From IMG/VR virus record IMGVR_UViG_3300044731_000955, positions 1-61,473 of that record: a DNA stretch of 61,473 bases; one strand, written 5' to 3'. Within the stretch, counting starts at the first letter, position 1, and every line of letters starts with the position of its first letter. Of the stretch, positions 1 through 61,473 are shown piece by piece. The notes beneath the pieces were generated by a model, which was not told the origin of the DNA, made no database searches, and saw nothing but the letters and a program-made list of their open reading frames with translations. This DNA comes from a virus (taxonomy: Duplodnaviria; Caudoviricetes). The position numbers were made by a program, and so were the translations under genes.

Positions 1-75
1 AATACCATCACTTGAAGCTATGCCGTAGGCTTGCTCCTTTCCTAGTTTACGATATATAATTTTGATGCGTGCCAC
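1..75 (-). CDS. 5' part of a small phage protein, truncated by the window edge (MARIKIIYRKLGKEQAYGIASSDGI...)
   Basis: GTG at 75-73 just after the stop of the phosphoesterase; open frame to position 1; not in ORF track. Confidence 0.55.
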   Translation of the reverse strand, partial: MARIKIIYRKLGKEQAYGIASSDGI

Positions 76-76
76 A

Positions 77-1081
77 TTAAACAATTTTCCCTTTAAAGAT
101 ACGCTTATTGTTGAATTCAAAGTCTTCTCCGTTGGCATCAAGTTCTACTTCAGCAAAACCATGATTCCACTTATTTAGAGGCATATAGGCGGGATGTAAT
201 TCACTTAGGCAACCCAATGACCATGTGGTAACCATCTTACCCGTAAGGGTCGGTTCTGTGTGTTCTGATGTTTGGTGGTTATGCCCTTGAAATGTACTGA
301 CCTTTGCTTTAAGGAATAATCCTCTAGCAGGATTTACGGGTGCTGATATTCCACCTACATATTCGTGACCATGAATTCCCCAAAGGTTATTTAGTTTCAT
401 TGGTCTTTTATCTCCTATTATTTCTATGCCTCTGGCTCTTGCCTTAATGATATTCTCGAATTCAAACTCTTCTATGCCCACTAATTCACCGGCTTTTTCG
501 TAAAGGAAATGCTCGTATCGTTCCTCGTGGTTTCCAATTTTGAAATATATTTTGCACTTTAGTTCCTTCTCAAAGATATCAAACAAGGCTTTGAATGTAT
601 CTAGTTCTAGCTTAAAGTTTCTTTTCTTTGGGTCTTTTATAAATCTGCTAAGTCTATGGCAGTCAATAGTATCGCCATTTAGTAGTAGTGCATCGGGTTT
701 TGTTTTCTTTGCGTATTGGATGGCTGCCGTTATCGCATCTATGCTATGGTATGGTACATGGATATCAGATAGGATTAAAACTTTCTTATGCCCTTTGAAG
801 ATGTATGGTTCAAATGCAGTTTCATCTGATTTAGGAAGGTTGTAAGGGTTCTTAGGTCTGTCGTCTACTTTATAAAATTCACTATTTTTTACAGATGGTT
901 TTCTAAGGTAATTACCATTTTTGCCTTCAATGTATCTTAAAGATGACCTAGCTCGTTCTTCATTTACGAATGATAGACTATTTTCTGCGTACATTATCCT
1001 AGCTAATTTCTTAGTAGGCATGTCAGGGTGTTTGGTTCGGTAGTTTCTTGCGATTAGGCTGTTCCCGTTGATAGATGACAT
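77..1081 (-). CDS. Calcineurin-like metallophosphoesterase with N-terminal extension
   Basis: Motifs SDIH, NGD, GNHE, HGH, GHNH in canonical order. Confidence 0.88.
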   Translation of the reverse strand: MSSINGNSLIARNYRTKHPDMPTKKLARIMYAENSLSFVNEERARSSLRYIEGKNGNYLRKPSVKNSEFYKVDDRPKNPYNLPKSDETAFEPYIFKGHKKVLILSDIHVPYHSIDAITAAIQYAKKTKPDALLLNGDTIDCHRLSRFIKDPKKRNFKLELDTFKALFDIFEKELKCKIYFKIGNHEERYEHFLYEKAGELVGIEEFEFENIIKARARGIEIIGDKRPMKLNNLWGIHGHEYVGGISAPVNPARGLFLKAKVSTFQGHNHQTSEHTEPTLTGKMVTTWSLGCLSELHPAYMPLNKWNHGFAEVELDANGEDFEFNNKRIFKGKIV

Positions 1082-1086
1082 ATATT

Positions 1087-1557
1087 TTATTTGTATGGAG
1101 AATAGTGTGGTTTTCCATCAACCCTAGTCGCCTTTAAAATTTGTTTTCTTTGTTTACCGGTACTTTCGTAAGATACATGAACCCAATCTGGGTTTTCATT
1201 GGTACCAAATTCCCAAATTAATTGGTCAAATTCTAAATTATCCTTGATGTAATTAAATACCATTTTATTGGTAACCCCATTTGCACTACCATCCATATCC
1301 AAATCTACGGCTTCACCTGTGCTGTGCTGTGATGTGGCTGATGCCCCTTTTGTGCAAGCATTAAGTTCTTTAGACCTATATCCCGAACTAATGTGAATAG
1401 GACAACGGAAATGATTTCTTACTTTTTCAAATACATTTTCTGCTAACAATTTAAAGTTAGCTATATGTTCTTCTGTTGGCATGTTTGATATGCCTTGACG
1501 CTTGGCAGTTTCGCTACGAATTACCTCTGCTAAGGATAGGTGTTCTGAAAGTTTCAT
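1087..1557 (-). CDS. Endolysin, peptidase M15A (Zn D-Ala-D-Ala carboxypeptidase-like)
   Basis: SSGYRS...SQHSTGEAVD...WVHVS motifs; lies after membrane-protein cluster. Confidence 0.88.
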   Translation of the reverse strand: MKLSEHLSLAEVIRSETAKRQGISNMPTEEHIANFKLLAENVFEKVRNHFRCPIHISSGYRSKELNACTKGASATSQHSTGEAVDLDMDGSANGVTNKMVFNYIKDNLEFDQLIWEFGTNENPDWVHVSYESTGKQRKQILKATRVDGKPHYSPYK

Positions 1558-1560
1558 ATG

Positions 1561-1785
1561 TTATGATTTTGTTTCTTCTTTTTTCCATATTTTTTCAGCC
1601 GCAGTTAATCCTAAACAAGCTGCAGCTAACCCAGCAACTGCGTAAACAAGAGCTTCTGATGGGGCTTTGTTTAATTCGCTAAATGAATTATGGTAAGTAG
1701 TAATGCACAATGTTAGTGTGCAAAAAAAACCGCATAATCTTTTCATGCTTAATCTATTGTTATCTTCTGTAAAAAATTGTTTCAT
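1561..1785 (-). CDS. Putative holin (2 TM, basic C-terminus)
   Basis: 74 aa, two hydrophobic segments, immediately upstream of endolysin. Confidence 0.6.
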   Translation of the reverse strand: MKQFFTEDNNRLSMKRLCGFFCTLTLCITTYHNSFSELNKAPSEALVYAVAGLAAACLGLTAAEKIWKKEETKS

Positions 1786-2183
1786 TATTTTAAACTTTGA
1801 AATTGTACTAAAATTATTGCTATAAGGATGATTTTTTGCGCGAAGTCGAGCTTTTCGGCTTGGTAACTTTTGGCTTTGGGGCGGAGTCTAAAGAGGTCAA
1901 CACTTGTTTGATATTTCCCTTTCCAAAGATTGATTGAATCTTCTTTATAATGTATTTTTTTATATATGCTATCATATTTTTCTTTTTTAATTGTTAACGA
2001 ATCTTTTAATGTGTTTATTGTATTGTTATATGAATTAAATAATAAGTTTATTGTATCAGCTTGCGAAACTTTCATTATAACCACTGAGTCACCTCTATAT
2101 AACCTTTTTACGGGGTATTGGGAGTAAGACAAATGGAATGATAGTATCAGCATTAACGCTATCAAGCTTAACTTTAACTTCAT
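1785..2183 (-). CDS. Secreted/membrane protein of lysis cassette (spanin-like candidate)
   Basis: N-terminal signal peptide, coiled-coil middle, C-terminal hydrophobic segment. Confidence 0.45.
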   Translation of the reverse strand: MKLKLSLIALMLILSFHLSYSQYPVKRLYRGDSVVIMKVSQADTINLLFNSYNNTINTLKDSLTIKKEKYDSIYKKIHYKEDSINLWKGKYQTSVDLFRLRPKAKSYQAEKLDFAQKIILIAIILVQFQSLK

Positions 2184-2421
2184 TTAATTCTGTTTTTAAA
2201 TCTTTGTTTTCTTCTTTTAATGTTATTATCGTATTAACGGCTTCCGTTACTATTTGTGATTGTTTTTTACTAGCATCTTTTTGAACTTTAGCACTTGCTT
2301 GTGTGTTTTGCTCTACCTTTAAAAGTAGGTCTTGAAATTCCCTATCTTTTTTTGCAGTTTCACTTTCGTTCTGTGCAGTAGCTTGACATCCAAACAAAAA
2401 TATTAATAAAAAATATCTCAC
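2095..2421 (-). CDS. Lipoprotein, o-spanin candidate
   Basis: MRYFLLIFLFGC lipobox, coiled coil, overlaps downstream gene by 89 nt. Confidence 0.55.
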   Translation of the reverse strand: MRYFLLIFLFGCQATAQNESETAKKDREFQDLLLKVEQNTQASAKVQKDASKKQSQIVTEAVNTIITLKEENKDLKTELNEVKVKLDSVNADTIIPFVLLPIPRKKVI

Positions 2422-2537
2422 TTTTTATTTTTTTTCTCTTTTATTATTTCATATACATAAACCGCCATAAAAGCCCAACACATCCCCACTAATAATAATT
2501 GAATATGAAACCCATAATCGTAAAGAAATTCTCTCAT
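2418..2537 (-). CDS. 39-aa single-TM protein (MREFLYDYGFHIQLLLVGMCWAFMAVYVYEIIKEKKIKK)
   Basis: Coupled at both ends (TAATG at 2539-2535, GTGA at 2421-2418); below ORF-track cutoff. Confidence 0.65.
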   Translation of the reverse strand: MREFLYDYGFHIQLLLVGMCWAFMAVYVYEIIKEKKNKK

Positions 2538-2839
2538 TATTTGATGGATTTAATTGCTCCTAATTCTTGCAATGTTCTTAATTGAGTAGTAGATACAGCT
2601 TTAGCCGAGTCGCTTCTTCTTAAAGCTTCTTGTACTAAATCTAGTCTATTTTCTACCTTTTCAATTCTAACATCTTGAGATTTAGCTTGTGATTGGAATG
2701 TGCTTCTTATATCTACATATAGATAACCTATCGCTATTAAGACAATAAACAAAGTTCCCACTACGGGATTTTTGGCAAAGTCTTTGAAACTTATTGGTAA
2801 TGGATTTGCTCCTATGTTTACTTTTTTACTTGTAGCCAT
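2537..2839 (-). CDS. Single-TM coiled-coil protein (i-spanin/holin candidate)
   Basis: Hydrophobic VVGTLFIVLIAIGYLYV followed by heptad-rich region. Confidence 0.5.
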   Translation of the reverse strand: MATSKKVNIGANPLPISFKDFAKNPVVGTLFIVLIAIGYLYVDIRSTFQSQAKSQDVRIEKVENRLDLVQEALRRSDSAKAVSTTQLRTLQELGAIKSIK

Positions 2840-3390
2840 TAGAATAATTTTTTATATAAGCCTAAGCTTATTTGATTGGTGGTAAAACTAAGCGTATAAG
2901 CCTCTTTTTGCTTCTTATAGTTCAATCCTACTCCTACTCCTATCTTATTATCAAAACGTCTAATATCGCCCAATAGACCTATATAAAGTTCATTCTTAGG
3001 CTTATGGTAGATATTATTGGTAACTACTATTGTCTTTTCAGTTAGATTAGCCTTATATGACCTTCCTATGATTCTATTTTGTGTAATAGTATCTTGAATA
3101 TATACGCTGTTATCCGCATTTATCTGTAAAGTATCCGAATAAGCCTTGATTTTATTGTAGTCATTGACGATATAAGTAGTATCATGTACTTCGTCAATTT
3201 GGTAGAGAGTATCTAAAACGACAAAAGGGATGTCATTCCCTTTCTTATATTTTTTTATTGTATCGTGCTTTATTATTGTGTCTATCTTGGTGATAACTTT
3301 GGTACCACCTCCTCCATTATTAGGGGCTAAAACAAAAAATAGCACCACAACTATAAGTGCTAAGATTAATATGTTTTTAACTATTGCCAC
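2839..3390 (-). CDS. Membrane-anchored protein typical of Bacteroidota phage lysis regions
   Basis: N-terminal TM, repeated DT-I motifs, beta-rich C-terminus ending in F. Confidence 0.55.
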   Translation of the reverse strand: MAIVKNILILALIVVVLFFVLAPNNGGGGTKVITKIDTIIKHDTIKKYKKGNDIPFVVLDTLYQIDEVHDTTYIVNDYNKIKAYSDTLQINADNSVYIQDTITQNRIIGRSYKANLTEKTIVVTNNIYHKPKNELYIGLLGDIRRFDNKIGVGVGLNYKKQKEAYTLSFTTNQISLGLYKKLF

Positions 3391-3559
3391 GCTTTTTTTC
3401 CTTATGCTTAAAATAATAATACCTTAACGCTACCGAACCAGAACAAATACCAATTAAACTAGCAAGTAAGCTAACATATGGTTGAATTGCAGTTATAGAT
3501 ACAGCAGCACTTAATAAACTTACAGATGCAGATATGTCAGCTAATGTGTTATTTCCCAT
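3377..3559 (-). CDS. Small 2-TM membrane protein (holin-like)
   Basis: 60 aa, hydrophobic with basic C-tail; preceded by TATATTTG promoter. Confidence 0.55.
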   Translation of the reverse strand: MGNNTLADISASVSLLSAAVSITAIQPYVSLLASLIGICSGSVALRYYYFKHKEKKRGNS

Positions 3560-3572
3560 GTCAAATTTTTAC

Positions 3573-3580
3573 CAAATATA
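3573..3580 (-). promoter_or_regulatory. Bacteroidota sigmaA -7 element TATATTTG for lysis cassette
   Basis: Matches TAnnTTTG, 13 nt upstream of ATG at 3559. Confidence 0.6.
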
Positions 3581-3602
3581 GCCAATAATTAAATATATTT
3601 AC

Positions 3603-3827
3603 TTATATTGTCCACTTTTTTTCCGGACAAGCGTCTGCTCCCACAGGTGAGAACACTTTAGCACTCGTAGTACAGCCACATTTACCACAATAATCGCGTA
3701 TAGTAGATTGCACCCAAAACTCACAATTAGCACATATTTCAAGTCTTTTTTCAGCCACTTCTTTTTGCTCTTCTGTTGGGTTCATAGCAGTCATATAAGA
3801 CAGCAGGATTTCTTTTACTTTGTTCAT
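3603..3827 (-). CDS. Small Cys-rich metal-binding protein (DUF6171-like)
   Basis: R-x3-CxxC...CxxCGC...K...CP-x2-KW pattern. Confidence 0.65.
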   Translation of the reverse strand: MNKVKEILLSYMTAMNPTEEQKEVAEKRLEICANCEFWVQSTIRDYCGKCGCTTSAKVFSPVGADACPEKKWTI

Positions 3828-4471
3828 AAATTTAGATATGTTTTGTAAGATGATGAAGTATTTGCATTTTTTATGTAATATTTAAACTCTTCATTGTTTT
3901 CATAAGTTTCTTGGTTAAATTCCCAAGGATAATGTCTAGCTACATATGGGTAGGTAGTGCTTGCTCCACCAACAAAATAAGGGGTTCCTTTTTTATACAA
4001 AGCAAAGGTAGTATCTATTGCTATATCTGTGTAGATATTGTTTGTATGAGCAGAATTCCATCTATTTTTTTCGTATGATTGTAGATGGTTATAATATAAT
4101 GAATCTTCTTTTACTATTCCCCAATTCAATCCTAATCCTATCTTATCTAATCCTAATGAGTCCATATTATCTTTTAAATACAAAAGAGTATCTGAAGGTG
4201 TATCTAGTAAACCCACATCTGCGTCCGTTATAACATAATCATAATTTGTTATAACATCACCTAGTATTTGCCAAGGAGCTGTATGCCCTATGTTTTCTGT
4301 TCTGTGTATTGTGCATGGGCTTGTATCATACCATTCTAGAAGTGGTGGATAGTCTGAGCCATTATCTATAATAATAATTTCACCCACTCCTTCGTAAGTT
4401 TTAATCTTATTTACCATTTCTACCACCCAAGTAAATAGATTTCTATTATTTATAATTACAGGTATATTCAT
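3824..4471 (-). CDS. Glycosyltransferase, GT-A/GT2-like
   Basis: IIIIDNGS and VITDAD (DxD) motifs. Confidence 0.8.
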   Translation of the reverse strand: MNIPVIINNRNLFTWVVEMVNKIKTYEGVGEIIIIDNGSDYPPLLEWYDTSPCTIHRTENIGHTAPWQILGDVITNYDYVITDADVGLLDTPSDTLLYLKDNMDSLGLDKIGLGLNWGIVKEDSLYYNHLQSYEKNRWNSAHTNNIYTDIAIDTTFALYKKGTPYFVGGASTTYPYVARHYPWEFNQETYENNEEFKYYIKNANTSSSYKTYLNL

Positions 4472-5025
4472 TAATTATGTACATATAAAACTTTATCAAT
4501 CTTCACATAGTCTTGATATGCTTGCATTACCTTCTCTACAAAGTACCCATCAGCAGCATATTCTTTGCCTAATATTATATTTTTCCCTACATCGTTTCTT
4601 ACTGCAAATGCTCCAATATCTATTTGATTAAACACTAGTGAGCATTCAAAAAAATGGTATTCGTAATGAGAATGCACCATGTCCCAATATATTATTGCTG
4701 GATTAAATTCAGATGCTTTAGATAACTCCTCAACAAAATTTGGGGTGTAATAATTATCATCACCACTCATTACAATATATTTAGCTACACTATTTTGTTT
4801 GCCTAATTCTCTAGGCGTATGTCCCCAATCATTATATGTTTTATCTAATAGTGTATATTTTATTCTGTCATCTTTTACAATGTCAATTTGGTTAAATTCA
4901 TCTACGCTATTATCTATAATTACATTAGCTACCCAATCTGTATTTGTCTGAGCTAATAATGAATAGAGCATACTCTTTAGTTCATTAATTCTATTGTAGG
5001 TTGGTATAATAAAATCTACTATCAT
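4471..5025 (-). CDS. Glycosyltransferase family 2
   Basis: IIPTYNR, SLLAQT, GDDNY motifs. Confidence 0.85.
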   Translation of the reverse strand: MIVDFIIPTYNRINELKSMLYSLLAQTNTDWVANVIIDNSVDEFNQIDIVKDDRIKYTLLDKTYNDWGHTPRELGKQNSVAKYIVMSGDDNYYTPNFVEELSKASEFNPAIIYWDMVHSHYEYHFFECSLVFNQIDIGAFAVRNDVGKNIILGKEYAADGYFVEKVMQAYQDYVKIDKVLYVHN

Positions 5026-5762
5026 TTATTTAAGAAGTCTTTTAGTAATTGGCTGTAATCATATTTCCAATTTGGATTTAGATACACATCACCCGTTGGT
5101 ATTTTACCTTGCATTCTTAACGATTCTATATGTTCAAAATGCCTTACAATTACGCTTGGCTTAGAATCATCATTATCGCTACCCATTCCGGACATATGGT
5201 AACCCCTTCCACCCCATACATAGAACCAACTAACTTCATCATCCGGTGGTGATGCTAGAACTACTTTTTCGGGGAAGTTCTCCTTAATGCTAATAACAAA
5301 TGTCATGTCATAGCCAGCATTTTCTAATGGATGTTTACCCACTCCTTCCCATGCTTCTCTGCTATATACTATACCACTATTACCAAGTGATGTAATGGCT
5401 TGTATATCAGGTACATTAAAAAATATTCCTTTTTGCCAATGCATCAATGCCGTTCCTTCTACAAAATATTTATCTATATTTTTTAGGTGATTTGGTAAGG
5501 CTAAGTCATCGTCATCCCAAACTATAATTGTATCTCCTTTACATTGTGATACTGCAAAGTTTTCTTTATCTCCAATAGTGGGAAATGTATAATCTAAATT
5601 AATTATTCTTACATCTGGATGGTCAAATATTAATTTTTGTTCTGGATAATCATTTACGATTACTAATTCTTTTTCTCCGTCATAATCTTGATTTAAAAAA
5701 GATTGTAAAGACTCTTCTAAATATTCCACTCTTCCGTATGTAATCATCTTGCAAGAAAGCAT
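5022..5762 (-). CDS. Glycosyltransferase family 2
   Basis: TYGR...SFLNQDY...ELVIVND...WDDDD motifs. Confidence 0.85.
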   Translation of the reverse strand: MLSCKMITYGRVEYLEESLQSFLNQDYDGEKELVIVNDYPEQKLIFDHPDVRIINLDYTFPTIGDKENFAVSQCKGDTIIVWDDDDLALPNHLKNIDKYFVEGTALMHWQKGIFFNVPDIQAITSLGNSGIVYSREAWEGVGKHPLENAGYDMTFVISIKENFPEKVVLASPPDDEVSWFYVWGGRGYHMSGMGSDNDDSKPSVIVRHFEHIESLRMQGKIPTGDVYLNPNWKYDYSQLLKDFLNK

Positions 5763-5768
5763 AATTTA

Positions 5769-6698
5769 TTATTTTAAAACTGTTTTTAAAGCTGTTTCGC
5801 ATATCTCATTCCAATAATAAGAAGATGCTCTATCGGGGCTGATTTGAAGGTCGGCGCCATAGGGCAATTTATTTATGTATTCACCCTTAAAGAATAATCC
5901 ACTAATAGAATCTGTAACGCCTGCGTTATGCAGTATAGTATATGTTTCTACATCTGAGTAATTGTTAGTAACCCACCCAAAATCCATTCTTTTATCTACT
6001 CTTGTTTCATGCCCAAAGTACCATGCGTTCCAAAGAAAAGACCACATTCCTGCTGTCCACTTTTGAATAGGATAATCTCCGTCATGCTTCATTTTATAAT
6101 TTGGTTCTTCGTCACAGAAATATTTATATAAAATAATAGAGTCTAGTTCAACCTTTTCCCAAAATTCAAAGGTGGTATTTTTAACTATGTATTGCGCTCC
6201 CCCAGAATTATTATTCAAAAGCTTTGGTATTAATTTGTCAATGCCAATTATCTCACACATCTTTTCATACACATGATTGCCCTTCTGTTGAATATAATCG
6301 TAATTTATGTAGCTGTTTGTATCACTTAAAAACCATGAATTGCCCGCTATCATTGAATTAAACTCCGGTTTCTTTGTGAAAACAATATCCGAATCATGTA
6401 AAAATAAAACCTCATTCTGCAACTCCGGATGAGCTAGTAAATGTTGTTTCATTAGATTAAAGTAAACGGATGGGATATAAAATTTATCTACCCTATTATC
6501 ATTATAAAAAAAGAAATTAACCGGATATGTCTCTTTTAATTTTTGCCAATCATCGGGTATAATATCATTATCAATGGAACATACTATGTTAATACAATCT
6601 GTATCAACGCCCATTTTTATAAAATTATTAATTAGAACCTCGCACTGCCAAGTGTAGTATGGTATAGCGGGTTGGCAACAGACGTATCTTAACTTCAT
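5769..6698 (-). CDS. Glycosyltransferase resembling GT96/GT95 (peptidyl-serine galactosyl- / Hyp arabinosyltransferase-like)
   Basis: YYTWQ near N-terminus, LHDSD DxD, GGAQYI, WTAGMW; same motif order as plant SERGT1/HPAT. Confidence 0.6.
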   Translation of the reverse strand: MKLRYVCCQPAIPYYTWQCEVLINNFIKMGVDTDCINIVCSIDNDIIPDDWQKLKETYPVNFFFYNDNRVDKFYIPSVYFNLMKQHLLAHPELQNEVLFLHDSDIVFTKKPEFNSMIAGNSWFLSDTNSYINYDYIQQKGNHVYEKMCEIIGIDKLIPKLLNNNSGGAQYIVKNTTFEFWEKVELDSIILYKYFCDEEPNYKMKHDGDYPIQKWTAGMWSFLWNAWYFGHETRVDKRMDFGWVTNNYSDVETYTILHNAGVTDSISGLFFKGEYINKLPYGADLQISPDRASSYYWNEICETALKTVLK

Positions 6699-6709
6699 AC
6701 TTTTTTTAG

Positions 6710-6717
6710 CAAAGTTA
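6710..6717 (-). promoter_or_regulatory. -7 element TAACTTTG upstream of GT operon
   Basis: TAnnTTTG 11 nt upstream of ATG at 6698, adjacent to TTAATTAAATTAA motif. Confidence 0.5.
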
Positions 6718-6736
6718 TTTAATTAAATTAATAAAC

Positions 6737-7114
6737 CTAATATTCTTTGTAAGATTTTTCTTCGGTTAGTTCTGAGCCGTATTTTGTATTGATTTGTTTT
6801 TTGATGATGGCTCTGACATCGTTTAATTGGTAAACCTCCCGAGCTAGTTCTACGAACTTATCTCCAAAGTCTTTTTTGTGTTCATAGTCCCTTAAACTAT
6901 CTTCTACTGCCCATAGTTTTTTGTTTATGGAGTATAGCTCTTGTACTAATGGGTCTATTAAAATGACTGAGTGCTTTTTATTTAGGGCGTTTTTTACCAT
7001 TTTCCACTCTTTGTCTATGTTTATAAGCTTTTCTGTATCGTGTATTAAAAGCTTTTTTATGGTTAGGATGGTATATTTGTCCACCACTTCACCGATGCTG
7101 ACTTCTATTTTCAT
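6737..7114 (-). CDS. DUF6165-like protein (commonly next to glycosyltransferases)
   Basis: EVSIGEVVDKYTIL...LWAVED...FVELAREVYQLND-R...EEKSY signature. Confidence 0.75.
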   Translation of the reverse strand: MKIEVSIGEVVDKYTILTIKKLLIHDTEKLINIDKEWKMVKNALNKKHSVILIDPLVQELYSINKKLWAVEDSLRDYEHKKDFGDKFVELAREVYQLNDVRAIIKKQINTKYGSELTEEKSYKEY

Positions 7115-7168
7115 GGGCTAAAGATAAGATTTTTACCATTAATCATTAATTTAATTAAATTAATTCCA

Positions 7169-7176
7169 TAGCTTTG
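7169..7176 (+). promoter_or_regulatory. -7 element TAGCTTTG for plus-strand GT operon
   Basis: TAnnTTTG in divergent intergenic region, preceded by AT palindromic motif. Confidence 0.5.
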
Positions 7177-7220
7177 TGGTAACTAAAACAAATAACGAAT
7201 AAACCTAAAAAATACAAAAA

Positions 7221-7328
7221 ATGAAAGAAACACTATTGATAGTATTATTAATTGTAATTATTATTTTTATTATCTCATATTATTGTGCTAAATGGCACAC
7301 TAAAACTTATGATGACCCATTTCTATAA
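7221..7328 (+). CDS. 35-aa single-TM peptide (MKETLLIVLLIVIIIFIISYYCAKWHTKTYDDPFL)
   Basis: A-rich leader then ATG, clear hydrophobic helix; below ORF-track cutoff. Confidence 0.5.
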   Translation: MKETLLIVLLIVIIIFIISYYCAKWHTKTYDDPFL

Positions 7329-7386
7329 CCAAAACAATATAAAAGAGCATTACCCAAGTGATGAAAATACACTAAATAAATAACAT

Positions 7387-8751
7387 ATGCCTACAAGCTA
7401 CCCGCTCTACAAAGATTCTGTCCGAAATTGGTTTCTGCAAAATGTCCCTTTAGATACTACTATATTAGATATTGGAGCAGGATGTGGTACTTATAGTGAT
7501 TTGATTCGTGGTTATGGTTATAAAATGGATGCGGTAGAAATATGGGAGCCATACATAAACCAATATGGGTTAAAGAATAAGTATGGGTGGGTGTATGAAG
7601 AGAATGTCCTTAAAATGCCCCTTGATGTACTTGGAGCCTATGACTTTTATATATTGGGTGATATTTTGGAACATTTGTCTGTGGAAGATGCCCAATGGCT
7701 CATGAATTTTTTAAAGATAAAAGGTAAACAATATCTTATAGCTGTGCCTTATGTTATGGAGCAAGGTGAGTATGAAGGCAATGTCCATGAAACCCACTTA
7801 CAGCCTGACCTTACGCCAGAAATAATGCTAGAAAGATACCATGATTTAGAACTGCTTTATGGCAATAATTTCTATGGTTATTACACAAATAAAAAACAAA
7901 AACATGAGAAAGCTTACGTCCTTTATGCTGATGATTCCTATTATGACCTTGTGGATGCTTGTTGTCGTTCCATTAGAAATTTTAGTGATTACCCTATATA
8001 TGTTTATATGCTTAATTCTTCTCAAAAGGTGAATGTGGTAAATACCATTACTAAAAGATGGGATTGTGATGTAATACATTTAAAGAAGCGTAATGATTAT
8101 ATAGTTAGAGAAGATAAGCAGATATATAAGCTACTGATTGAAAGACCTAAGATAGTAAGAGATGCTTTGAAATATGCTGAAACCGTTGCCTATATTGACA
8201 CAGATAGCATAGCAAACTGGAACGTAGATTCTATTTTTGATTATTATGATGTAGAATCAGACTACCCATATTTTACAAAGGGAATATATGATTTCTTAAT
8301 AATTAATGGTAAAGGTGGTGCGAGTAGTTATGATGACTTGAGTGATACATTGGAAGCGCCATTGTGTGAATTGTTTAAATCAGACCAATCAATAAGAAAA
8401 TTTACTGGCTATAGGCAAACTGGTTACTTTGTTGCCGGTCAAAAATCTATTGATTTCTTAGATATTTGGGCGCATAGATGTCAACACCCAATGATATTAA
8501 AAGACAATGCAAGATATGCTCCATACAATGAAGAAAGCGTTCTGCAAACGTTATTATATGATTTTAATGCACACAAAGGATTACCATTAATTTATGTCAA
8601 TGGATTACGCAAGGGGCTTGAGTTTAAAGGATATGAATACTTTATGGGTGAATGGTTTAAAGTACCTGCACAAAAAGATGATTTACTTTTTTACCATGGA
8701 GAAAAAGATATAAATAAGATTAATGAATTTATAGAATATTTAAAGTTATGA
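7387..8751 (+). CDS. Class I SAM methyltransferase fused to GT-A glycosyltransferase
   Basis: ILDIGAGCG and GDILEHL in N-half; YIDTDSI DxD in C-half. Confidence 0.75.
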   Translation: MPTSYPLYKDSVRNWFLQNVPLDTTILDIGAGCGTYSDLIRGYGYKMDAVEIWEPYINQYGLKNKYGWVYEENVLKMPLDVLGAYDFYILGDILEHLSVEDAQWLMNFLKIKGKQYLIAVPYVMEQGEYEGNVHETHLQPDLTPEIMLERYHDLELLYGNNFYGYYTNKKQKHEKAYVLYADDSYYDLVDACCRSIRNFSDYPIYVYMLNSSQKVNVVNTITKRWDCDVIHLKKRNDYIVREDKQIYKLLIERPKIVRDALKYAETVAYIDTDSIANWNVDSIFDYYDVESDYPYFTKGIYDFLIINGKGGASSYDDLSDTLEAPLCELFKSDQSIRKFTGYRQTGYFVAGQKSIDFLDIWAHRCQHPMILKDNARYAPYNEESVLQTLLYDFNAHKGLPLIYVNGLRKGLEFKGYEYFMGEWFKVPAQKDDLLFYHGEKDINKINEFIEYLKL

Positions 8752-10799
8752 AGATAGTATTACTTTGCCCTTCGTTAAGTACGGGTGGTATGCCCCAATT
8801 TGCATTAAAAAGAATTCAAGAAATATTAAAGCATACTGAAAATGTAGAGATGTATTGTATTGAGCTTAATTTTCATGGGGCTGATTTTGTGGTTCAAAGG
8901 AATCAAGTAATTAAAATACTTGGAGATAGATTTTATGAGGCTGGTTTGAACAAAATGCGAGTAATAGATATTATCAATGAGATTAAGCCTGATGTGGTTC
9001 ATATTGAAGATGTGGCAGAGAGATTACCAAAGGAGCTTGCAACTGCCTTATATAGAAATGATAGACAATTCTATATCGTTGAAACGCCTCATGATAATAT
9101 ATTTAACCCTGACGCAGAAAAAATTTTCCACCCAGACCTTTATGCTTTTTGCACTCCTTTTCATGAGGACGTTTACCAAAATATGGAGTCTTTATACTTT
9201 ACAATTCAATATCCAATAGAAGAAAAAAAAGTAACTAAGGATATGAGGATTAAAGCTAAGAAAGAAGTAGGGTTTGCCTTGGATAGAAAGACGGTGTTGC
9301 AAGTGGGATTATGGACTCCACAAAAAAACCAAAAAGAAACTATTGCTATTGCTCGTAAATATCCTAATATAGATTTTGTGGTAGCTGGTAATTTGGCTGG
9401 TAATTTTCAATTTTATTGGGAAGAATTAATAAAGGATTTACCATCTAATTTTAAAGCTCTTGGTGAGAGAAGTGATATAGATACTTTGTTGCAAGCTGCT
9501 GATATATTTATTTTCCCATCTACCAATGAATGTTCTCCTTTGTCTTTGCGTCATGCTATTGAAGTTGGTTTGCCTATTGTAGCCAATAACTTACCCGCTT
9601 ATGCAGGAACCTTAGATAAGTATTTAAAACCCTTAGATTCCAATTTAAATACCATTACCAGAGATTATAAAATACCAAATAGTAACAATTCAAGAAACTT
9701 TGCACTAGAGCATAAAAAAATGTATGAGGTTCTTATGAAAATACCAATCAAAAAGCAAGCTGTTTCCATCACGCAACACTTTGTCAATCAGCCATTCTTA
9801 GAGATTAAAGGTAATAGTGAGAGTGATTTTTTAGTTCAATTTTTAGACGAAAAAGGTAGTATATATTACCAAAATACGATAAAAGCAAACCATTGGGTAC
9901 GATTAAATAGGCAGTGGTACACAAAATGGAGGACAAAAGTTTTTGAGGGCAAAGACTTGATTTACAATAGCACCTTGGACCTAGAAGGTAAAAAAGTTTT
10001 TATAGCTATTGATAGTAAATCACTTGGAGATTCGCTTGCTTGGATGCCCTATGTGGAAGAGTTTAGAAACAAGCATAATTGTACGGTGGTTTGCAGTACA
10101 TTTTGGAATAAGATATTGGACTATCCAGAGATTGAATTTGTGGAGCCGGGGACGATGATAGGATGTTATGCCATGTACACTTTGGGGTGGCATTGGAACG
10201 AAGATAAAGAACCAACCCTTTGCAATACCATTCCTTTGCAACAATCAGCTAGTAATATCCTTGGATTGGATTATGTGGAGCTAAAACCACGCTTAAAGTA
10301 TGATATTGGAGAAAATAAGTATGGCAAGTATGTCACAATCGCCACAAACAGCACTGCGGGGCTTAAATTTTGGCTTAAACCATCTTGGCAACAAGTTATC
10401 AACCACCTACACGAAAAGGGCTACAAGGTCATAAATACGTCCAAAGAACGCAATCCATTTGAAAACTGCTACCAATTAGAAGATACAAGCATAGAAAATA
10501 CCATGTCTGTTATCCATCATAGTGATTTTTTTGTAGGGCTTAGCAGTGGAATTTCATGGCTTTCCTTTGGGCTTGGCAAGAAGGTGGTAATGATTTCAGC
10601 CTTTACAGAAGCTGACCACGAGTTTGACTGCATCAGACCCCGCAATAACAATGTATGTACAAATTGTTGGAATGACCCTAAGATTAAATTCGATGCGGGA
10701 GATTTCAATTTCTGCCCGCATCATAAGGGTACTGAGAGAATGTTTGAGTGCCAAACGAGTATCACACCCGAAATGGTTATTCAGCAATTGCCTCTGTAA
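8748..10799 (+). CDS. GT4-like glycosyltransferase fused to AAH/TibC-like protein O-heptosyltransferase
   Basis: STGGMP and AADIFIFPS..E (GT4); SLGDSLAW, IPLQQ, FVGLSSGISWL, VVMIS and CxxCWN...CP...C (TibC iron-binding Cys). Confidence 0.8.
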   Translation: MKIVLLCPSLSTGGMPQFALKRIQEILKHTENVEMYCIELNFHGADFVVQRNQVIKILGDRFYEAGLNKMRVIDIINEIKPDVVHIEDVAERLPKELATALYRNDRQFYIVETPHDNIFNPDAEKIFHPDLYAFCTPFHEDVYQNMESLYFTIQYPIEEKKVTKDMRIKAKKEVGFALDRKTVLQVGLWTPQKNQKETIAIARKYPNIDFVVAGNLAGNFQFYWEELIKDLPSNFKALGERSDIDTLLQAADIFIFPSTNECSPLSLRHAIEVGLPIVANNLPAYAGTLDKYLKPLDSNLNTITRDYKIPNSNNSRNFALEHKKMYEVLMKIPIKKQAVSITQHFVNQPFLEIKGNSESDFLVQFLDEKGSIYYQNTIKANHWVRLNRQWYTKWRTKVFEGKDLIYNSTLDLEGKKVFIAIDSKSLGDSLAWMPYVEEFRNKHNCTVVCSTFWNKILDYPEIEFVEPGTMIGCYAMYTLGWHWNEDKEPTLCNTIPLQQSASNILGLDYVELKPRLKYDIGENKYGKYVTIATNSTAGLKFWLKPSWQQVINHLHEKGYKVINTSKERNPFENCYQLEDTSIENTMSVIHHSDFFVGLSSGISWLSFGLGKKVVMISAFTEADHEFDCIRPRNNNVCTNCWNDPKIKFDAGDFNFCPHHKGTERMFECQTSITPEMVIQQLPL

Positions 10800-10956
10800 C
10801 TTGAGCTTTGTCTAGGTCGATTGCTACTTTCTCAATAAATCCTAGTATTTCTTTACCATATTTAGTTGGTAATTGCTCGTTAGCATAGTTCATTAATACT
10901 TGAACTTGTTCTGGAGTTAATGATGGTACTGGTAATTGTTTAGTTTCTTGATTCAT
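10777..10956 (-). CDS. Small hypothetical protein downstream of tail fibres (likely start MNQETK at 10956)
   Basis: ORF track 10777..10974; TATATTTG at 10979-10972 favours the downstream ATG. Confidence 0.55.
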   Translation of the reverse strand: MNQETKQLPVPSLTPEQVQVLMNYANEQLPTKYGKEILGFIEKVAIDLDKAQVTEAIAE

Positions 10957-11018
10957 AATTAATTGTTTTTGCAAATATAGTTATTTAATTTAATTTTCCA
11001 AATGTAGCTACAAATATC

Positions 11019-12389
11019 CTACAACCCTGCTTTGTTTAATCTTTCATTTAATTCTTCTATTTGTTTTTTTAATTCTAATATTTCAGCGTCTTTTTCTATT
11101 TTTAATTCTTGTACTGCTTTTATAGTTATATATGGCAATACTGAATTTTTTATGCTTTTATAATCGCCTTCTTCATATTCTTCTTCTATAATAGTTCCGT
11201 CTTCTTGCTCAATTTCGCGTTTCTTTTTAATTGGTTCTGTTATTACAAGATTTGGGAATACTTCTTCAACTTCTTGCGCAATTAAACCAAGTTCTTTTCC
11301 GCCTTCTATGCTTTCTTTCCATTCATAGTTTACAATTCTTAGCTTCATTAAATTATCAAGCTTTGGCGTAGCGTTAGCAATATTCTTTTTTAATCTAATA
11401 TCCGAACGACCTGAAGTTGTACCATTTGACCATATTGTAAAACAAACAACACTTGAATCAACACATTGTAAAAAATAATTAGTTGTATTATTTGGTGCAG
11501 CATTTGAAAAATATAAAAATGGCCCATATGGACTTGCCGCAACATTTGTTATATATACAACATTTTCATTATTCCTATTTGTATATATTTCGTGATAGTT
11601 ACCACTTGAATTAACATAACTGCCATTATTAGTTATTTTTGTATAACCACCACTTGCAATTTGAGTAATACGCATTCTTTCTGTAAGTGCAGTATTAAAT
11701 GTTAAAGTACCACTATTGTAAACATCTGTTTTACCACTTCCAGCTAAATCAATAGCAAAATCAGTAGAACCATTACCCATTTGTAATTCATTACCTGCAT
11801 AACCACTTGTCCCAATCGTTATACTTGTAGAGAATGTAGCTGCTCCTGTGGATGAAAAATACAATCTATTAGTTCCTGCACTTATAGGGTCTCCACCTGT
11901 TGAATTAGATTGTCTAATTGCTAAATCTCCAACTGCATCGTGTCCTGCTCTTATTGCCCAATTCTTTGAACTTGCTTGAGTATCGTAAATACTTAAATAA
12001 GCACCGCTTCCTGTTACTTTTATTTGGTCACCTGCCGTTACACTACTTGAGAATGTAGCTGCACCTGCATTAGTAATAGATAATAATCCAATAGTATTTG
12101 CAGCATTTAAAACCCTAAAACCATTTGTTACATTAGCTGAAAAATAAGCTGAAGTTCCTAAATCTTGTGATGAATTTTGTTGTATGGTTCCATTAGCTGT
12201 AAGAGTACCACTAAACGTAGCAGCAGCTCCTGTCAATGCACCACCCAATAATAATGTACTACTAACCTTAGCTGTACCAGTTACTTCTAATTTATAACTA
12301 CCACTAGGTGCTGCTCCTATTCCTACGTTGTTAGATGCGTCAGTTAGTATTGCTAAAGGAATAGTACCCAATTTCTGTGTCAGTCCCAT
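11019..12389 (-). CDS. Tail fibre/spike with C-terminal S74 intramolecular chaperone
   Basis: NVGIG/GAATFS repeats; SDIRLKKNI...GLIAQEVEEVFP...KAVQEL coiled coil. Confidence 0.85.
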   Translation of the reverse strand: MGLTQKLGTIPLAILTDASNNVGIGAAPSGSYKLEVTGTAKVSSTLLLGGALTGAAATFSGTLTANGTIQQNSSQDLGTSAYFSANVTNGFRVLNAANTIGLLSITNAGAATFSSSVTAGDQIKVTGSGAYLSIYDTQASSKNWAIRAGHDAVGDLAIRQSNSTGGDPISAGTNRLYFSSTGAATFSTSITIGTSGYAGNELQMGNGSTDFAIDLAGSGKTDVYNSGTLTFNTALTERMRITQIASGGYTKITNNGSYVNSSGNYHEIYTNRNNENVVYITNVAASPYGPFLYFSNAAPNNTTNYFLQCVDSSVVCFTIWSNGTTSGRSDIRLKKNIANATPKLDNLMKLRIVNYEWKESIEGGKELGLIAQEVEEVFPNLVITEPIKKKREIEQEDGTIIEEEYEEGDYKSIKNSVLPYITIKAVQELKIEKDAEILELKKQIEELNERLNKAGL

Positions 12390-12390
12390 A

Positions 12391-13695
12391 TTATTTGTTT
12401 TTTAACTCGTTTAGTTCTAATCTTAATTCTTGTACTGCCTTTGTTAATATAGCTATGATACTATTGTATTCCACACCTGCTAATGAACCATCTTCATTAT
12501 AAAATACTAATTCTTTATTTACTTTTTCTACTTCATCAGCTATAAAACCATAAGTTACATTATCATATAATTCATCAGTATATTCATTAGTAAAATCATT
12601 TTTTTTACGATAATTAAATTGAACTGGATTAAGTTGGCTAATAAAATCAACATTAGTTATAGATTTTATATTTGATTTAGATTCTCTAGTTGATACTAAA
12701 TATCCTAAACCTCCACCACTTTCAACAATCATTGTTCTTCCTGAAACGGCATTATTATAAGTAAATGTTCCAGCATTAATAAAACCATCTGCTCTAACAG
12801 TAAATATATCAGTACCTGTAGAAGTTGCAGCATTTGAACCATTTCTAACTTTAAAAGCATAATAACTTGAAGAAGTTGCATTAACTGCGACTATACCACC
12901 ATAATATTGAGAATAAAGAACATAAGCTGCAGAGCCTGTATTCCCATCATTAACAAATTGTAATTTATATCCATTATCAGTAGTAGTTCCTATTAATACA
13001 TTACCCCCATTTGTAATTGCCATTCTTGGTGTAAAAGTTACTGCTGTATTTATAGTTCCTGAAGGTGCAGTGTACCAAGTATGACCACCAGCATATTGTT
13101 CATAATCACTTGCTTGTGCAGTACTTGCATATAATCTTGAATTTGAAGAAGCAGAAAAATAATAATTATTAGTAAGATGAAACTCATTAACATATCTACC
13201 CCAAACAGCACTACCTACAAAACCTACCTCTAATGCTTTACCATTTACCCAACCATTACTCGGTGTAACTCCTAATCCTAAATTGCCATTTGTATCAATA
13301 GTTAATCTTGTTGCAGATGCAGTATTATCTTCTAAAGTAAGGCTTCCAGTTGAACCAAGGTCAAAAGAATAATTTCTATTGGTTTTTGTAGTTCCAGCAG
13401 TTCTAATAAGTTTTAAACGAGGGAAAAAGTCACCTGTTGCACTTGCAGCAATTTCTTGATTACTACCACCAACTGATGTAATACCACTACTAAACGTAGC
13501 ACTTGTACCACTTAATGCTCCTGTAAAATTACCTGTACCACTAACATCTAATTTATAAGTAGTATTAGTATTACCTATTCCAACATTAGTTCCATTATCA
13601 AATATTAAGCTATTGCCTATGGTTGTACCTGTGGCACGAAGTAAAAAATTTGTGGTTACGAGGGGTGCCGTAGCCAATATACTATTTGTACTCAT
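12391..13695 (-). CDS. Tail fibre/spike with S74 chaperone
   Basis: GNVGIG repeats; STRESKSNI...GFIADEV...KAVQEL. Confidence 0.85.
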   Translation of the reverse strand: MSTNSILATAPLVTTNFLLRATGTTIGNSLIFDNGTNVGIGNTNTTYKLDVSGTGNFTGALSGTSATFSSGITSVGGSNQEIAASATGDFFPRLKLIRTAGTTKTNRNYSFDLGSTGSLTLEDNTASATRLTIDTNGNLGLGVTPSNGWVNGKALEVGFVGSAVWGRYVNEFHLTNNYYFSASSNSRLYASTAQASDYEQYAGGHTWYTAPSGTINTAVTFTPRMAITNGGNVLIGTTTDNGYKLQFVNDGNTGSAAYVLYSQYYGGIVAVNATSSSYYAFKVRNGSNAATSTGTDIFTVRADGFINAGTFTYNNAVSGRTMIVESGGGLGYLVSTRESKSNIKSITNVDFISQLNPVQFNYRKKNDFTNEYTDELYDNVTYGFIADEVEKVNKELVFYNEDGSLAGVEYNSIIAILTKAVQELRLELNELKNK

Positions 13696-14360
13696 ATTAA
13701 ATCTTTTTTATATTTCCATTTAAAACCTCTATGGTAGTGGCTTAAACCTCTGCAAACCTTTGATATTGAAGCTGAGCTATATCCTATTTTAGATGCTGCA
13801 TTTACACTTTTATATGTAGCTACAAGTTCTCCATCTAAACTAAATTGATGTACTTCCATTGCTGGTCTATAACAAGTACAATTTCTTTTTTTATGAATTA
13901 AATTCTTCTTGGATTCTCTTATCTTATCTTTTGTTTCTTGAGATAATCTAGTAAAAGTTCTTGTTAAAGCAAATTTTTCTCTTTGCCCTTCCCTTTGGTA
14001 AACTTTTTTAACCGCTTCTCCTGTTTTCTTTCTATGCTCGTCACTATAAATATATTTTCTACCAAGCGTTCCTTCATCACCTCCATCAGTATAATTACAT
14101 AAAGTACCTGTACCCAAGTCTTTTCTACCATATAACTTGATAAATTCCTTTTCTTTTTCACAAGATTCCTCGTGAGTCAAATTATCAAGTAATATTTCTA
14201 CCTCAAAATCTGTTTTATTTGTAATATTTTGCCATAATTTATTTCTTCTATGTTTATGACTTTTGTCATAGGCTCTAGCATAATTGTCATCAGTTGCTGA
14301 AATGCCAATATAGAATGGTTCATTATTGTCTAATCTGATATGTCTGTAAACGTATGCCAT
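13692..14360 (-). mobile_element. Free-standing GIY-YIG-like homing endonuclease with NUMOD3/NUMOD1-like DNA-binding tail
   Basis: YVYRH...FYIG...R...E...N-TDGG; HQFSLDGELVATYKSVNAAS...ISKVCRG...GFKWKY. Confidence 0.8.
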
Positions 14361-17300
14361 TATTTTGTAGCTACAATTTTTTTAAGTTCTTCAATTTGTG
14401 CTTGTTGTTCTTGAATAGCTTTTGTTAATATTGCTATCATATTGTTATACTCAACACCAGCCAAAGTAACACCATCTTCTTGATAAAATACTAAGTCTTT
14501 ATTAACCTTTTCCACCTCATCAGCTATAAAACCATAAGTTATATTATCATATAATTCATCAGTAAATTCATTTGTTATATTATCTTTTTTACGATAATTA
14601 AATTGTACTGGATTAAGTTGATTAATAAAATCAACATTACTTATAGATTCTATATTTGCCTTTGATTCTCTTGTGGATACTAAATATCCTAATACTCCAG
14701 ATGAACTTAATATAGCAGTTCTACCAGTTGCTGAAATATTATAAGGTGAATTAGTTTGTGTACCAGTTTCTATTAATCCATCATTTCTAACTTGAAACAA
14801 AGCATTTGCGGCACTACTTTCAACTCTGAAACCAAATGTAGCACTTGTCGCACCAGCTCCTCTAACAGCTAATCTCATGTCTGAATATCCAGTCATTCCG
14901 ATTCCAACATTCCCCCCACTTGTAAGAGTAAATGGTTGATTACCTGCGGTTTCATTATATATAAACAATGAAGTAGTTCCTAAACCAAATTTATATTTTT
15001 GAGCAGTTCCACTTGTTTTTTCAAATGTTATTGTACCACCTTCTGTACCACTACTTGTTATATGTAGCTGTCCTACTGAGCCACCATTATAAGCAGTAGA
15101 TAAAGTTCCTGTTGTTGCCGTTACACTACTTGAGAATGTAGCTGCACCTGTTGAGGCTATGGTAAGTAATGTAGTAGCTCCTACCCCACTAAACAATCTT
15201 AAATTAGTTGAATCAACAAGCAAAGAATAAGTTAAAGGTGTACCACCGCCTGTCATTACAAAATAAGTATCCCCAGTACTAGACAAATGCAGTTTACCAC
15301 TTGGACTACTTGTTCCAATACCAAGATTACCTGAAGCGTCAAGATTCATTCTTTGTACCCAAGTAAGTGCATTGTCAGCAGTTCCGCTTGCAGCAGTGTA
15401 CCAACGATGGTCAGAGCCGTCAATAAGATATTGACCTGCTACGTCTGTAAATTTATATTTCCAACCTGTATCAAAATAACTATTTGTTGTTAAGTATAAT
15501 ACATTAGCACTATTTTGGAAAGCAATAGCAGATTGATTATTTGTATCTCCACCTTCTAAAACTCTAAAAATACTTCCCCACGCACTTATTGTTGTAACTC
15601 CTACTCCTATATTACCACTAAACGTAGCACTTGTACCACTTAAAGCTCTTGACACTAAGGTAACAGTAGTACCATTATCTGTGATTGCACTATCTCCTAT
15701 TGTACTTGATGCTGTGAACTTTGGTATTGTATTAATTGTACCAGAACCAGCTATTCCACTATAAGCTCCTACTGAATAAGAGTAAGCATAAACTACTACT
15801 ATATCATTTAATTGACAAGCTGTTGCTAATATTATACTTGTACCATTGGTTGCAGTATATTCTGATTGAGCAAGATTAGAACCATTATAAAAAACATCTA
15901 TTAAGCCTTGAGTATAACTTACTGAAAAAGTAGTTTGCGCAGCTGTCGCAGTAAAAGTAGTTATAGTTCTTAATGCATTTGTTGGTAAATATGCCGTCAA
16001 TAAATTATCAATCTCAACAATGTTACCAGCCGCTAAAGCCGCCGCCATAACCACTGTTGTACCATTAGTCGCAGTAAAATCAGTACCATTTACAAACTTA
16101 ACTCCATTCACAAACACATCTACCATTCCAAGATTGTAACCATTGGTAACAGTAAAAGTTGTCTGTCCTGATGTCGATGTAAAAGTCTGAACCGCTCTCG
16201 CTGATGTTGTTGCGTTACCGCTTGTCCCAGACGACCCACTAGTCCCTGTGGAGCCACTTGTCGCAGATGTCCCAGACGTCCCAGTCGTCCCCGATGAGCC
16301 ACTTGAGCCAGCCGAACCTGACGTCCCAGACGTTCCACTAGTCGCAGACGACCCAGATGTCCCAGTGGTCCCACTTGAGCCAGATGACCCACTTGAACCA
16401 GCCGAACCTGATGACCCTGTTGAACCATCAACACCACTAGTTCCAGAAGACCCACTTGACCCTGCCGAACCGCTTGAACCTGTATTTCCACTTGACCCAT
16501 TTATACCACTTGACCCACTTGACCCTGACGAGCCACTAGTTCCTGAAGTTGTACCTACAGCTACACCAATTTGTTTTATGTTGGTAATTATTGAAGGAGC
16601 TGCTGGTATTGTTCCTGTTGCAGCTACTGCTGTTACTTGTACATCAGATGCATTTGCTTGAAAATAAACTTCATAATAATCATTAGCATTTGCACTATCA
16701 ATAATAGAAACGAATGGTAACTGCTTTGCACTTTGGCTTCTTAAACCTAAGATAGAATCAGTTCTAATAATATTAGCTCCATTTTTCTTTAGCCAAATAT
16801 TAACATCTGCACCTCCACCACCTGTATGTTCAATTTGTAATGAATATGCTATTTCATAGATACCAGTATGTTGAACTGTAAGTTGTGAACCAGAATATAC
16901 TATACCATTACTTAATTCATCATTTGTGTATGTAATTGCTGTTGGTGTATTTGCCGCTGTAACCACTTGAGTAGATGTACTTGTAAACGCACCATACCAG
17001 TTAGCTATTGAAGCTCCTGAAGAACCATCAATACCATTACGACCAGTAGTCCCAGATGTCCCAGCTGACCCACTGCTGCCAGATGTCCCAGAAGAACCAC
17101 TGCTGCCAGACGACCCACTTGTCCCAGTTGACCCACTGGTCCCCGCTGTCGCAGATGTCCCAGAAGTACCACTAGACCCATCTCCTCCACTCGCACCATC
17201 TAAGTTAACAGACCAAGCAGAATAAGTTCCGCTACCTACTGTTCTAGTTGGAGCTGCGAATGATAAAGAACCTGTTGCTGGATTATAAGCTGTAACCTCA

Positions 17301-18007
17301 CACTCTTGGAAGTTATTAGCGTCATAAACCACAATTATAGATTGAGCTACCGTATATGCTAATTGAGTACCTACAGTTAAAGTTCCTGCATTACCCAATG
17401 TAAATGTTGTCGATGAAGTTGTGGCATATCTGTCACCTTGTAAACCACTTGTACCAGAAGTCCCAGATGTTGCACTACTGCCAGAAGTTCCAGCCGTACC
17501 ACTTGTCGCAGACGAACCACTTGTCCCACTTGTCGCAGACGTTCCAGATGACCCACTTGAACCTCCCGTTCCGTCTGTGGCAGATGTTCCAGAAGACCCA
17601 CTCGACCCACTTGTTGCAGATGTCCCAGAGGAGCCACTAGTCGCAGATGAGCCAGATGTCCCACTTGTTCCCCCCGTTCCGTCTGTCGCAGATGTTCCAG
17701 AAGTCCCAGATGTCGCAGACGACCCACTTGTCCCCGCGGTAGCAGATGTCCCAGATGACCCACTTGTCGCAGATGAGCCACTAGTCCCTGCGGAGCCAGA
17801 TGACCCAGAAGTCCCAGACGAGCCAGATGTCGCACTTGTACCTGCAGTCCCTGATGTCGCACTTGTTCCAGATGACCCAGACGAGCCAGAAGTCCCAGAA
17901 GAACCAGAAGAGAAGCTCGTAGCGGTCACAATTCCGTCCGTTGCTACAAGAACTCCGTTAAGACCTCTTACCTTTAAATCGCCTGAAATTAATCCTTGTA
18001 TTGCCAT
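14360..18007 (-). CDS. Long tail fibre: Gly-Ser/Thr collagen-like tracts, C1q/BclA-like domain, fibre repeats, S74 chaperone
   Basis: Three G-X-Y tracts (GTS/GSS), GIYEIAYSLQ C1q-like strand, GNVGIG repeats, STRESKANI chaperone. Confidence 0.85.
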   Translation of the reverse strand: MAIQGLISGDLKVRGLNGVLVATDGIVTATSFSSGSSGTSGSSGSSGTSATSGTAGTSATSGSSGTSGSSGSAGTSGSSATSGSSGTSATAGTSGSSATSGTSGTSATDGTGGTSGTSGSSATSGSSGTSATSGSSGSSGTSATDGTGGSSGSSGTSATSGTSGSSATSGTAGTSGSSATSGTSGTSGLQGDRYATTSSTTFTLGNAGTLTVGTQLAYTVAQSIIVVYDANNFQECEVTAYNPATGSLSFAAPTRTVGSGTYSAWSVNLDGASGGDGSSGTSGTSATAGTSGSTGTSGSSGSSGSSGTSGSSGSAGTSGTTGRNGIDGSSGASIANWYGAFTSTSTQVVTAANTPTAITYTNDELSNGIVYSGSQLTVQHTGIYEIAYSLQIEHTGGGGADVNIWLKKNGANIIRTDSILGLRSQSAKQLPFVSIIDSANANDYYEVYFQANASDVQVTAVAATGTIPAAPSIITNIKQIGVAVGTTSGTSGSSGSSGSSGINGSSGNTGSSGSAGSSGSSGTSGVDGSTGSSGSAGSSGSSGSSGTTGTSGSSATSGTSGTSGSAGSSGSSGTTGTSGTSATSGSTGTSGSSGTSGNATTSARAVQTFTSTSGQTTFTVTNGYNLGMVDVFVNGVKFVNGTDFTATNGTTVVMAAALAAGNIVEIDNLLTAYLPTNALRTITTFTATAAQTTFSVSYTQGLIDVFYNGSNLAQSEYTATNGTSIILATACQLNDIVVVYAYSYSVGAYSGIAGSGTINTIPKFTASSTIGDSAITDNGTTVTLVSRALSGTSATFSGNIGVGVTTISAWGSIFRVLEGGDTNNQSAIAFQNSANVLYLTTNSYFDTGWKYKFTDVAGQYLIDGSDHRWYTAASGTADNALTWVQRMNLDASGNLGIGTSSPSGKLHLSSTGDTYFVMTGGGTPLTYSLLVDSTNLRLFSGVGATTLLTIASTGAATFSSSVTATTGTLSTAYNGGSVGQLHITSSGTEGGTITFEKTSGTAQKYKFGLGTTSLFIYNETAGNQPFTLTSGGNVGIGMTGYSDMRLAVRGAGATSATFGFRVESSAANALFQVRNDGLIETGTQTNSPYNISATGRTAILSSSGVLGYLVSTRESKANIESISNVDFINQLNPVQFNYRKKDNITNEFTDELYDNITYGFIADEVEKVNKDLVFYQEDGVTLAGVEYNNMIAILTKAIQEQQAQIEELKKIVATK
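17430..17910 (-). repeat. Degenerate 9-bp-period Gly-Ser/Thr repeat (first of three tracts; others ~17015-17195 and ~16205-16550)
   Basis: Repeated gtcccagatg/gacccactt words; protein GTSGSSATS. Confidence 0.85.
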
Positions 18008-18008
18008 C

Positions 18009-18515
18009 TTAAACGTATTTAAAACTTGTTTTATTTTTCATATCCCCACTCAACATTTTCCACATTTTGTTTTTGCTAATCCCTAAAGCATCTGCCGCCT
18101 CTTGCCCACCTTCATAGTAAATTCCAGTTGATTCATCTAATATAATCTTTTTATCTGGGGCAAATTGATAATTTGCAGCTAACCATCTTCCTGCTGCTCT
18201 TGTTGCTTCTGTTATTTCTCTAAAATTATTTTCAACAGCATGAGTGACATTTTCTTGACGAGTCATCCATTCTAAATTACATAGCATATTGTTTGCTTTA
18301 TTACCATCCATATGGTTTACTTGCTCTTTGTTTTCTGGATTTGGTATATATGTTTCTGCTACTAATCTATGTACAGAATAGAACTTATTTTTGATATGTA
18401 CTCTTAAATAATTAGAACCATTAAAATGCAGTTTTAAAAACCTCATAGTCTTTAATGAGAATATTTTCCCATCAACGGTTACTAGATATTCAGGATGTTC
18501 TTTTAATTGGCGCAT
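18009..18515 (-). mobile_element. Free-standing HNH homing endonuclease
   Basis: VHRLVAETYIPNP...VNHMDGNKANN..NLEW-T..EN-H. Confidence 0.88.
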
Positions 18516-18519
18516 AATA

Positions 18520-19047
18520 TTATTTAACTAGTATTCTAACAAATTCATTTAAGTAGAAAGGTACAGTAGATGCAACAGTTAAAGTTCCTGTTGATGATGT
18601 CCATAATACTTGGTTTCCAGTTGGTGTGCCTGAAGTAAGGATGGCACCAACATCCAAACCACCTCTTGATGCATAAAGTAAAGTTGTATTTACTGCTTCA
18701 GAGAATGTGATGCTAGCTGTTCCTTCTACTGCAAAATTAGAGTATTCACGAACGCCTTGTCCACCACCACCCGGTACTACACTACCACCAGAGCTACCAT
18801 TAGCTAATATTTCTTGTGCTATTGCAACCTTAGCCCCACAAAGAGCAAAGACGTAATTACTTACGCCGGGTACTGTGCTTATATTTTGGGTAATACCAAA
18901 ATTCAAAGCCTTCCACTCCATATATAATTGAATTGCTTTTCTTGGGTCTATGGTGCCATTGAAAAATCCTTTTTCTTTTGGAATCGCATCATTCCATAAG
19001 TATTCAGCTATTTTGGCTATCGATAAAACTTCTGCTGGTGTTGGCAT
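18520..19047 (-). CDS. Putative virion (tail/fibre attachment) protein
   Basis: Position upstream of fibres, beta-rich G/T/S composition. Confidence 0.5.
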   Translation of the reverse strand: MPTPAEVLSIAKIAEYLWNDAIPKEKGFFNGTIDPRKAIQLYMEWKALNFGITQNISTVPGVSNYVFALCGAKVAIAQEILANGSSGGSVVPGGGGQGVREYSNFAVEGTASITFSEAVNTTLLYASRGGLDVGAILTSGTPTGNQVLWTSSTGTLTVASTVPFYLNEFVRILVK

Positions 19048-19057
19048 TACTATTTAT

Positions 19058-19576
19058 TTAGAAGAAATAACTTTGGTTTGTACTAATGAATGTCGCTCTG
19101 TTTAAAGCTGCTTGCGCACTGAAAATATCAGATGCAAAAGATATAGCTTGGTATGCAGAATCTAATTCTACTCTAAGTATCATTTTAGTTTGATACCAGT
19201 TAGTGCTTGCTGTTAGATTTGCATTTGCTACTTGGCTTTCAGTTAAACCATAATAAAAAGTTTCATTGTATGCTGTAAAGGCAAAGGATGTGGTTTTAGT
19301 TGCCACTACCACATTTACAGATGTTAACCACTGAACAGTAATACTTAATGCTGTATCTTGTATTAGTACATTTAAACTAGTGGTTGTATCCACCAATGCC
19401 CACTCAATATAATCGGTAACTGTTCCCGCTGGTACCAAATAAGTACCATCTGATTGTAATAAATAAATTCTACGCTTAGTAATAGTTCCATCTGAACCTG
19501 TTGAGGTATCAGTTAAAAAAATTAAATTAGGCGTGCCGCTATTCTGGGATGCGGTAAAATTTGGGGAGAGAGGCAT
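19058..19576 (-). CDS. Putative virion protein with PKD/Ig-like N-terminus
   Basis: PNFTAS...FLTDTSTGSDGTI pattern; own TATATTTG promoter at 19601-19594. Confidence 0.5.
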   Translation of the reverse strand: MPLSPNFTASQNSGTPNLIFLTDTSTGSDGTITKRRIYLLQSDGTYLVPAGTVTDYIEWALVDTTTSLNVLIQDTALSITVQWLTSVNVVVATKTTSFAFTAYNETFYYGLTESQVANANLTASTNWYQTKMILRVELDSAYQAISFASDIFSAQAALNRATFISTNQSYFF

Positions 19577-19593
19577 TGTATTAAAATTTTACC

Positions 19594-19601
19594 CAAATAT
19601 A
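19594..19601 (-). promoter_or_regulatory. -7 element TATATTTG for tail fibre operon
   Basis: TAnnTTTG followed by GGTAAAATT, similar to 3573 and 60247. Confidence 0.6.
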
Positions 19602-19614
19602 AGAAATTTATGGC

Positions 19615-22600
19615 TTATTTTTTATAGTATTTCTTTTTCTCCCTTATTTCAGCTGATAAATCTTGTTTAAGCTTTTTATATTCCTCTTTAATGCCTTCGG
19701 TAGTAAATCCAGTAGCTTCTTGCACCTCTGCAATAGCCTCTAATTTTGCCGTTTGTAGAAGGTCTGCAGCTGTACTTCTTTTAAACTCTATAGTGTACTC
19801 TGGTAAAACCTCAATTTCTTCTGCTTTAAGACTTTTATAATCTTCTGTAATAAAAGCATTAAACTTATCTGCCGTCTTCTTTCTAAAAATATAATATTCC
19901 TCATTAGTCATAGCTCTTTTTTTGCCATCTGGGGAATAAATACCAAATGGGTAATCTTTTATTTCTGCTGGGTTTTGGTATGCATCTGTAGCAGCAAAGT
20001 TAATTTCACTTAAAAAAGCATCTATATTATCGCCATATTTGCCTTTTGTGAACATTTTGGATACTCCATCAGCACTATTTACATAAATTTCGCCATATTC
20101 ATAAGTTCTACCTCTGTAATCAAAACTAGGCTGTTCTTTAGAAAAAGCTCTAGTCATGCTTAGCTGATTTAAAACATTTGTTCCAAAGTCAATTGATTGT
20201 CTGGTAGTTGGGTTTAACAAGGTAGAAAGTTCTGTTTGAGTTCTATTAAAAGGTATTTGAGAACCTAATATTCCTCCTGTCATTTTACCTAATTGTGGTG
20301 CAAATTTCTCTTCTTTACCCTTAAATATGTTGGATAGCATACTGCCATACTTAGAGGCGCTTGTTGTCCAAGACGCATCAATAACCGAATTCATAGCAGC
20401 AAGTGCGCCTATTATAATTCTACTTTTTGTTTCATTTTCTGGGCTTTTTTCCATTACAACATAATCTGCCCACATACCTAATACTCTGCCTTCGTTACCA
20501 AGCAAGTCTAATGGTATAAATCTTCCGCCAATATTAATTGTTTCCTTTGGTCTACCTATTGCCTTTACTTTTTCTTGAGCATATTTTTCTGATTTAGCCG
20601 AACCTATAATTGCTTCTTTTGCCTCGTCATCATCGTCTGCTAAATTTTTGACTAATGATATAGCGTACATTAATACAGCAGTATATGATGCTCCTAACAA
20701 AGACCTGATTATATAATCATCACCTAATTCGTTAATTTCATCATTAGATATTTTTGTTTTTGCATTTTCAGTAGCAACTTTTGCATATCCTTTATACGCC
20801 AATCCTTTTAATGCACCATATGGGGTTAATTCTAATTGCATTTCTGTCCATCTTCCAATTGAATGAACAAATGGGAAAACTTGGGTAAAAGCTACATCCC
20901 CTGCATTAGAAACTGCTGTGCCAAGTTTCGTAGTGCTTTTCTTCATGCCCATATTAATATACTTTTGCACAGCATCCATAGGAATTAATATAATAGAAAC
21001 TATACCATTAGTAGTAGTTTTTCCTGTTTCTCTACCGGCTTGTCTTTCCCCTCTTGCAACTATATCTAAAGGAGCTGTACCGCCAATCATTCTGTAGGCT
21101 TCATTTTGTATTTCTTCATCAGTAGGATTTTCATTACCTTCTGATTTTAATTTGGTTTCAGCCATTGGTTTTAATGAAGCTATAGTTTTGTAGAATTCTT
21201 TTGATAATTCTTCGTTTCTAGCTCTTTCTACTCTTTCATTAATTGTTCTATTAATTTCATAAGTAGTAGGATTAGACACGCCTGATGCCTTTAAACTTGC
21301 AACAGCTTTATCAAATTCAACATCCCTATCCAAACTATACATTATTTCATATATCTTAGTAGCTTTTTCTTTTGAACTTAATTCTGGATAGAATTTATTT
21401 ATTTGTTTATTTATTTGCCAAAATTGAGTAAGTCCGGATACTGTAGCAGAACTTAATGTATCAGCTGATTCTAATAGTCTTTGTATGTATTTAACTTTTG
21501 AATATGCAGCATTAAATATATTTAAATCTACTTTTTTACCACCTAATTGGGCGTAAATAGGTTTTCCTATAAATTTTCCACCCAAAAATTTACCCTCACC
21601 TTGCTCTAAATATCTAACTCTAGCTTCGCCTTCTGTAACTTGTGTTAAATCAGAAAAAGAGCTACCTCTACTTACAGCACCTTTTATTAAAATTGTTTTA
21701 GCGTCTGCGATTGAATTAAGAAACTCTTTCCCAAATACTTTAGCTGCTGAAAATGGTTTACCTGTCTTTGCTGATACCGTAAATAATGTAGATACGGTTC
21801 TTAAAAATCCTGTTAAGTTTTGAATTTGATTATATACACTAGATAACTTATTAGACATTACAGCTTCTCTGTTTTCAAGAAATTCTATATTGCCGCCTTT
21901 AGTATCCATTATATATTGAAGCTGTTCTTCAAATAATCTTTTTCTAAAATAAGGTATGTCTGGGTTATCTATTATAGCTGCCAATTCTCTCATTCTTACA
22001 ACATCATCTTTACTTAATGAAATTAACCCAAGTTCTGCTGCTAATGCATCTTTAATATTAGCATCAGATAACATCCCTTTATTATTAAGTTCAATAAGTT
22101 TTGTAATCTTAGTCTTAGGTGTTTTTTCTCCCAAAGCACTTTTTACTTTATTTATTACGCCCTTGTTTAAGAACTTGTTAATCTCTTTTGTTTTAATATC
22201 TGCTACCTTAGAATCTAATTGTTCTAATACTGCATTTATTTCTGGTTTAGCTTGTTCTATTGTAAATCCTAAATCTAATATTGACTTTGTTATTTTCTCT
22301 TTGGCTTCATTAAGATTTGCTGCATTGCCAACTATTTTTGACCAATCTACTGATTTAACTGATTTATTATCAATTACTTTTTCTTTATAAAACCCAGCAT
22401 CAATAAGCTTTTGTCTTATAATATCGCTTACTTGGTTTTTAGTCAATAATGTATCAAAAATACTATCTATGTAATCGGCTAGAAATTCTTTTATTTCCTC
22501 TCTTTTTTCGTCAGTAAGATTTTCATCATTATCTATTAAGTCTTCTAATTCTGCTTGAGTCTTTTCCCAAATTGCATAATCTTTTTTATTATTAGCTATC

Positions 22601-24198
22601 GCAAATGCAAGAATATCATTTATATTTTTAATGTTCTCTTTCTTTTCTGCATAATATTCTTTAGCCTTTTGATTAATAGTCTTAACTAATTTTTTTAGAT
22701 AGGTTTGTTCATCTTCTGTAGATGGCATATCTAAATTAGATTCTGCATCCTTTCTAATTCTTTCTGCTGCTAAACGAGGGGCTAATGCACGAGCTTTGTC
22801 TGGATTATTTTCTTCTTCTTTTTTTAAATTAGCTTTAGCTGCTTTCTTCGAAGCGGTTACCATTTTCTTGGCATCGGAATCCTTTTGCAACTCTTCAAAT
22901 GCAGCTACAATATCTTCGTCAGTGCTAAATAATGATTTTTCAGCGCCATTTTCTATTGCTTTCTCTCTTACGCTTGAATATATACTTTTAAAGTCTTTGG
23001 CAAATCCTTTGAATTTACTTGACATTACATTATACCAATCAGCAAATTTAGTTATTCCATTTTCTATGTGGTATAATCCAAAATATGATAAATCTACATA
23101 ATCATCTTTAGAAGCAATACTTCTACTTCTCTGCATAAAATCTTTAAGCCTTTTGTCGTATTCAGTATCATTGGTTACACGCTTAATTTTTAAAGGATTT
23201 GCTTTAGTTCCTTTTTGCGCTTTATCTCTTTGTAATATTTCTTTCTTTAACCTCTCTACTTCTTTTTGTAATTCACTAGCTTTTAAATTAGCATCTGCTT
23301 CTTCTTCTAATTGGCTATCAGTTATTTCACTAGCGGCTTGCTTTACTGCTGATTTATCATCTTTGATTATATTGCCTATCCCTTTAGCTTGAGATGTAGC
23401 TTGTTTTGCTCTAACGGCATTTAATTCATCTATTCTAGTTTGAAGCGATTTAACTAATGATAAATTTGATAGTTTATATATTTCTTTAAATATATTGATA
23501 GCTCTACCATATGCTGTTCCTAATTGACCTAAACTAGCTGCTACTTGTTGGAATTTTTCATTTGCATCAATTTCATTTATACTAGCGTTTTCTGATGCTT
23601 TTGTATTACCAGATAATGCTGATTCGTTAGCTAAGCCAGCATAATAATTCATAGCTGCTCCAAGAATCATAGTTCTTTCTACAGGCTCTAAGCCGTTATT
23701 CATTTTGGTAGCTTCTAGAACAGCAGTTTCTACTCCAATTCCTTTTATTAAATTGTAAGCTAATTCTTTGCTCTTTGCAACAGGCAGAGTGGTATAAAGT
23801 GCATTAGGGTCATTTATCAATATGGATTTTTGTTCTTCTGTTAATCCTTCTGCTCTATTAATAAGTTGTTTATATAAAGAACGTATTTCTATGACTTCTT
23901 CATTGCCTTCAGTTTCTTTGGCAGTTGGAGTCCTTTGCTTGCTTGGTCGAACTCTTTCACCACCTTCGGTGATATCTTCCCTTGCGCCTGCAAGACGTGA
24001 AACTTCTTTCTTTGGGCGTCTGACTTGTATGGCATATTTTTCTTTTATTTGTGATAAATCAATTGTTTCATCAGTGACAAACTGGTCAAAAGGAGAAATC
24101 CCTGACTTATCTGGAATGGATAAATGCTTTATAAGCTGTTCTTCAGTTAGAGGTTCTCTTTTACCATCTATTGTAATATAGTATAAGCAGTCTGCCAT
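19615..24198 (-). CDS. Large helical internal virion (ejection) protein
   Basis: 1527 aa, alpha-helical, at the end of the ejection-protein block typical of podoviruses. Confidence 0.55.
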   Translation of the reverse strand: MADCLYYITIDGKREPLTEEQLIKHLSIPDKSGISPFDQFVTDETIDLSQIKEKYAIQVRRPKKEVSRLAGAREDITEGGERVRPSKQRTPTAKETEGNEEVIEIRSLYKQLINRAEGLTEEQKSILINDPNALYTTLPVAKSKELAYNLIKGIGVETAVLEATKMNNGLEPVERTMILGAAMNYYAGLANESALSGNTKASENASINEIDANEKFQQVAASLGQLGTAYGRAINIFKEIYKLSNLSLVKSLQTRIDELNAVRAKQATSQAKGIGNIIKDDKSAVKQAASEITDSQLEEEADANLKASELQKEVERLKKEILQRDKAQKGTKANPLKIKRVTNDTEYDKRLKDFMQRSRSIASKDDYVDLSYFGLYHIENGITKFADWYNVMSSKFKGFAKDFKSIYSSVREKAIENGAEKSLFSTDEDIVAAFEELQKDSDAKKMVTASKKAAKANLKKEEENNPDKARALAPRLAAERIRKDAESNLDMPSTEDEQTYLKKLVKTINQKAKEYYAEKKENIKNINDILAFAIANNKKDYAIWEKTQAELEDLIDNDENLTDEKREEIKEFLADYIDSIFDTLLTKNQVSDIIRQKLIDAGFYKEKVIDNKSVKSVDWSKIVGNAANLNEAKEKITKSILDLGFTIEQAKPEINAVLEQLDSKVADIKTKEINKFLNKGVINKVKSALGEKTPKTKITKLIELNNKGMLSDANIKDALAAELGLISLSKDDVVRMRELAAIIDNPDIPYFRKRLFEEQLQYIMDTKGGNIEFLENREAVMSNKLSSVYNQIQNLTGFLRTVSTLFTVSAKTGKPFSAAKVFGKEFLNSIADAKTILIKGAVSRGSSFSDLTQVTEGEARVRYLEQGEGKFLGGKFIGKPIYAQLGGKKVDLNIFNAAYSKVKYIQRLLESADTLSSATVSGLTQFWQINKQINKFYPELSSKEKATKIYEIMYSLDRDVEFDKAVASLKASGVSNPTTYEINRTINERVERARNEELSKEFYKTIASLKPMAETKLKSEGNENPTDEEIQNEAYRMIGGTAPLDIVARGERQAGRETGKTTTNGIVSIILIPMDAVQKYINMGMKKSTTKLGTAVSNAGDVAFTQVFPFVHSIGRWTEMQLELTPYGALKGLAYKGYAKVATENAKTKISNDEINELGDDYIIRSLLGASYTAVLMYAISLVKNLADDDDEAKEAIIGSAKSEKYAQEKVKAIGRPKETINIGGRFIPLDLLGNEGRVLGMWADYVVMEKSPENETKSRIIIGALAAMNSVIDASWTTSASKYGSMLSNIFKGKEEKFAPQLGKMTGGILGSQIPFNRTQTELSTLLNPTTRQSIDFGTNVLNQLSMTRAFSKEQPSFDYRGRTYEYGEIYVNSADGVSKMFTKGKYGDNIDAFLSEINFAATDAYQNPAEIKDYPFGIYSPDGKKRAMTNEEYYIFRKKTADKFNAFITEDYKSLKAEEIEVLPEYTIEFKRSTAADLLQTAKLEAIAEVQEATGFTTEGIKEEYKKLKQDLSAEIREKKKYYKK

Positions 24199-24207
24199 TG
24201 TTATTTT

Positions 24208-24699
24208 TTATTTATCTGAAATATGTTGGTCAAATTCAAGCAATTCTTTTGTCGCTTCAGCTATTTTGTACTTAGCTAACAAATCTCCATAAGAACCAAC
24301 GGCTTTGCGTTGAATTTCAATGAATTGCAAAAGGTATTGGGCTACAGAAACATCTTCATCTTCTGCTTGCTCATAAAACTTTTTGTAGTGATTATATACT
24401 TCTAATTCCATTTCATAGCCAAGATTAAGAGAGTCGCCTATATTTGCTATCTTATCTGATACTTCGTCTATTTTTGGTAAATCTGCGCAATCACCCATAT
24501 CGTTCATGAATTCAACATGGATTTGATAATGAGTTAATTCTTCAGCACTTTCTGCTAAAAAATACTTTTGGCTACCGAAATATCCTAATCTTTGCAATTG
24601 GTTAGCAAAGCTTTTCCATAAATTAGCCTGATAAAGCTCAAGTTCTATGGATTTCTGCAAACCTTTTCTCATGCTTGCACTTAATAGTGATTTTAACAT
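24208..24699 (-). CDS. Ferritin-like protein
   Basis: E-x6-W, GY-G...F...EELTH, E-EV, D...Q-L-QFIE-Q four-helix pattern. Confidence 0.8.
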   Translation of the reverse strand: MLKSLLSASMRKGLQKSIELELYQANLWKSFANQLQRLGYFGSQKYFLAESAEELTHYQIHVEFMNDMGDCADLPKIDEVSDKIANIGDSLNLGYEMELEVYNHYKKFYEQAEDEDVSVAQYLLQFIEIQRKAVGSYGDLLAKYKIAEATKELLEFDQHISDK

Positions 24700-27600
24700 A
24701 TTTTTTCTATTTTATTATTTTTTATTAATTCAGCGACTATATTATCAAAGTTATCTCTTATTAAGATTTCTTGCTTGTTTTGCCTTAATTTTTTTCCCAT
24801 AGGGAGTGTTTCGTACATTTCTTGTAGCGTTCGCCCTTCAAATTGCTTGCCTAAGATGTCTTTTACAGCCATTTTGGTAAATTCTTCAAAGGTTACATTC
24901 TGCAATTCTTCGGCAGTAATGTCCTTAAACCCTGCTAAATCTCTTATTCTAGTCCATAAAGCATCCAACCACTCTTTAAATGACGTTCTTTTCGATTCTG
25001 TGACAAATTGAGCGCCTTTATCACCAATAGCCATTGCTAGTGCCTCGTGTTGAAAATAAAGCTCTGCTTCCTCCTTTGTAGCCAATTTTTTGGCTTGTTC
25101 TTGATAAAACTTGCTAGATTTAACTTCTTTAAGATAATCTGAATTTTTTACTAATTCTATACCTCGTTGATATACCTTATTGTCGTTTTGCTTAACCCAC
25201 TCGGTCCAAATATGACCTGCTTCGTGTATTGGAGTGTTTGGATTTAATTTTTCACCATTTAGATATATCTTATCTTGGAATTTAAATCCTAAAATATCCC
25301 CTTCCGGATTAGCCATAAATAATGGCAAACCTACTTCTACTTGAGCCTTTAATTCAGGAGTAATATTTATAGAATATTGCAATTGGTCTCCGCCGTCTTT
25401 ATATTTCCATATTTTTCTTATATCAATTAAAACTGATTCTTTTAATTGCCCTGATTTATTAGCTTTAGCATACATCTCAAGAGCTTGCTCATTATTGCCA
25501 TTATCTATCGCCTTATCTCGCTCACTTAAAAAATAAGTTTGATTATCTTGGTGCAAATCCATTTCTTTTTGCAATTCCTTTATTCTTGCTTGGCTAGATA
25601 TTACAGACGTCTTACTTGGCTCTTGTTTAAATAAGCTTTTTGCCATATTACCCAATATACCTAAACTTCCTTCAGATGGAGAACCATAAAAACCTTTCAT
25701 CCCCTTACCACCAATTTTCAAATCAACTCCACGAACTGTATAAAATTCTGGGTTTTCTTTCATATTTTTTTTCCACTCTTTCCCTTTATTATTATCCGCC
25801 CCTTCAATAAGTTTTTGAGTTAAATCTTTTCCAATAATGCCCTCCATTTCTTGTGGAGTAACTTTCTCACCAGATTTTGAATATGGTTCTATTTCTTGAC
25901 CTTTCTTATCTTCTACAACCAATTGGTATGTGCCATCATTGTTTTTACTTGCGCTTGCAGCATTTATTTGCTTACTCAAATCATACCTATCATTCTGCTG
26001 CTCCCCTGTTGTCCAAGCAATTTTATCAACACCTTGTTTAACAGCTTCTTTAAGAGCTACTTTAAGAGCTAATTTAGTCCATGCGTTTGTGTCTGTTACA
26101 AAAGGGGCTGAAGGCTGTCCTGAATATGCTGCGTCATAAGCCCGTACAGCAGCTATCATTACCTCTAATTTATCTCCTTTTATTTTTAATAATTCATTAA
26201 ACTTACTATCTCTTTTAGCTAAATCATACTGTGAATCAAAATAAGTATCTTTTTCAATATAAATTTGTCTTTCGGCTATTTCTTCTTCTGTTGCCACCCC
26301 ATTTCTCATTTTTGCACTTATATTTGCATAAGCGTTTTCTTCAGCATCATTTAGTTCAATTTTCTTGATTTTATTTTTATCATAATACTCATCAATTTCT
26401 TTATCTATTTTTTTAACATCCTCTCTAGCTAAATTTCTTGTAGTTTCTAATTTTTGTAAATCACCTAATTGAAACCCTTCCTTCTTACCTTTTTGTCCCC
26501 AATCGCTTTGAACTTCTTCTAAAAATAATACCTTGTTGCCTTGAACATCTTTTCTTATATTCATTCTTAAATGAACAAGTATGTTTTTTTCATCAAAATG
26601 GCTTGATATAAATTTATTTTTTGTTTCTTTTATTGATTCTTTTATTGGTAATGTAACCAATATCTCTGCATAATCTTCTTTTTCTCCTTCTAATTGATAA
26701 TTAGAAAATTTAGTCGGATTTAAAATCCCTCCTTCTCCTTCCATATTTAATTCTAAAACTTCATGTCTTTTTGTATATCTATGGCTATCCTCCCAATATT
26801 TGTCTGCAAGTGCTCTATTCCCTTTTTGTTGTGCAAGTCTAGCTTTTTGCTCGGCTTCTTTTTGTAGATTAATTAAATCATTAGAATTGCTTTTATCTCT
26901 AACATTTAACAAAAACAAAAATTCATCATAAGAATCTTGTATGACATCCTCCATAGCCCCGCCGGGATTTTCTGCATCAAGTTGTTCTAAATATTTTAAT
27001 CTTTCTAATTGTTCTTCAGTTAAATTTTCTGCTCTACCTTTTACTATTTCGTTTATTTCTATTTGATTGTTTTTAAGCCAATCTTTAATTTCTTGCTTAG
27101 ACAAACTACCTTGTTGTTGACTTAACCAATCTGCAAGACCCGTCCATTTAGCTTCTTCTCCTTTTAACTTATCTAACCATTGTTTAGCAGGCATTTTATC
27201 CGCCTTCATTTGGTTAATTTGTAATTCTAATGGGCTATAAAAACCATTTACTACGCTTGCATCAACAGGCTTAGCTGTTACTTTTTCTCCATTTGGTAAT
27301 GTAGCTTGGAATTCTACTCGACCTCCTGTTTCAGCCATTTGCTCAGCTTTGGCAAATGTTGATTGCGCATCTTTAAGTATTACTACTTTGTCTTCAGCTT
27401 TTCCTCCAAATAAATCACTTATAAAATTACCTACCCTTCCTATTATACCAGTAGTTACTTCTTTAGGGGTATATTCTTTGGTATATTCTTGGTAAGCTTT
27501 ATTTACTGTTTCTTTTAGTCTTTTGCTATCATATCCTACTTCTTTTGCTATTCTGGTTCTAATTGCATTTAAATTCAATCCTTCCTCTACCAAATCTTTG

Positions 27601-30020
27601 ACAATTTCTTTCATGTCATTAACTTCATCAGTAGGTATTTCTTGAACTGAAAATGGTATTTCTTCTTCACCCTCTTGGAATGGAACAAAACCACCTTCAG
27701 GCATACCTTGTTCTACAACAGGTTCTGAAGGCTGCTCTCCCTTTCTTTTATAAAAATCTTCTACTCCTTCTTCAATACTAATAGGGGCTTCTTCAGCACC
27801 TGCTATTTTGATTAAATTTTTAGCAGCATCTATTCTAGTTGGATTTTCTCTTATTGCATTATACAATGCACTTTCTACATCTCTTGTGGTTATATTTTTA
27901 TCGCCTGTATTTTTTGTTAAATTTTGCCATATCTTATGGGCAGCATTCCTTAATGTTTCTCCGCCATCTCTTTTTTTGGCTGCATAATCTCTTATTTTAA
28001 CCTCTTCTGTGCTATAGTCTTTACCTACATTTAATCTTGCTTGTTCCTTTCTTCCTGCTGCCTCATTTATAGCTTTCCAACTTAATTCATTATTACCAGA
28101 TAACCATGCTAAAACAGCAGACTCTTTATCCATTGGAACAATTTTACCTGCTTGTTGGTTTATTTTCTTTGTTTCTATAGCTTTTGCAGCACCTTCTGAT
28201 ATAAGGGTATATTTTTCTTTGAATGTAGAAAGTTTATCTGCTAATTTAGGTTTTTCTACAACAACAGCTTGTTCTTCAACAACTTCAGCCGGCTCCTCTA
28301 CAATAGGTTGCTCAACTTCTTCAACAATAGGTTCTTTTGCAATTTTAAAAACTTCGTCATTTATTTTTTTTATCTTTTCATCATTAGCTTTTATCTTCTC
28401 ATTTATTCCAGCATGGTAAGCCTCGTCAGAAGCTTGTTTTTGCTGAAGTAAAATTTCATTATTTTCTTTTATATCATTTCTTTCTACTAATAATTCAATT
28501 GATTTTGCTTTATTGTCTGGAGATATGTTTTCTGGCACTTTAGGGGCAACTGCATCTGCTTTTTGTGCAAAATTAACTCCTTCTTGATACTCTTGAGGAG
28601 TAATAACATTATTGGCTAAATTTTGATTTAAATTTGCAATAACATTTTGTGCGCTACCTTGATTTGCAATTTGAGTAGATAATACATTTATACTAGCAGG
28701 TGCTTCTGATTTAGCTTCAAATTGTTTAATTTGATTTTCTATAGATTTTGCATCCCCTATTTTGCCTTGCTTTCTTAATATTTTAGCATTGGCACCCATA
28801 GCATTAAGTAAAAAACCAACGCCAAAACCAATCCCGCCAGATGACCCAATTCCATCAAAAATATCTTGATTGATATTATATATATCTTTTGCTGTTTTAT
28901 TAGCATATATTTGTTGCATTATTTCGGTAGTCATTTCTTCAATACCACCCGTAACACCTGCGACTCCCTTTGTTTTAAGATAATTAGCTACGCCTCCTGC
29001 GGTTGATTTATTAAATCTCTTAAAAAACTGCATCACAGGTATTGTTTCCAACACCGACCCCGTTAATGCGTTTTTATAAAAAGCCTCAAATGCTTGGTCA
29101 TCAGTAGCGCCAGCTTGTATTGCCCTATCAAATTCAGCCTGCCCCATTGAAAGACCAGCGCTTATAGCAGTAGGCGAAGATAATTGAGACCCAAGTGTTT
29201 TAAGTGCCGTTGCAGCTGCTCCTTTAGGAGCTTGACTAATTAAAGCAGTAGCACCTTTCCCTGCCCCTGTAAGCCCACCTGTAAGAATTAAAGCCCCTGC
29301 TTGACCTAGTGCTTGTGCAGCTTGGTCCAATAAAGTATTTTTAAATGCTTCATCTTCAGGAGTTAGCTCATCTATTACATTATTTAAATAATCGCCATAC
29401 TTAATTAACCTATCGCTTATCTCAGCCCTTCCTGAACCACCCAAAACCATTCTGGTCGTTCCTTGTAGAAATGTACCCAACGCTTGCATCGGAGTGCTAA
29501 TCAAATTTTTAGCAACTCCTTTGTCTAAAGCAGAAACTAAATTTAATAATAACCCTTGCTCTTCGACTGGCTTAATTGGCTTTTCTTCTGGTATCCTAGA
29601 TTGCTCTACTAAATCTTTTTGTGTTGATTTTTTTAAATTTAAATCTTCTGCTGGAGGAGCAATAGCTTTAGTTAAAGCTTCTGAACTTGGAGCGTATAAC
29701 TGCTCATCTTTATCAAATATTAAACCTTTTTCTAATTTAGAAGAATAGTATTGCTTTTTAGGAGCTTCTTCTTTTAATGTGTATTTTGATGGTGTAGGGG
29801 AAGATTTTACTCCAGATTCTATTCCAGAATTTCCTTTTTTTTTTAAATCTGCATAACTTTGATTCAGATAAGATAAGATTTGATTATCAGTAGCCCCTGC
29901 TTTGTACGCTCCATCAAAATCAAAATCTATATTAAAATTGCTTTTAAAATAACTTGATAATTGAGCTGGCTTTGCACCTGCTTTTCTCGCACCTGCTAAA
30001 TCAAAATCTATATCTTGCAT
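24693..30020 (-). CDS. Large polyvalent/ejection protein with C-terminal zincin-like HEAGH motif
   Basis: 1775 aa; N-terminal duplicated DFD-GA-KAGA repeat, Gly/Ala-rich membrane-active region, LFLEEVQSDW domain, TPIHEAGHIW. Confidence 0.6.
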   Translation of the reverse strand: MQDIDFDLAGARKAGAKPAQLSSYFKSNFNIDFDFDGAYKAGATDNQILSYLNQSYADLKKKGNSGIESGVKSSPTPSKYTLKEEAPKKQYYSSKLEKGLIFDKDEQLYAPSSEALTKAIAPPAEDLNLKKSTQKDLVEQSRIPEEKPIKPVEEQGLLLNLVSALDKGVAKNLISTPMQALGTFLQGTTRMVLGGSGRAEISDRLIKYGDYLNNVIDELTPEDEAFKNTLLDQAAQALGQAGALILTGGLTGAGKGATALISQAPKGAAATALKTLGSQLSSPTAISAGLSMGQAEFDRAIQAGATDDQAFEAFYKNALTGSVLETIPVMQFFKRFNKSTAGGVANYLKTKGVAGVTGGIEEMTTEIMQQIYANKTAKDIYNINQDIFDGIGSSGGIGFGVGFLLNAMGANAKILRKQGKIGDAKSIENQIKQFEAKSEAPASINVLSTQIANQGSAQNVIANLNQNLANNVITPQEYQEGVNFAQKADAVAPKVPENISPDNKAKSIELLVERNDIKENNEILLQQKQASDEAYHAGINEKIKANDEKIKKINDEVFKIAKEPIVEEVEQPIVEEPAEVVEEQAVVVEKPKLADKLSTFKEKYTLISEGAAKAIETKKINQQAGKIVPMDKESAVLAWLSGNNELSWKAINEAAGRKEQARLNVGKDYSTEEVKIRDYAAKKRDGGETLRNAAHKIWQNLTKNTGDKNITTRDVESALYNAIRENPTRIDAAKNLIKIAGAEEAPISIEEGVEDFYKRKGEQPSEPVVEQGMPEGGFVPFQEGEEEIPFSVQEIPTDEVNDMKEIVKDLVEEGLNLNAIRTRIAKEVGYDSKRLKETVNKAYQEYTKEYTPKEVTTGIIGRVGNFISDLFGGKAEDKVVILKDAQSTFAKAEQMAETGGRVEFQATLPNGEKVTAKPVDASVVNGFYSPLELQINQMKADKMPAKQWLDKLKGEEAKWTGLADWLSQQQGSLSKQEIKDWLKNNQIEINEIVKGRAENLTEEQLERLKYLEQLDAENPGGAMEDVIQDSYDEFLFLLNVRDKSNSNDLINLQKEAEQKARLAQQKGNRALADKYWEDSHRYTKRHEVLELNMEGEGGILNPTKFSNYQLEGEKEDYAEILVTLPIKESIKETKNKFISSHFDEKNILVHLRMNIRKDVQGNKVLFLEEVQSDWGQKGKKEGFQLGDLQKLETTRNLAREDVKKIDKEIDEYYDKNKIKKIELNDAEENAYANISAKMRNGVATEEEIAERQIYIEKDTYFDSQYDLAKRDSKFNELLKIKGDKLEVMIAAVRAYDAAYSGQPSAPFVTDTNAWTKLALKVALKEAVKQGVDKIAWTTGEQQNDRYDLSKQINAASASKNNDGTYQLVVEDKKGQEIEPYSKSGEKVTPQEMEGIIGKDLTQKLIEGADNNKGKEWKKNMKENPEFYTVRGVDLKIGGKGMKGFYGSPSEGSLGILGNMAKSLFKQEPSKTSVISSQARIKELQKEMDLHQDNQTYFLSERDKAIDNGNNEQALEMYAKANKSGQLKESVLIDIRKIWKYKDGGDQLQYSINITPELKAQVEVGLPLFMANPEGDILGFKFQDKIYLNGEKLNPNTPIHEAGHIWTEWVKQNDNKVYQRGIELVKNSDYLKEVKSSKFYQEQAKKLATKEEAELYFQHEALAMAIGDKGAQFVTESKRTSFKEWLDALWTRIRDLAGFKDITAEELQNVTFEEFTKMAVKDILGKQFEGRTLQEMYETLPMGKKLRQNKQEILIRDNFDNIVAELIKNNKIEKIC

Positions 30021-30024
30021 TACT

Positions 30025-31338
30025 TTATTTTTTACCTAAATTAAATTTACTTAAATCAATATCAACATCTTCCGTTGCCTGTGCTTCTGGATATAATCCC
30101 GGTACTCCCTTTGGCTCTGTATCGTATTTTCTTTGAGCAGCCTCTATTGTACCTCTATCAATTATTTGTCCCTTCTTAGTTTGTAATCCCTGAACACGAC
30201 CATCTTTTACAATAAGTTTGAATCTATCTCTTGCGGATATATTGATTTTATAATTTCCTAATACGGTAAATATATCTGGTGGAATATTTGCTCCATCGAT
30301 AGGTACATCTCCAGTATAAGGTTTATTATCTTTTCCTAGAACAATGCCTTTGGATATATTAACGCTTTTGTTAGATAAATTCTTTATGGAAGCTACATCA
30401 TCTAATAAATTTCTAACTGGAGCAACTTGACCTCTATTATAATCTATTAATCTTTTTGCTTTTTGTTCATCTGCAAATCTTTTAGCTGCTGCGCTTTGTT
30501 CTGGATTTGTAGTAGTTTCTTTTATTGGTTGTAAATCTAATGTATAAACACCAGCTAAGGCTTTTGCTGTAGGTATTTTTGTATTATATTTAAGTTCTAA
30601 ATCTTTTACTTTTTCCTTGTCATCAAACATATTAATCATAGTCTTTCTCAATCCTTCGTCAGTTTCAAATGAATTATACCCATCTTGCAATACTCGTCCA
30701 TAATTCTGTGGTGAAATTTTTGATGTTGTTTTATAATATATATAACCGGGACGACCTTTAACATCTATTATTTCTGGAGCGCTTTCGCTTAATGGTATTT
30801 TAGAAAATACCTTATTAGCATATTCCATTGGGTCGTGCGTCTTATAAAATTTCCATTGAGTAACATCTAATGGTTTATATCTTTCATCACCTATTGATAA
30901 ATGACTTAATGCTAACGCATCAGCATATCCATCAGGGGCATTTAAATCTTTTTGTGCTATATAATGTTGAGTAGCTAGTTTATCTTGAGCCATAGCTTGT
31001 TTAGATTGCCCTATTGAATTTTGAGCATCTCTTAACCCAGAAAAATAAGTTGATTGAGCCTCTGCTCCATATTTAGCTGGATTTAATATCTTATCTCTAT
31101 TCTGTAAATAATATTGTTTGGCTTTGGCTAATTTTCCTAAAAATACATCTTGGTCTATCTTGCGCATGCCATCAGGATTAAATGATTTTTCATAATCCAT
31201 TAAATACTTATCTAAGGCTTCTCTTTTAGCTGCTTCTTTTTGTTCAAGTTGAATAGCTAAATTAATTGGCTTAGATGCTATATCTATAGCTACTCCTTTT
31301 TGATATGGGTTTATTCCAAGTAATCCTGTTGCTGCCAT
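30025..31338 (-). CDS. Putative ejection protein
   Basis: Position between pilot-like and large ejection genes. Confidence 0.45.
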   Translation of the reverse strand: MAATGLLGINPYQKGVAIDIASKPINLAIQLEQKEAAKREALDKYLMDYEKSFNPDGMRKIDQDVFLGKLAKAKQYYLQNRDKILNPAKYGAEAQSTYFSGLRDAQNSIGQSKQAMAQDKLATQHYIAQKDLNAPDGYADALALSHLSIGDERYKPLDVTQWKFYKTHDPMEYANKVFSKIPLSESAPEIIDVKGRPGYIYYKTTSKISPQNYGRVLQDGYNSFETDEGLRKTMINMFDDKEKVKDLELKYNTKIPTAKALAGVYTLDLQPIKETTTNPEQSAAAKRFADEQKAKRLIDYNRGQVAPVRNLLDDVASIKNLSNKSVNISKGIVLGKDNKPYTGDVPIDGANIPPDIFTVLGNYKINISARDRFKLIVKDGRVQGLQTKKGQIIDRGTIEAAQRKYDTEPKGVPGLYPEAQATEDVDIDLSKFNLGKK

Positions 31339-31355
31339 TATTTTTTTATTTTAAA

Positions 31356-32147
31356 TTAACCTCCTAAACTACGAGCTTTATTCCAGTTTGACATATCATT
31401 CATAAATGTACTATTTTGTGGATATACTCCTCTTGCATTAGGTATGTAATTTGGATTTAATTTGCCCCTTGTTGCAAAAAAATTATTTAATATTGCATCA
31501 TTTTTTGCTAAATTTGCCGCAGACAAACCTGTTCCTGTCGCTGTCGCTGTTGGAGAAACCACCGGTGTTTTTTGCCCTGCCATCATACCAGCTTGAGCTA
31601 TACCACCTAATGCGCTACCCACCATTTGAAGCCCTGCACTTGCTCTATCATTTGCTGCTTGAGCTGCCAATTGTTTTAATTGCAATTGTCTGTTATATGG
31701 AGTCATTTGGTTAATATCAAACATTTTATAATCTTCAGAAGCTTTTGCTTGCGCTGCTTGACCGTATTGACCAAATCTTTGATTTCTTTGAGCTTCTGCT
31801 TGTGCGCCTAAATTTTGCATAGCAGTATTTTGACCAAGGGCTAATCTACCAATTCCTCCAATTGCAGAACGTCTATCTTGCAATGCACCAATACCTTGAG
31901 CTGTAGCTCTTTGAGCATTCATTGCTCCTAATTGATATTGTTGAGATTGATAAGGATTTTCATTATATCTATTTAAGGCTTGTTGATAATAGTCATTAAT
32001 TGATTTACTACCTTGATATAATGGGCTTTGTTTTGCAAATGCATTTAATTCTCTTTCTTTTTTCTTTCTGCCACTAAAAATATTTTGTGCAGCGCCGCCT
32101 AATGCTTGTACTCCTCCTGCGATAGCGGCAATTGTAAATGGGTCCAT
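31356..32147 (-). CDS. Putative ejection/pilot protein
   Basis: MDPFTIAAIAGG N-terminus, Gln/Ala/Gly-rich, as in first podovirus ejection proteins. Confidence 0.6.
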   Translation of the reverse strand: MDPFTIAAIAGGVQALGGAAQNIFSGRKKKERELNAFAKQSPLYQGSKSINDYYQQALNRYNENPYQSQQYQLGAMNAQRATAQGIGALQDRRSAIGGIGRLALGQNTAMQNLGAQAEAQRNQRFGQYGQAAQAKASEDYKMFDINQMTPYNRQLQLKQLAAQAANDRASAGLQMVGSALGGIAQAGMMAGQKTPVVSPTATATGTGLSAANLAKNDAILNNFFATRGKLNPNYIPNARGVYPQNSTFMNDMSNWNKARSLGG

Positions 32148-32149
32148 AA

Positions 32150-32698
32150 TTATCTATTATTTAATGCTGAATTAATATATTTAGTCGTTGCGCTGTTCAA
32201 ATATACGAAAGAATTTGCACTTGCTTTCTCAAATTTTACGACCATATAACCGCCCTTCAAGCTATCCCCTTCTATAAGCCCTCCGGGACTGCTAGAATCC
32301 CTTAAAAATGATGCTTGATACTCAGCTTCCAAAGTTGCAAAATCAGACTCTAAAAGCAAGCTTGTTTGGCTTGCACTAACCCCACTTGTATTCATTTGGG
32401 TAGTTATTACTGGACATGCCCATATGGTATTACCCGTTTCCATAACGGAAATCCAAGTCTTTTTATCTATTGAGGCTGTATTGAAGACAGTGGTTATTGA
32501 GGCGCCATACTGTGTGTTATAGAAGTTACAAAAAAATGTATCATTAGTGTGCCTCCAAATACCCCCATCTTTAAACGAGAATAGGGTAGTATTTAGCTCC
32601 CCCATCATCTCTGGATGATATGAATAAAAAGACTCAAATGAGTTACCTACCTCGTCAAAGGCTATGGTATATGGGTCTTGATGAAAATATGCTGCCAT
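32150..32698 (-). CDS. C-terminal portion of crAss-type muzzle/stabilisation protein expressed as a separate gene
   Basis: TIAFDE..N.F.SFYSY.PE.M...FSFK.G.IW.H...NFY...FN...K pattern matches C-terminal blades of this family. Confidence 0.65.
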   Translation of the reverse strand: MAAYFHQDPYTIAFDEVGNSFESFYSYHPEMMGELNTTLFSFKDGGIWRHTNDTFFCNFYNTQYGASITTVFNTASIDKKTWISVMETGNTIWACPVITTQMNTSGVSASQTSLLLESDFATLEAEYQASFLRDSSSPGGLIEGDSLKGGYMVVKFEKASANSFVYLNSATTKYINSALNNR

Positions 32699-32709
32699 TT
32701 TTTATTTAT

Positions 32710-34692
32710 TTATAATTGAGTACAGTTTGTTGTATCAGAACAATCTGTTGCAAATCCTCCGAAAGAAATATTTGGAGAAGTGGCTGTTGCGCCCACAAAA
32801 CTATCTATAAAATAACATGTTGTAGGTGTACCACCTGTTATATAATAATATGAACCAACAGATAATGAACTAGAAGTAATAATATTACTTGTTCCTCCAT
32901 CGCAAATTGTAGCAGTATATTCAAAATAATCAAGAGGAGGTGGTGGCGGTTCAGTTGTGGTTGTAGTCGTTGGTGCAGCAGTTGTAGTTGTTGGAGCAGC
33001 AGTAGTTGTTGTCGTAGTACAATTTATTGTTACAGCTGTATTTTGAACTGATGTTTGAGGTAATGAATCTCTAACTGCAGTATACCAATTACCATTTGCA
33101 ATACCACTAAAATTATGAGAAGTAGCACCACCACCTAAAGTAACTCTAAACCCACCAGCTCCGCAAGCTCCGCCCGCGACACAAGTTGCTGCATTTGCTT
33201 GTGAATCTGCAATGGCTACAAAATTATAAGTACTTGTTCCACCTGTGAATGAAGCTGTAAATGAACCTGTTGTGCCGCTACAAGTTACACCACCATTAGT
33301 TATTACTAAAGGAGGTAATGTTGTAGTTGTTGTAGTCGTTGGAGGAAGTGTCGTTGTCGTTGGTGCAGCAGTTGTAGTTGTTGGAGCAGCAGTAGTTGTT
33401 GTCGTAGTACAATTTATTGTTACAGCTGTATTTTGAACTGATGTTTGAGGTAATGAATCTCTAACTGCAGTATACCAATTACCATTTGCAATACCACTAA
33501 AATTATGAGAAGTAGCACCACCACCTAAAGTAACTCTAAACCCACCAGCTCCGCAAGCTCCGCCCGCGACACAAGTTGCTGCATTTGCTTGTGAATCTGC
33601 AATGGCTACAAAATTATAAGTACTTGTTCCACCTGTGAATGAAGCTGTAAATGAACCTGTTGTGCCGCTACAAGTTACACCACCATTAGTTATTACTAAA
33701 GGAGGTAATGTTGTAGTTGTTGTAGTCGTTGGAGGAAGTGTCGTTGTCGTTGGTGCAGCAGTTGTAGTTGTTGGAGCAGCAGTAGTTGTTGTCGTAGTAC
33801 AATTTATTGTTACAGCTGTATTTTGAACTGATGTTTGAGGTAATGAATCTCTAACTGCAGTATACCAATTACCATTTGCAATACCACTAAAATTATGAGA
33901 AGTAGCACCACCACCTAAAGTAACTCTAAACCCACCAGCTCCGCAAGCTCCGCCCGCGACACAAGTTGCTGCATTTGCTTGTGAATCTGCAATGGCTACA
34001 AAATTATAAGTACTTGTTCCACCTGTGAATGAAGCTGTAAATGAACCTGTTGTGCCGCTACAAGTTACACCACCATTAGTTATTACTAAAGGAGGTAATG
34101 TTGTAGTTGTTGTAGTCGTTGGAGGAAGTGTCGTTGTCGTTGGTGCAGCAGTTGTCGTAGTACTAGTTGTTGGTGCAGCAGTTGTCGTAGTACTAGTTGT
34201 TGGTGCAGCAGTTGTCGTAGTACTAGTTGTTGGTGCAGCAGTTGTCGTAGTACTAGTTGTTGGTGCAGCAGTTGTCGTAGTACTAGTTGTTGGTGCAGCA
34301 GTTGTAGTTGTAGTTGTTGGCGCAGCAGTAGTAGTCGTTGTTGGCGCAGCAGTAGTAGTCGTTGTTGGTGCAGCAGTTGTCGTAGTAGTTGGAGCAGCAG
34401 TTGTTGTTGTAGTAGTAGTTGTAGGTGCAGCTGTAGTAGTCGTAGTTGTTGGAGCAGCAGTAGTTGTTGTAGTAGTTGCTGAATTTATATTTAAAATCAA
34501 ACTATTAGTACAACTACCTAAAGATGTAATTGTTACACTAGTTGCAGAATTATCTACAGTAGCATAAATTCCAGATAAAAGCTCAGTAAGAGTTGCGTTG
34601 CTAGGATTAATAGTACCAGTATTTACATTTAATGTAAAATTTGGTCCTAAATTTAAACCTTGACCTGAATTTAATGTAACTAATACTATCAT
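32710..34692 (-). CDS. Mucin-like Thr-rich virion/surface protein with three identical Cys-containing beta domains
   Basis: TTTTTAAP tracts and 130-aa unit repeated three times. Confidence 0.75.
   Translation of the reverse strand: MIVLVTLNSGQGLNLGPNFTLNVNTGTINPSNATLTELLSGIYATVDNSATSVTITSLGSCTNSLILNINSATTTTTTAAPTTTTTTAAPTTTTTTTTAAPTTTTTAAPTTTTTAAPTTTTTAAPTTTTTTAAPTTSTTTTAAPTTSTTTTAAPTTSTTTTAAPTTSTTTTAAPTTSTTTTAAPTTTTLPPTTTTTTTLPPLVITNGGVTCSGTTGSFTASFTGGTSTYNFVAIADSQANAATCVAGGACGAGGFRVTLGGGATSHNFSGIANGNWYTAVRDSLPQTSVQNTAVTINCTTTTTTAAPTTTTAAPTTTTLPPTTTTTTTLPPLVITNGGVTCSGTTGSFTASFTGGTSTYNFVAIADSQANAATCVAGGACGAGGFRVTLGGGATSHNFSGIANGNWYTAVRDSLPQTSVQNTAVTINCTTTTTTAAPTTTTAAPTTTTLPPTTTTTTTLPPLVITNGGVTCSGTTGSFTASFTGGTSTYNFVAIADSQANAATCVAGGACGAGGFRVTLGGGATSHNFSGIANGNWYTAVRDSLPQTSVQNTAVTINCTTTTTTAAPTTTTAAPTTTTTTEPPPPPLDYFEYTATICDGGTSNIITSSSLSVGSYYYITGGTPTTCYFIDSFVGATATSPNISFGGFATDCSDTTNCTQL
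32966..34155. repeat. Perfect tandem repeat, 390 bp x ~3.05
   Basis: Identical sequence at 390-nt offsets (e.g. 33245, 33635, 34025). Confidence 0.95.
34141..34305. repeat. 30-bp tandem repeat x5.5 (tggtgcagcagttgtcgtagtactagttgt; TTSTTTTAAP)
   Basis: Directly visible in lines 34141-34290. Confidence 0.95.
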
Positions 34693-34712
34693 TTTTTTAT
34701 TTTAATTCATTT

Positions 34713-37700
34713 TTATGGAGCAGCTGTTGTCGTAGTTGTGCAATTTATATCTGATGCAGCAGTGTCAATTGTTCCAAAACTATCTATTACATATACCAAA
34801 AACTTATCTGAACCGCCTGTTGTATTTCTTAATCCTAATGTTCCATCATAATTAGCGGTTGGGCTAGTTATTACAAATGGGTCTGTCGTTACAGATACAA
34901 GGGTATCATAAGTAGGGACATATCCAGCTTTTATTTGATAAAGACCACTACCACCAGTAATAGCTACTGATGCTTTGCCAAGATAAGTAGAACCGGGCTG
35001 AGTATTATCACAAGAAATAGTTACTACAATTTCCAAAGGTGGTATTGTAGTAGTACTTGTAGTTGTTGCAGGGCAAAAAGTTAATCCACCACCTGCTGAA
35101 GAAACACTCCATTGTATTCCACCCGGGTCTGTGTAAAGTACTTGGGTTACATAGAAGAATAAACCACCTCCGTAAACAACTCTTTGGTCAATAGCAAACG
35201 TACCATTAGGGAATGATGCAGATGTTTCGATTACTCCTGATGAACAATTATATAAATTATACCAAACTGGTGGTTGTGTGGTTGTTGTTGTCGTTGGTGC
35301 AGCTGTAGTAGTCGTAGTTGGCGCAGCTGTAGTAGTCGTAGTTGGCGCAGCTGTAGTAGTAGTAGTAGTAGTAGGAATTATAATAGCAGTACCACCATTG
35401 TAATTACAATTATAATATCTATCAATCTCTTCCAAAGCTATTATATACTTATTAGTATAAGCATCAAATACACCATAAATACATGGATTCCCCATATATA
35501 CTCCTGTTTCAACTACCCCATTATTCAATTCTTGTCTATAAGCGCTTAATTTAGCAACAAAGAATGCATTCATATAATTAGTTATACTAATTGGAGTAAT
35601 ACCATCTTGACTTAATCTACAAACTACACCTCTATAATTATCTACGAAATAATCTGCAAAGTTGTTCCACGCTAAGCTTGTTGCTGCGTCCCCAATACCA
35701 TAATCCCCAGCGTAATACTGTATTTTATTAATTAAAACATCTGTATTAGCTTGCAATGGGTTGTTAGCACTGTCCTTAACTATTTGTGTTAAAATAGGCA
35801 CATTACCTACCTTAAATTTTTGATAAACTTTTAAATATCTATCCCTAACATGCAATCTTATTACATCGCCAAAGCTTCTATCGTATTCATCAAAGTTTTC
35901 AAATTTAAAATTATTTATTTGATTAATATTAGTATTTATTTGATAAGCACCCCCAAATCTAATTAATGTAGGGAAATACGTTTGTTTTGCATTTTCATCT
36001 ACTACGGATACCCTTCCGTTGCTATTAGTAACTAAATTATAAGTATCATTAAAGCTTTTTTCTATTATTGGAATAGTATAATTTTTTAATAAATTAAAAT
36101 TTAAATTAAATGCATTTAAAGTAAATGTTTCTCCTGCAAGGGTGTTTGAACTGTAAACAGCAATCCATACCTTTGCAGTTGCTGGAATTGATATAGTATT
36201 ATCTAAAATAAAATTAGTTACAATTTGAGATTGAACAACTTCTGTTTTTGTTAAATCTAATAAAGTTGAAGTGCTTGCCGTTAAAATAATAGCCTTTATA
36301 CTAAATGTTGTATTATTATTTGCTTGAGATTGAAACACAGAAAATTCCCCCGATAGTCTCAATAACAATGCATCTGTAGCCAATAAATTATTAAAGAAAA
36401 AATTAGCACTTGCATAAGTAGGATAATTTGCAGGCAAATTGTTGTTAAATGCTTGAGTTTTAACAATATAATCAGATGTTGTTATTGGAGAATCAGTTAC
36501 AGTAATTTGCATTAATGAATTAATATCTTGACTTGTGCCACCTGCTGTAAAAACAAATGCATCACTGTAAGAAACTTTTCTTTTTCTCCAAAATAAATCT
36601 CCATTTGTTAAAGAAACTATTGCAGGTACTGATGTTGGAGAAGATGCTGATTGAGTTTGTTCTAATCCAATATGATAAGCATTGCTTGTACCAGCATTGC
36701 CTATCCCAAAACATTTATCAACTTCATAGAAAAATTTTTGTGTAGAAGATGAGTTACTTGTATAGTTGTATAAGAATATTTTATAATGTAAATAATTAGA
36801 ATCACCTGTAAACATAATATCTGAACCAGTTCCAGAAGGGAAAGCTATTTTTATAAAATTACCAGTTTTAATAGTACCATCCCCTAGAGTAATAACAGCA
36901 TTTGTTCCTAAAACTTCATAGTCATATAAAGTTGTAAATAAAATTTGTGTATTAGAAGAATTATATCTTGCTAAAAAGGTAATTCTATCTCCTTGTGTAA
37001 AATTATATGAAACCACCCCTTGAGTGGATGTTATTAATTCATTATATGCATCTATATTACTTATGTCTACATATGCAAATCTTTGTACAGTAGTATCTAC
37101 CGAAGTGCTTGCATAAGCCGCTTTAGAAATCCAAAATAATCTTTTATTGTATGTTGTATTATTTGACCTCAATACATGATAATAAGAAGCCTCTAATGGC
37201 GGTCTATTTTTTATTTCTAATTTAGTAATTGGATACCTATACACAGTAGGGTCACCGGGGACTATTTGAGTGGTAAAAGATGCATCTATATCTGTTTGCG
37301 CTCCTATTGTTCTTCCTAAATAATCAAAATATTGAACTGCATATTGGTACCCAGATGAAAACGCATTTGCAAACACCGTATTATCAGGCGCATTAGCTGG
37401 AAATAAAATCTTTACACCGCTAGAAAGCAATTTAAATATTGAAGAATTTGACAAAGTAAGTATATTATTAACCAAAGACACTTGTGTCCATCCTCCTCCG
37501 TTTGTAGTAAATGCACTAGAAATAGCAGTTAATAACGTAGAAACAGTTACGCTGTTTGTATTATTTGTGTAAGAAACACCTATACTTGTTCCTGCGCTAT
37601 TGATTATATTTACCATATATATACCGCCAGCATTATCAAGTGTTGATATTATTCCAGAGGTATTTGTTCCAGTACCGTAAATATATATTTTTAATATTGT

Positions 37701-38831
37701 ACCATCAACCCCACTATCTAGTCCATTAACTGTAGCAAAAAATAACAATCCACATTTATCAAAATAGTAGCTATCTAAAGCGTCTTGTGATACCGAAACT
37801 AAGTTCATTGAGGTTTTATTATAACCTTCAGTGATACCAGAATACAATAAGACATTCCCATTGGCAAGTTCGGCAGCGTTTGCTCTTTGAGGAACATAAT
37901 CTTGCAACTGCTCGGTTTCTAATACATCAATTTGTGAATAAATACCGTCATTATAAAATTTATAATTATACAAATCATAATCAGGCACAGATAAAACTTC
38001 TTTATTGAAAGAACTAATTAAGTACCAATCAGTTGTAAAACCATTTGTTGTTTCTCTAAAAGCTATTTCGATAGCTCTTACATCAATTCCACCAGTACTT
38101 GTTGATACTGAAATTCTAGCATTGTTAGTTGGAATATCGCTAGTTAATAACAAAGTATCTTGTTGCGGCAATGGCACTATACTTCTAGCGCTCCAAACTG
38201 ATTTTTCATTATTATCATAAACATATCTGTAACAAAACTGAAATAAAGTATTTCTTACATTATTTACATTTACAGTAGTATCATTTTCGTAAACTACTTT
38301 AGGTGGCATTATTGGAGGAGCTTTAGCTACCAATATATATTCTAATTTCCAAGAAGTGCCATAATTATCAGATACATTAATTACTTTTGGTGGATTTAGT
38401 CCATCATTAAAAAACAATAAATCTCCTTCGTCATCTCTGTAAAAAATATTTACAGACAACACCTTATAAGAAGGATTAAAATTTAAAATGTCTATACTAT
38501 CGCTATCTGTTTTGCTTTCTAAAACTTTTACAATAGCTTCTGTACTAGCATTATAATATAAAATACTATTATAACCATTACTATTCCAAAGAAAATAATA
38601 AGCTCTATCTCTTACCTTATCTGGATAAAATCCAATTACTTTATTTTCACCCGCAGGCACTGTATACGCTATTTCAGTATTACCTAAGATATTAGCAATA
38701 ACCAAATCGTTACCGATTCCTTGTGAATCTTTAGTTATATTCAATGCATCAATATAATCTCCATTGGAAATTCTATATTGAGCAACATCTAAATTTAGCT
38801 TACCATTAAACGGGTTATTTATAATTGGCAT
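34713..38831 (-). CDS. Tail muzzle/stabilisation protein (crAss-type, P22 gp10-like), N-terminal and central part plus Thr-rich extension
   Basis: F-G-LN-D...Y-DALN start, L-FNDG-NPP--IN, QF-YRY-Y...E-S-WS, G-YGI, YFVD--RGVVCRL, GVFD. Confidence 0.8.
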   Translation of the reverse strand: MPIINNPFNGKLNLDVAQYRISNGDYIDALNITKDSQGIGNDLVIANILGNTEIAYTVPAGENKVIGFYPDKVRDRAYYFLWNSNGYNSILYYNASTEAIVKVLESKTDSDSIDILNFNPSYKVLSVNIFYRDDEGDLLFFNDGLNPPKVINVSDNYGTSWKLEYILVAKAPPIMPPKVVYENDTTVNVNNVRNTLFQFCYRYVYDNNEKSVWSARSIVPLPQQDTLLLTSDIPTNNARISVSTSTGGIDVRAIEIAFRETTNGFTTDWYLISSFNKEVLSVPDYDLYNYKFYNDGIYSQIDVLETEQLQDYVPQRANAAELANGNVLLYSGITEGYNKTSMNLVSVSQDALDSYYFDKCGLLFFATVNGLDSGVDGTILKIYIYGTGTNTSGIISTLDNAGGIYMVNIINSAGTSIGVSYTNNTNSVTVSTLLTAISSAFTTNGGGWTQVSLVNNILTLSNSSIFKLLSSGVKILFPANAPDNTVFANAFSSGYQYAVQYFDYLGRTIGAQTDIDASFTTQIVPGDPTVYRYPITKLEIKNRPPLEASYYHVLRSNNTTYNKRLFWISKAAYASTSVDTTVQRFAYVDISNIDAYNELITSTQGVVSYNFTQGDRITFLARYNSSNTQILFTTLYDYEVLGTNAVITLGDGTIKTGNFIKIAFPSGTGSDIMFTGDSNYLHYKIFLYNYTSNSSSTQKFFYEVDKCFGIGNAGTSNAYHIGLEQTQSASSPTSVPAIVSLTNGDLFWRKRKVSYSDAFVFTAGGTSQDINSLMQITVTDSPITTSDYIVKTQAFNNNLPANYPTYASANFFFNNLLATDALLLRLSGEFSVFQSQANNNTTFSIKAIILTASTSTLLDLTKTEVVQSQIVTNFILDNTISIPATAKVWIAVYSSNTLAGETFTLNAFNLNFNLLKNYTIPIIEKSFNDTYNLVTNSNGRVSVVDENAKQTYFPTLIRFGGAYQINTNINQINNFKFENFDEYDRSFGDVIRLHVRDRYLKVYQKFKVGNVPILTQIVKDSANNPLQANTDVLINKIQYYAGDYGIGDAATSLAWNNFADYFVDNYRGVVCRLSQDGITPISITNYMNAFFVAKLSAYRQELNNGVVETGVYMGNPCIYGVFDAYTNKYIIALEEIDRYYNCNYNGGTAIIIPTTTTTTTAAPTTTTTAAPTTTTTAAPTTTTTTQPPVWYNLYNCSSGVIETSASFPNGTFAIDQRVVYGGGLFFYVTQVLYTDPGGIQWSVSSAGGGLTFCPATTTSTTTIPPLEIVVTISCDNTQPGSTYLGKASVAITGGSGLYQIKAGYVPTYDTLVSVTTDPFVITSPTANYDGTLGLRNTTGGSDKFLVYVIDSFGTIDTAASDINCTTTTTAAP

Positions 38832-38837
38832 TTATTT

Positions 38838-39608
38838 CTAAGCTTTTACAGTCATACGCTGTGTGTCTAAATTTTGTTCGTAAGCTTGCATTATATATAA
38901 TGGCTTAAATTGAGCATTAGCAATTCTTCTTTGATTATAAAATTCTTGCTTCCTATCTCTCTTATCGCCTAAATTACCTTTTCTTGTACTTGGTATAGAT
39001 GCTATATCTCTCCAAGCTAAAAATGATAATAATGCCTCTCTAAATTGAATAGGTATTCTAAATGGTTCATCTGGATTTCCGCTTGATAAATATTCTATCA
39101 TCAAATAAGAATAATAAAAATATTGGTTTAAAAGAACCACCCCATTAGCATCGTCTATATTAAATGAGCCTACAAATGGTGAACCACTTGGTAAGCCGTA
39201 TATATTTTGGAAACCATACCCATCCCAATAATTAAACCATAAAGGCAAATCAGATTGATACCAAGTAGCTATTGTATTGTCTTGAGTTAAAGCAAGTCTA
39301 TCTGGCTGTTGGTCTGCATAATAAGTCATTTTGTTATTAAACTTCAAAGGAATAATTTCTCCTACTGAGTTTAACACGCCTATCTTAGTATAGCTGATGT
39401 AATCATTAGGCAATTCAGCTGTATAGTTTGTTGTGTCAATTGGTATTTTAACTGACCTAATTTTATAAAAAAAATCTAGCCCAAGCTTTTCCATGCCTCT
39501 AACTGCTATATTATATAATTTAGCGTATTTGTGTACTGATTGTTCACTTTCATCAATGTAATCATTGATTACTGAATCTATTGTTATATAATTTCTTGTT
39601 TGTGACAT
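38838..39608 (-). CDS. Tail ring/adaptor protein (crAss-type)
   Basis: LPNDYISYTKIG, IEYLS-G...IP..FREAL pattern; synteny. Confidence 0.7.
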   Translation of the reverse strand: MSQTRNYITIDSVINDYIDESEQSVHKYAKLYNIAVRGMEKLGLDFFYKIRSVKIPIDTTNYTAELPNDYISYTKIGVLNSVGEIIPLKFNNKMTYYADQQPDRLALTQDNTIATWYQSDLPLWFNYWDGYGFQNIYGLPSGSPFVGSFNIDDANGVVLLNQYFYYSYLMIEYLSSGNPDEPFRIPIQFREALLSFLAWRDIASIPSTRKGNLGDKRDRKQEFYNQRRIANAQFKPLYIMQAYEQNLDTQRMTVKA

Positions 39609-39610
39609 TT

Positions 39611-39883
39611 TTAATTATTTGAAACGTAAGCTAATATATCATTGTGACGAATCAAGAAATGCAATTCATCGTTTAATAAAATGGCTTCTCCTGCTCCTTT
39701 GATATGAAAAATAATATCGTCTTTTTTTGCTTCCATTTTTATTTTAGCTGTGCCTCTTCCAGTAGAAACTACTTTAGCCTTACAGCTTCTTTCTATGTAG
39801 TTTTCAGGTAAAAATAAACCTCCCTCTGTAATACCTTCTGCCATAAATGGCTTTACTAAAACTAAATCTCTAATTGGTTTCAT
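39611..39883 (-). CDS. groES: Co-chaperonin GroES-like
   Basis: KPIRDLVLVKP...TEGGLFLP...VVSTGRG...HNDILA. Confidence 0.85.
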   Translation of the reverse strand: MKPIRDLVLVKPFMAEGITEGGLFLPENYIERSCKAKVVSTGRGTAKIKMEAKKDDIIFHIKGAGEAILLNDELHFLIRHNDILAYVSNN

Positions 39884-39887
39884 ATTA

Positions 39888-40517
39888 TTAGTTATTATTA
39901 TCTACTCCATCATTACTTGTGTCTATTGGTCTTGACCTTTCAAAGGCTAATTGAGCTTTAATATACTCTACCATAATAGGCACATAATCATCTGGTATAA
40001 TTAATGTTGAATTTAAATCAGTTGAATCACCACCACTAACCATTCTAACATTAGCTTTATAGGCAGTTAATGGTATTCCTGTACTCATATAAACTTCTTG
40101 ACCTTGTGACCAATAGACTACTTTATTTTGAATTGGTCTTAATGTATCTTGATAACTTACTTGATTCATACTCAATGGAACAGCACCAAAAGTTGTTGGA
40201 GTATTATTATTGCTAAAATTTAATGTAGCTAGACCTTCATTTTTACCCAATGCTACTGGTATTTGTGGTAAGGTAAATTTAAAAGTAGTATTATTTACTG
40301 ATGTTATTGTCAATCCAGAATAACTTGTATAAAATGAATTGTTTACATAAGCAACACCATCCATTTGAATACTATCTGTATAATTCTTTTTAGCAGCTAC
40401 CCCAATTGCATCGTTAAGCCATTCATTAACCAAATTAAAAGTAATATTACTATCATCTGATGGCTGCCCATTATAGATTTGTCTTAATATTCTTTCTATA
40501 AATGTTTTTCTAGTCAT
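39888..40517 (-). CDS. Tail ring/adaptor protein
   Basis: Helical N-terminus, LP-IP, IPDDYVPIMVE C-terminus; synteny. Confidence 0.65.
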   Translation of the reverse strand: MTRKTFIERILRQIYNGQPSDDSNITFNLVNEWLNDAIGVAAKKNYTDSIQMDGVAYVNNSFYTSYSGLTITSVNNTTFKFTLPQIPVALGKNEGLATLNFSNNNTPTTFGAVPLSMNQVSYQDTLRPIQNKVVYWSQGQEVYMSTGIPLTAYKANVRMVSGGDSTDLNSTLIIPDDYVPIMVEYIKAQLAFERSRPIDTSNDGVDNNN

Positions 40518-41182
40518 TATTGTCCTTGTTGAGTTACTTGATTAGCATATTGCTGTAGTTGTCCATCTTGCAAGTTTAACCCTATTAATTTTAATGCACG
40601 AGCTATTATTTCTAACAAATCTACATCAGCCCAAACAGGCTGAACGCTTGTACCAGAACTATAAACAGGTCTGCCACTAACAGTGGTATAAGCCCAAACT
40701 ATTGATGGGGCTTCCTTGATATAATTCAAGGTAACAGTACCAATTGTTATTGGATAAAATTGGAATCCAGTACTAGTAATCATATAAATAGGATTAGTCG
40801 CTACAGGGTCAATTGTACTATTTAAATAAGAATATAAGCTGTCTTGTTGAGTATATCTAACTCTTTGCACCGTAGAAGTCAATAAACTATCTGCTTGAAC
40901 ATAGTCGCCCGGATAAGCTATAGCACCAGTGCCGGCATTAACTACGAGTGCTGTAGTTGCAAGCAATGGAGTAAGTCTTTGTCTTATATTTTCGTTTTGA
41001 CTATAATTTATTCTAGCTTGTGGTCTTCCGGGTTGGTATTGTTGAAACTCTCCTAATAAATAATCTTGATATGAAACCTGTGCTTGATTTATAGTCAGAT
41101 TAAATTCTGATGGAGTTAAATAACCATTTTGCGCTTTGTTAATTGCAAATTGGCATATCTGATACATATCATTAACATTCAT
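40517..41182 (-). CDS. Tail ring protein (likely start MNVNDMYQ at 41182)
   Basis: INK-QNGYLTP-EFN...NQAQ and YIK-P motifs; TATATTTG at 41207-41200. Confidence 0.7.
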   Translation of the reverse strand: MNVNDMYQICQFAINKAQNGYLTPSEFNLTINQAQVSYQDYLLGEFQQYQPGRPQARINYSQNENIRQRLTPLLATTALVVNAGTGAIAYPGDYVQADSLLTSTVQRVRYTQQDSLYSYLNSTIDPVATNPIYMITSTGFQFYPITIGTVTLNYIKEAPSIVWAYTTVSGRPVYSSGTSVQPVWADVDLLEIIARALKLIGLNLQDGQLQQYANQVTQQGQ

Positions 41183-41220
41183 TGAAATAAGTTGTACAAC
41201 AAATATACGAAAAAGATACA

Positions 41221-41260
41221 AAAAAGCCCCGTAATTTTTAGGCTACAGGGCTTCTTTTAT
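41221..41260. terminator. Intrinsic terminator (possibly bidirectional)
   Basis: aagccc...gggctt stem flanked by A- and T-runs. Confidence 0.6.
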
Positions 41261-41275
41261 TTAGAGGGGGAAAGA

Positions 41276-42169
41276 TTACATCAATTTCTTTAATTGCTCT
41301 AAAAATGCCTTACTTTCATCTTGAGGGTACATTGCAAATTCGACTAAATAATTTTGCGGTTTTTTGTCAGATGGTATCTTACAAATATAACCTCCATTAT
41401 TTGACCAATAAGCTGAACCTCTTTTTGTAGTAGTGTCAATTTTATTATCAATTAAAGCTTTTTTAACTATAAATGCTATTTCAACTTCTTTAGAACCAGC
41501 GCTTTGCATAAACTTATTAGGTTGAGCTTCAGCGTAAAGTTCGTAGTCATTTCTTAATGCATCCATTGATTTAGGCATTCCTAATTCATCCGTAAATGCA
41601 ATTCCCAAGAAATTAGAGTGCTTACGCATTTCGTCCTCGCTTGCCAATGAAGCGTATTTAATTGCTTCAACTTTAGCGACTCTTTTAGCTCTTTCAAGCT
41701 CTGCTGTTCTTTGTGGATTCCATTGAAAGAATGTAATTTTTCTAGTACCTTTTTTGTTAGGATTATCTAGATTAGCGTTACATAGATTTAAAAACTCAAG
41801 AGCTTCTACGTCATATTCAGCTACTCTTAATACTCTTCTGTCAAAAATTAAGCTTCTTCTGTTTTGTTCAACGAATGATTTTTCAAGTCCTTTTTGGTCT
41901 TCTACCCAAATACTTGGATAACCTCTCAAAAGTCTTATTCTTTCCATTCTACCTTTCTTTTCATTCCAAACATCGTCAATACCTTCCATATGGTATCTAC
42001 CATTTTTCTTGGTATCTGATAATTTGAAAATCTTGAAAGTTGTTGCTGTATTAGATGAAAAGGATTCCTGCATAGCTTGTGCAGCCTCATCATTTTGTCT
42101 TTGTACTTTTACTTCACCTTGTTGTGAATAGTTAGCATCTGCTAAACCTACTGCCTTTAAACGAGCCAT
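41276..42169 (-). CDS. Conserved crAss-type protein downstream of MCP
   Basis: 297 aa, synteny after MCP. Confidence 0.55.
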   Translation of the reverse strand: MARLKAVGLADANYSQQGEVKVQRQNDEAAQAMQESFSSNTATTFKIFKLSDTKKNGRYHMEGIDDVWNEKKGRMERIRLLRGYPSIWVEDQKGLEKSFVEQNRRSLIFDRRVLRVAEYDVEALEFLNLCNANLDNPNKKGTRKITFFQWNPQRTAELERAKRVAKVEAIKYASLASEDEMRKHSNFLGIAFTDELGMPKSMDALRNDYELYAEAQPNKFMQSAGSKEVEIAFIVKKALIDNKIDTTTKRGSAYWSNNGGYICKIPSDKKPQNYLVEFAMYPQDESKAFLEQLKKLM

Positions 42170-42191
42170 AAATGGTTATTTTTTAATGTTT

Positions 42192-42227
42192 AAAAAAGGT
42201 AGGAGCAATCAATAAAGTTGCCCCTAC
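42192..42227 (-). terminator. Intrinsic terminator after MCP
   Basis: ggtagggcaa...ttgctcctacc followed by T6 on minus strand. Confidence 0.7.
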
Positions 42228-42247
42228 CCGATTATTTTGGTAACAAA

Positions 42248-43660
42248 TTAGTTACCTTGAACGATGATAAATTGGTTTGCTGCACAAACACGAGTGCCTC
42301 TGTAGGTAATCATCGCGATTTGATTAGTCATTGTACCATCTGTAGGGTTTGGAGAACCACCACCATATTGCCATACGCGAATACCGTTACCAACAGTACC
42401 ACCTTGAGGAGGTTGTTGATACATAATAGTGATATTCTTGTAAACTTGAGCGGTTTTCGCATCCTTAGTTTCACCCATTGGATAGATTAATCCGAAATTA
42501 CGGAAGTAATCTACATTTGGAGTTAAACCAGTAGTAACCTCAGTGTTGAATTGAGCGTACTTCTTTACAGATAATAAATATCCATCGATGAAAATTTCTT
42601 GGAAACCATAAGCAACAGAAGCCTCTTTTGACTTCTCGCCTTGTCCATAAACGAAAGCACCAGCTGGGTAAGCAGCGAAGATACCATCAGAGAAATCTTG
42701 TCTTTGGAAGATGTCAGTTAACCAAGCAGATTGCTTAGCACAACCATTAACGTCCATGATACGAGTAATCTCATGTAATTTAGCGATATCTAATGTACCC
42801 GGAGTGTAACCAACAGTTTCACCGTCAGCAACAACTTTAGGAATGATACCTACTGAACCTTGAGAGTTAGAATCAATTGCGCTGTTATTTTGTAAATTAC
42901 CACGCATTAATTTTGCTTCTACGTTGTTTTTGAAACGAACAAGAGTCTTATACATACCTTTGTAAGTAAACGCAGTAACGCCATTTTGAGCCATATCTGG
43001 AGATACAGGGAACTCATAATATGTTTCAGCCATTTGCGCTAAGTCAGTGTTAGACCAACCATCACGAATTTCTGTCACATAGTTATCATATCTTTCGTCC
43101 AATTGGATTAAAGGATTGATAGCTTGAGAAGCTTCACCAGCATCTGCGTCACCACCGAATAATAAAACCTCACCAGCTAATAATGAACCAGAACCAGCTG
43201 ATTGGAAGCCTTGAGTAGTTTGCTTAGGAGCAACTACAAAAGTAAATGCATTAGGAACAGAATCATCGATACTTACGATAACACCCTCAATGTTTGAAGA
43301 TGCAACACGCAAAGTTTCATTAACTCTTAATGGAGATTGAGTACCACTGTTGTAGTAAGCTTCTGCTCCTAAAGTTAATGTAATAGAAGCACCAGCTGCA
43401 GCAGCAACTGTGCTATTGTTTGTAACACCCGGCATTAATTTACCGCGGTTTTCAAACCAGAAGTAGTTTAAGTTTTTAACTTCTTCCATGCCGCTATGAG
43501 CAGCTAACCACCATGTAAAATCTTCATTGCCATACTTTTGAGTATATTGCTTGTAGTACTGTGGAGTTAATAATTGTAGGTCAACCATAAGTTGCCTATT
43601 CTGGGTTTGCAACGAGATTGAACCCGGCTGCAAAATATTTGAGGTAGGTATTCCTGCCAT
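42248..43660 (-). CDS. Major capsid protein (crAss-like HK97 fold)
   Basis: 470 aa after scaffold; Y-W-E-G-L, G-G-GII, YGF, G-RV--AN motifs; biased high-expression codons. Confidence 0.8.
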   Translation of the reverse strand: MAGIPTSNILQPGSISLQTQNRQLMVDLQLLTPQYYKQYTQKYGNEDFTWWLAAHSGMEEVKNLNYFWFENRGKLMPGVTNNSTVAAAAGASITLTLGAEAYYNSGTQSPLRVNETLRVASSNIEGVIVSIDDSVPNAFTFVVAPKQTTQGFQSAGSGSLLAGEVLLFGGDADAGEASQAINPLIQLDERYDNYVTEIRDGWSNTDLAQMAETYYEFPVSPDMAQNGVTAFTYKGMYKTLVRFKNNVEAKLMRGNLQNNSAIDSNSQGSVGIIPKVVADGETVGYTPGTLDIAKLHEITRIMDVNGCAKQSAWLTDIFQRQDFSDGIFAAYPAGAFVYGQGEKSKEASVAYGFQEIFIDGYLLSVKKYAQFNTEVTTGLTPNVDYFRNFGLIYPMGETKDAKTAQVYKNITIMYQQPPQGGTVGNGIRVWQYGGGSPNPTDGTMTNQIAMITYRGTRVCAANQFIIVQGN

Positions 43661-43709
43661 GATATTTATTTTTTATTTTTTTGCGCCTCCTCCAAAGGCA
43701 AATATCAAG

Positions 43710-44873
43710 TTACGAACTAAAAGCCCATTCTGCCATCCTTAGCCTTTCAGCTTCGGTGCCATTAAGGTCTGGTTTCGCTCCTTGAGGAGTTGGGCTTTGG
43801 TTGATATTTATATTCCCGTTTTTCTTTAAATGAGCCAACAATCTTTGAGATGCTGCTTCATTTGCTATTTTTGAAAAGATTTTTTCACGATTCTCTAGCA
43901 GATATTTATCTGCCATTATTTGTTGAACTTTTGGTTTACCATCCTCGGCGAACCATCTTTTCTCAAAATATGAGTCACTATCAAAATCTGTCAAATCATT
44001 CTTCATTGCCAATCTTTCATCTTCAGCTACATTAAATGAAATCGGTATTTCGACATCCTCGTCTTTTACCGAAACATTAAATCCACTAAAGGATTGGAAA
44101 TCAGAATCAAGTGTTTTTTCATAAATCGACCTTGCTTGTTGCATAATCTCAAATTCCTCTTGAGATTCAGCTTCTCTTCCAGCCTCATTATAAATATCAG
44201 GTAACTTTATTTCACTTTTTAATTTTTCCAGCTCTGGTCTAATCACTTTCGCTTCAATCATCAACTTTCGTTCTGCGTAATCTACTTGCGATTGCCATGT
44301 TTTTACTTTCCCAGCATAATCCTCATCGGATTCATCATAACCTTGTTCAGGCTTTAAAGGTACGAAATGTTGGTCATAAAACAAAAGCTCAACATCATCT
44401 GCTGATAAGTCTTTGTATTTATTCTTAATATTCGTTTTAACAATTTCAGCAGCCAAGTCTGGCGTTAATTCTGAACTCGTTAATTTTTCTAACCTTTTTT
44501 GCTGATTTAAGATTTCATAAACATCATCAGCTTTGCCTTCTTTAATGGCATCAAATAACGACTTGCTTACATCATCTTTAAATTCAAAACTTGGTTGTTC
44601 TTTGAGTTTCTTAAACTCTTGTTCAGCTTGCTCTACGCTATCATAACCAAATCTTTCTTTTACAAATTGATTTGAGTCAAATGATTGAGTAGATACTGCT
44701 TGTTCCTCTACTTTTGTTTCCTCTTGTGGAGGAGGAGCTGCTTGTGCTGGCTCATTTGGTGCAGTAGGGGCTACTTCTACTTGCTGTTGCACTTGTGGTG
44801 CATTTTCATCCGAAAACGGATTGTAACCTTCTGCCAGCGTAATTGGCGCTGACATGTCTGTATTATCTGGCAT
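43710..44873 (-). CDS. Capsid scaffolding protein
   Basis: Acidic, Pro/Gln/Glu-rich N-terminus, coiled coil, directly upstream of MCP. Confidence 0.65.
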   Translation of the reverse strand: MPDNTDMSAPITLAEGYNPFSDENAPQVQQQVEVAPTAPNEPAQAAPPPQEETKVEEQAVSTQSFDSNQFVKERFGYDSVEQAEQEFKKLKEQPSFEFKDDVSKSLFDAIKEGKADDVYEILNQQKRLEKLTSSELTPDLAAEIVKTNIKNKYKDLSADDVELLFYDQHFVPLKPEQGYDESDEDYAGKVKTWQSQVDYAERKLMIEAKVIRPELEKLKSEIKLPDIYNEAGREAESQEEFEIMQQARSIYEKTLDSDFQSFSGFNVSVKDEDVEIPISFNVAEDERLAMKNDLTDFDSDSYFEKRWFAEDGKPKVQQIMADKYLLENREKIFSKIANEAASQRLLAHLKKNGNININQSPTPQGAKPDLNGTEAERLRMAEWAFSS

Positions 44874-44898
44874 AAATGCTTATTTGGTTTCTATTTTA

Positions 44899-45165
44899 TT
44901 AGTCTATAACTATAGTACCACTATTGTTAATGGTAATTACATAATCAACTGTTGTATCAGTTAATAAATGTACGCCATACCAACTTGTCCCGTCACCGTA
45001 AATTGGCTGCTTTGACTTACTACTAGTAAATAATTTATTAGAAGTAGTTAGGGTTGATGTTGTAGCGTATACTACTTGTGTCCCTTGTGATGTTGCGACA
45101 TAACCTGCTTCGCTTGCTGTTGGGTATGTATTTTTTGATAATACATATGCTATTAAATTTGCCAT
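44899..45165 (-). CDS. Small beta-rich putative virion protein
   Basis: Thr/Ser-rich, IYGDGTSWY...INNSG-I; in head operon. Confidence 0.5.
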   Translation of the reverse strand: MANLIAYVLSKNTYPTASEAGYVATSQGTQVVYATTSTLTTSNKLFTSSKSKQPIYGDGTSWYGVHLLTDTTVDYVITINNSGTIVID

Positions 45166-45184
45166 TTTTTATCTTTTTTAAATA

Positions 45185-45589
45185 TTAAGGTGCTGCTGTT
45201 GTTGTGGTAGTAGGCGCTGCCGTTGTCGTTGTTGTTGTATTACCTTGTAATAACAAATATTTACCAATAATACCAAATTCAACAATACCAGCTGCCGCAA
45301 TTGATGCAATATCTGTTTTGGTTGTTAAATTAACTCCTAAAACCGAAACCCAGTTAATTGGCACTTCTGGTGCAGGTGATAATTGCCCTGTAATAGAACC
45401 ATCATCGTTAGTAGTACTAAAACTAACTGTTCCAGATGTACCTACAAATTGTACTACCGCAGAATCCCATCCAGATAAATCTTGGTAAAAATTATTATTA
45501 GCATTAAAAGAATCTGTTGCATCTACAACTGTGCTAATTTTTGAACTAAATTTTTGTAGTCTTATTAAAAGTTTACTTACCGTTGCCAT
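45185..45589 (-). CDS. Putative head decoration protein with C-terminal TTTTTTAAPTTTTTAAP tail
   Basis: Beta-rich, between portal and scaffold; Thr tail visible. Confidence 0.55.
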   Translation of the reverse strand: MATVSKLLIRLQKFSSKISTVVDATDSFNANNNFYQDLSGWDSAVVQFVGTSGTVSFSTTNDDGSITGQLSPAPEVPINWVSVLGVNLTTKTDIASIAAAGIVEFGIIGKYLLLQGNTTTTTTAAPTTTTTAAP

Positions 45590-45611
45590 TTTATTTATTT
45601 TTTATGTTATT

Positions 45612-47999
45612 TTATTGTTGTTGCATTTGTTGCTGTTCCATCATCATCTGCTCTTCTTCAGGTGAGCCTTGACCTTGTTCCATTTGTTGTTGCTGAATTT
45701 GCATTTGTTGTTGCTGCAGCGCTTCCTCCATTTGCTGATTATCAATAGCCAATGGTACTTCAATATTTTGCAACATTTCAGCTATTAAAGGCTTTAATTC
45801 TATTGGCATTGGGATACTAGCTTTAGCCAAATCAAACATACCTTGTATTATAATTTCTCTTTGCTTAGCTTGCGTTTGTTTATCTAACAAAGCGGCATCG
45901 CCTTGAGCCTTAGCTTGCATGCTAGATTGTTGAATCTGTGCATTTTGTTCGCTATTTGTTTGAGCTTTTTCTTGCTCTGTTTTTATATATCTTTTTTGAG
46001 CTTGTCTGAAGTATAGCTCAGCTAATGACACATTTTCTTTTGCAATTCTCATTGCTTTAAAAGGGTCTAAATATATAATCAATTGAGGGTTTGATGCAAT
46101 AGCATTATTCATCATTGCTTGCAAATTTGCTATCTCCATTTCTGTCGGTAACATTTTAATTGTAGCAACAAAATTTCTATCCTTAACATCTTCTTGTTTT
46201 AATAAATCTCTATATTTTTTAGAGCCGTATGTTACGCTTTTATTCAATAAACAAGCTATTTTTTTACAGCTTTCTTCCATTACATAAATATATGCGTCAT
46301 ACATATATTCGGTTGCATTATTAGCTAAAACTCTTGAAGCTTCAATATTTGATGCAGCAACTCTTGGCTGTGCGGCTTGATTCATTAAATTAGGGTCTTC
46401 CCCTAGCTCATCTTTCAATACTTGATAATGAAATTGGTATAATTGAATTAAAGCTTGCAATTGAGGAGCAAATCCTGTATTAGCTAATTCTGTAATTGGT
46501 ACTGGTATTCTATTACCCTCAGCATCTCTACCACGATAATAAAGCTTACCTGTTTGTTCCCATATTTTTTGAACTTCTAGTGGTTTAACAGAATCACCTA
46601 ATCCTAAATCAAGCTCTTGCAATGCGTCAACATCGATTGAAGCACCAGCTGGCACCATCTTGGCTACCATTTGTTGTATCTTCAATCTAGCTAAAATCAT
46701 CTGCTCGATAGGCTCTTCTATTTTTTCAGGTACAGCCACATTACGCATATCGTATGGGTCATACATATAAAAACTATATGAAAATTCTGCGTTCCCAATT
46801 TCTTTTGGGTCTTGAGGGCGAATCATATTTTTCTTAATTCCCCAATGAATCATTTTTTGGGTAACAGGACAATATACGCCTTCGTATATGTTCCATTTCT
46901 TTTCTTCTAAATACTCTTGATTTTCATCAATTTTTTCAGGCTTGCCTTTTCTTATAATAGTGCTACCGTTCTTTTTAGTTTTGGTAACAGTATATCCATC
47001 AGAATCTAATGTTTTAATTTCAAATTTCATCAAATCAATGTTCCATTCATCATAAGGTCTTAACCAAGAAACATTCCAATCTTGCATCCACTTAATCTTA
47101 TCAGTTAATTGGTATTCCTTACATGACTGAGCTAACATAAATATATCTTCTTCAGATAATGTACCACCTGAAGCGATGCTATATCTAGCCCTTATTTCAC
47201 TAATTTTCATAGACAAAATATGTCCACGATATGTTGTATCTCTAAAATCTGGAAAATCAGAATATGAATAAATTGCGTTTTCAGGACGAATCCATTGAAC
47301 ATGAACTTCTCCTTCTTCATCCATCCAAGTATATGTACACACTAATCCAACTTCTGCTGAATCATGTAATAGTCTTTGTTTTAAAACATCGTTCCAACCA
47401 TTAGCTTCTAATACATTATTGCAACCAATGCTATATTGAATTTCTTCAGGTAAATGATTAAATTGTAAAATCCATTGGTCTAATTCATCTTTATCTTCAG
47501 CTACAAATTGGTCTTGTGGAATAATTTGAACTCCTGACTCTTCTTGTAATTGAGAAAGAACTTCTTTATTTTGATAAACAAATTCTGCTTCATCGGCTGC
47601 ATCTTTTTTTAACATTGCTGATGCGCTATCTGTTGCAACAACTGCAACTTTTTCTTTTCTACTCATCCATGAACCAACCAATCTTGCAACAATTGTATTA
47701 CCAATAATAATTGATTTCCAATTTATATTTACAAAGTTAGCTTTGCTATTCATTTCTAAACGGTCCATAAACACACTCATGTCTATTTTACCATTTGCAA
47801 TTTGTCTATTTTTTCTAAATCTATTATTTCTTAACCAAAAATAAGTTTGGTTACCGTATATTGTAGAGTAGATGCTTTGCGCAACATTTTTACCGTACAT
47901 GTAATCTTTCTTAGAAGATACATCGGTAGTAATTTGAAACTTTTTTAAAGCTTCTCCATTACTATTTGCTGCTGATATTGATAAAGGACTATCTGCCAA
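45612..47999 (-). CDS. Portal protein (crAss-type) with Gln-rich C-terminus
   Basis: 795 aa directly after TerL; TTG start preceded by TATATTTG at 48024-48017. Confidence 0.8.
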   Translation of the reverse strand: MADSPLSISAANSNGEALKKFQITTDVSSKKDYMYGKNVAQSIYSTIYGNQTYFWLRNNRFRKNRQIANGKIDMSVFMDRLEMNSKANFVNINWKSIIIGNTIVARLVGSWMSRKEKVAVVATDSASAMLKKDAADEAEFVYQNKEVLSQLQEESGVQIIPQDQFVAEDKDELDQWILQFNHLPEEIQYSIGCNNVLEANGWNDVLKQRLLHDSAEVGLVCTYTWMDEEGEVHVQWIRPENAIYSYSDFPDFRDTTYRGHILSMKISEIRARYSIASGGTLSEEDIFMLAQSCKEYQLTDKIKWMQDWNVSWLRPYDEWNIDLMKFEIKTLDSDGYTVTKTKKNGSTIIRKGKPEKIDENQEYLEEKKWNIYEGVYCPVTQKMIHWGIKKNMIRPQDPKEIGNAEFSYSFYMYDPYDMRNVAVPEKIEEPIEQMILARLKIQQMVAKMVPAGASIDVDALQELDLGLGDSVKPLEVQKIWEQTGKLYYRGRDAEGNRIPVPITELANTGFAPQLQALIQLYQFHYQVLKDELGEDPNLMNQAAQPRVAASNIEASRVLANNATEYMYDAYIYVMEESCKKIACLLNKSVTYGSKKYRDLLKQEDVKDRNFVATIKMLPTEMEIANLQAMMNNAIASNPQLIIYLDPFKAMRIAKENVSLAELYFRQAQKRYIKTEQEKAQTNSEQNAQIQQSSMQAKAQGDAALLDKQTQAKQREIIIQGMFDLAKASIPMPIELKPLIAEMLQNIEVPLAIDNQQMEEALQQQQMQIQQQQMEQGQGSPEEEQMMMEQQQMQQQ

Positions 48000-48054
48000 T
48001 TGAGTGTATTTTGTGTCAAATATACTAAATATTAAGAATTTAGTAAAATTTTAA

Positions 48055-50103
48055 TTAATTAAACACAGGAACATAACTTTTTACAAGCGCTTCTCTCTTG
48101 ATTTGTTTTTGGACCGGTTCCATTAAACATACAATTAACATCAAAAAAGATACGGTAATATCATAGTCTGTTCTATTGTTTGGGTCGAATTTTTTTGCAT
48201 CTTCTAACAAATTTTCAAAATCTATTGAATCAATATGTGATTCAAAATACATAATCCCCACATCGGTTTGCTTTGTCAAGCTAAACGGTGTAGTAGGAAA
48301 TCCTTTGTGTCTATCAGCTGTTTCTCTTTTTGCAGGGTCAATTGTTGAAAGCGGGTATGAACCAAGATAACCAACTCTTCCTCTATCTCTAAAATAGGAT
48401 AGGTAATCATCACTATTATGCTCATACCAAGCTTGATAGCCATAAAATTCAGCTGCTAAAAGAACTTGTTCATGTAAAGTTTCTTTTATTTGTGGTCTTC
48501 CGTAAAGATGACCAATTGCCTTCCCAGTATGTTCTGGATTTAATAAATCATACCTTCTGCCAATCCAAGCTGATGCTTTTGAGCCATACTTACCACCCTG
48601 ACTATTACTATAACCATCAATTGCTATTGCGCCATCAGATACCCTAGCTGGCTTTTTAGTTTTTACATCGTAAGTATGCTTGTTTTCTTCGCCTGCTTGT
48701 GGGAACTGAGTTATAACCCAATGAAAATCCTCTTCTTTATCATTTATCTCTCGCCACCTAACTACTTGGTCAATATCTCTATAAAATATAACATGACGCT
48801 TGAGTTTAGGATTTTCTTTTAAATAAGACTCTCTTGCCCCAATATTCATTACATTAAAAATACACTTATCTGAATCTGTACTAAAAGCTTCGTCTATGGT
48901 TAGAGGCTCTTTTCTAATACGAGCAGATAATGCTCTTTGATTATTTTTTACTGTGTCCCTGTCGGCTAAAATTTGAGCCAAAGTTTTTTCTTCATCTGGA
49001 TGCCCAAAATCGTCAAAATTTCTTGTACGCTTTGCAGACATGAAGAATCGATAAAGACCGCTAGAAGTAGTTCCATTATCTTGTCGTTTTTCTTGATTAC
49101 TTTCTTCCCATAATAATTTAAAGGCATCTTGAACACCATCTTTTTCAGTTGTAAGCTTCTCTACTGTGGTAGTATATAATGCTTTACCAATAATTTGTCC
49201 CTCATCATCTAACAAACAATAACGCACAACCTCATGTCTGTCATATACATTAACCTCTGTGGTTTTACCGCACTCGTCTGCTACATATCTATGGAGTTTT
49301 TGTCCATCATAGGCAACAGTATCTGCTGATTGGTGGTCAATAACTGAACCTAATTCATCTTTATCTACATTTTCCTCTGCCTTTTTACCCCTTACGTTTG
49401 TCTTTTGGAATCGCATCTCAGACTTTGGATTTACCCCCAAAGACATATCATATTCTGGTCTAAAAAACTTGGGGAGTCGCCTAAATGGATTTACCACTGT
49501 CTTAGCGAAGAATTTTTTAGCATCAGAGCCTGTTTTAGACTGAATACCGCCGTTTGTCATCTTTGTCCTTGTAGTGTATTCAGTTACAAATAAACCAGCT
49601 ACAAATGACTTACCAAATCTTCTTTTTGTTACCTCAAGCATCCCCATACATAACGGGTCTTGAATACAATATTCCATAAAATAGAACTTCTCTAAATCTG
49701 GTATCCTAAACTTTGGATAACCAATATCAATTGACCACCATTGCAAGTATAAATAGTGTAAACCAGTCAAATAAGTAGGCACCCCATTATTCATGTACCA
49801 AAATCCATTCAATCTTCTATCCCACTCTTGCCTTTTAAATTCTTCTAATTTTTCATCGTAAAATTCAAGCTCATCGTCTTTTTTCTTTTTATCAAACTCA
49901 TCCCACTTCTTCATTGTGTCAGCATACCAACTTGGCATCGGTATTCTTTTCCAATATTGCTCGCCTATATTTTTATCTCTCTCGTAAACACCCCTAAATT
50001 CTAATTGTTTGGTAATTATATTATAAACATACCCATCTGGAGGAAGATTACACTTCAATCCTTGGATATCTACTATAGTTCCACCATCAATTTTTTCGTA
50101 CAT
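48055..50103 (-). CDS. terL: Terminase large subunit
   Basis: YLTG-HY-YLQW, KRRFGKS Walker A, DECGK Walker B, AIDGY nuclease, EHN, D-TVS. Confidence 0.9.
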   Translation of the reverse strand: MYEKIDGGTIVDIQGLKCNLPPDGYVYNIITKQLEFRGVYERDKNIGEQYWKRIPMPSWYADTMKKWDEFDKKKKDDELEFYDEKLEEFKRQEWDRRLNGFWYMNNGVPTYLTGLHYLYLQWWSIDIGYPKFRIPDLEKFYFMEYCIQDPLCMGMLEVTKRRFGKSFVAGLFVTEYTTRTKMTNGGIQSKTGSDAKKFFAKTVVNPFRRLPKFFRPEYDMSLGVNPKSEMRFQKTNVRGKKAEENVDKDELGSVIDHQSADTVAYDGQKLHRYVADECGKTTEVNVYDRHEVVRYCLLDDEGQIIGKALYTTTVEKLTTEKDGVQDAFKLLWEESNQEKRQDNGTTSSGLYRFFMSAKRTRNFDDFGHPDEEKTLAQILADRDTVKNNQRALSARIRKEPLTIDEAFSTDSDKCIFNVMNIGARESYLKENPKLKRHVIFYRDIDQVVRWREINDKEEDFHWVITQFPQAGEENKHTYDVKTKKPARVSDGAIAIDGYSNSQGGKYGSKASAWIGRRYDLLNPEHTGKAIGHLYGRPQIKETLHEQVLLAAEFYGYQAWYEHNSDDYLSYFRDRGRVGYLGSYPLSTIDPAKRETADRHKGFPTTPFSLTKQTDVGIMYFESHIDSIDFENLLEDAKKFDPNNRTDYDITVSFLMLIVCLMEPVQKQIKREALVKSYVPVFN

Positions 50104-50105
50104 AA

Positions 50106-50489
50106 TTATATTCTTTTACCAGCCAACTCGCCAACGGCATCAGCCATATTCTCTGGAGAAAATGGTTTTTTATTAACTTGAACTACCTCTTTTTTATCAG
50201 TTACTTCTTGATTTATTCCAGCTAATACTTCTAATGCCTTTATTGAAGCAGAAATTGTTCCCGCATCCACCCATATTTTTTGCAATCTCTCAAAAGTCTT
50301 AATCTTAGGGTCGTCAATATCAATAGCTGTAAGACTAGTTTTGTTCAATAACTCAGCCATCTCATTAGCCTTTCTATTTAAGGCATGATATAGCTTACCA
50401 ATACCATCTTGCTCGTAATAAGCATTTCTGCCTTGTAAATATGCAATTTGCTTTTCTAAATCCTTTATTTTATCTAATTCTACAGACAT
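50106..50489 (-). CDS. Helical protein upstream of TerL (small terminase candidate)
   Basis: 127 aa, position only. Confidence 0.4.
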   Translation of the reverse strand: MSVELDKIKDLEKQIAYLQGRNAYYEQDGIGKLYHALNRKANEMAELLNKTSLTAIDIDDPKIKTFERLQKIWVDAGTISASIKALEVLAGINQEVTDKKEVVQVNKKPFSPENMADAVGELAGKRI

Positions 50490-51160
50490 TCTAATTCTTT
50501 TAATTGTTTTGCATCTGATTTGCTATACCCCACCCATAAATCACCACTCTCAACCAATGCTGTCATATTATCGTTTATGGCTATAATCTCATTTCTATCG
50601 TTACCGTCTGGATAATATCTTAATCTAATAATTCTTCCTTCTGTTCCATCGTCATTTTGATATATAATCTCATAATCACTTGAAATTACGGTATTAACTG
50701 CTCTACCCTTCAACTCACCGCTAGTTATGTATAGTTTATTATTCATTACTTCTGGCTCAATGCCCTCAAGCATCCCGTTATATGGTTTAAATATTCTTAG
50801 TGCTGTAACAAAATTATTTAAAGCGTTCCATATGGAACCTTTTGTTTCTCTCCACATAAAACATTCTTCGATTGGTATTGAGAAATATTGAATATCTGAA
50901 GAAGCTTCAGTAGTAGGTCTTTGATAATTAAAAATCTTATAAGTATCATGAGTAGCATTATGATGGATAAGAATTTCAGCTCCTGTAGGAATGTCTTTAG
51001 CATCAACAACCTCAGCATTAACCGGTTTAACATATCGCATATTAAAATTGTCATATACTCTTTCTAGTTTAATTTTTGTACCATCTTTAAACGTATGGCT
51101 ATTTTTACTTTCTAAATCAACCTTAATGATTACTCTATTACTTGGAGCTTTCAATTTCAT
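50480..51160 (-). CDS. GroES-like domain protein (extended)
   Basis: APSNRVIIKV...AEVVD...GAEILIHHN; second N-FV...KP segment. Confidence 0.55.
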   Translation of the reverse strand: MKLKAPSNRVIIKVDLESKNSHTFKDGTKIKLERVYDNFNMRYVKPVNAEVVDAKDIPTGAEILIHHNATHDTYKIFNYQRPTTEASSDIQYFSIPIEECFMWRETKGSIWNALNNFVTALRIFKPYNGMLEGIEPEVMNNKLYITSGELKGRAVNTVISSDYEIIYQNDDGTEGRIIRLRYYPDGNDRNEIIAINDNMTALVESGDLWVGYSKSDAKQLKELECL

Positions 51161-51240
51161 AGTTTAATTAATTTAATACAAATGTAGTGCTAATTTAATT
51201 AATTTAATATTTTTTCAAAAATAAATTCCTAATAATTGCT

Positions 51241-51248
51241 TATATTTG
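51241..51248 (+). promoter_or_regulatory. -7 element TATATTTG for paralogue pair
   Basis: TAnnTTTG 39 nt upstream of ATG 51288; divergent TACATTTG at 51186-51179. Confidence 0.6.
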
Positions 51249-51287
51249 TTGAAACAATTTTAAAACAAAAAATAAAAACCAAAAAAA

Positions 51288-51635
51288 ATGGCAAATCATT
51301 TATTAGTTTATGTTTATCGTAGAAATCAATACGATTTAACAAACGCAAACGGAACACCTGCGCTTAATGGTGTACAATTTTCATTACCTACGGAAAACTT
51401 GCAATTACAACCAACTACTGTAGTAGCAAACGGAGTACAAATGAATTCATTAATTCTTTTGTATCCTAGTGGTCTTAACCAACCAGCTGAGAAGTTATAT
51501 AGTAATGCAACTGTGGCTGCTCTAATTACTGCAATCAATGGCGGTGGCGCACAAACTACCACAACAACTGCAACACCTACAACAACTACTACAACAACTG
51601 CAGCTCCTACAACTACAACTACAACTGCAGCTTAA
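51288..51635 (+). CDS. Small putative virion protein with Thr-rich tail
   Basis: Paralogue of 51665; ends TTTTTATPTTTTTTTAAPTTTTTTAA. Confidence 0.7.
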   Translation: MANHLLVYVYRRNQYDLTNANGTPALNGVQFSLPTENLQLQPTTVVANGVQMNSLILLYPSGLNQPAEKLYSNATVAALITAINGGGAQTTTTTATPTTTTTTTAAPTTTTTTAA

Positions 51636-51664
51636 TTTAAAAAACAATTTAAAAAAATAATAAA

Positions 51665-51928
51665 ATGGCAACAATAGTATCAATTACAGCATATCAAAGA
51701 AATCAATATGCTTTATTAAACCCTAACGGGACTCCAGCAACATCTGGTATTTCTTACGGATTCCCAGTAACTGCATTTGCAGCTTACCCAGCTCCTGCTA
51801 ATTTTGTAGCTAACGGAGTAACTATGAATTCAATAGTCGAAGTAGCACCTACTGGTTTAAACCAAGTACCCGTATTATTTTATACGACTTCTACTGTAGC
51901 ACAGATTAATTCTGCAGCAAACGCTTAA
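51665..51928 (+). CDS. Small putative virion protein, tail-less paralogue
   Basis: Shares RNQY-L-N-NGTPA, VANGV-MNS, P-GLNQ with 51288. Confidence 0.7.
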   Translation: MATIVSITAYQRNQYALLNPNGTPATSGISYGFPVTAFAAYPAPANFVANGVTMNSIVEVAPTGLNQVPVLFYTTSTVAQINSAANA

Positions 51929-51933
51929 TGAAT

Positions 51934-51965
51934 TAGCCCCTCTTTTAATTTTGAGGGGCTTTTTT
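51934..51965 (+). terminator. Intrinsic terminator
   Basis: agcccctc...gaggggct followed by T-run. Confidence 0.8.
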
Positions 51966-52085
51966 ATTTTCTTTATGTACCGTTTTTAGGTTCTTGTAGA
52001 TTCTTTCTGAGTCTTCAATTTTACCATTAGCGGCGGCAATTGCAATTGCTAACCTTCTTAGTTTTTTTGCGGCTTTATTATTCAT
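51945..52085 (-). CDS. 46-aa basic protein (MNNKAAKKLRRLAIAIAAANGK...)
   Basis: ATG-initiated frame directly after upstream gene; below cutoff. Confidence 0.55.
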   Translation of the reverse strand: MNNKAAKKLRRLAIAIAAANGKIEDSERIYKNLKTVHKENKKAPQN

Positions 52086-52094
52086 ATATTTATT

Positions 52095-52214
52095 TTACCT
52101 TCCTTGTCCTCGATATTGTTTCGGACGAGGAGAATGTTTGTTATAAGATTTTTTAGCTCTCCCTGATTTTTTTGTTCCAAACGTAATTTTGGATGAATTT
52201 GTAAGTTTTGCCAT
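52095..52214 (-). CDS. 39-aa basic protein ending YRGQGR
   Basis: MAKLTNSSKITFGTKKSGRAKKSYNKHSPRPKQYRGQGR; a C-terminal motif I recognise from small aquatic-phage proteins. Confidence 0.7.
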   Translation of the reverse strand: MAKLTNSSKITFGTKKSGRAKKSYNKHSPRPKQYRGQGR

Positions 52215-52217
52215 TAT

Positions 52218-52442
52218 TTATTTTTTGGTTTGAAAATAATTTTTATCAATTTCTCCTCCATCCATTTTGTTGGGGTAGACCAATATATCATCGTCATAGA
52301 AGTTCCTGACCATGCCGTTGTGGTATAATATGACTTTCCAAACAGTGTTTGTGTCGCTTCCGTAATCGAGCCATGCGATTGCTTTTCCATATCCTAAAGG
52401 GGTTTCTACGTCAATAGTATTTTTTAATTCGTGAATATACAT
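52218..52442 (-). CDS. Hypothetical phage protein
   Basis: VETPLG-G-AIAW-DYG-D-N-VW motif; coupled to ssb. Confidence 0.6.
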   Translation of the reverse strand: MYIHELKNTIDVETPLGYGKAIAWLDYGSDTNTVWKVILYHNGMVRNFYDDDILVYPNKMDGGEIDKNYFQTKK

Positions 52443-52783
52443 TAAATTTGGTTTTCATCTGTTTTATTACTTGATAATAATTGTAAACTTGTAACTCTAG
52501 CGTGAAGCTGTGCCACTGTTTCCTTTGTTTTATCATTAAGATATGTTTTTGCCTCTGGTTTTCCTTCCATGTAAATCAAAGTACCCTTTTTAAGATAGTT
52601 AGCTACATTGGTTTTATCAGTCCAGTAAGCGCAAGAAACCCAAGTTGTTTTATCTACCTCTTGTCCTTGTTGGTTTTTAAACTTTTCGCTGTAAGCCATT
52701 GAAAAATTAATTACTGTTTTTTCATTTACATTGTTTACTGTTGCATCTTGTCCTAATCTTCCGATTACTGAAATTCTAATCAT
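52442..52783 (-). CDS. ssb: Single-stranded DNA-binding protein
   Basis: VIGRLGQD...FSMA...TTWV-C...YLKKG--IY-EG. Confidence 0.9.
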   Translation of the reverse strand: MIRISVIGRLGQDATVNNVNEKTVINFSMAYSEKFKNQQGQEVDKTTWVSCAYWTDKTNVANYLKKGTLIYMEGKPEAKTYLNDKTKETVAQLHARVTSLQLLSSNKTDENQI

Positions 52784-52800
52784 TGTGTTTTGTTTTATTA

Positions 52801-54660
52801 TTAAAAATTAATTTCTGTTCCATTGTCATCTTTGTATGGCACCCAATTATCAAATGTTTTTTGGACTGATGCATCGGGTCTTAAAATTATATTCTTATCG
52901 TTTATAATTTTTTGTAACGAATCTAATCCATTAAATAAAAATCTTCTTGTTTGAAAATACATTTGAAATAAAATAAATCCTTTTTTACCAACAATCTTTT
53001 GTCTTCTAATCTTTTTACTATGAAACTCACAAGATGGATTACTAGGGTCTGTTTGAGCAAAGGGTCTATGATATACGAGAATATTATCAAGCTTATTATT
53101 CCACATTGCGCCATCAGTTAAATCAAATACATCAGGACAAGGATAGTTACCATCAGATGCTTTTATCATTTTAACGGGATGAGCAATAATCCAAAAGAAA
53201 ATATTATTTATCTGCGCAAATCTTGAGAATACAGACAATACCCATTCAAGATATTTATCACTTCTTGAAAATTTTTGATATTCGTTTGTCAATTGGTTGA
53301 AAGGGTCAATATCTACGCCATCAACATTCTCTTTCACAATTAACTCTAAGAATACTTCCATCACATATTGTGGAGTAGGCGAAACATCTTTAGGATAAAC
53401 ATAAAATATATGCTTGCATACTAAATCATAAACATATTCGTAAACTTGTTTAGATGGTCTATGTGGATTTGCAGGACTACAATCACATCCTAAAATAATC
53501 TCTACAAAATCATGGTAGTATTCTTCTGGTGGGTTATCTTCTGGTGAAAATGTAGCAAACTTTTCTCCGTATAACATTATGCGCATAGCTTGGTACCATT
53601 TTTTAAACGAAGATTTACCATAGTTACCAATACCAGTAAGAACTGTAATCTCACCTCTCTTTGGTTTAAATTTATCATCTAAATCGGGTACACCAATACC
53701 ATCTACTTTAGCATATCCTTCATCATATATTCTTAAAGCTTGTTCTTTTACATCAATTCCGTAAATAACATCTTTTAATTTTAAGCCTTCATCAAATACG
53801 GCTTTCTCTACCTCTATTTCTTTCCTAGAAACCTTATCAACTAATACTTCTTTATCAAATGATGCACTTCCAAAGTTTTTTGAATTTGCCTTATATGCAG
53901 AACGTATTGCTCTATCTGCTTCATTCTTTGTAAACTCAGAATTAGTGATAAATTCCATATGAATCATAGAATTAGCTGCCGTTTCATTAATACCAAAACG
54001 ACAACAAGCCGATGCTAACTTAAATATAAAATTATTCCTTTCTCCCGTAACAAAAGCCTCGTTTTTATTAGACAACCAAGTCAAAACGTTCTTAAATATC
54101 TTTTGGTCATCATCGTTTTTCTCATAAACCACAACCTTTTCAGTTTTTTTAATCTTCTTGAAAACTTCAGCCTTGTCGTTTATGTAAATTTCCGGGTCGT
54201 AACTCTCATAACATACTCTGCTTTGGTTAATTCCGCTTCGGTCAATTTCTGGAAACACTTCTTGTAATGCTTGGAAATGTTCTCTATGCTTTTCACCATT
54301 TGCTACTTTTACCAAAGCTTTTAATCCGTTACCAGATGGGCTAATCCAACAAGCGTAAACAAATGGATGTGAAATAATCTCATTTTGCTTATCTCTAAGC
54401 TCAAATACATTGTCAAAATCCAAAACTATGTACCCACTATGCTTAATTAACTGAGCATCAGTTCTATCGGGGCCAAATTTACCACTAAAACATACCGAAG
54501 GAAGGTTCAGTTTTATCTTATTTGCTTTTTCTTTATCAATTGTTCCTCTAATTTCGAATACGGTAGATTTACTTTTACCTTCTTGTATTCTTTTTAACGC
54601 TGCTTCAACAGAAATGTAATTTGGTTCCTTAGAAAAGATATTTTTAAAAATTGTTATCAT
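52801..54660 (-). CDS. Primase-helicase (BT4734/VirE-N-like primase, PriCT, DnaB-like SF4 helicase)
   Basis: K--LP...SG-F...HSG-I-LDFD, SPSGNGLK, GERNN, TGIGNYGKS, IDPFN, IAHP. Confidence 0.85.
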   Translation of the reverse strand: MITIFKNIFSKEPNYISVEAALKRIQEGKSKSTVFEIRGTIDKEKANKIKLNLPSVCFSGKFGPDRTDAQLIKHSGYIVLDFDNVFELRDKQNEIISHPFVYACWISPSGNGLKALVKVANGEKHREHFQALQEVFPEIDRSGINQSRVCYESYDPEIYINDKAEVFKKIKKTEKVVVYEKNDDDQKIFKNVLTWLSNKNEAFVTGERNNFIFKLASACCRFGINETAANSMIHMEFITNSEFTKNEADRAIRSAYKANSKNFGSASFDKEVLVDKVSRKEIEVEKAVFDEGLKLKDVIYGIDVKEQALRIYDEGYAKVDGIGVPDLDDKFKPKRGEITVLTGIGNYGKSSFKKWYQAMRIMLYGEKFATFSPEDNPPEEYYHDFVEIILGCDCSPANPHRPSKQVYEYVYDLVCKHIFYVYPKDVSPTPQYVMEVFLELIVKENVDGVDIDPFNQLTNEYQKFSRSDKYLEWVLSVFSRFAQINNIFFWIIAHPVKMIKASDGNYPCPDVFDLTDGAMWNNKLDNILVYHRPFAQTDPSNPSCEFHSKKIRRQKIVGKKGFILFQMYFQTRRFLFNGLDSLQKIINDKNIILRPDASVQKTFDNWVPYKDDNGTEINF

Positions 54661-55409
54661 TATTCAGAAATTGGTTTAAAGGCGTTTCTAGCGGTTTCTA
54701 ATTCATTTTGATACTTCCCTCCACTTTTATTAGAAAGTGTCTGCATAGGTCTTAAATGTGGTATAGTGTTGCGAATTTTAGACTTCCATATCTTTATTAT
54801 GTTATTATGACCATCTTTCCACCCATTTTCGACCCAAGACTCGTATTTTGATTTTAACGAGTATTCGTACAAATTGAAATTCATATTGTTCTTTACCATA
54901 TCCTCCTTGCAAAAAGACAAAAACTCCTCTATACTTGGTATAGTTTCTTTTACTTTACTTTTATTTACTTTACTTTGCGGTTTTTCTGCCACAGAAACTC
55001 CGTTACTAACGGTATTACTGCTAACAAATTTACCGTTCACACGCTGTTGTTTCTTACTATTATCCTTACTGCGACCTCTTTTTTCGTAAACAGGTACTAG
55101 TCTTTCATCAAGCGATTCTGAGTTAATAAAGCCATTATTTAGGAATAACATCTCCAACTTAATGCAGTAATCCAGTACATCCCGTATTTCTGTGGCAGAA
55201 ACTCCAAAATCACCAGCCATTAATTCAAATTCTACATCTGAATATTCTAAAACATTACCATCTATGCCTGTTAAATACTCTAAAGTCATAGACCATATAG
55301 CATAGCCGGTAACTCCAAACTTTGTACGGATAGCTTTAACCTTTCTATGGTTTCGCATATCTCTATCGTGAGGGAAATAATCACAGTAATTCTTTATTGG
55401 GCGAGCCAT
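54660..55409 (-). CDS. Replication initiator (DUF4373/Lin1244-like N-terminus)
   Basis: MARP...DYFPHD...K-KA-R--FG--GYAIW...LE. Confidence 0.75.
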   Translation of the reverse strand: MARPIKNYCDYFPHDRDMRNHRKVKAIRTKFGVTGYAIWSMTLEYLTGIDGNVLEYSDVEFELMAGDFGVSATEIRDVLDYCIKLEMLFLNNGFINSESLDERLVPVYEKRGRSKDNSKKQQRVNGKFVSSNTVSNGVSVAEKPQSKVNKSKVKETIPSIEEFLSFCKEDMVKNNMNFNLYEYSLKSKYESWVENGWKDGHNNIIKIWKSKIRNTIPHLRPMQTLSNKSGGKYQNELETARNAFKPISE

Positions 55410-55419
55410 TAGAATTTAT

Positions 55420-55617
55420 TTAATCGTTAATAAAATCGGTTTTCAACGCCTCGTTAATACGAGTTATTTCTGCATCGGTAAATAATAATTTACCTTGCAT
55501 CTTTCGTGATAATTCCGATTCTGGTATCTTTGCATTAAGCGATAACCACCTTTGTGTACGCCCATCTAAAGACTCTTTGATTCTCTCGTGTAGTCTTAAT
55601 TCAGTTTTGATTTCCAT
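55420..55617 (-). CDS. XRE/Cro-like HTH regulator (likely start MEIKTEL)
   Basis: GRTQRWLS...IPESELSRKMQG...F---EI; TATTTTTG at 55649-55642. Confidence 0.7.
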   Translation of the reverse strand: MEIKTELRLHERIKESLDGRTQRWLSLNAKIPESELSRKMQGKLLFTDAEITRINEALKTDFIND

Positions 55618-55731
55618 AAATTTGTTTTGATTATTGGAGAACAAAAATAGTGTTATTTTTTATATTCCCAAATATTTTTAACTTTTTTTTAAAATTATTT
55701 TGTAGTTCAATTAATTTAATTAAATTTGCAA

Positions 55732-55863
55732 ATGGAAAACAAAGAATTAATATACGAAATGGCTAAGAGATTAGATTTAGTTATTGAGTTTTGGAAAGAA
55801 GAAAAATATATTGGGAAATATAGATTTATAAATAATAAACTACACAAATGGAAAGATGGATAA
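55732..55863 (+). CDS. 43-aa hypothetical protein (MENKELIYEMAKRLDL...)
   Basis: ATG right after TAAATTTG box; overlaps next gene. Confidence 0.5.
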   Translation: MENKELIYEMAKRLDLVIEFWKEEKYIGKYRFINNKLHKWKDG

Positions 55864-56042
55864 CCGAAGATGAAATAATGCACAGGATTAAAAATCATCC
55901 TGACTTAACTAAAGATGATAAAGAAGATTTTTACTTTGACATACAAATGTTATACATTGGTAAAAAAGGTCAAGAAAAATTAGATAAAGTAGTAATTAAA
56001 AATCAAGAAAGAAATAAAATAAAAAAAGATGGCATACAATAG
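55848..56042 (+). CDS. Hypothetical protein
   Basis: ORF overlapping neighbours at both ends. Confidence 0.5.
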   Translation: MERWITEDEIMHRIKNHPDLTKDDKEDFYFDIQMLYIGKKGQEKLDKVVIKNQERNKIKKDGIQ

Positions 56043-56574
56043 TACAATAATAACAAAGAAAAAGCGTTGTGTTAATTGTGGCAATATTGATTATTGGTTT
56101 TCCAAAAAGATGTGTAAACAATGCGCCACAGTACATTCTACGCAAAAAAGAATGGAAGAATTTGAAGATGATACAGAAAGTTTTCAGAATCTTATTCAAG
56201 ACCTTGACCATGTATTTAGTCAATACATTAGAAATAGATATGCAGATAAAACAGGTACCGTTGAATGTTATACTTGTGGTAAAAAACATACAATTGCAGA
56301 AATACAATGCGGTCATTTTATGGGTAGGTCAAATTTAAGCACTAGATGGATGGAACAAAATTGCAGACCACAATGTATGGAATGTAATTACTTTAAAACT
56401 GGTAATATAGAAGAGTTTGAATACAAATTACACGAAGAAAATAATGCTATAGTTGAATATTTAAGAGAAACAGCTAGGCAAACAGCAAAACCTACAAAAG
56501 ATGAGCTAAAAGGCTTAATCCTAGAATACAGGGCAAAGCTAAACTTGGTAAAAAAGAAATTTATTGAAAAATAA
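56029..56574 (+). CDS. ninG: NinG/Rap-like recombination endonuclease
   Basis: LD-VFSQYIR-R, CYTCG, QCGHF-GR, TRW---N-RPQC--CN. Confidence 0.85.
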   Translation: MAYNSTIITKKKRCVNCGNIDYWFSKKMCKQCATVHSTQKRMEEFEDDTESFQNLIQDLDHVFSQYIRNRYADKTGTVECYTCGKKHTIAEIQCGHFMGRSNLSTRWMEQNCRPQCMECNYFKTGNIEEFEYKLHEENNAIVEYLRETARQTAKPTKDELKGLILEYRAKLNLVKKKFIEK

Positions 56575-56620
56575 TTTATATTTTTACGGTGGTTATCATA
56601 GTTTGTAGATTTAGTAGTTT

Positions 56621-56653
56621 AGCCCCATGTTTTAGAATGACATGGGGTTTTTT
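56621..56653 (+). terminator. Intrinsic terminator
   Basis: agccccatgt...acatggggtt followed by T-run. Confidence 0.75.
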
Positions 56654-57025
56654 ATCGTTCATAAATGAGCCGATTGTCGCTCAAATACGGCTCAAAGTTG
56701 TTTTATTAGGTAACTTTTGTGAACGATAAGTTCTCTAATAGCGAACTTTAACCATTTTGGTAACGTAACCAAAATGGTAACATCTGCATGAATTTTTCTG
56801 AATATTCATGCATAATGTGTCAAATAGTTAGGGTTCAATATGTAAAATATTGTAACATAATTAGGGTAGATATGTCACTGATTTTTAAATAATTGTGACA
56901 TAATTTGTTAATTGTCAGTAGTTATACTACGCAAATGTTCACATTTTTAAACCTTTCACCCAAAGTAAAGCTAGGGATTGACCAGACCGCCCCTTGTCGT
57001 AAAGCTATAACTTGACTAAATGACA
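56653..57025. other. Non-coding block of ~11 consecutive inverted repeats (structured RNA or operator array)
   Basis: Stems listed in findings; no ORF of 60 aa or more. Confidence 0.6.
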
Positions 57026-57090
57026 AAAAAAGGCTCCCAAGTAGAAACTTAGGAGCGATACCAGTTAAACCTTTAACTATGTCTTATGCG
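57025..57090 (-). ncRNA. Candidate ~65-nt small RNA
   Basis: TATATTTG at 57102-57095, then gctcctaagt-ttct-acttgggagc hairpin and T7 at 57031-57025. Confidence 0.4.
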
Positions 57091-57172
57091 GATACAAATA
57101 TATACAAAAATTTAATTAAATTTATTTTTTTAATTAAATTAATTAAATTAATTTTGTTCCAAAACACACAAC

Positions 57173-57370
57173 ATGGCAAGAAGCATTTCCCCCGATTCAG
57201 TTTCCAGTAAGGTTGCTGATTTAACATTAGGCGAACATCTTAGATTAGATAACCCATATACTTCCGTAATGGTTATGGTATCCAATTTAAAGAAAAAAGA
57301 TGCTCACAAAGATAAATTATTTAAGATTAAAGCTACTGACAACACTACTACTGTAACCAGAATAAAATAA
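57173..57370 (+). CDS. Small putative DNA-binding protein
   Basis: L--GE...V...S-LKK...F-I...V-R pattern; TAATTTTG promoter at 57149-57156. Confidence 0.55.
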   Translation: MARSISPDSVSSKVADLTLGEHLRLDNPYTSVMVMVSNLKKKDAHKDKLFKIKATDNTTTVTRIK

Positions 57371-57379
57371 ACCAATATT

Positions 57380-57742
57380 ATGCATATACAAACGATTAAC
57401 TACACTAGAACATTTAACTTAGGAAACTATTCTTCTGAAAAAATTGGCGTTGAATTTGCTCTCAATGAGGGTGAATCTGCTACTAAAGCCCTTGACTATG
57501 CAAGAGAGCTTGTGGAAGAGTATCACAAGCAAAATGTAATTAAATTAAAGGATTTAAATGAATTTTACCAAGAGATACCTGATGAAATTATTCCTACTCA
57601 ATCTAAAAAATCTTTAGCTGAAAAAACAATAGAGTTTATAAATGCCTGCAATACTAAAGAAGAGTTAAGAGCTTGGGAATTAATGGCTAAAAATAATCCA
57701 GAGGTATTGGAATCTTATAATGCTAAACATAAATCTTTATAA
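57380..57742 (+). CDS. Hypothetical phage protein
   Basis: Y-RTFNLGNY-SEKIG motif. Confidence 0.6.
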   Translation: MHIQTINYTRTFNLGNYSSEKIGVEFALNEGESATKALDYARELVEEYHKQNVIKLKDLNEFYQEIPDEIIPTQSKKSLAEKTIEFINACNTKEELRAWELMAKNNPEVLESYNAKHKSL

Positions 57743-57744
57743 CT

Positions 57745-58473
57745 ATGAATTGGAATGAAACACTAATCAGAGCAAGCTCTGTAGGATATATAATGACCGA
57801 ACCAGTAACCAAAGCGGACAAAGAAGCTGGGTTGCTTTCTAAGACCGCACAAAGACATTTGCTTGATGTTTATATTTCTAATAAGTATAATAGGAGTAAA
57901 GATATTCAAACAAAGCAAATGAAAAAAGGAATTGAAGTAGAGCAAGAATCGATTGATTTATTGTCTATGTTCTTAAAAAAACCTTTTGCTAAAAATACGG
58001 AAAGATTTTTAAATAAATACATAACAGGGTTACCAGATATTATTGATGATGGAATTATTGATATTAAATCTAGCTATGACCTATGGACATTCTTAGGTAA
58101 TATCCCAGATAAACTTGATAATTTATACTATTGGCAAATGATGTCATATATGTGGCTTACGGGTAAAACCAAAGCTACCATTGCTTATTGCCTTGTAAAT
58201 ACACCAGATAATATTATCCAACAAGAGAAGTATTATTTACTAAAAAAGCTAGATGTAATTTCAGAAGAAAGCCCAGAGTTTGTAAGAGAAGCTATGAAGT
58301 TAGAATTAAACATGAAGTTTGATGATATAGCTATGGAAGAAAGAATACTTATGTTTGAAGTTAATAGAAACGAAGATGATATTTTACGCATTGAGCAAAA
58401 AGTAGAAAAAGCAAGAGAATTTTTACAAGATATTGAAAACACCCACAAAAACTTTAATAATGGCAAAATCTAA
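57745..58473 (+). CDS. YqaJ/lambda-exonuclease-like PD-(D/E)xK nuclease
   Basis: RASS, M--G---E, ITGLPD, IDIKS, YYWQM-SYMWLTG. Confidence 0.85.
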   Translation: MNWNETLIRASSVGYIMTEPVTKADKEAGLLSKTAQRHLLDVYISNKYNRSKDIQTKQMKKGIEVEQESIDLLSMFLKKPFAKNTERFLNKYITGLPDIIDDGIIDIKSSYDLWTFLGNIPDKLDNLYYWQMMSYMWLTGKTKATIAYCLVNTPDNIIQQEKYYLLKKLDVISEESPEFVREAMKLELNMKFDDIAMEERILMFEVNRNEDDILRIEQKVEKAREFLQDIENTHKNFNNGKI

Positions 58474-58738
58474 AAAAGAAAAACAATTAAACCTTCCGCA
58501 AAATGCAGAACCATTAAACGGATGCGATTTCTGTATGCAATTTGATTATGATGAACCTCATGTAATTGGCGCAAGTGAAGATGCTGATGGAGTTTTAGAA
58601 TTAATAATAAAATCTTATCTAGATGCAGGTTTAACTTTTGTATGCCCAACTACACAAAAGAAATTAAGAATATATGCTAGACCATTATCAGATAAAGGAA
58701 AAGAAATTCTAAATCAACAAAAGGAAGTTAAAATTTAA
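58460..58738 (+). CDS. Hypothetical protein (likely start MAKSKK)
   Basis: ORF track 58433..58738; ATG at 58460 overlaps the end of the upstream gene. Confidence 0.55.
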   Translation: MAKSKKEKQLNLPQNAEPLNGCDFCMQFDYDEPHVIGASEDADGVLELIIKSYLDAGLTFVCPTTQKKLRIYARPLSDKGKEILNQQKEVKI

Positions 58739-58741
58739 CAA

Positions 58742-59140
58742 ATGAAATACTCTTCAAGTTTTACCCATGATTTAAATTTTGGAGAAATAGCAGAAAATTG
58801 GCTTAATATTTTATTTAAAGATGGTAAGCTTATTGAAGTTAAAAGTGATAGGCTTATCCATAAAACTGGTAATTTATTTATTGAATATAAGTCAAGAGAT
58901 AAACCAAGCGGATTAGCTACTACTACAGCTAATTATTGGATATACAGAATGGATATGATTGATACTGCTATTATATTGCCAACCGAATTATTAAAAAAAG
59001 TATGTAGAGTATATTATAAAAATAACGAATTTAAAATAAAAGGAGGAGATAATAATACTTCTGATGGGCTTTTAATACCACTAATAAGATTGCTAAAAGA
59101 TTTAGCATTATTAAGTCAAAACGATGAAAACACTATCTAA
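58742..59140 (+). CDS. PD-(D/E)xK endonuclease-like phage protein
   Basis: DL-FGE-AE...IEVKSD...TGNLFIEY...SG---T-A-YW. Confidence 0.7.
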   Translation: MKYSSSFTHDLNFGEIAENWLNILFKDGKLIEVKSDRLIHKTGNLFIEYKSRDKPSGLATTTANYWIYRMDMIDTAIILPTELLKKVCRVYYKNNEFKIKGGDNNTSDGLLIPLIRLLKDLALLSQNDENTI

Positions 59141-59421
59141 GATTTTTTATGAGTATTAGCAAACTTGCGAGCAGCTTCAACGCTACCAAAACCCCAAGCT
59201 TTTAATGCTAATGCTTTCCTTGTTGGTTCGCCATTAGGTTTTTTCATAGCTCCAAGCATACCAGCAAAGCGAGCTGCAAAAGAAACTCTACGAGGATTAA
59301 CACCAGACTTAACCGGAGCTTTTAAATTGCCACCAGTTTCTGCATTATAAGACGCACGACCTTTAGCGTTTAACCCACCTTTTTCGTTTTTGCCTTCTTT
59401 ACGTTGCCAAGCTCCAGCCAT
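59137..59421 (-). CDS. Basic phage protein (DUF6321-like)
   Basis: AWQRKEGKN-KGGLNAKGRASYN...R--SF-AR...LKAW. Confidence 0.75.
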   Translation of the reverse strand: MAGAWQRKEGKNEKGGLNAKGRASYNAETGGNLKAPVKSGVNPRRVSFAARFAGMLGAMKKPNGEPTRKALALKAWGFGSVEAARKFANTHKKS

Positions 59422-59423
59422 AA

Positions 59424-59579
59424 CTATTTCTTTTCTTCTGATTTAATTTTCTTTTCTTGCTTTAACATTTCGGCAGTTGGTTTTTTACCACTTCCTTTGT
59501 TAGCACGAATATTGTCCCATAAACCGCGTGGAGAATACGAGCCATCTGCTCGCTTCATCATTTTTAATTTACTTTTCAT
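59424..59579 (-). CDS. 51-aa basic protein (MKSKLKMMKRADGSYSPRGLWDNIRANKGSGKKPT...)
   Basis: ATG frame filling the gap between neighbours; below cutoff. Confidence 0.65.
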   Translation of the reverse strand: MKSKLKMMKRADGSYSPRGLWDNIRANKGSGKKPTAEMLKQEKKIKSEEKK

Positions 59580-59595
59580 ACCACTAAGATACGAA

Positions 59596-59871
59596 TTATT
59601 TCCAATTCTCAGACTTCCATATAGACAAATCTAGACCTTTTAAATTTTCAGGGGGCGTTGGTAGGTAATTAGCTATTTCCTCCAAATTTGGGGCAGCTGT
59701 GTCGTAAGGAGGCATATTCTTAAAAGGAGCGCCTCTTTTAATTTGCTTTTCGCCATAATTATCCATTAAATAATTTAACACAGATTGCGCCGATGTCAAA
59801 TTCTGCTCTTTTTGAATCATATTCAACTTATTTAAGTCAAATCTAACCCCAATTGGTTTGCTTTTTGCCAT
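59596..59871 (-). CDS. Ribbon-helix-helix-like DNA-binding protein
   Basis: KPIGVRF beta strand then two helices; upstream palindromic operator candidates. Confidence 0.55.
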   Translation of the reverse strand: MAKSKPIGVRFDLNKLNMIQKEQNLTSAQSVLNYLMDNYGEKQIKRGAPFKNMPPYDTAAPNLEEIANYLPTPPENLKGLDLSIWKSENWK

Positions 59872-59880
59872 ATAAATATT

Positions 59881-59922
59881 TTGTAGCTACAAAGATAGGA
59901 CAAATTTACCAATGTAGCTACA
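59881..59922. promoter_or_regulatory. Two TGTAGCTACA palindromes flanking a TATCTTTG -7 box
   Basis: 59882-59891 and 59913-59922; promoter box 59897-59890 on minus strand. Confidence 0.55.
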
Positions 59923-59939
59923 ATAATTAAGTTAACTTC

Positions 59940-60175
59940 CTTACCTATCCCCCCCCCTATCCCACCCATAACAAGCTACAAACAAACCTACCCAAACCAC
60001 CTACCAAACCAATGCAAGTGCAAGACCATACCAACCAAACCACAACCCCACCAAACCCACAGCAGTAAAGGGATAGCAAGGAACAAGACAACCAACCAAA
60101 AAGCAAGGGTACAGGGTGCAAGATAACCGCAACCCCAAAAAACGCCACCCCAAAAATATATAAGGGGTACCCTCA
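59940..60175. other. Strongly A/C-skewed low-complexity non-coding segment (G4-capable on minus strand)
   Basis: ccaaacc/accaacc words, C9 run at 59949-59957, GGGTACCC palindrome near 60165. Confidence 0.6.
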
Positions 60176-60268
60176 AAGAGATATTGATGTAGAACTTTTC
60201 GGAATTATTTTTAATATATTTTGGTCATGGTGGAAAAAATATTTCGTATATTTGGTAAAATTATCTTT

Positions 60269-60436
60269 ATGTACAAGAACATGATGGATTCAATGAAAAA
60301 GCCAGTTACAATGGAATCAAAGATGGCAAAGAAAAGCGCACCAAAGGCTGGTTTAAAAGGCAATCAAAGTAAGTTAGACGCCAATAAAAATGGCAAGATA
60401 GACTCAGAAGATTTTAAAATGCTAAGAAAAAAATAA
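60269..60436 (+). CDS. Small Lys-rich protein with EF-hand-like loop
   Basis: DANKNGKIDSEDF; TATATTTG at 60247-60254 favours ATG 60269 or 60281. Confidence 0.6.
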   Translation: MYKNMMDSMKKPVTMESKMAKKSAPKAGLKGNQSKLDANKNGKIDSEDFKMLRKK

Positions 60437-60440
60437 AGAT

Positions 60441-60662
60441 ATGTTATTAGAACAAATTACTACAGACTACGATACACAAGAACCAGCCCCAAAAGGCATG
60501 GTAAGAACCGAAATGGGACGCTTAGTTAAGAAAGCTGACCAAGATGCCTTTGAAAAGAAAAGTAGAGCCGCAATGCAAGCGCAATTCAAAAGCAGAGGTG
60601 CTTCATCTTTAAAAGAAAAGAAAGTCGGATATGCTTTAAAAGCAATGAAAAAGAAAAAATAA
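60441..60662 (+). CDS. Small basic hypothetical protein
   Basis: ORF follows previous by 4 nt. Confidence 0.55.
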   Translation: MLLEQITTDYDTQEPAPKGMVRTEMGRLVKKADQDAFEKKSRAAMQAQFKSRGASSLKEKKVGYALKAMKKKK

Positions 60663-60711
60663 TTATCCAATAGGAACAAGATGGTTCGGTTGATGTTTTC
60701 TCGTTTGACTT

Positions 60712-60739
60712 AGCCTCCCTTAAAAAAGGAGGTTTTTTT
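60712..60739 (+). terminator. Intrinsic terminator
   Basis: gcctcc...ggagg followed by T7. Confidence 0.75.
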
Positions 60740-60798
60740 ATGTACAGAAAGTTGTACAATGTTATAACATAATGTATCTTGCATCAAAATGAATCATA

Positions 60799-60951
60799 AT
60801 GAAACGTACAACAATTTATCTAACTCCAGAAGTTCATGAGAAACTTATAAAACTGGCAGACAAAAAAAGATGGTCGGTAACTAAGACAGTAGAATTTATT
60901 CTGTTAAAAACTTTAAAAGATAAAACTAATGTCAAAGAAAGTAATACTTAA
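60799..60951 (+). CDS. Arc/CopG-like ribbon-helix-helix protein, 50 aa
   Basis: MKRTTIYLTPEVHEKLIKLADKKRWSVTKTVEFIL; below ORF-track cutoff. Confidence 0.7.
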   Translation: MKRTTIYLTPEVHEKLIKLADKKRWSVTKTVEFILLKTLKDKTNVKESNT

Positions 60952-61387
60952 CATAACACCCCAGACCCATGTTAGGGCAACTCAGGGTGACTCCATCTTC
61001 TTCAGGATACCCAGAGAAAAATTACGTCCCGCCGGCCTAAGCAGATTACTGCGTTTAGAGAAATATAATAAGTATAAAGTCGATTTATGCGCAGAAGCCA
61101 AATCTAAGCAATTCGTCCTTCCCCCAGTAGGAGCCTCCATTACTTTCTTTCTTCCAGTCCCACCCTCTTGGTCAAAGAAGAAAAAAAAATTACACCATGG
61201 GCGATTCCACCAATCCAAACCTGACATCGATAATCTCCAGAAAGCTTTCCTAGATTCCCTGATGGCAGAAGACAAACAAGTAGCTCACCTCGAAGTACAA
61301 AAGCGATGGGTAGACTTTGAAATAGGATGGATTGAGATTTCCTACAAAGCCTACGAAGAAGTACTTGCTCTCCCCTCCCCCAAATAA
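60929..61387 (+). CDS. rusA: RusA-like Holliday junction resolvase
   Basis: F-LP-P-SWSKKK...KPDIDNL-KA-LDSL--EDKQV. Confidence 0.88.
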   Translation: MSKKVILNITPQTHVRATQGDSIFFRIPREKLRPAGLSRLLRLEKYNKYKVDLCAEAKSKQFVLPPVGASITFFLPVPPSWSKKKKKLHHGRFHQSKPDIDNLQKAFLDSLMAEDKQVAHLEVQKRWVDFEIGWIEISYKAYEEVLALPSPK

Positions 61388-61473
61388 GATTCCGCCAAAG
61401 ACTCCGCGTCTATGAGTATTATATACACACATTCTCTATTTAACATAATATTTATTATAAGATTAGTTTTTTT

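Follow-up and report, generated by a model that had tools for sequence, protein, structure and literature searches.

The 61.5-kb window analysed here is the whole genome of a phage, rated 98% complete by CheckV (the source of all completeness values below), whose terminase relates it to phages of Flavobacterium and Cellulophaga. An island of glycosyltransferase (GT) genes at 3824-10799 probably encodes a two-module writer-acceptor system for O-glycosylating proteins of the phage's own particle. The island consists of module A (3824-6698), whose action on threonine tracts is well supported by comparison with related genomes, and module B (6737-10799), for which action on the tail fibres is plausible only. 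These assignments draw on the families, folds, and solubility of the enzymes and on the parallel variation of module A and the tracts. The original prediction that writers and acceptors are co-encoded, so that the phage glycosylates its own particle, is strengthened by this co-variation; its treatment of the island as a single system is not, since only the minus-strand genes at 3824-6698 track the tracts.

The island is flanked by lysis genes on one side and by tail-fibre genes on the other; its end lies at 10799, and the fibre genes start at 11019. Six genes for soluble GTs with seven GT domains were confirmed beside the tail fibres, as had been proposed, with one of the domains weakly supported. 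None of the eight island proteins contains a membrane-like segment (maximum KD(19) = 1.16), and neither a flippase nor a polymerase nor a lipid-carrier enzyme is present. At the island flank, a 74-aa Cys-rich protein (3603-3827, minus strand) has weak Pfam matches and is of uncertain membership in the system; it is not tied to module A, being kept (72-81% identity) in two relatives, G051 and G084, that lack that module.

Module A comprises four minus-strand genes encoding an unannotated GT-A enzyme of the family phrog_4417, two GT2 enzymes, and a GT-A-like protein. The core of the module is the phrog_4417 protein (309 aa; 5769-6698; E 1.8e-72), a soluble enzyme with a GT8-like fold that is a candidate initiating peptidyl-Thr O-glycosyltransferase. 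It matches no Pfam model, those of GT8 included, its family has no characterized member, and comparison of 26 family members with the GT models of Pfam gave no hit at E<=10. The GT96/95-like label originally given to one GT of the island is thus not upheld, its sole trace being an HPAT match on 10% of one Atlas cluster. The predicted structure (pLDDT 94.1) nevertheless adopts a GT-A fold, with a DxD motif in which D102 and D104 are invariant. Its structural matches include enzymes that work on proteins or protein-bound glycans: glycogenin (Z 15.2, the best match), GlyE of the serine-rich-repeat adhesins (13.6), the chlorovirus capsid enzyme PBCV-1 A64R (11.7), and, also among the best matches, Skp1 galactosyltransferase and UGGT; LgtC is matched as well (14.8). 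To this core are added a 184-aa GT2 without a hydrophobic segment (4471-5025; PF00535, 40.9 bits, cut-off 23.3), a 246-aa GT2 (5022-5762; PF00535, 45.0 bits, same cut-off), and a 215-aa candidate elongating transferase (3824-4471). The latter has no match in Pfam, PHROG, or NCBIfam and is weakly GT-A-like when compared by hhalign with the GT2s of the window (probability 33%, E 4.5e-4). Its family of 1340 representatives has invariant D36, D83, and D85 and frequent fusions to GT2, methyltransferase, or TPR domains. Across 11 cassette-carrying relatives, the phrog_4417 gene is the only constant member of module A, and the others are variable extras: homologs of the 215-aa protein and of the 184-aa GT2 were each found in one of the 11, and of the 246-aa GT2 in none. 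All three are missing from G051 and G084.

The putative acceptors of module A are proteins with TTTTTAAP-type tracts, which were confirmed in four ORFs (32710-34692, 34713-38831, 45185-45589, and 51288-51635). The window contains 23 six-Thr codon runs against 0.00 expected (100 shuffles), and 35 runs of at least four Thr in any frame. The original prediction took all four proteins to be putative virion components. This stands by family for the 1372-aa protein alone (34713-38831, minus strand; phrog_14478 'virion structural protein', E 2.2e-56), and by position for the 660-aa and 134-aa proteins, putatively. Poly-Thr in the 1372-aa protein forms an internal linker (35277-35372), and the C terminus carries a TTTTTAAP tail (34725-34739). 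The 660-aa protein (32710-34692, minus strand; tracts at 32953-34476) is built from three near-identical modules of about 130 aa separated by long TTTTTAAP/TTSTTTTAAP linkers. The 134-aa head-module protein (45185-45589, minus strand) adjoins the portal gene and ends in NTTTTTTAAPTTTTTAAP, and the 115-aa protein (51288-51635, plus strand), a paralog of the neighboring 87-aa ORF (51665-51928), carries the C-terminal tail TTTTTATPTTTTTTTAAPTTTTTTAA. A glycan coat on the capsid shell, also proposed originally, finds no counterpart here, the major capsid candidate being tract-free.

The phage family of the window, defined by a portal 69-99% identical to its own, provides a natural experiment. A phrog_4417 homolog is encoded by 13 of the 15 records that are at least 90% complete. 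G051 and G084, each rated 100% complete, miss exactly the four genes at 3824-6698 and keep the genes flanking module A on both sides, as well as module B and the Ser/Thr collagen-like fibers. Neither contains a single six-Thr codon run, nor any run of at least four Thr in any frame, versus 8-31 six-Thr runs in 14 of 15 gene-carrying records and five-Thr runs in the fifteenth, G086; as the relatives share ancestry, such raw counts exaggerate how many independent events took place. The anticipated co-occurrence across relatives was therefore observed, in that the tracts come and go with the GT genes of module A. Moreover, the orthologs of the 1372-aa and 134-aa proteins in G051 and G084 are tract-free at the exact positions where the window, G079, and G086 carry tracts. 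In the cassette-carrying G079 and G086, the 1372-aa orthologs have a poly-Thr linker at the same junction, versus no run of at least four Thr in those of G051, G084, and G054. The 134-aa ortholog ends in STTTTTTAAP in G079 and in QGN in G054, and in G051 and G084 it is fused, tract-free, to the next ORF. Conservation of the 660-aa protein with G051 and G084 is limited to the first 69 residues, and the tracts are missing there; the 115-aa and 87-aa ORFs both match one locus in those genomes (35-40% identity). Physical linkage does not explain this co-variation, since 26-45 kb separate the tract genes from the cassette. On a portal tree, which may misrepresent the history of a mosaic genome, the three cassette-less records are scattered, G051 is the sister of the window (support 100/98), and joint loss or gain of cassette and tracts requires three changes, forced by well-supported branches. 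Many tracts but no detected phrog_4417 homolog were found in G001, G012, G037, G055, and G085; these records are uninformative rather than contrary, as they are 13-89% complete and the contigs of G001 and G085 end at the island.

The association extends to other phages. An ORF with at least five consecutive Thr was found within 10 kb at 70 of 80 viral loci encoding a phrog_4417 homolog, versus 2 of 49 control loci encoding TibC without such a homolog. The remaining 10 had no such ORF within 10 kb, a count in which the window would itself score as negative because its nearest tract is 26 kb away. At 53 of 76 loci, the end of a poly-Thr ORF on the same strand immediately precedes the phrog_4417 gene, and at none does such an ORF lie just downstream. 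These upstream proteins form 19 sequence clusters, among them major tail proteins and phrog_14478, and a homolog of the 1372-aa protein is directly upstream of the phrog_4417 gene at two loci (L075 and L129). Further, in all seven cultured phages sampled (Lactobacillus iLp84, Enterococcus phiFL1A and Planchet, Staphylococcus RQ1, Clostridium phiCTP1, Arcanobacterium TPWB06, and Chryseobacterium MA9V-3), the phrog_4417 gene lies within the head-tail module, and capsid, tail-tube, or neighboring proteins end in poly-Thr or are followed by an overlapping poly-Thr frame.

Module B appears to be a core gene set of the phage family and encodes a DUF6165 protein, a methyltransferase-GT fusion, and a GT4-TibC fusion. 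The DUF6165 protein (125 aa; 6737-7114, minus strand; PF19662, 42.1 bits, cut-off 27) occurs in 9 of 11 relatives examined (92% identity in G051, 79% in G084; no match in G056 or G086). The fusion at 7387-8751 (454 aa, plus strand; predicted structure at pLDDT 80.5) joins a SAM-methyltransferase-like N-terminal domain, with weak Pfam matches (E 0.01-0.16) and Foldseek matches to the methyltransferases BelI and CysG, to a C-terminal GT-A domain with a GT6/GT8-like fold that matches blood-group GTA/GTB and alpha-3GalT (Foldseek E ~1e-7). Its D271 and D273 are invariant, and it is kept in G051 (94%) and G084 (70%). The 683-aa protein at 8748-10799 (plus strand) combines a GT4 domain (residues 169-287; PF00534, 55.1 bits, cut-off 26.4) with a TibC/Aah-type protein O-heptosyltransferase domain (residues 360-680) that scores 239.4 bits against TIGR04414, above its curated equivalog cut-off of 200. 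The latter aligns with PDB 4rap over 295 residues (E 2.6e-45); the aligned residues include the Asp of 'LGD' and the complete four-Cys cluster of the C-terminal part. Every one of the 15 relatives with a completeness of at least 90% has a match to this family, that of G086 reaching just 29 bits. Adjacent to the module are two tail-fiber or spike proteins of 456 and 434 aa (11019-13695, minus strand) with Peptidase_S74 intramolecular chaperone domains (E 1.9e-16 and 3e-8), a domain present in three fiber genes. The third is the 1215-aa main fiber (14360-18007, minus strand; Pfam Collagen E 3.3e-30), in which the Ser/Thr-rich G-X-Y tracts noted originally were confirmed, with Ser/Thr at 80-92% of X and Y positions. 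It is a candidate acceptor of module B.

It is possible, though rather doubtful, that module A alone serves virion glycosylation and that module B targets a different phage protein or else modifies a host protein, for instance a surface adhesin, so as to alter the infected cell. The GT4-TibC, methyltransferase-GT, and DUF6165 genes persist in relatives without any Thr tract, indicating that TibC does not need these tracts and that module B has its own target. TibC and Aah, moreover, modify bacterial autotransporter adhesins, per the NCBIfam name, and 27 of 39 TibC-only viral loci lack a Ser/Thr collagen-like ORF (at least eight G-X-Y triplets, at least 60% Ser/Thr) within 10 kb. However, such an ORF lies within 10 kb of 14 of 17 GT4-TibC fusions versus 3 of 80 phrog_4417 control loci, the GT4-TibC gene adjoins such a fiber in the window, G051, and G084, and this gene is core in a phage family in which no integrase was found. 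Across all TibC loci the figure is 26 of 56, which may mirror only where TibC genes are located, because Ser/Thr collagen-like fibers are common in phage fiber modules. Within the family of the window, the pairing of module B with fibers offers no contrast, TibC being present in every complete relative.

Two further readings deny a role in virion glycosylation altogether. Poly-Thr/Pro linkers could function unglycosylated while the enzymes remodel host LPS, capsule, or EPS, for example to block superinfection or to release progeny. Polysaccharide synthesis is the usual task of GT2 and GT4 families, the closest NCBIfam names belong to enzymes for EPS, colanic acid, and teichuronic acid (with scores far under the cut-offs), and the island adjoins lysis genes. 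This explanation is nonetheless improbable, as it accounts neither for joint changes of cassette and tracts at three places on the tree nor for phrog_4417 homologs lying directly after poly-Thr particle proteins, and there is no membrane segment in the island proteins and none of the export or lipid-carrier enzymes named above; nor was an integrase found. Glycosylation of phage DNA bases as an escape from restriction, a common activity of phage glycosyltransferases according to PMC12619734, is the least credible reading by far. The genome, at 98% completeness, yielded no gene of the thymidylate-synthase or hydroxymethylase families and none for nucleotide metabolism. Proteins are, moreover, the substrates of TibC-type enzymes, and the co-variation with Thr tracts would be left unexplained.

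For virion O-glycosylation, the preferred reading, the nearest known case appears to be that of mycobacteriophages, whose enzymes are unrelated to those of the window. Virion glycosylation was reportedly described for the mycobacteriophages Che8, Corndog, and Myrna by Freeman et al. (2023, Cell Host Microbe). Citing that study, PMC12619734 places glycans on the C-terminal ends of mycobacteriophage capsid and tail-tube subunits. Soluble GTs encoded by these phages are proposed to O-glycosylate structural proteins, C-terminal ends included. Che8 has a three-GT operon, but its gp108-110 lack detectable homology to proteins of the window (best BLAST E 0.36) or to the phrog_4417 profile (hhalign probability <1%). 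Its capsid and tail-tube proteins end in ...NKTGS and ...QYSDGS without poly-Thr, unlike the long inter-domain linkers and tails of the window; the hosts also differ, and the mycobacteriophage glycans were measured whereas the present system is predicted from comparative evidence. The TibC-TibA and Aah-AIDA-I systems of Escherichia coli (TIGR04414; PDB 4rap, 4rb4) share the soluble, cytoplasmic heptosyltransferase domain. In the window, however, this domain is phage-encoded and fused to an N-terminal GT4, no autotransporter is present, and the likely acceptor is a collagen-like fiber rather than a beta-helix passenger. In the serine-rich-repeat adhesins of Gram-positive bacteria, soluble GTs (GtfA/B plus GlyE and others) glycosylate low-complexity Ser/Thr tracts. 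The phrog_4417 model resembles GlyE and glycogenin in fold but at only 6-12% sequence identity, and the tracts of the window are Thr-only with Ala-Ala-Pro spacers in putative virion proteins. Chlorovirus PBCV-1 similarly encodes a GT-A enzyme, A64R, for its own capsid but is a eukaryotic virus without Thr tracts, and its capsid glycans are N-linked and atypical.

The transfer, as we infer it, would take place in the cytoplasm, drawing on host nucleotide sugars and O-glycosylating particle proteins before or while they assemble. In module B, the TibC-type domain would attach a sugar (heptose in TibC) to a Ser or Thr residue of a different virion protein, the Ser/Thr-rich collagen-like fibers encoded alongside being the most likely acceptor. 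Extension of this glycan would fall to the fused GT4 domain and to the GT-A part of the 454-aa protein, whose methyltransferase domain may cap it. In module A, the phrog_4417 enzyme would add the initial sugar to Thr of the tracts, which form linkers or C-terminal tails in the 1372-aa and 660-aa tail-end proteins, the 134-aa head-module protein, and the 115-aa protein, and the two GT2s and the 215-aa protein would extend it in ways that vary among relatives. For the phage, the benefit would be mucin-like stalks that are stiff, protease-resistant, and hydrated, and that hold displayed domains outward.

The original prediction had placed six glycosyltransferase (GT) genes beside the fibre genes and Thr tracts in four ORFs, and HMM matches, predicted folds, and tract counts all bear this out: the six-Thr codon pattern has 23 matches in the window versus none in 100 shuffles. 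The island (3824-10799) comprises eight genes, six of which are the GT genes, and is flanked by the lysis block (M15 endolysin and small membrane proteins) and three Peptidase_S74 fibre genes. The window, an entire virus record rated 98% complete (CheckV estimate) with a G+C content of approximately 33%, further encodes a large terminase, a portal, several PHROG 'virion structural proteins', and a replication block with a primase-helicase, along with an SU10-type adaptor and, as weak signatures, crAss-type ring and muzzle proteins; neither a PHROG search nor a gene survey of this genome found an integrase. A terminase search returned 87 records, every one at less than 60% identity, and the closest cultured phages by this protein are those of Flavobacterium, Cellulophaga, Tenacibaculum, and Maribacter, at approximately 28% identity. 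Two homing-endonuclease-like genes lie amid the fibre genes (13692-14360 and 18009-18515, both on the minus strand), one with a weak I-HmuI NUMOD-like match and the other with an HNH_3 domain, and similar genes occur elsewhere in the island of relatives (viral loci L001, 879-1796, and L244, 6737-7279). The structural module also carries a Cpn10/GroES-like co-chaperonin (39611-39883, minus strand; PF00166, E 2.2e-14), and the gene for a ferritin/rubrerythrin-like protein (24208-24699, minus strand; PF00210, E 5.8e-14) sits between the two giant structural genes, whose products have 1527 and 1775 aa; this ferritin-like protein has a 71% identical counterpart in the related record G051 and no match in the relative G084.

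The TTTTTAAP-type Thr tracts occur in proteins of 660 aa (32710-34692), 1372 aa (34713-38831), 134 aa (45185-45589), and 115 aa (51288-51635). The 134-aa protein ends in ...QGNTTTTTTAAPTTTTTAAP in the window, ...QGSTTTTTTAAP in the relative G079, and ...QGN in the relative G054, and in all three a TAA stop separates its gene from the following 88-aa ORF (44899-45589, minus strand, in the window; L227 and L228). In G051 and G084 the same region is one fused, tract-free ORF of 213-216 aa. An Atlas search on the 134-aa protein gave leads under 0.9 only, and in G079 the counterparts of both products carry poly-Thr tails. In the 1372-aa protein, a conserved junction (EEI[DN]RY...NGG) is followed by a poly-Thr linker in the window, G079, and the relative G086, and leads directly to the next domain in the orthologues of G051, G084, and G054. 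The 660-aa protein contains three tandem modules of approximately 130 aa (32953-34119, minus strand) that are identical in peptide sequence, so their duplication is recent; the orthologue of the 1372-aa protein in the viral record G001 has more modules of this kind, with a poly-Thr linker before each.

A portal search recovered 77 viral loci at 69-99% identity, and the 41 whose contigs reach 35 kb were examined for the first part of the island, module A (3824-6698), which encodes a 215-aa protein, two GT2 enzymes, and a 309-aa protein of the family phrog_4417. A phrog_4417 homologue was present in 15 of the 41 records, including 13 of the 15 that are at least 90% complete, where completeness values are estimates and the related records are not independent; the complete exceptions are G051 and G084. 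Six-Thr runs were counted in 20 records, namely the 15 bearing the gene plus G051, G084, G054, G055, and G085, with a DNA pattern that is blind to reading frame and whose reversed-pattern controls were low. Between 8 and 31 runs were found in 14 of the 15 gene-bearing records and none in G051, G084, or G054. G086, with the gene and zero runs, was considered as an exception and dismissed, as it has five-Thr runs at the expected junction. G055 (89% complete, the island absent from the record) has 40 runs, and G085 (77% complete, its contig ending at the island) has 33.

G051 and G084 are collinear with the window, and of 67 window ORFs exactly four, those of 3824-6698, are missing from them. Retained in G051 and G084, respectively, are the 74-aa flanking protein (72% and 81% identity), the DUF6165 protein (92% and 79%), a 454-aa methyltransferase-GT fusion (94% and 70%), and a 683-aa GT4-TibC fusion (60% and 59%), as are the long Ser/Thr collagen-like fibres beside the last of these, and runs of at least four Thr, whatever the frame, number zero in both versus 35 in the window. 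The three records that lack both the cassette (the module A genes as found in relatives) and the tracts are scattered across the portal tree, G051 being the sister of the window with support of 100/98; three changes are needed, forced by well-supported branches, of which two are safe and the third is likely, because G054 is only 79% complete. With 26-45 kb between the tract genes and the cassette, hitch-hiking is ruled out. Judged from these genomes, the module A enzyme family is tied to the Thr tag on particle proteins by repeated joint gain and loss. Thus, the expectation that the island co-occurs with Thr tracts across relatives held for module A (3824-6698) and failed for the remainder, module B (6737-10799), which is kept in the tract-free G051 and G084.

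Within module A, the phrog_4417 enzyme (5769-6698) is the constant partner of the tracts, because it is found in all 11 cassette-bearing relatives compared (35-46% identity) and the other genes are rare: a homologue of the 215-aa protein was found in 1/11, of the 184-aa GT2 (4471-5025) in 1/11, and of the 246-aa GT2 (5022-5762) in 0/11. The other genes thus appear exchangeable, as would fit an initiating phrog_4417 enzyme with variable extending enzymes. Pfam searches of the extra genes in relatives identified chitinase-like, phosphoesterase, and HNH proteins and unknowns, and no further named GT. The phrog_4417 gene of the window is 35-46% identical to those of its own family, where most neighbour genes are 55-98% identical, and shares 57-74% identity with genes of unrelated viral contigs, a pattern suggesting that the cassette entered as a unit from outside, by a swap.

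Both GT2 proteins pass the PF00535 gathering threshold of 23.3 (40.9 bits for 4471-5025 and 45.0 bits for 5022-5762). The 215-aa protein falls below it and is weakly GT-A-like (hhalign probability to GT2 of 33%), and its homologues are frequently fused to GT2 and methyltransferase domains. Neither it nor the 309-aa protein matched Pfam at E<=1, and PDB sequence searches with the 309-aa and 454-aa proteins returned nothing useful. The 309-aa protein matches phrog_4417 (E 1.8e-72), a family of 1495 protein clusters that is unnamed and free of Pfam domains among the 120 listed; some homologues (P0063, P0117) are fused to radical-SAM (PF04055) or methyltransferase domains (PF13489, PF08241). The structural model of the 309-aa protein (pLDDT 94.1) adopts a GT-A fold that most resembles GT8-type enzymes, with matches to glycogenin (Z 15.2, rmsd 3.5 over 224 residues), LgtC (Z 14.8), the Skp1 galactosyltransferase (14.6), UGGT (14.5), GlyE (13.6), and chlorovirus A64R (11.7), and the DxD residues D102 and D104 are invariant across 26 phrog_4417 sequences. 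At E<=10, Pfam gave no support for GT8 membership among 26 family members, and none matched PF23452 HPAT (GT95/GT96, the plant peptidyl O-glycosyltransferases HPAT and SERGT1); no GT95/GT96 enzyme was among the listed fold-search matches, and the presence of HPAT on 10% of the members of one Atlas cluster is the only lead.

The association extends to other phages. A profile search placed a phrog_4417 homologue on at least 557 viral contigs, and among the best 80 loci, with frames defined stop-to-stop rather than by gene calling, 70 have a frame with at least five consecutive Thr within 10 kb, versus 2 of 49 TibC loci without the gene. Among the 76 loci whose upstream DNA is long enough, 53 have a poly-Thr frame on the same strand that ends within 400 nt upstream of the gene; none has one just downstream. 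These 53 proteins form 19 sequence clusters; the ones open to annotation were major tail proteins (phrog_1407, Phage_tail_2) or members of phrog_14478, to which the 1372-aa protein of the window belongs. A second family bearing GT4-TibC has a small ORF with the ending ...CCNP-TTTTTTTAAP... after the homologue in 5/5 distinct loci. Of 56 TibC loci, 50 were submitted and 49 searched for six-Thr runs: seven of these records carry a homologue, of which six have 9-46 runs and the seventh is an 11.8-kb fragment, and among the 42 without it 34 have zero runs, five have one or two, and three, all incomplete, have at least nine. G002, G003, and the complete G011 encode GT4-TibC and have neither a phrog_4417 gene nor tracts. 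Family membership with the window was considered for G002 and G003 and rejected: all they have in common with it are the lysis-side genes and the GT4-TibC region, and neither has a homologue of the 134-aa or the 1372-aa protein.

The gene was also detected by tblastn in 77 cultured-phage records, and in all seven inspected (chosen for host diversity, not at random) it lies in the head-tail module and adjoins proteins with poly-Thr ends. In Lactobacillus phage iLp84, the capsid ends ...VPTTTTTTTSK and the tail tube ...GETTTTTTTSK, with a 126-aa poly-Thr protein besides; here, as in prophage PLE3 of L. casei BL23, whose capsid and tail tube likewise end in TTTTTTTSK, the phrog_4417 gene is located between the two. 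The tail tube of Enterococcus phage phiFL1A has a poly-Thr/Ser tail (...TTTTTTTQASSK) and its gp45 also ends in poly-Thr, Clostridium phage phiCTP1 has poly-Thr ends on gp18 and gp11, and the upstream neighbour in Chryseobacterium phage MA9V-3 has an internal poly-Thr...AAP linker. Staphylococcus phage RQ1 and Arcanobacterium phage TPWB06 have tail-tube tails with an overlapping poly-Thr frame, and in Enterococcus phage Planchet a poly-Thr frame directly follows the capsid gene. In these three phages (L240 5235-5937, L243 5164-5926, and L242 4567-5885, respectively), the poly-Thr frame differs from that of the major tail or capsid gene and overlaps or directly trails its end, which suggests that a minor form of the subunit is extended with poly-Thr by frameshifting.

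Module B encodes, beside DUF6165, the 454-aa fusion (7387-8751) and the 683-aa fusion (8748-10799). The model of the former (pLDDT 80.5) comprises a methyltransferase-like domain and a GT-A domain of GT6/GT8-like fold, in which D271 and D273 are invariant. Its N-domain scores below threshold against methyltransferase Pfam models (E 0.01-0.16) and resembles BelI, CysG, and MrsA in Foldseek (E about 3e-7); the sequence contains ILDIGAGCG, a candidate Gly-rich SAM loop, and PF13489 or PF08241 is precomputed on some homologues. The 683-aa protein carries a GT4 domain (PF00534 Glycos_transf_1, residues 169-287; 55.1 bits against a threshold of 26.4), and its residues 360-680 match TIGR04414 at 239.4 bits, above the equivalog cut-off of 200. 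TIGR04414 (BAHT) is the NCBI model for TibC/Aah-type 'autotransporter strand-loop-strand O-heptosyltransferase'. Solved TibC aligns to the protein (E 2.6e-45), and in the alignment to 4rap and 4rb4 all four C-terminal Cys are matched; LGD is present in the 683-aa protein and 4rap, and LGA in 4rb4. In TibC the four Cys form a metal cluster, as they probably do here, and the Asp of LGD is the residue that is Ala in the deposited mutant sequence, 4rb4. By score and motifs, the TibC domain is a true TIGR04414 family member in a new context. Known TibC/Aah enzymes attach heptose to serines in the passenger domain of autotransporters, and Pfam, PHROG, and gene-survey searches found no autotransporter in the window genome.

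A TIGR04414 match was found in 15/15 complete relatives (at only 29 bits in G086) and exceeds the cut-off in 18 of 20 records; the TibC-type gene is therefore core, and there is no loss to serve as contrast. Candidate acceptors are collagen-like fibres such as the 1215-aa main fibre (14360-18007), with G-X-Y runs that are 80-92% Ser/Thr. A Ser/Thr-rich collagen-like ORF lies within 10 kb of 26 of 56 TibC loci (14/17 fusions and 12/39 with TibC alone), versus 3 of 80 phrog_4417 loci. This fits a role of such fibres as module B acceptors, and the proximity may also merely reflect the seat of TibC genes in fibre modules.

Explanations other than glycosylation of the virion itself account less well for module A. 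That the enzymes glycosylate phage DNA is unlikely, as the window has no hydroxymethylase-type gene and the Thr tracts would be left unexplained. Remodelling of host polysaccharide by the GT genes would likewise leave the co-variation of enzyme and tract unexplained, and no membrane-like segment was found in any island protein, nor a membrane or lipid-carrier component that could serve such remodelling. That the tracts are unglycosylated linkers is possible in principle.

Virion O-glycosylation by a phage's own enzymes has a precedent. The nearest known system is that of mycobacteriophages. Freeman and colleagues are reported to have demonstrated, in 2023, glycans on mycobacteriophage capsid and tail-tube subunits. 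Che8 gp108-110 show no similarity to the window proteins (best BLAST E 0.36) and all three align to the phrog_4417 profile with hhalign probability below 1%; moreover, the Che8 capsid and tail-tube ends are not poly-Thr. The candidate acceptor sites of the window were recognised as tracts in the sequence. In the searchable literature, glycosylation of tailed-phage particles by phage enzymes was found for mycobacteriophages only, and searches for phage poly-Thr glycosylation, phage-encoded TibC, and glycoprotein staining returned nothing on other tailed phages. The phrog_4417 family is different from the mycobacteriophage enzymes, very widespread, and so far unnamed.

A broader reading, which we put forward tentatively and rate at slightly under an even chance, is that of a portable acceptor code operating across lineages and hosts, in which one dedicated GT8-like family, phrog_4417, reads a short poly-Thr tag, whichever particle protein carries it, to build mucin-like stalks. 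The lineages concerned would be Bacteroidota-type podophages, siphophages of lactobacilli, enterococci, staphylococci, and clostridia, and jumbo phages. In the window, a second, orthogonal pair of TibC-type enzyme and Ser/Thr collagen-like fibres would be added, giving one virion two independently evolving glycan coats, with variable extension enzymes diversifying its surface like O-antigens. What the window contributes is the clean separation of modules A and B among its relatives, and because this separation is natural, its genome is a good model. If the acceptor code is real, poly-Thr tags would be enough to predict glycosylated virion parts from a sequence, many 'hypothetical proteins' would be named as one large family, and there would be an explanation for the Thr-rich linkers that are frequent on fibres and decoration proteins of phages. 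It would also bear on how stable phages are, how they adhere to mucus or polysaccharide, how antibodies recognise them in therapy, and the glyco-engineering of display phages.

Follow-up and report, generated by a model that had tools for sequence, protein, structure and literature searches.

On the minus strand of the window (the whole stretch of viral DNA that was analysed, 61,473 nucleotides), an ORF at positions 5769..6698 runs from ATG to stop and encodes a 309-residue, predicted soluble, DxD glycosyltransferase-like protein (hereafter the target). Residues 4-301 were matched nearly over the full length of PHROG 4417 (profile positions 2-290 of 293; E=1.8e-72), a family annotated as of unknown function. 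Out of 1,681 candidate sequences, 1,495 were homologous at E<=0.001, and the family comprised 827 representative clusters at 50% identity; given these homologues, the clusters and the PHROG match, the gene is real. The ORF and four motifs of the initial annotation were recovered where it had placed them (YYTWQ at residues 14-18, LHDSD at 100-104, SGGAQ at 165-169 and KWTAGMW at 213-219). In an alignment of 96 sequences, D104, G167, M218 and W219 were invariant, as were Y74, Y130, Y135, F240, H257 and K271, and W17, D102, Q169, Q212 and W214 were kept in at least 90% of the rows. The four motifs fall on the most conserved columns of the family, and are not chance strings; conserved features include the DxD at D102/D104, H257, K271 and a QxWTxxMW motif. 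The protein has no hydrophobic segment (maximum Kyte-Doolittle value over 19 residues, 1.01), no Pfam family matched it at E<=1, and sequence and profile searches of the PDB (with the target protein, the family alignment and a wider alignment) returned no glycosyltransferase, only chance matches such as TAL repeats and geminin. Some relatives matched DUF6492 weakly, and the family is often fused to other glycosyltransferase domains, among them GT2, GT7C, GT6, GT29 and GT25, the last of which is of the LPS type. A scan for promoters and terminators gave the same counts as in shuffled sequence.

A GT2-family glycosyltransferase of 246 residues (5022..5762, minus strand; PF00535, E=1.4e-11) lies 7 bp downstream of the target in the same orientation and is a candidate chain-extending enzyme; 5 of the 65 long relatives combine the target-family domain with a domain homologous to this enzyme. 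The same gene string holds a second GT2-family glycosyltransferase of 184 residues (4471..5025, minus; PF00535, E=2.7e-10), a 215-residue protein with no family match (3824..4471, minus) and a Cys-rich, weakly DUF6171-like protein of 74 residues (3603..3827, minus; phrog_13558, E=1.5e-10; DUF6171, E=0.0024). The 74-residue protein was 51% identical to the C-terminus of a fused target relative (P0144) and also matched a second relative (P0240); DUF6171 occurs as a fusion partner in 2 of 81 relatives, and these gene fusions in other genomes give the small protein a functional link to the target. Immediately upstream of the target lies a gene for a 125-residue DUF6165 protein (6737..7114, minus; PF19662, E=9e-11), followed on the plus strand by a divergent 454-residue protein (7387..8751), for which no PDB relative was found and the N-terminus of which is weakly SAM-methyltransferase-like (Pfam methyltransferase models at E of 0.01-0.16, below their cut-offs), with no assignment for the remainder, and by a 683-residue fusion (8748..10799, plus) of a GT4-type domain (PF00534, E=8.6e-15) with a TibC/Aah-type protein O-heptosyltransferase domain. 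The latter domain scored 239.4 bits with TIGR04414 over residues 360-680, against a cut-off of 200, and the product matched the TibC structure 4rap in the PDB (E=2.6e-45). The cluster around the target has at least four recognisable glycosyltransferase domains, the TibC-type one among them. Around target homologues elsewhere each of these neighbours was kept at 0-8 of 80 loci, so that the window cluster as a whole is not a conserved unit.

Candidate acceptor proteins are encoded at several other places in the window. A 660-residue candidate (32710..34692, minus) has long T5-8-A-A-P linkers between three repeated domains, and has an N-terminus in common with the products of the genes that immediately precede the enzyme gene at four other loci (L004, L015, L045 and L056). 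A second candidate, a virion structural protein of 1372 residues (34713..38831, minus; phrog_14478, E=2.2e-56), has T5-7-A-A-P linkers and a C-terminal TTTTTAAP, and its homologues are found directly upstream of the enzyme gene at L012, L080 and L082. Other candidates are a 134-residue protein from the head-gene region that ends in GNTTTTTTAAPTTTTTAAP (45185..45589, minus), a 115-residue protein with a C-terminal poly-Thr tail (51288..51635, plus), and a 1215-residue tail fibre with long Ser/Thr/Gly triplet repeats that belongs to PHROG tail-fibre and collagen-like families (14360..18007, minus). Altogether, the window phage encodes four T5-8-A-A-P proteins and one Ser/Thr/Gly-repeat fibre. 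The initial annotation had placed the enzyme next to Ser/Thr/Pro repeat proteins, which holds loosely at best in the window: the poly-Thr genes lie 26-45 kb away, and it is 7.7 kb to the start of the closest fibre gene rich in Ser/Thr. Strict adjacency was seen in relatives.

The gene order was quantified in 80 IMG/VR loci, a tract being defined as at least 9 of 10 residues Ser or Thr. Such a tract was present in the gene at position -1 in 52 of 78 loci and, at positions +1 to +5, in 0 of 77, 0 of 74, 0 of 71, 0 of 60 and 0 of 54, respectively; by a second measure, 50 of the 76 upstream genes were positive, none of the 69 downstream genes and 87 of all 1,167 other ORFs (the 87 including those 50). 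For 80 loci from bacterial genomes, the tract was found at -1 in 29 of 77, and nine other positions pooled yielded 9 of 592. Fisher p-values for this link overstate independence, the loci being phylogenetically related, and 26 of 78 viral and 48 of 77 bacterial-genome loci were without a strong tract at -1. After masking, the 93 tract-bearing upstream proteins formed 13 BLAST clusters; the carriers included major tail proteins (phrog_88, phrog_1407) and major head proteins (phrog_10, phrog_840) with C-terminal poly-Thr tails, and the tracts consisted of 67% Thr and 12-14% Ser. In the reverse test, the target family was present at 8 of 118 loci chosen for an (ACN)10 tract, and at 7 of the 65 where the sequence continued for 1.2 kb or more past the poly-Thr ORF, meaning that most poly-Thr phage proteins have no target-family gene alongside. 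In a FastTree phylogeny of 160 homologues the poly-Thr label was clustered (25 changes versus 45 in shuffles), with no clean split. In Bacillota prophages, the gene has the tail-tube gene on one side and the tape-measure region on the other; no other recognisable glycosyltransferase was found among the flanking genes examined, and being the sole glycosyltransferase of the neighbourhood fits an initiating role. The neighbour families in the viral loci were mostly without annotation.

Gene context was also examined in six GenBank phages (the Lacticaseibacillus phage iLp84, phiFL2B, RQ1, phiCTP1, the Chryseobacterium phage MA9V-3 and Planchet). A poly-Thr protein is encoded directly upstream of the target-family gene in the first five of these, and in iLp84 and phiFL2B poly-Thr tails occur on the head protein as well as on the tail-tube protein. 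In Planchet the target-family gene directly follows the capsid gene, and a poly-Thr reading frame is present beyond the capsid stop codon, in another frame. Orthologues of the phiFL2B tail-tube protein gp48 in five phages (50-60% identical) end without a poly-Thr tail, and the target family was found in 0 of these 5 genomes (positive control, 5 of 5). Genome-wide, none of the five phages without the gene had an ORF with a run of at least five Thr, and three phages bearing it had 3, 2 and 3 such ORFs (p=0.018, in a small test of 3 versus 5 phages). The pattern by which virion glycosylation would be recognised, a glycosyltransferase gene linked to structural genes that carry an acceptor tag, was thus seen in the enrichment at -1, in the head and tail-tube identities of the carriers and in the co-occurrence. 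No description of the pairing of poly-Thr and enzyme was found in a full-text search of the main texts of openly accessible papers.

These observations show the conservation of the motifs, the size of the family and its gene-order association with poly-Thr proteins; that the target is catalytic, which sugar it transfers, what accepts that sugar and what purpose this serves are inferred. The target is probably a soluble, cytoplasmic, metal-dependent (DxD) glycosyltransferase that O-glycosylates poly-Thr tracts of virion proteins, at Thr and at some Ser residues, and would most likely be the initiating enzyme. The initial annotation had proposed such a protein O-glycosyltransferase acting on Ser/Thr-repeat proteins, a proposal that appears well supported by gene context, that is, by the -1 tracts, their carriers and the co-occurrence. 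The enzyme would take a sugar from a host nucleotide-sugar and pass it to Thr (and some Ser) hydroxyls of newly made virion proteins; in the window phage, four proteins would be modified in this way, on their T5-8-A-A-P linkers and C-terminal tails, with the Ser/Thr/Gly-repeat tail fibre as a possible further acceptor. The target would most likely attach the initiating sugar, after which the neighbouring GT2, GT4 and methyltransferase-like genes could extend and decorate the glycan, giving rise to mucin-like glycan brushes on the virion that may serve in shielding, protease resistance or adhesion.

The motif order had also led the initial annotation to propose kinship with plant and algal protein O-glycosyltransferases of families GT95 (the hydroxyproline O-arabinosyltransferases, HPAT) and GT96 (the peptidyl-serine alpha-galactosyltransferase SGT1), which according to a review passage are related; a GT-A-like fold is predicted for GT95 in the passage of PMC8476585, and the plant HPAT and SGT1 enzymes are described, in passages of PMC4908140 and PMC8012813, as adding the first sugar to hydroxyls of repetitive, extended peptide tracts. 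The HPAT model PF23452 was the only glycosyltransferase model to touch the target family, matching 2 of 63 relatives (E<=10) and, at E<=0.001, 0 of 81 further relatives. The best relative, P0231 (21.9 bits, E=1.3e-4), falls short of the 23.9-bit cut-off, and neither the target protein itself (at E<=1) nor a six-frame search of the window record gave a match. In P0231, which is 36% identical to the window protein, residues 9-242 align collinearly with model positions 9-230 of 307 and correspond to window-protein residues 11-250, a region covering all four motifs. Among named neighbour clusters in the Atlas, PF23452 was the sole common family in 20 of 30, and was found on 10% of the members in the one cluster displayed. 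The type II anchor of plant HPAT enzymes is absent from the target, which has no hydrophobic segment; the catalytic-domain alignment, in P0231, starts at residue 9. A similarity search with P0231 yielded 85 matches, none of which was a plant protein or had a precomputed PF23452 annotation; a PF23452 scan of 2 phage records, 5 genomes, 401 Bacteroidota and 401 Bacillota genomes gave 0 matches and carries little weight, as the controls were equally blank. When the family profile was compared by hhalign with three proteins encoded near the target in the window, nothing was found, a weak test with single-sequence templates. The proposed kinship is weakly favoured by the matches in relatives and their collinearity over the motifs, and disfavoured by scores below the cut-off, the lack of a match in the window protein and the missing anchor; judged from sequence, homology to GT95/GT96 is plausible but unproven.

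Several other activities could be considered for the target. One, which we regard as unlikely, is that it extends a glycan on proteins whose first Thr/Ser sugar is attached by another enzyme, either the TibC-like domain of 8748..10799 or a host enzyme; the window cluster does hold a bona fide protein O-glycosyltransferase-type domain (TIGR04414, 239 bits; TibC, 2.6e-45), and the many fusions of the family to other glycosyltransferase domains would suit a chain-extending enzyme. Against this, among the structural-region neighbours examined in Bacillota prophages, iLp84, phiFL2B, RQ1, Planchet and phiCTP1, no glycosyltransferase-like gene other than that of the family was found, and TibC-like genes are rare in phages (4 records). 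Still less probable is a role in building or modifying a cell-envelope glycan (capsule, LPS, teichoic acid or receptor), by which the host surface would be altered as by phage conversion enzymes. The position of the target within a GT2/GT4 gene string resembling a polysaccharide cluster, the weak DUF6492 matches and the LPS-type GT25 fusion partner would agree with such a role, whereas the protein lacks a membrane segment, the gene lies inside the late head-tail operon in temperate Gram-positive phages rather than in a lysogeny or moron position, and the position-specific link to poly-Thr would be left unexplained.

A strict orthologue of GT95/GT96, transferring arabinofuranose or galactose onto Hyp/Ser motifs as in plants, seems very improbable: HPAT is the only glycosyltransferase model to reach the family and predominates as the common family of the Atlas neighbour clusters, but every match lies below the cut-off and the window protein is unmatched, poly-Thr is a likelier acceptor than Ser-Hyp4, a membrane anchor is lacking, and no prolyl hydroxylase came to light; the 0 of 802 sampled bacterial genomes with a match points the same way, with no positive-control signal either. 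Hardly credible, finally, is glycosylation of hypermodified phage DNA bases. This is a common task of phage glycosyltransferases (Pyle et al. 2024, as cited in a passage of PMC12619734) and a methyltransferase-like gene is nearby, but small prophages place the target-family gene between structural genes, and gene order and co-occurrence point towards poly-Thr proteins.

Taken as an uncharacterised and widespread family, found in many unrelated phages directly after capsid, tail or fibre genes with poly-Thr tails, the target and its relatives thus most likely sugar-coat virion proteins. A broader and more doubtful possibility is that PHROG 4417 represents a prokaryotic and viral branch of a superfamily shared with plant GT95/GT96, one ancient 'peptidyl-hydroxyl' class of glycosyltransferases starting glycans on extended low-complexity tracts; many phages of Bacillota and Bacteroidota would then carry mucin-like glycan brushes on poly-Thr tags of capsid, tail tube and fibres, and the same domain would glycosylate ribosomal peptides in Chitinophagia and Sphingobacteriia. 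The hosts named for such brushes are Enterococcus, Staphylococcus, Lactobacillus, Lactococcus, Clostridium and Flavobacteriia. Fused target homologues of Chitinophaga and Pedobacter adjoin genes for radical-SAM, LanC-like and C39-peptidase ABC-exporter proteins (10 proteins, 3 loci annotated), and these clusters look like peptide-modification (RiPP) clusters. The known glycocin-type peptide glycosyltransferases of RiPP clusters (SunS-like) are GT2 enzymes; the fused target homologues resemble them in sitting beside peptide-modification genes, and differ in that the domain is PHROG 4417-like, with a GT7C-like partner.

If the proposed function is correct and works through a simple poly-Thr tag, virion glycosylation would be widespread in phages that infect Enterococcus, Staphylococcus, lactic acid bacteria, Clostridium and aquatic Bacteroidota, with relevance for phage-therapy pharmacology, dairy phage biology and the reading of cryo-EM maps. 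A family whose 827 or more sequence clusters are at present annotated as hypothetical would gain a function, a portable pair of tag and enzyme would become available for glyco-engineering, and the plant families GT95 and GT96, so far described as plant-specific, would gain a prokaryotic and viral relative. Glycosylation of virions by phage-encoded enzymes has so far been documented for mycobacteriophages, where it alters antibody recognition (as cited in PMC12619734 and PMC12363180).

In comparison with known systems, the target family resembles plant HPAT in that the model aligns collinearly to the relative P0231 across the region with all four motifs, and differs from HPAT and SGT1 in that the phage protein is soluble, without a type II anchor, and in that the predicted acceptors are poly-Thr rather than Ser-Hyp4. 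TibC and Aah (TIGR04414), the heptosyltransferases of bacterial autotransporters, are cytoplasmic protein O-glycosyltransferases acting on Ser of repetitive passenger domains, and such an enzyme domain is encoded 2 kb from the target; they are unrelated to the target in sequence, the likeness concerning the neighbouring gene at 8748-10799. In the mycobacteriophages Che8, Corndog and Myrna, phage-encoded glycosyltransferases glycosylate the C-termini of capsid and tail-tube proteins (Freeman et al. 2023, as cited in passages of PMC12619734 and PMC12363180). Target relatives similarly follow head and tail-tube genes with poly-Thr-ended products; the papers searched contained no description of a poly-Thr tag. 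Unlike the mycobacteriophage enzymes, those described here belong to another family, with no Mycobacterium phage among the 77 phage records matched by tblastn, and their hosts are Bacillota and Bacteroidota.

The enzyme gene, at the position given in the initial annotation (5769-6698), lies on the minus strand, runs from an ATG to a stop codon and encodes a protein of 309 aa, and the four motifs named in that annotation, YYTWQ (residues 14-18), LHDSD (100-104), SGGAQ (165-169) and KWTAGMW (213-219), were confirmed and fall on the most conserved columns in an alignment of 96 relatives. Invariant in all 96 are Y74, D104, Y130, Y135, G167, M218, W219, F240, H257 and K271, while W17, D102, Q169, Q212, W214 and N258 are conserved in at least 90%. 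In GT-A enzymes the metal site is usually marked by an invariant DxD and a conserved C-terminal His. The protein lacks a hydrophobic segment (maximum 19-residue hydropathy 1.01). It matches PHROG 4417 (function unknown; E=1.8e-72), and 1,495 out of 1,681 candidate homologues were retained at E<=0.001. Clustering at 50% identity gave 827 clusters, of which 356 matched at E<=1e-30. Family members occur in 77 GenBank phage records, every one at most 41% identical to the window protein; by first word of the organism name these are Lactobacillus (23), Enterococcus (21), Staphylococcus (11), Lactococcus (8), 'Bacteriophage' (6), Clostridium (3), Lacticaseibacillus (2), and Chryseobacterium, Arcanobacterium and Levilactobacillus (1 each).

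The motifs had been read as those of the plant protein O-glycosyltransferases of families GT95 (HPAT) and GT96 (SERGT1). In a Pfam scan of 63 relatives, run singly at E<=10, the HPAT model PF23452 came first (2 of 63, best E=1.3e-4), with DUF6492 likewise matched by two relatives. The strongest HPAT match, in the relative P0231, scored 21.9 bits, under the cut-off of 23.9, and was collinear (residues 9-242 against model positions 9-230 of 307) over a stretch corresponding to residues 11-250 of the window protein, which covers all four motifs. Even allowing for the approximately 170 proteins scanned, such a match is unlikely to be due to chance, and it is best taken as a lead to remote homology rather than as family membership. 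In the ESM Atlas the window protein lies beside clusters in which 10% of members carry PF23452; among the named neighbour clusters, 20 of 30 came with the PF23452 set and 6 of 30 with DUF7164. The window protein itself gave no Pfam match at E<=1 and no meaningful NCBIfam match, none of 81 further relatives matched HPAT at E<=0.001, and sequence and profile searches of the PDB found no glycosyltransferase. The HPAT model also found nothing in the window record, two phage records and five homologue-holding genomes, or in 401 Bacteroidota and 401 Bacillota genomes, negatives that are weak because the controls were equally blank. Passages in reviews relate GT95 to GT96 and GT8 (PMC4908140, PMC8012813), and GT95 is predicted to be GT-A-like in a passage of PMC8476585. 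Kinship with GT95/GT96 is a live possibility.

Gene order around homologues elsewhere points to a substrate. In 80 IMG/VR viral loci with homologues of 44-71% identity, a Ser/Thr tract (at least 9 of 10 residues Ser or Thr) was encoded by the gene directly upstream in 52 of 78 loci, falling to 17/73 and 10/66 two and three genes upstream, and was absent from the five downstream positions (0/77, 0/74, 0/71, 0/60 and 0/54, respectively); the loci are related by descent, which makes p-values optimistic. An alternative criterion (Ser+Thr of at least 50% in a 60-residue window) gave 50/76 upstream and 0/69 downstream, relative to 87/1,167 for all other ORFs, a count that includes the 50 upstream positives. 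In 80 loci from bacterial genomes, the gene directly upstream was positive in 29 of 77 cases and the nine other positions summed in 9 of 592. The positive upstream proteins (93, in 13 BLAST clusters after masking) include major tail (phrog_88, phrog_1407) and major head proteins (phrog_10, phrog_840), and their tracts consist of 67% Thr, 12-14% Ser, 6% Pro and 4% Ala. A tail-tube protein of approximately 210 aa bears the tract as its C-terminal tail in Bacillota prophages, and a small protein encoded five genes upstream is often likewise poly-Thr-tailed. A SegE-type GIY-YIG gene was seen just downstream of the homologue in 14 of the 80 viral loci.

All six GenBank phages examined fit the poly-Thr pattern, one (Planchet) only in another reading frame. 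Poly-Thr is carried by the capsid and tail-tube proteins of iLp84 as well as by its upstream protein of 125 aa, by tail tube gp48 and head protein gp43 in phiFL2B, by the tail tube in Staphylococcus RQ1, by gp18 in Clostridium phiCTP1, and by an upstream 428-aa protein in Chryseobacterium MA9V-3. In Enterococcus Planchet the enzyme gene follows the capsid gene, and about 40 poly-Thr residues are encoded out of frame past the capsid stop codon, just before the enzyme gene (3772-3890 of its locus); this stretch may be a frameshifted capsid extension. In RQ1 (3235-3937 of its locus) the tail-tube gene has TTTTTTTP at its end and is overlapped by an ORF that carries on with about 70 residues of poly-Thr repeats, possibly as a frameshift-extended tail-tube form. 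In phiFL2B the enzyme homologue gp49 (4001-4909 of its locus) carries the annotation 'major tail protein'; the real tail tube, of SPP1 type, is the upstream gp48, matching how its sister phages, phiFL1A and phiFL2A, are annotated. The gp48 orthologues of three Streptococcus phages (57-60% identical) and of phiJL-1 and cIP1 (50-53%) lack the poly-Thr tail, and none of these five phages had a family member, relative to five of five known carriers used as control. Counted over whole genomes, ORFs with five or more consecutive Thr numbered 0 in each of the five non-carriers (50-54 ORFs each) and 3, 2 and 3 in iLp84, phiFL2B and phiCTP1, respectively, every one C-terminal (Fisher p=0.018 for three carriers versus five non-carriers, a small sample).

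The gene-order result is tempered by the reverse comparison, for which 118 IMG/VR stretches were selected solely by an (ACN)10 tract. Ten Thr codons were in frame in 95, and the family was encoded in 8, its gene being absent from the stretch in the other 87; of the 65 stretches that extend 1.2 kb or more past the poly-Thr ORF, 7 had the family. Six of the matches fall in the first 80 loci, and in each of these the poly-Thr ORF is immediately followed by the enzyme gene. Only about one poly-Thr phage locus in ten can thus be accounted for by the family in cis, and the other tracts, if modified, must be served by other enzymes or by distant genes, as in the window.

The window record (61,473 bases, estimated completeness 98%) probably derives from a phage of a member of Flavobacteriia, since its terminase shares approximately 28% identity with the terminases of Flavobacterium and Cellulophaga podophages. 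Its candidate acceptors are four proteins sharing a T5-8-A-A-P tag, as inter-domain linkers and C-terminal tails: proteins of 660 aa (32710-34692) and 1,372 aa (34713-38831; virion structural PHROG), and proteins of 134 aa (45185-45589) and 115 aa (51288-51635) with C-terminal tails. The shared tag accounts for the GC bump at 32-36 kb. Three consecutive minus-strand tail-fibre genes (11019-12389, 12391-13695 and 14360-18007, the largest, with long Ser/Thr/Gly triplet repeats) have in common a conserved module of about 120 aa at their C-termini (GYLVSTRESK...) that by eye looks like an intramolecular-chaperone domain; between them lies a minus-strand ORF (13692-14360, 222 aa) with a GIY-YIG-like N-terminus, also by eye.

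The enzyme gene itself sits in a string with several glycosyltransferases, comprising genes for a Cys-rich 74-aa protein (3603-3827), a 215-aa protein without assignment (3824-4471), two GT2 enzymes (4471-5025 and 5022-5762, the latter of 246 aa) and a DUF6165 protein (6737-7114). Divergent from it are genes for a methyltransferase-like protein (454 aa) and for a 683-aa fusion of GT4 with a TibC/Aah-type protein O-heptosyltransferase (8748-10799, plus strand; TIGR04414 239 bits, cut-off 200; PDB TibC E=2.6e-45). The tail-fibre genes come next. Relatives were found in only four phage records for the TibC-type fusion protein, and a protein O-glycosyltransferase of this type is unusual in a Flavobacteriia-type phage. 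Fusions elsewhere tie the enzyme to two of its neighbours: 5 of 65 long relatives join the family to domains homologous to the 246-aa GT2, and the fused relative P0144 has a C-terminus that shares 51% identity with the 74-aa protein.

About 25 bacterial loci without a poly-Thr neighbour (Chitinophaga, Pedobacter, Mucilaginibacter) encode the homologue as a 570-590-aa fusion with a GT7C-like C-terminus. In three annotated loci from Chitinophaga and Pedobacter (L119, L130 and L113; 10 proteins), the neighbours were a radical-SAM enzyme, LanC-like proteins, a GT1-type enzyme, a C39-peptidase ABC exporter and an erythromycin-esterase-like protein. These surroundings look like a peptide-modification (RiPP) cluster, making the three loci candidate clusters for glycosylated ribosomal peptides, and would imply a peptide acceptor. 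P0122, at 71% identity the nearest representative of the 50% clusters, carries a fused radical-SAM/SPASM module.

From the observed sequence features and gene-order statistics we infer an activity, donor, linkage and biological role as follows. The protein would be a soluble DxD enzyme drawing on a cytoplasmic nucleotide sugar, which O-glycosylates Thr, and some Ser, in the poly-Thr tags that virion proteins carry, either ahead of assembly or in its course. Where it is the sole glycosyltransferase beside the structural genes, it would have to start the glycan; in the window phage, extending and trimming the glycan would fall to the GT2, GT4 and methyltransferase-like neighbours, and a second acceptor class may be served by the TibC-like domain. 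A full-text literature search (main texts) found no description of the pairing of poly-Thr tags with PHROG 4417. Virion glycosylation by phage enzymes is known from mycobacteriophages, as passages in PMC12619734 and PMC12363180 describe; the present case differs from it in enzyme family and in hosts, and its tag is a simple poly-Thr tract.
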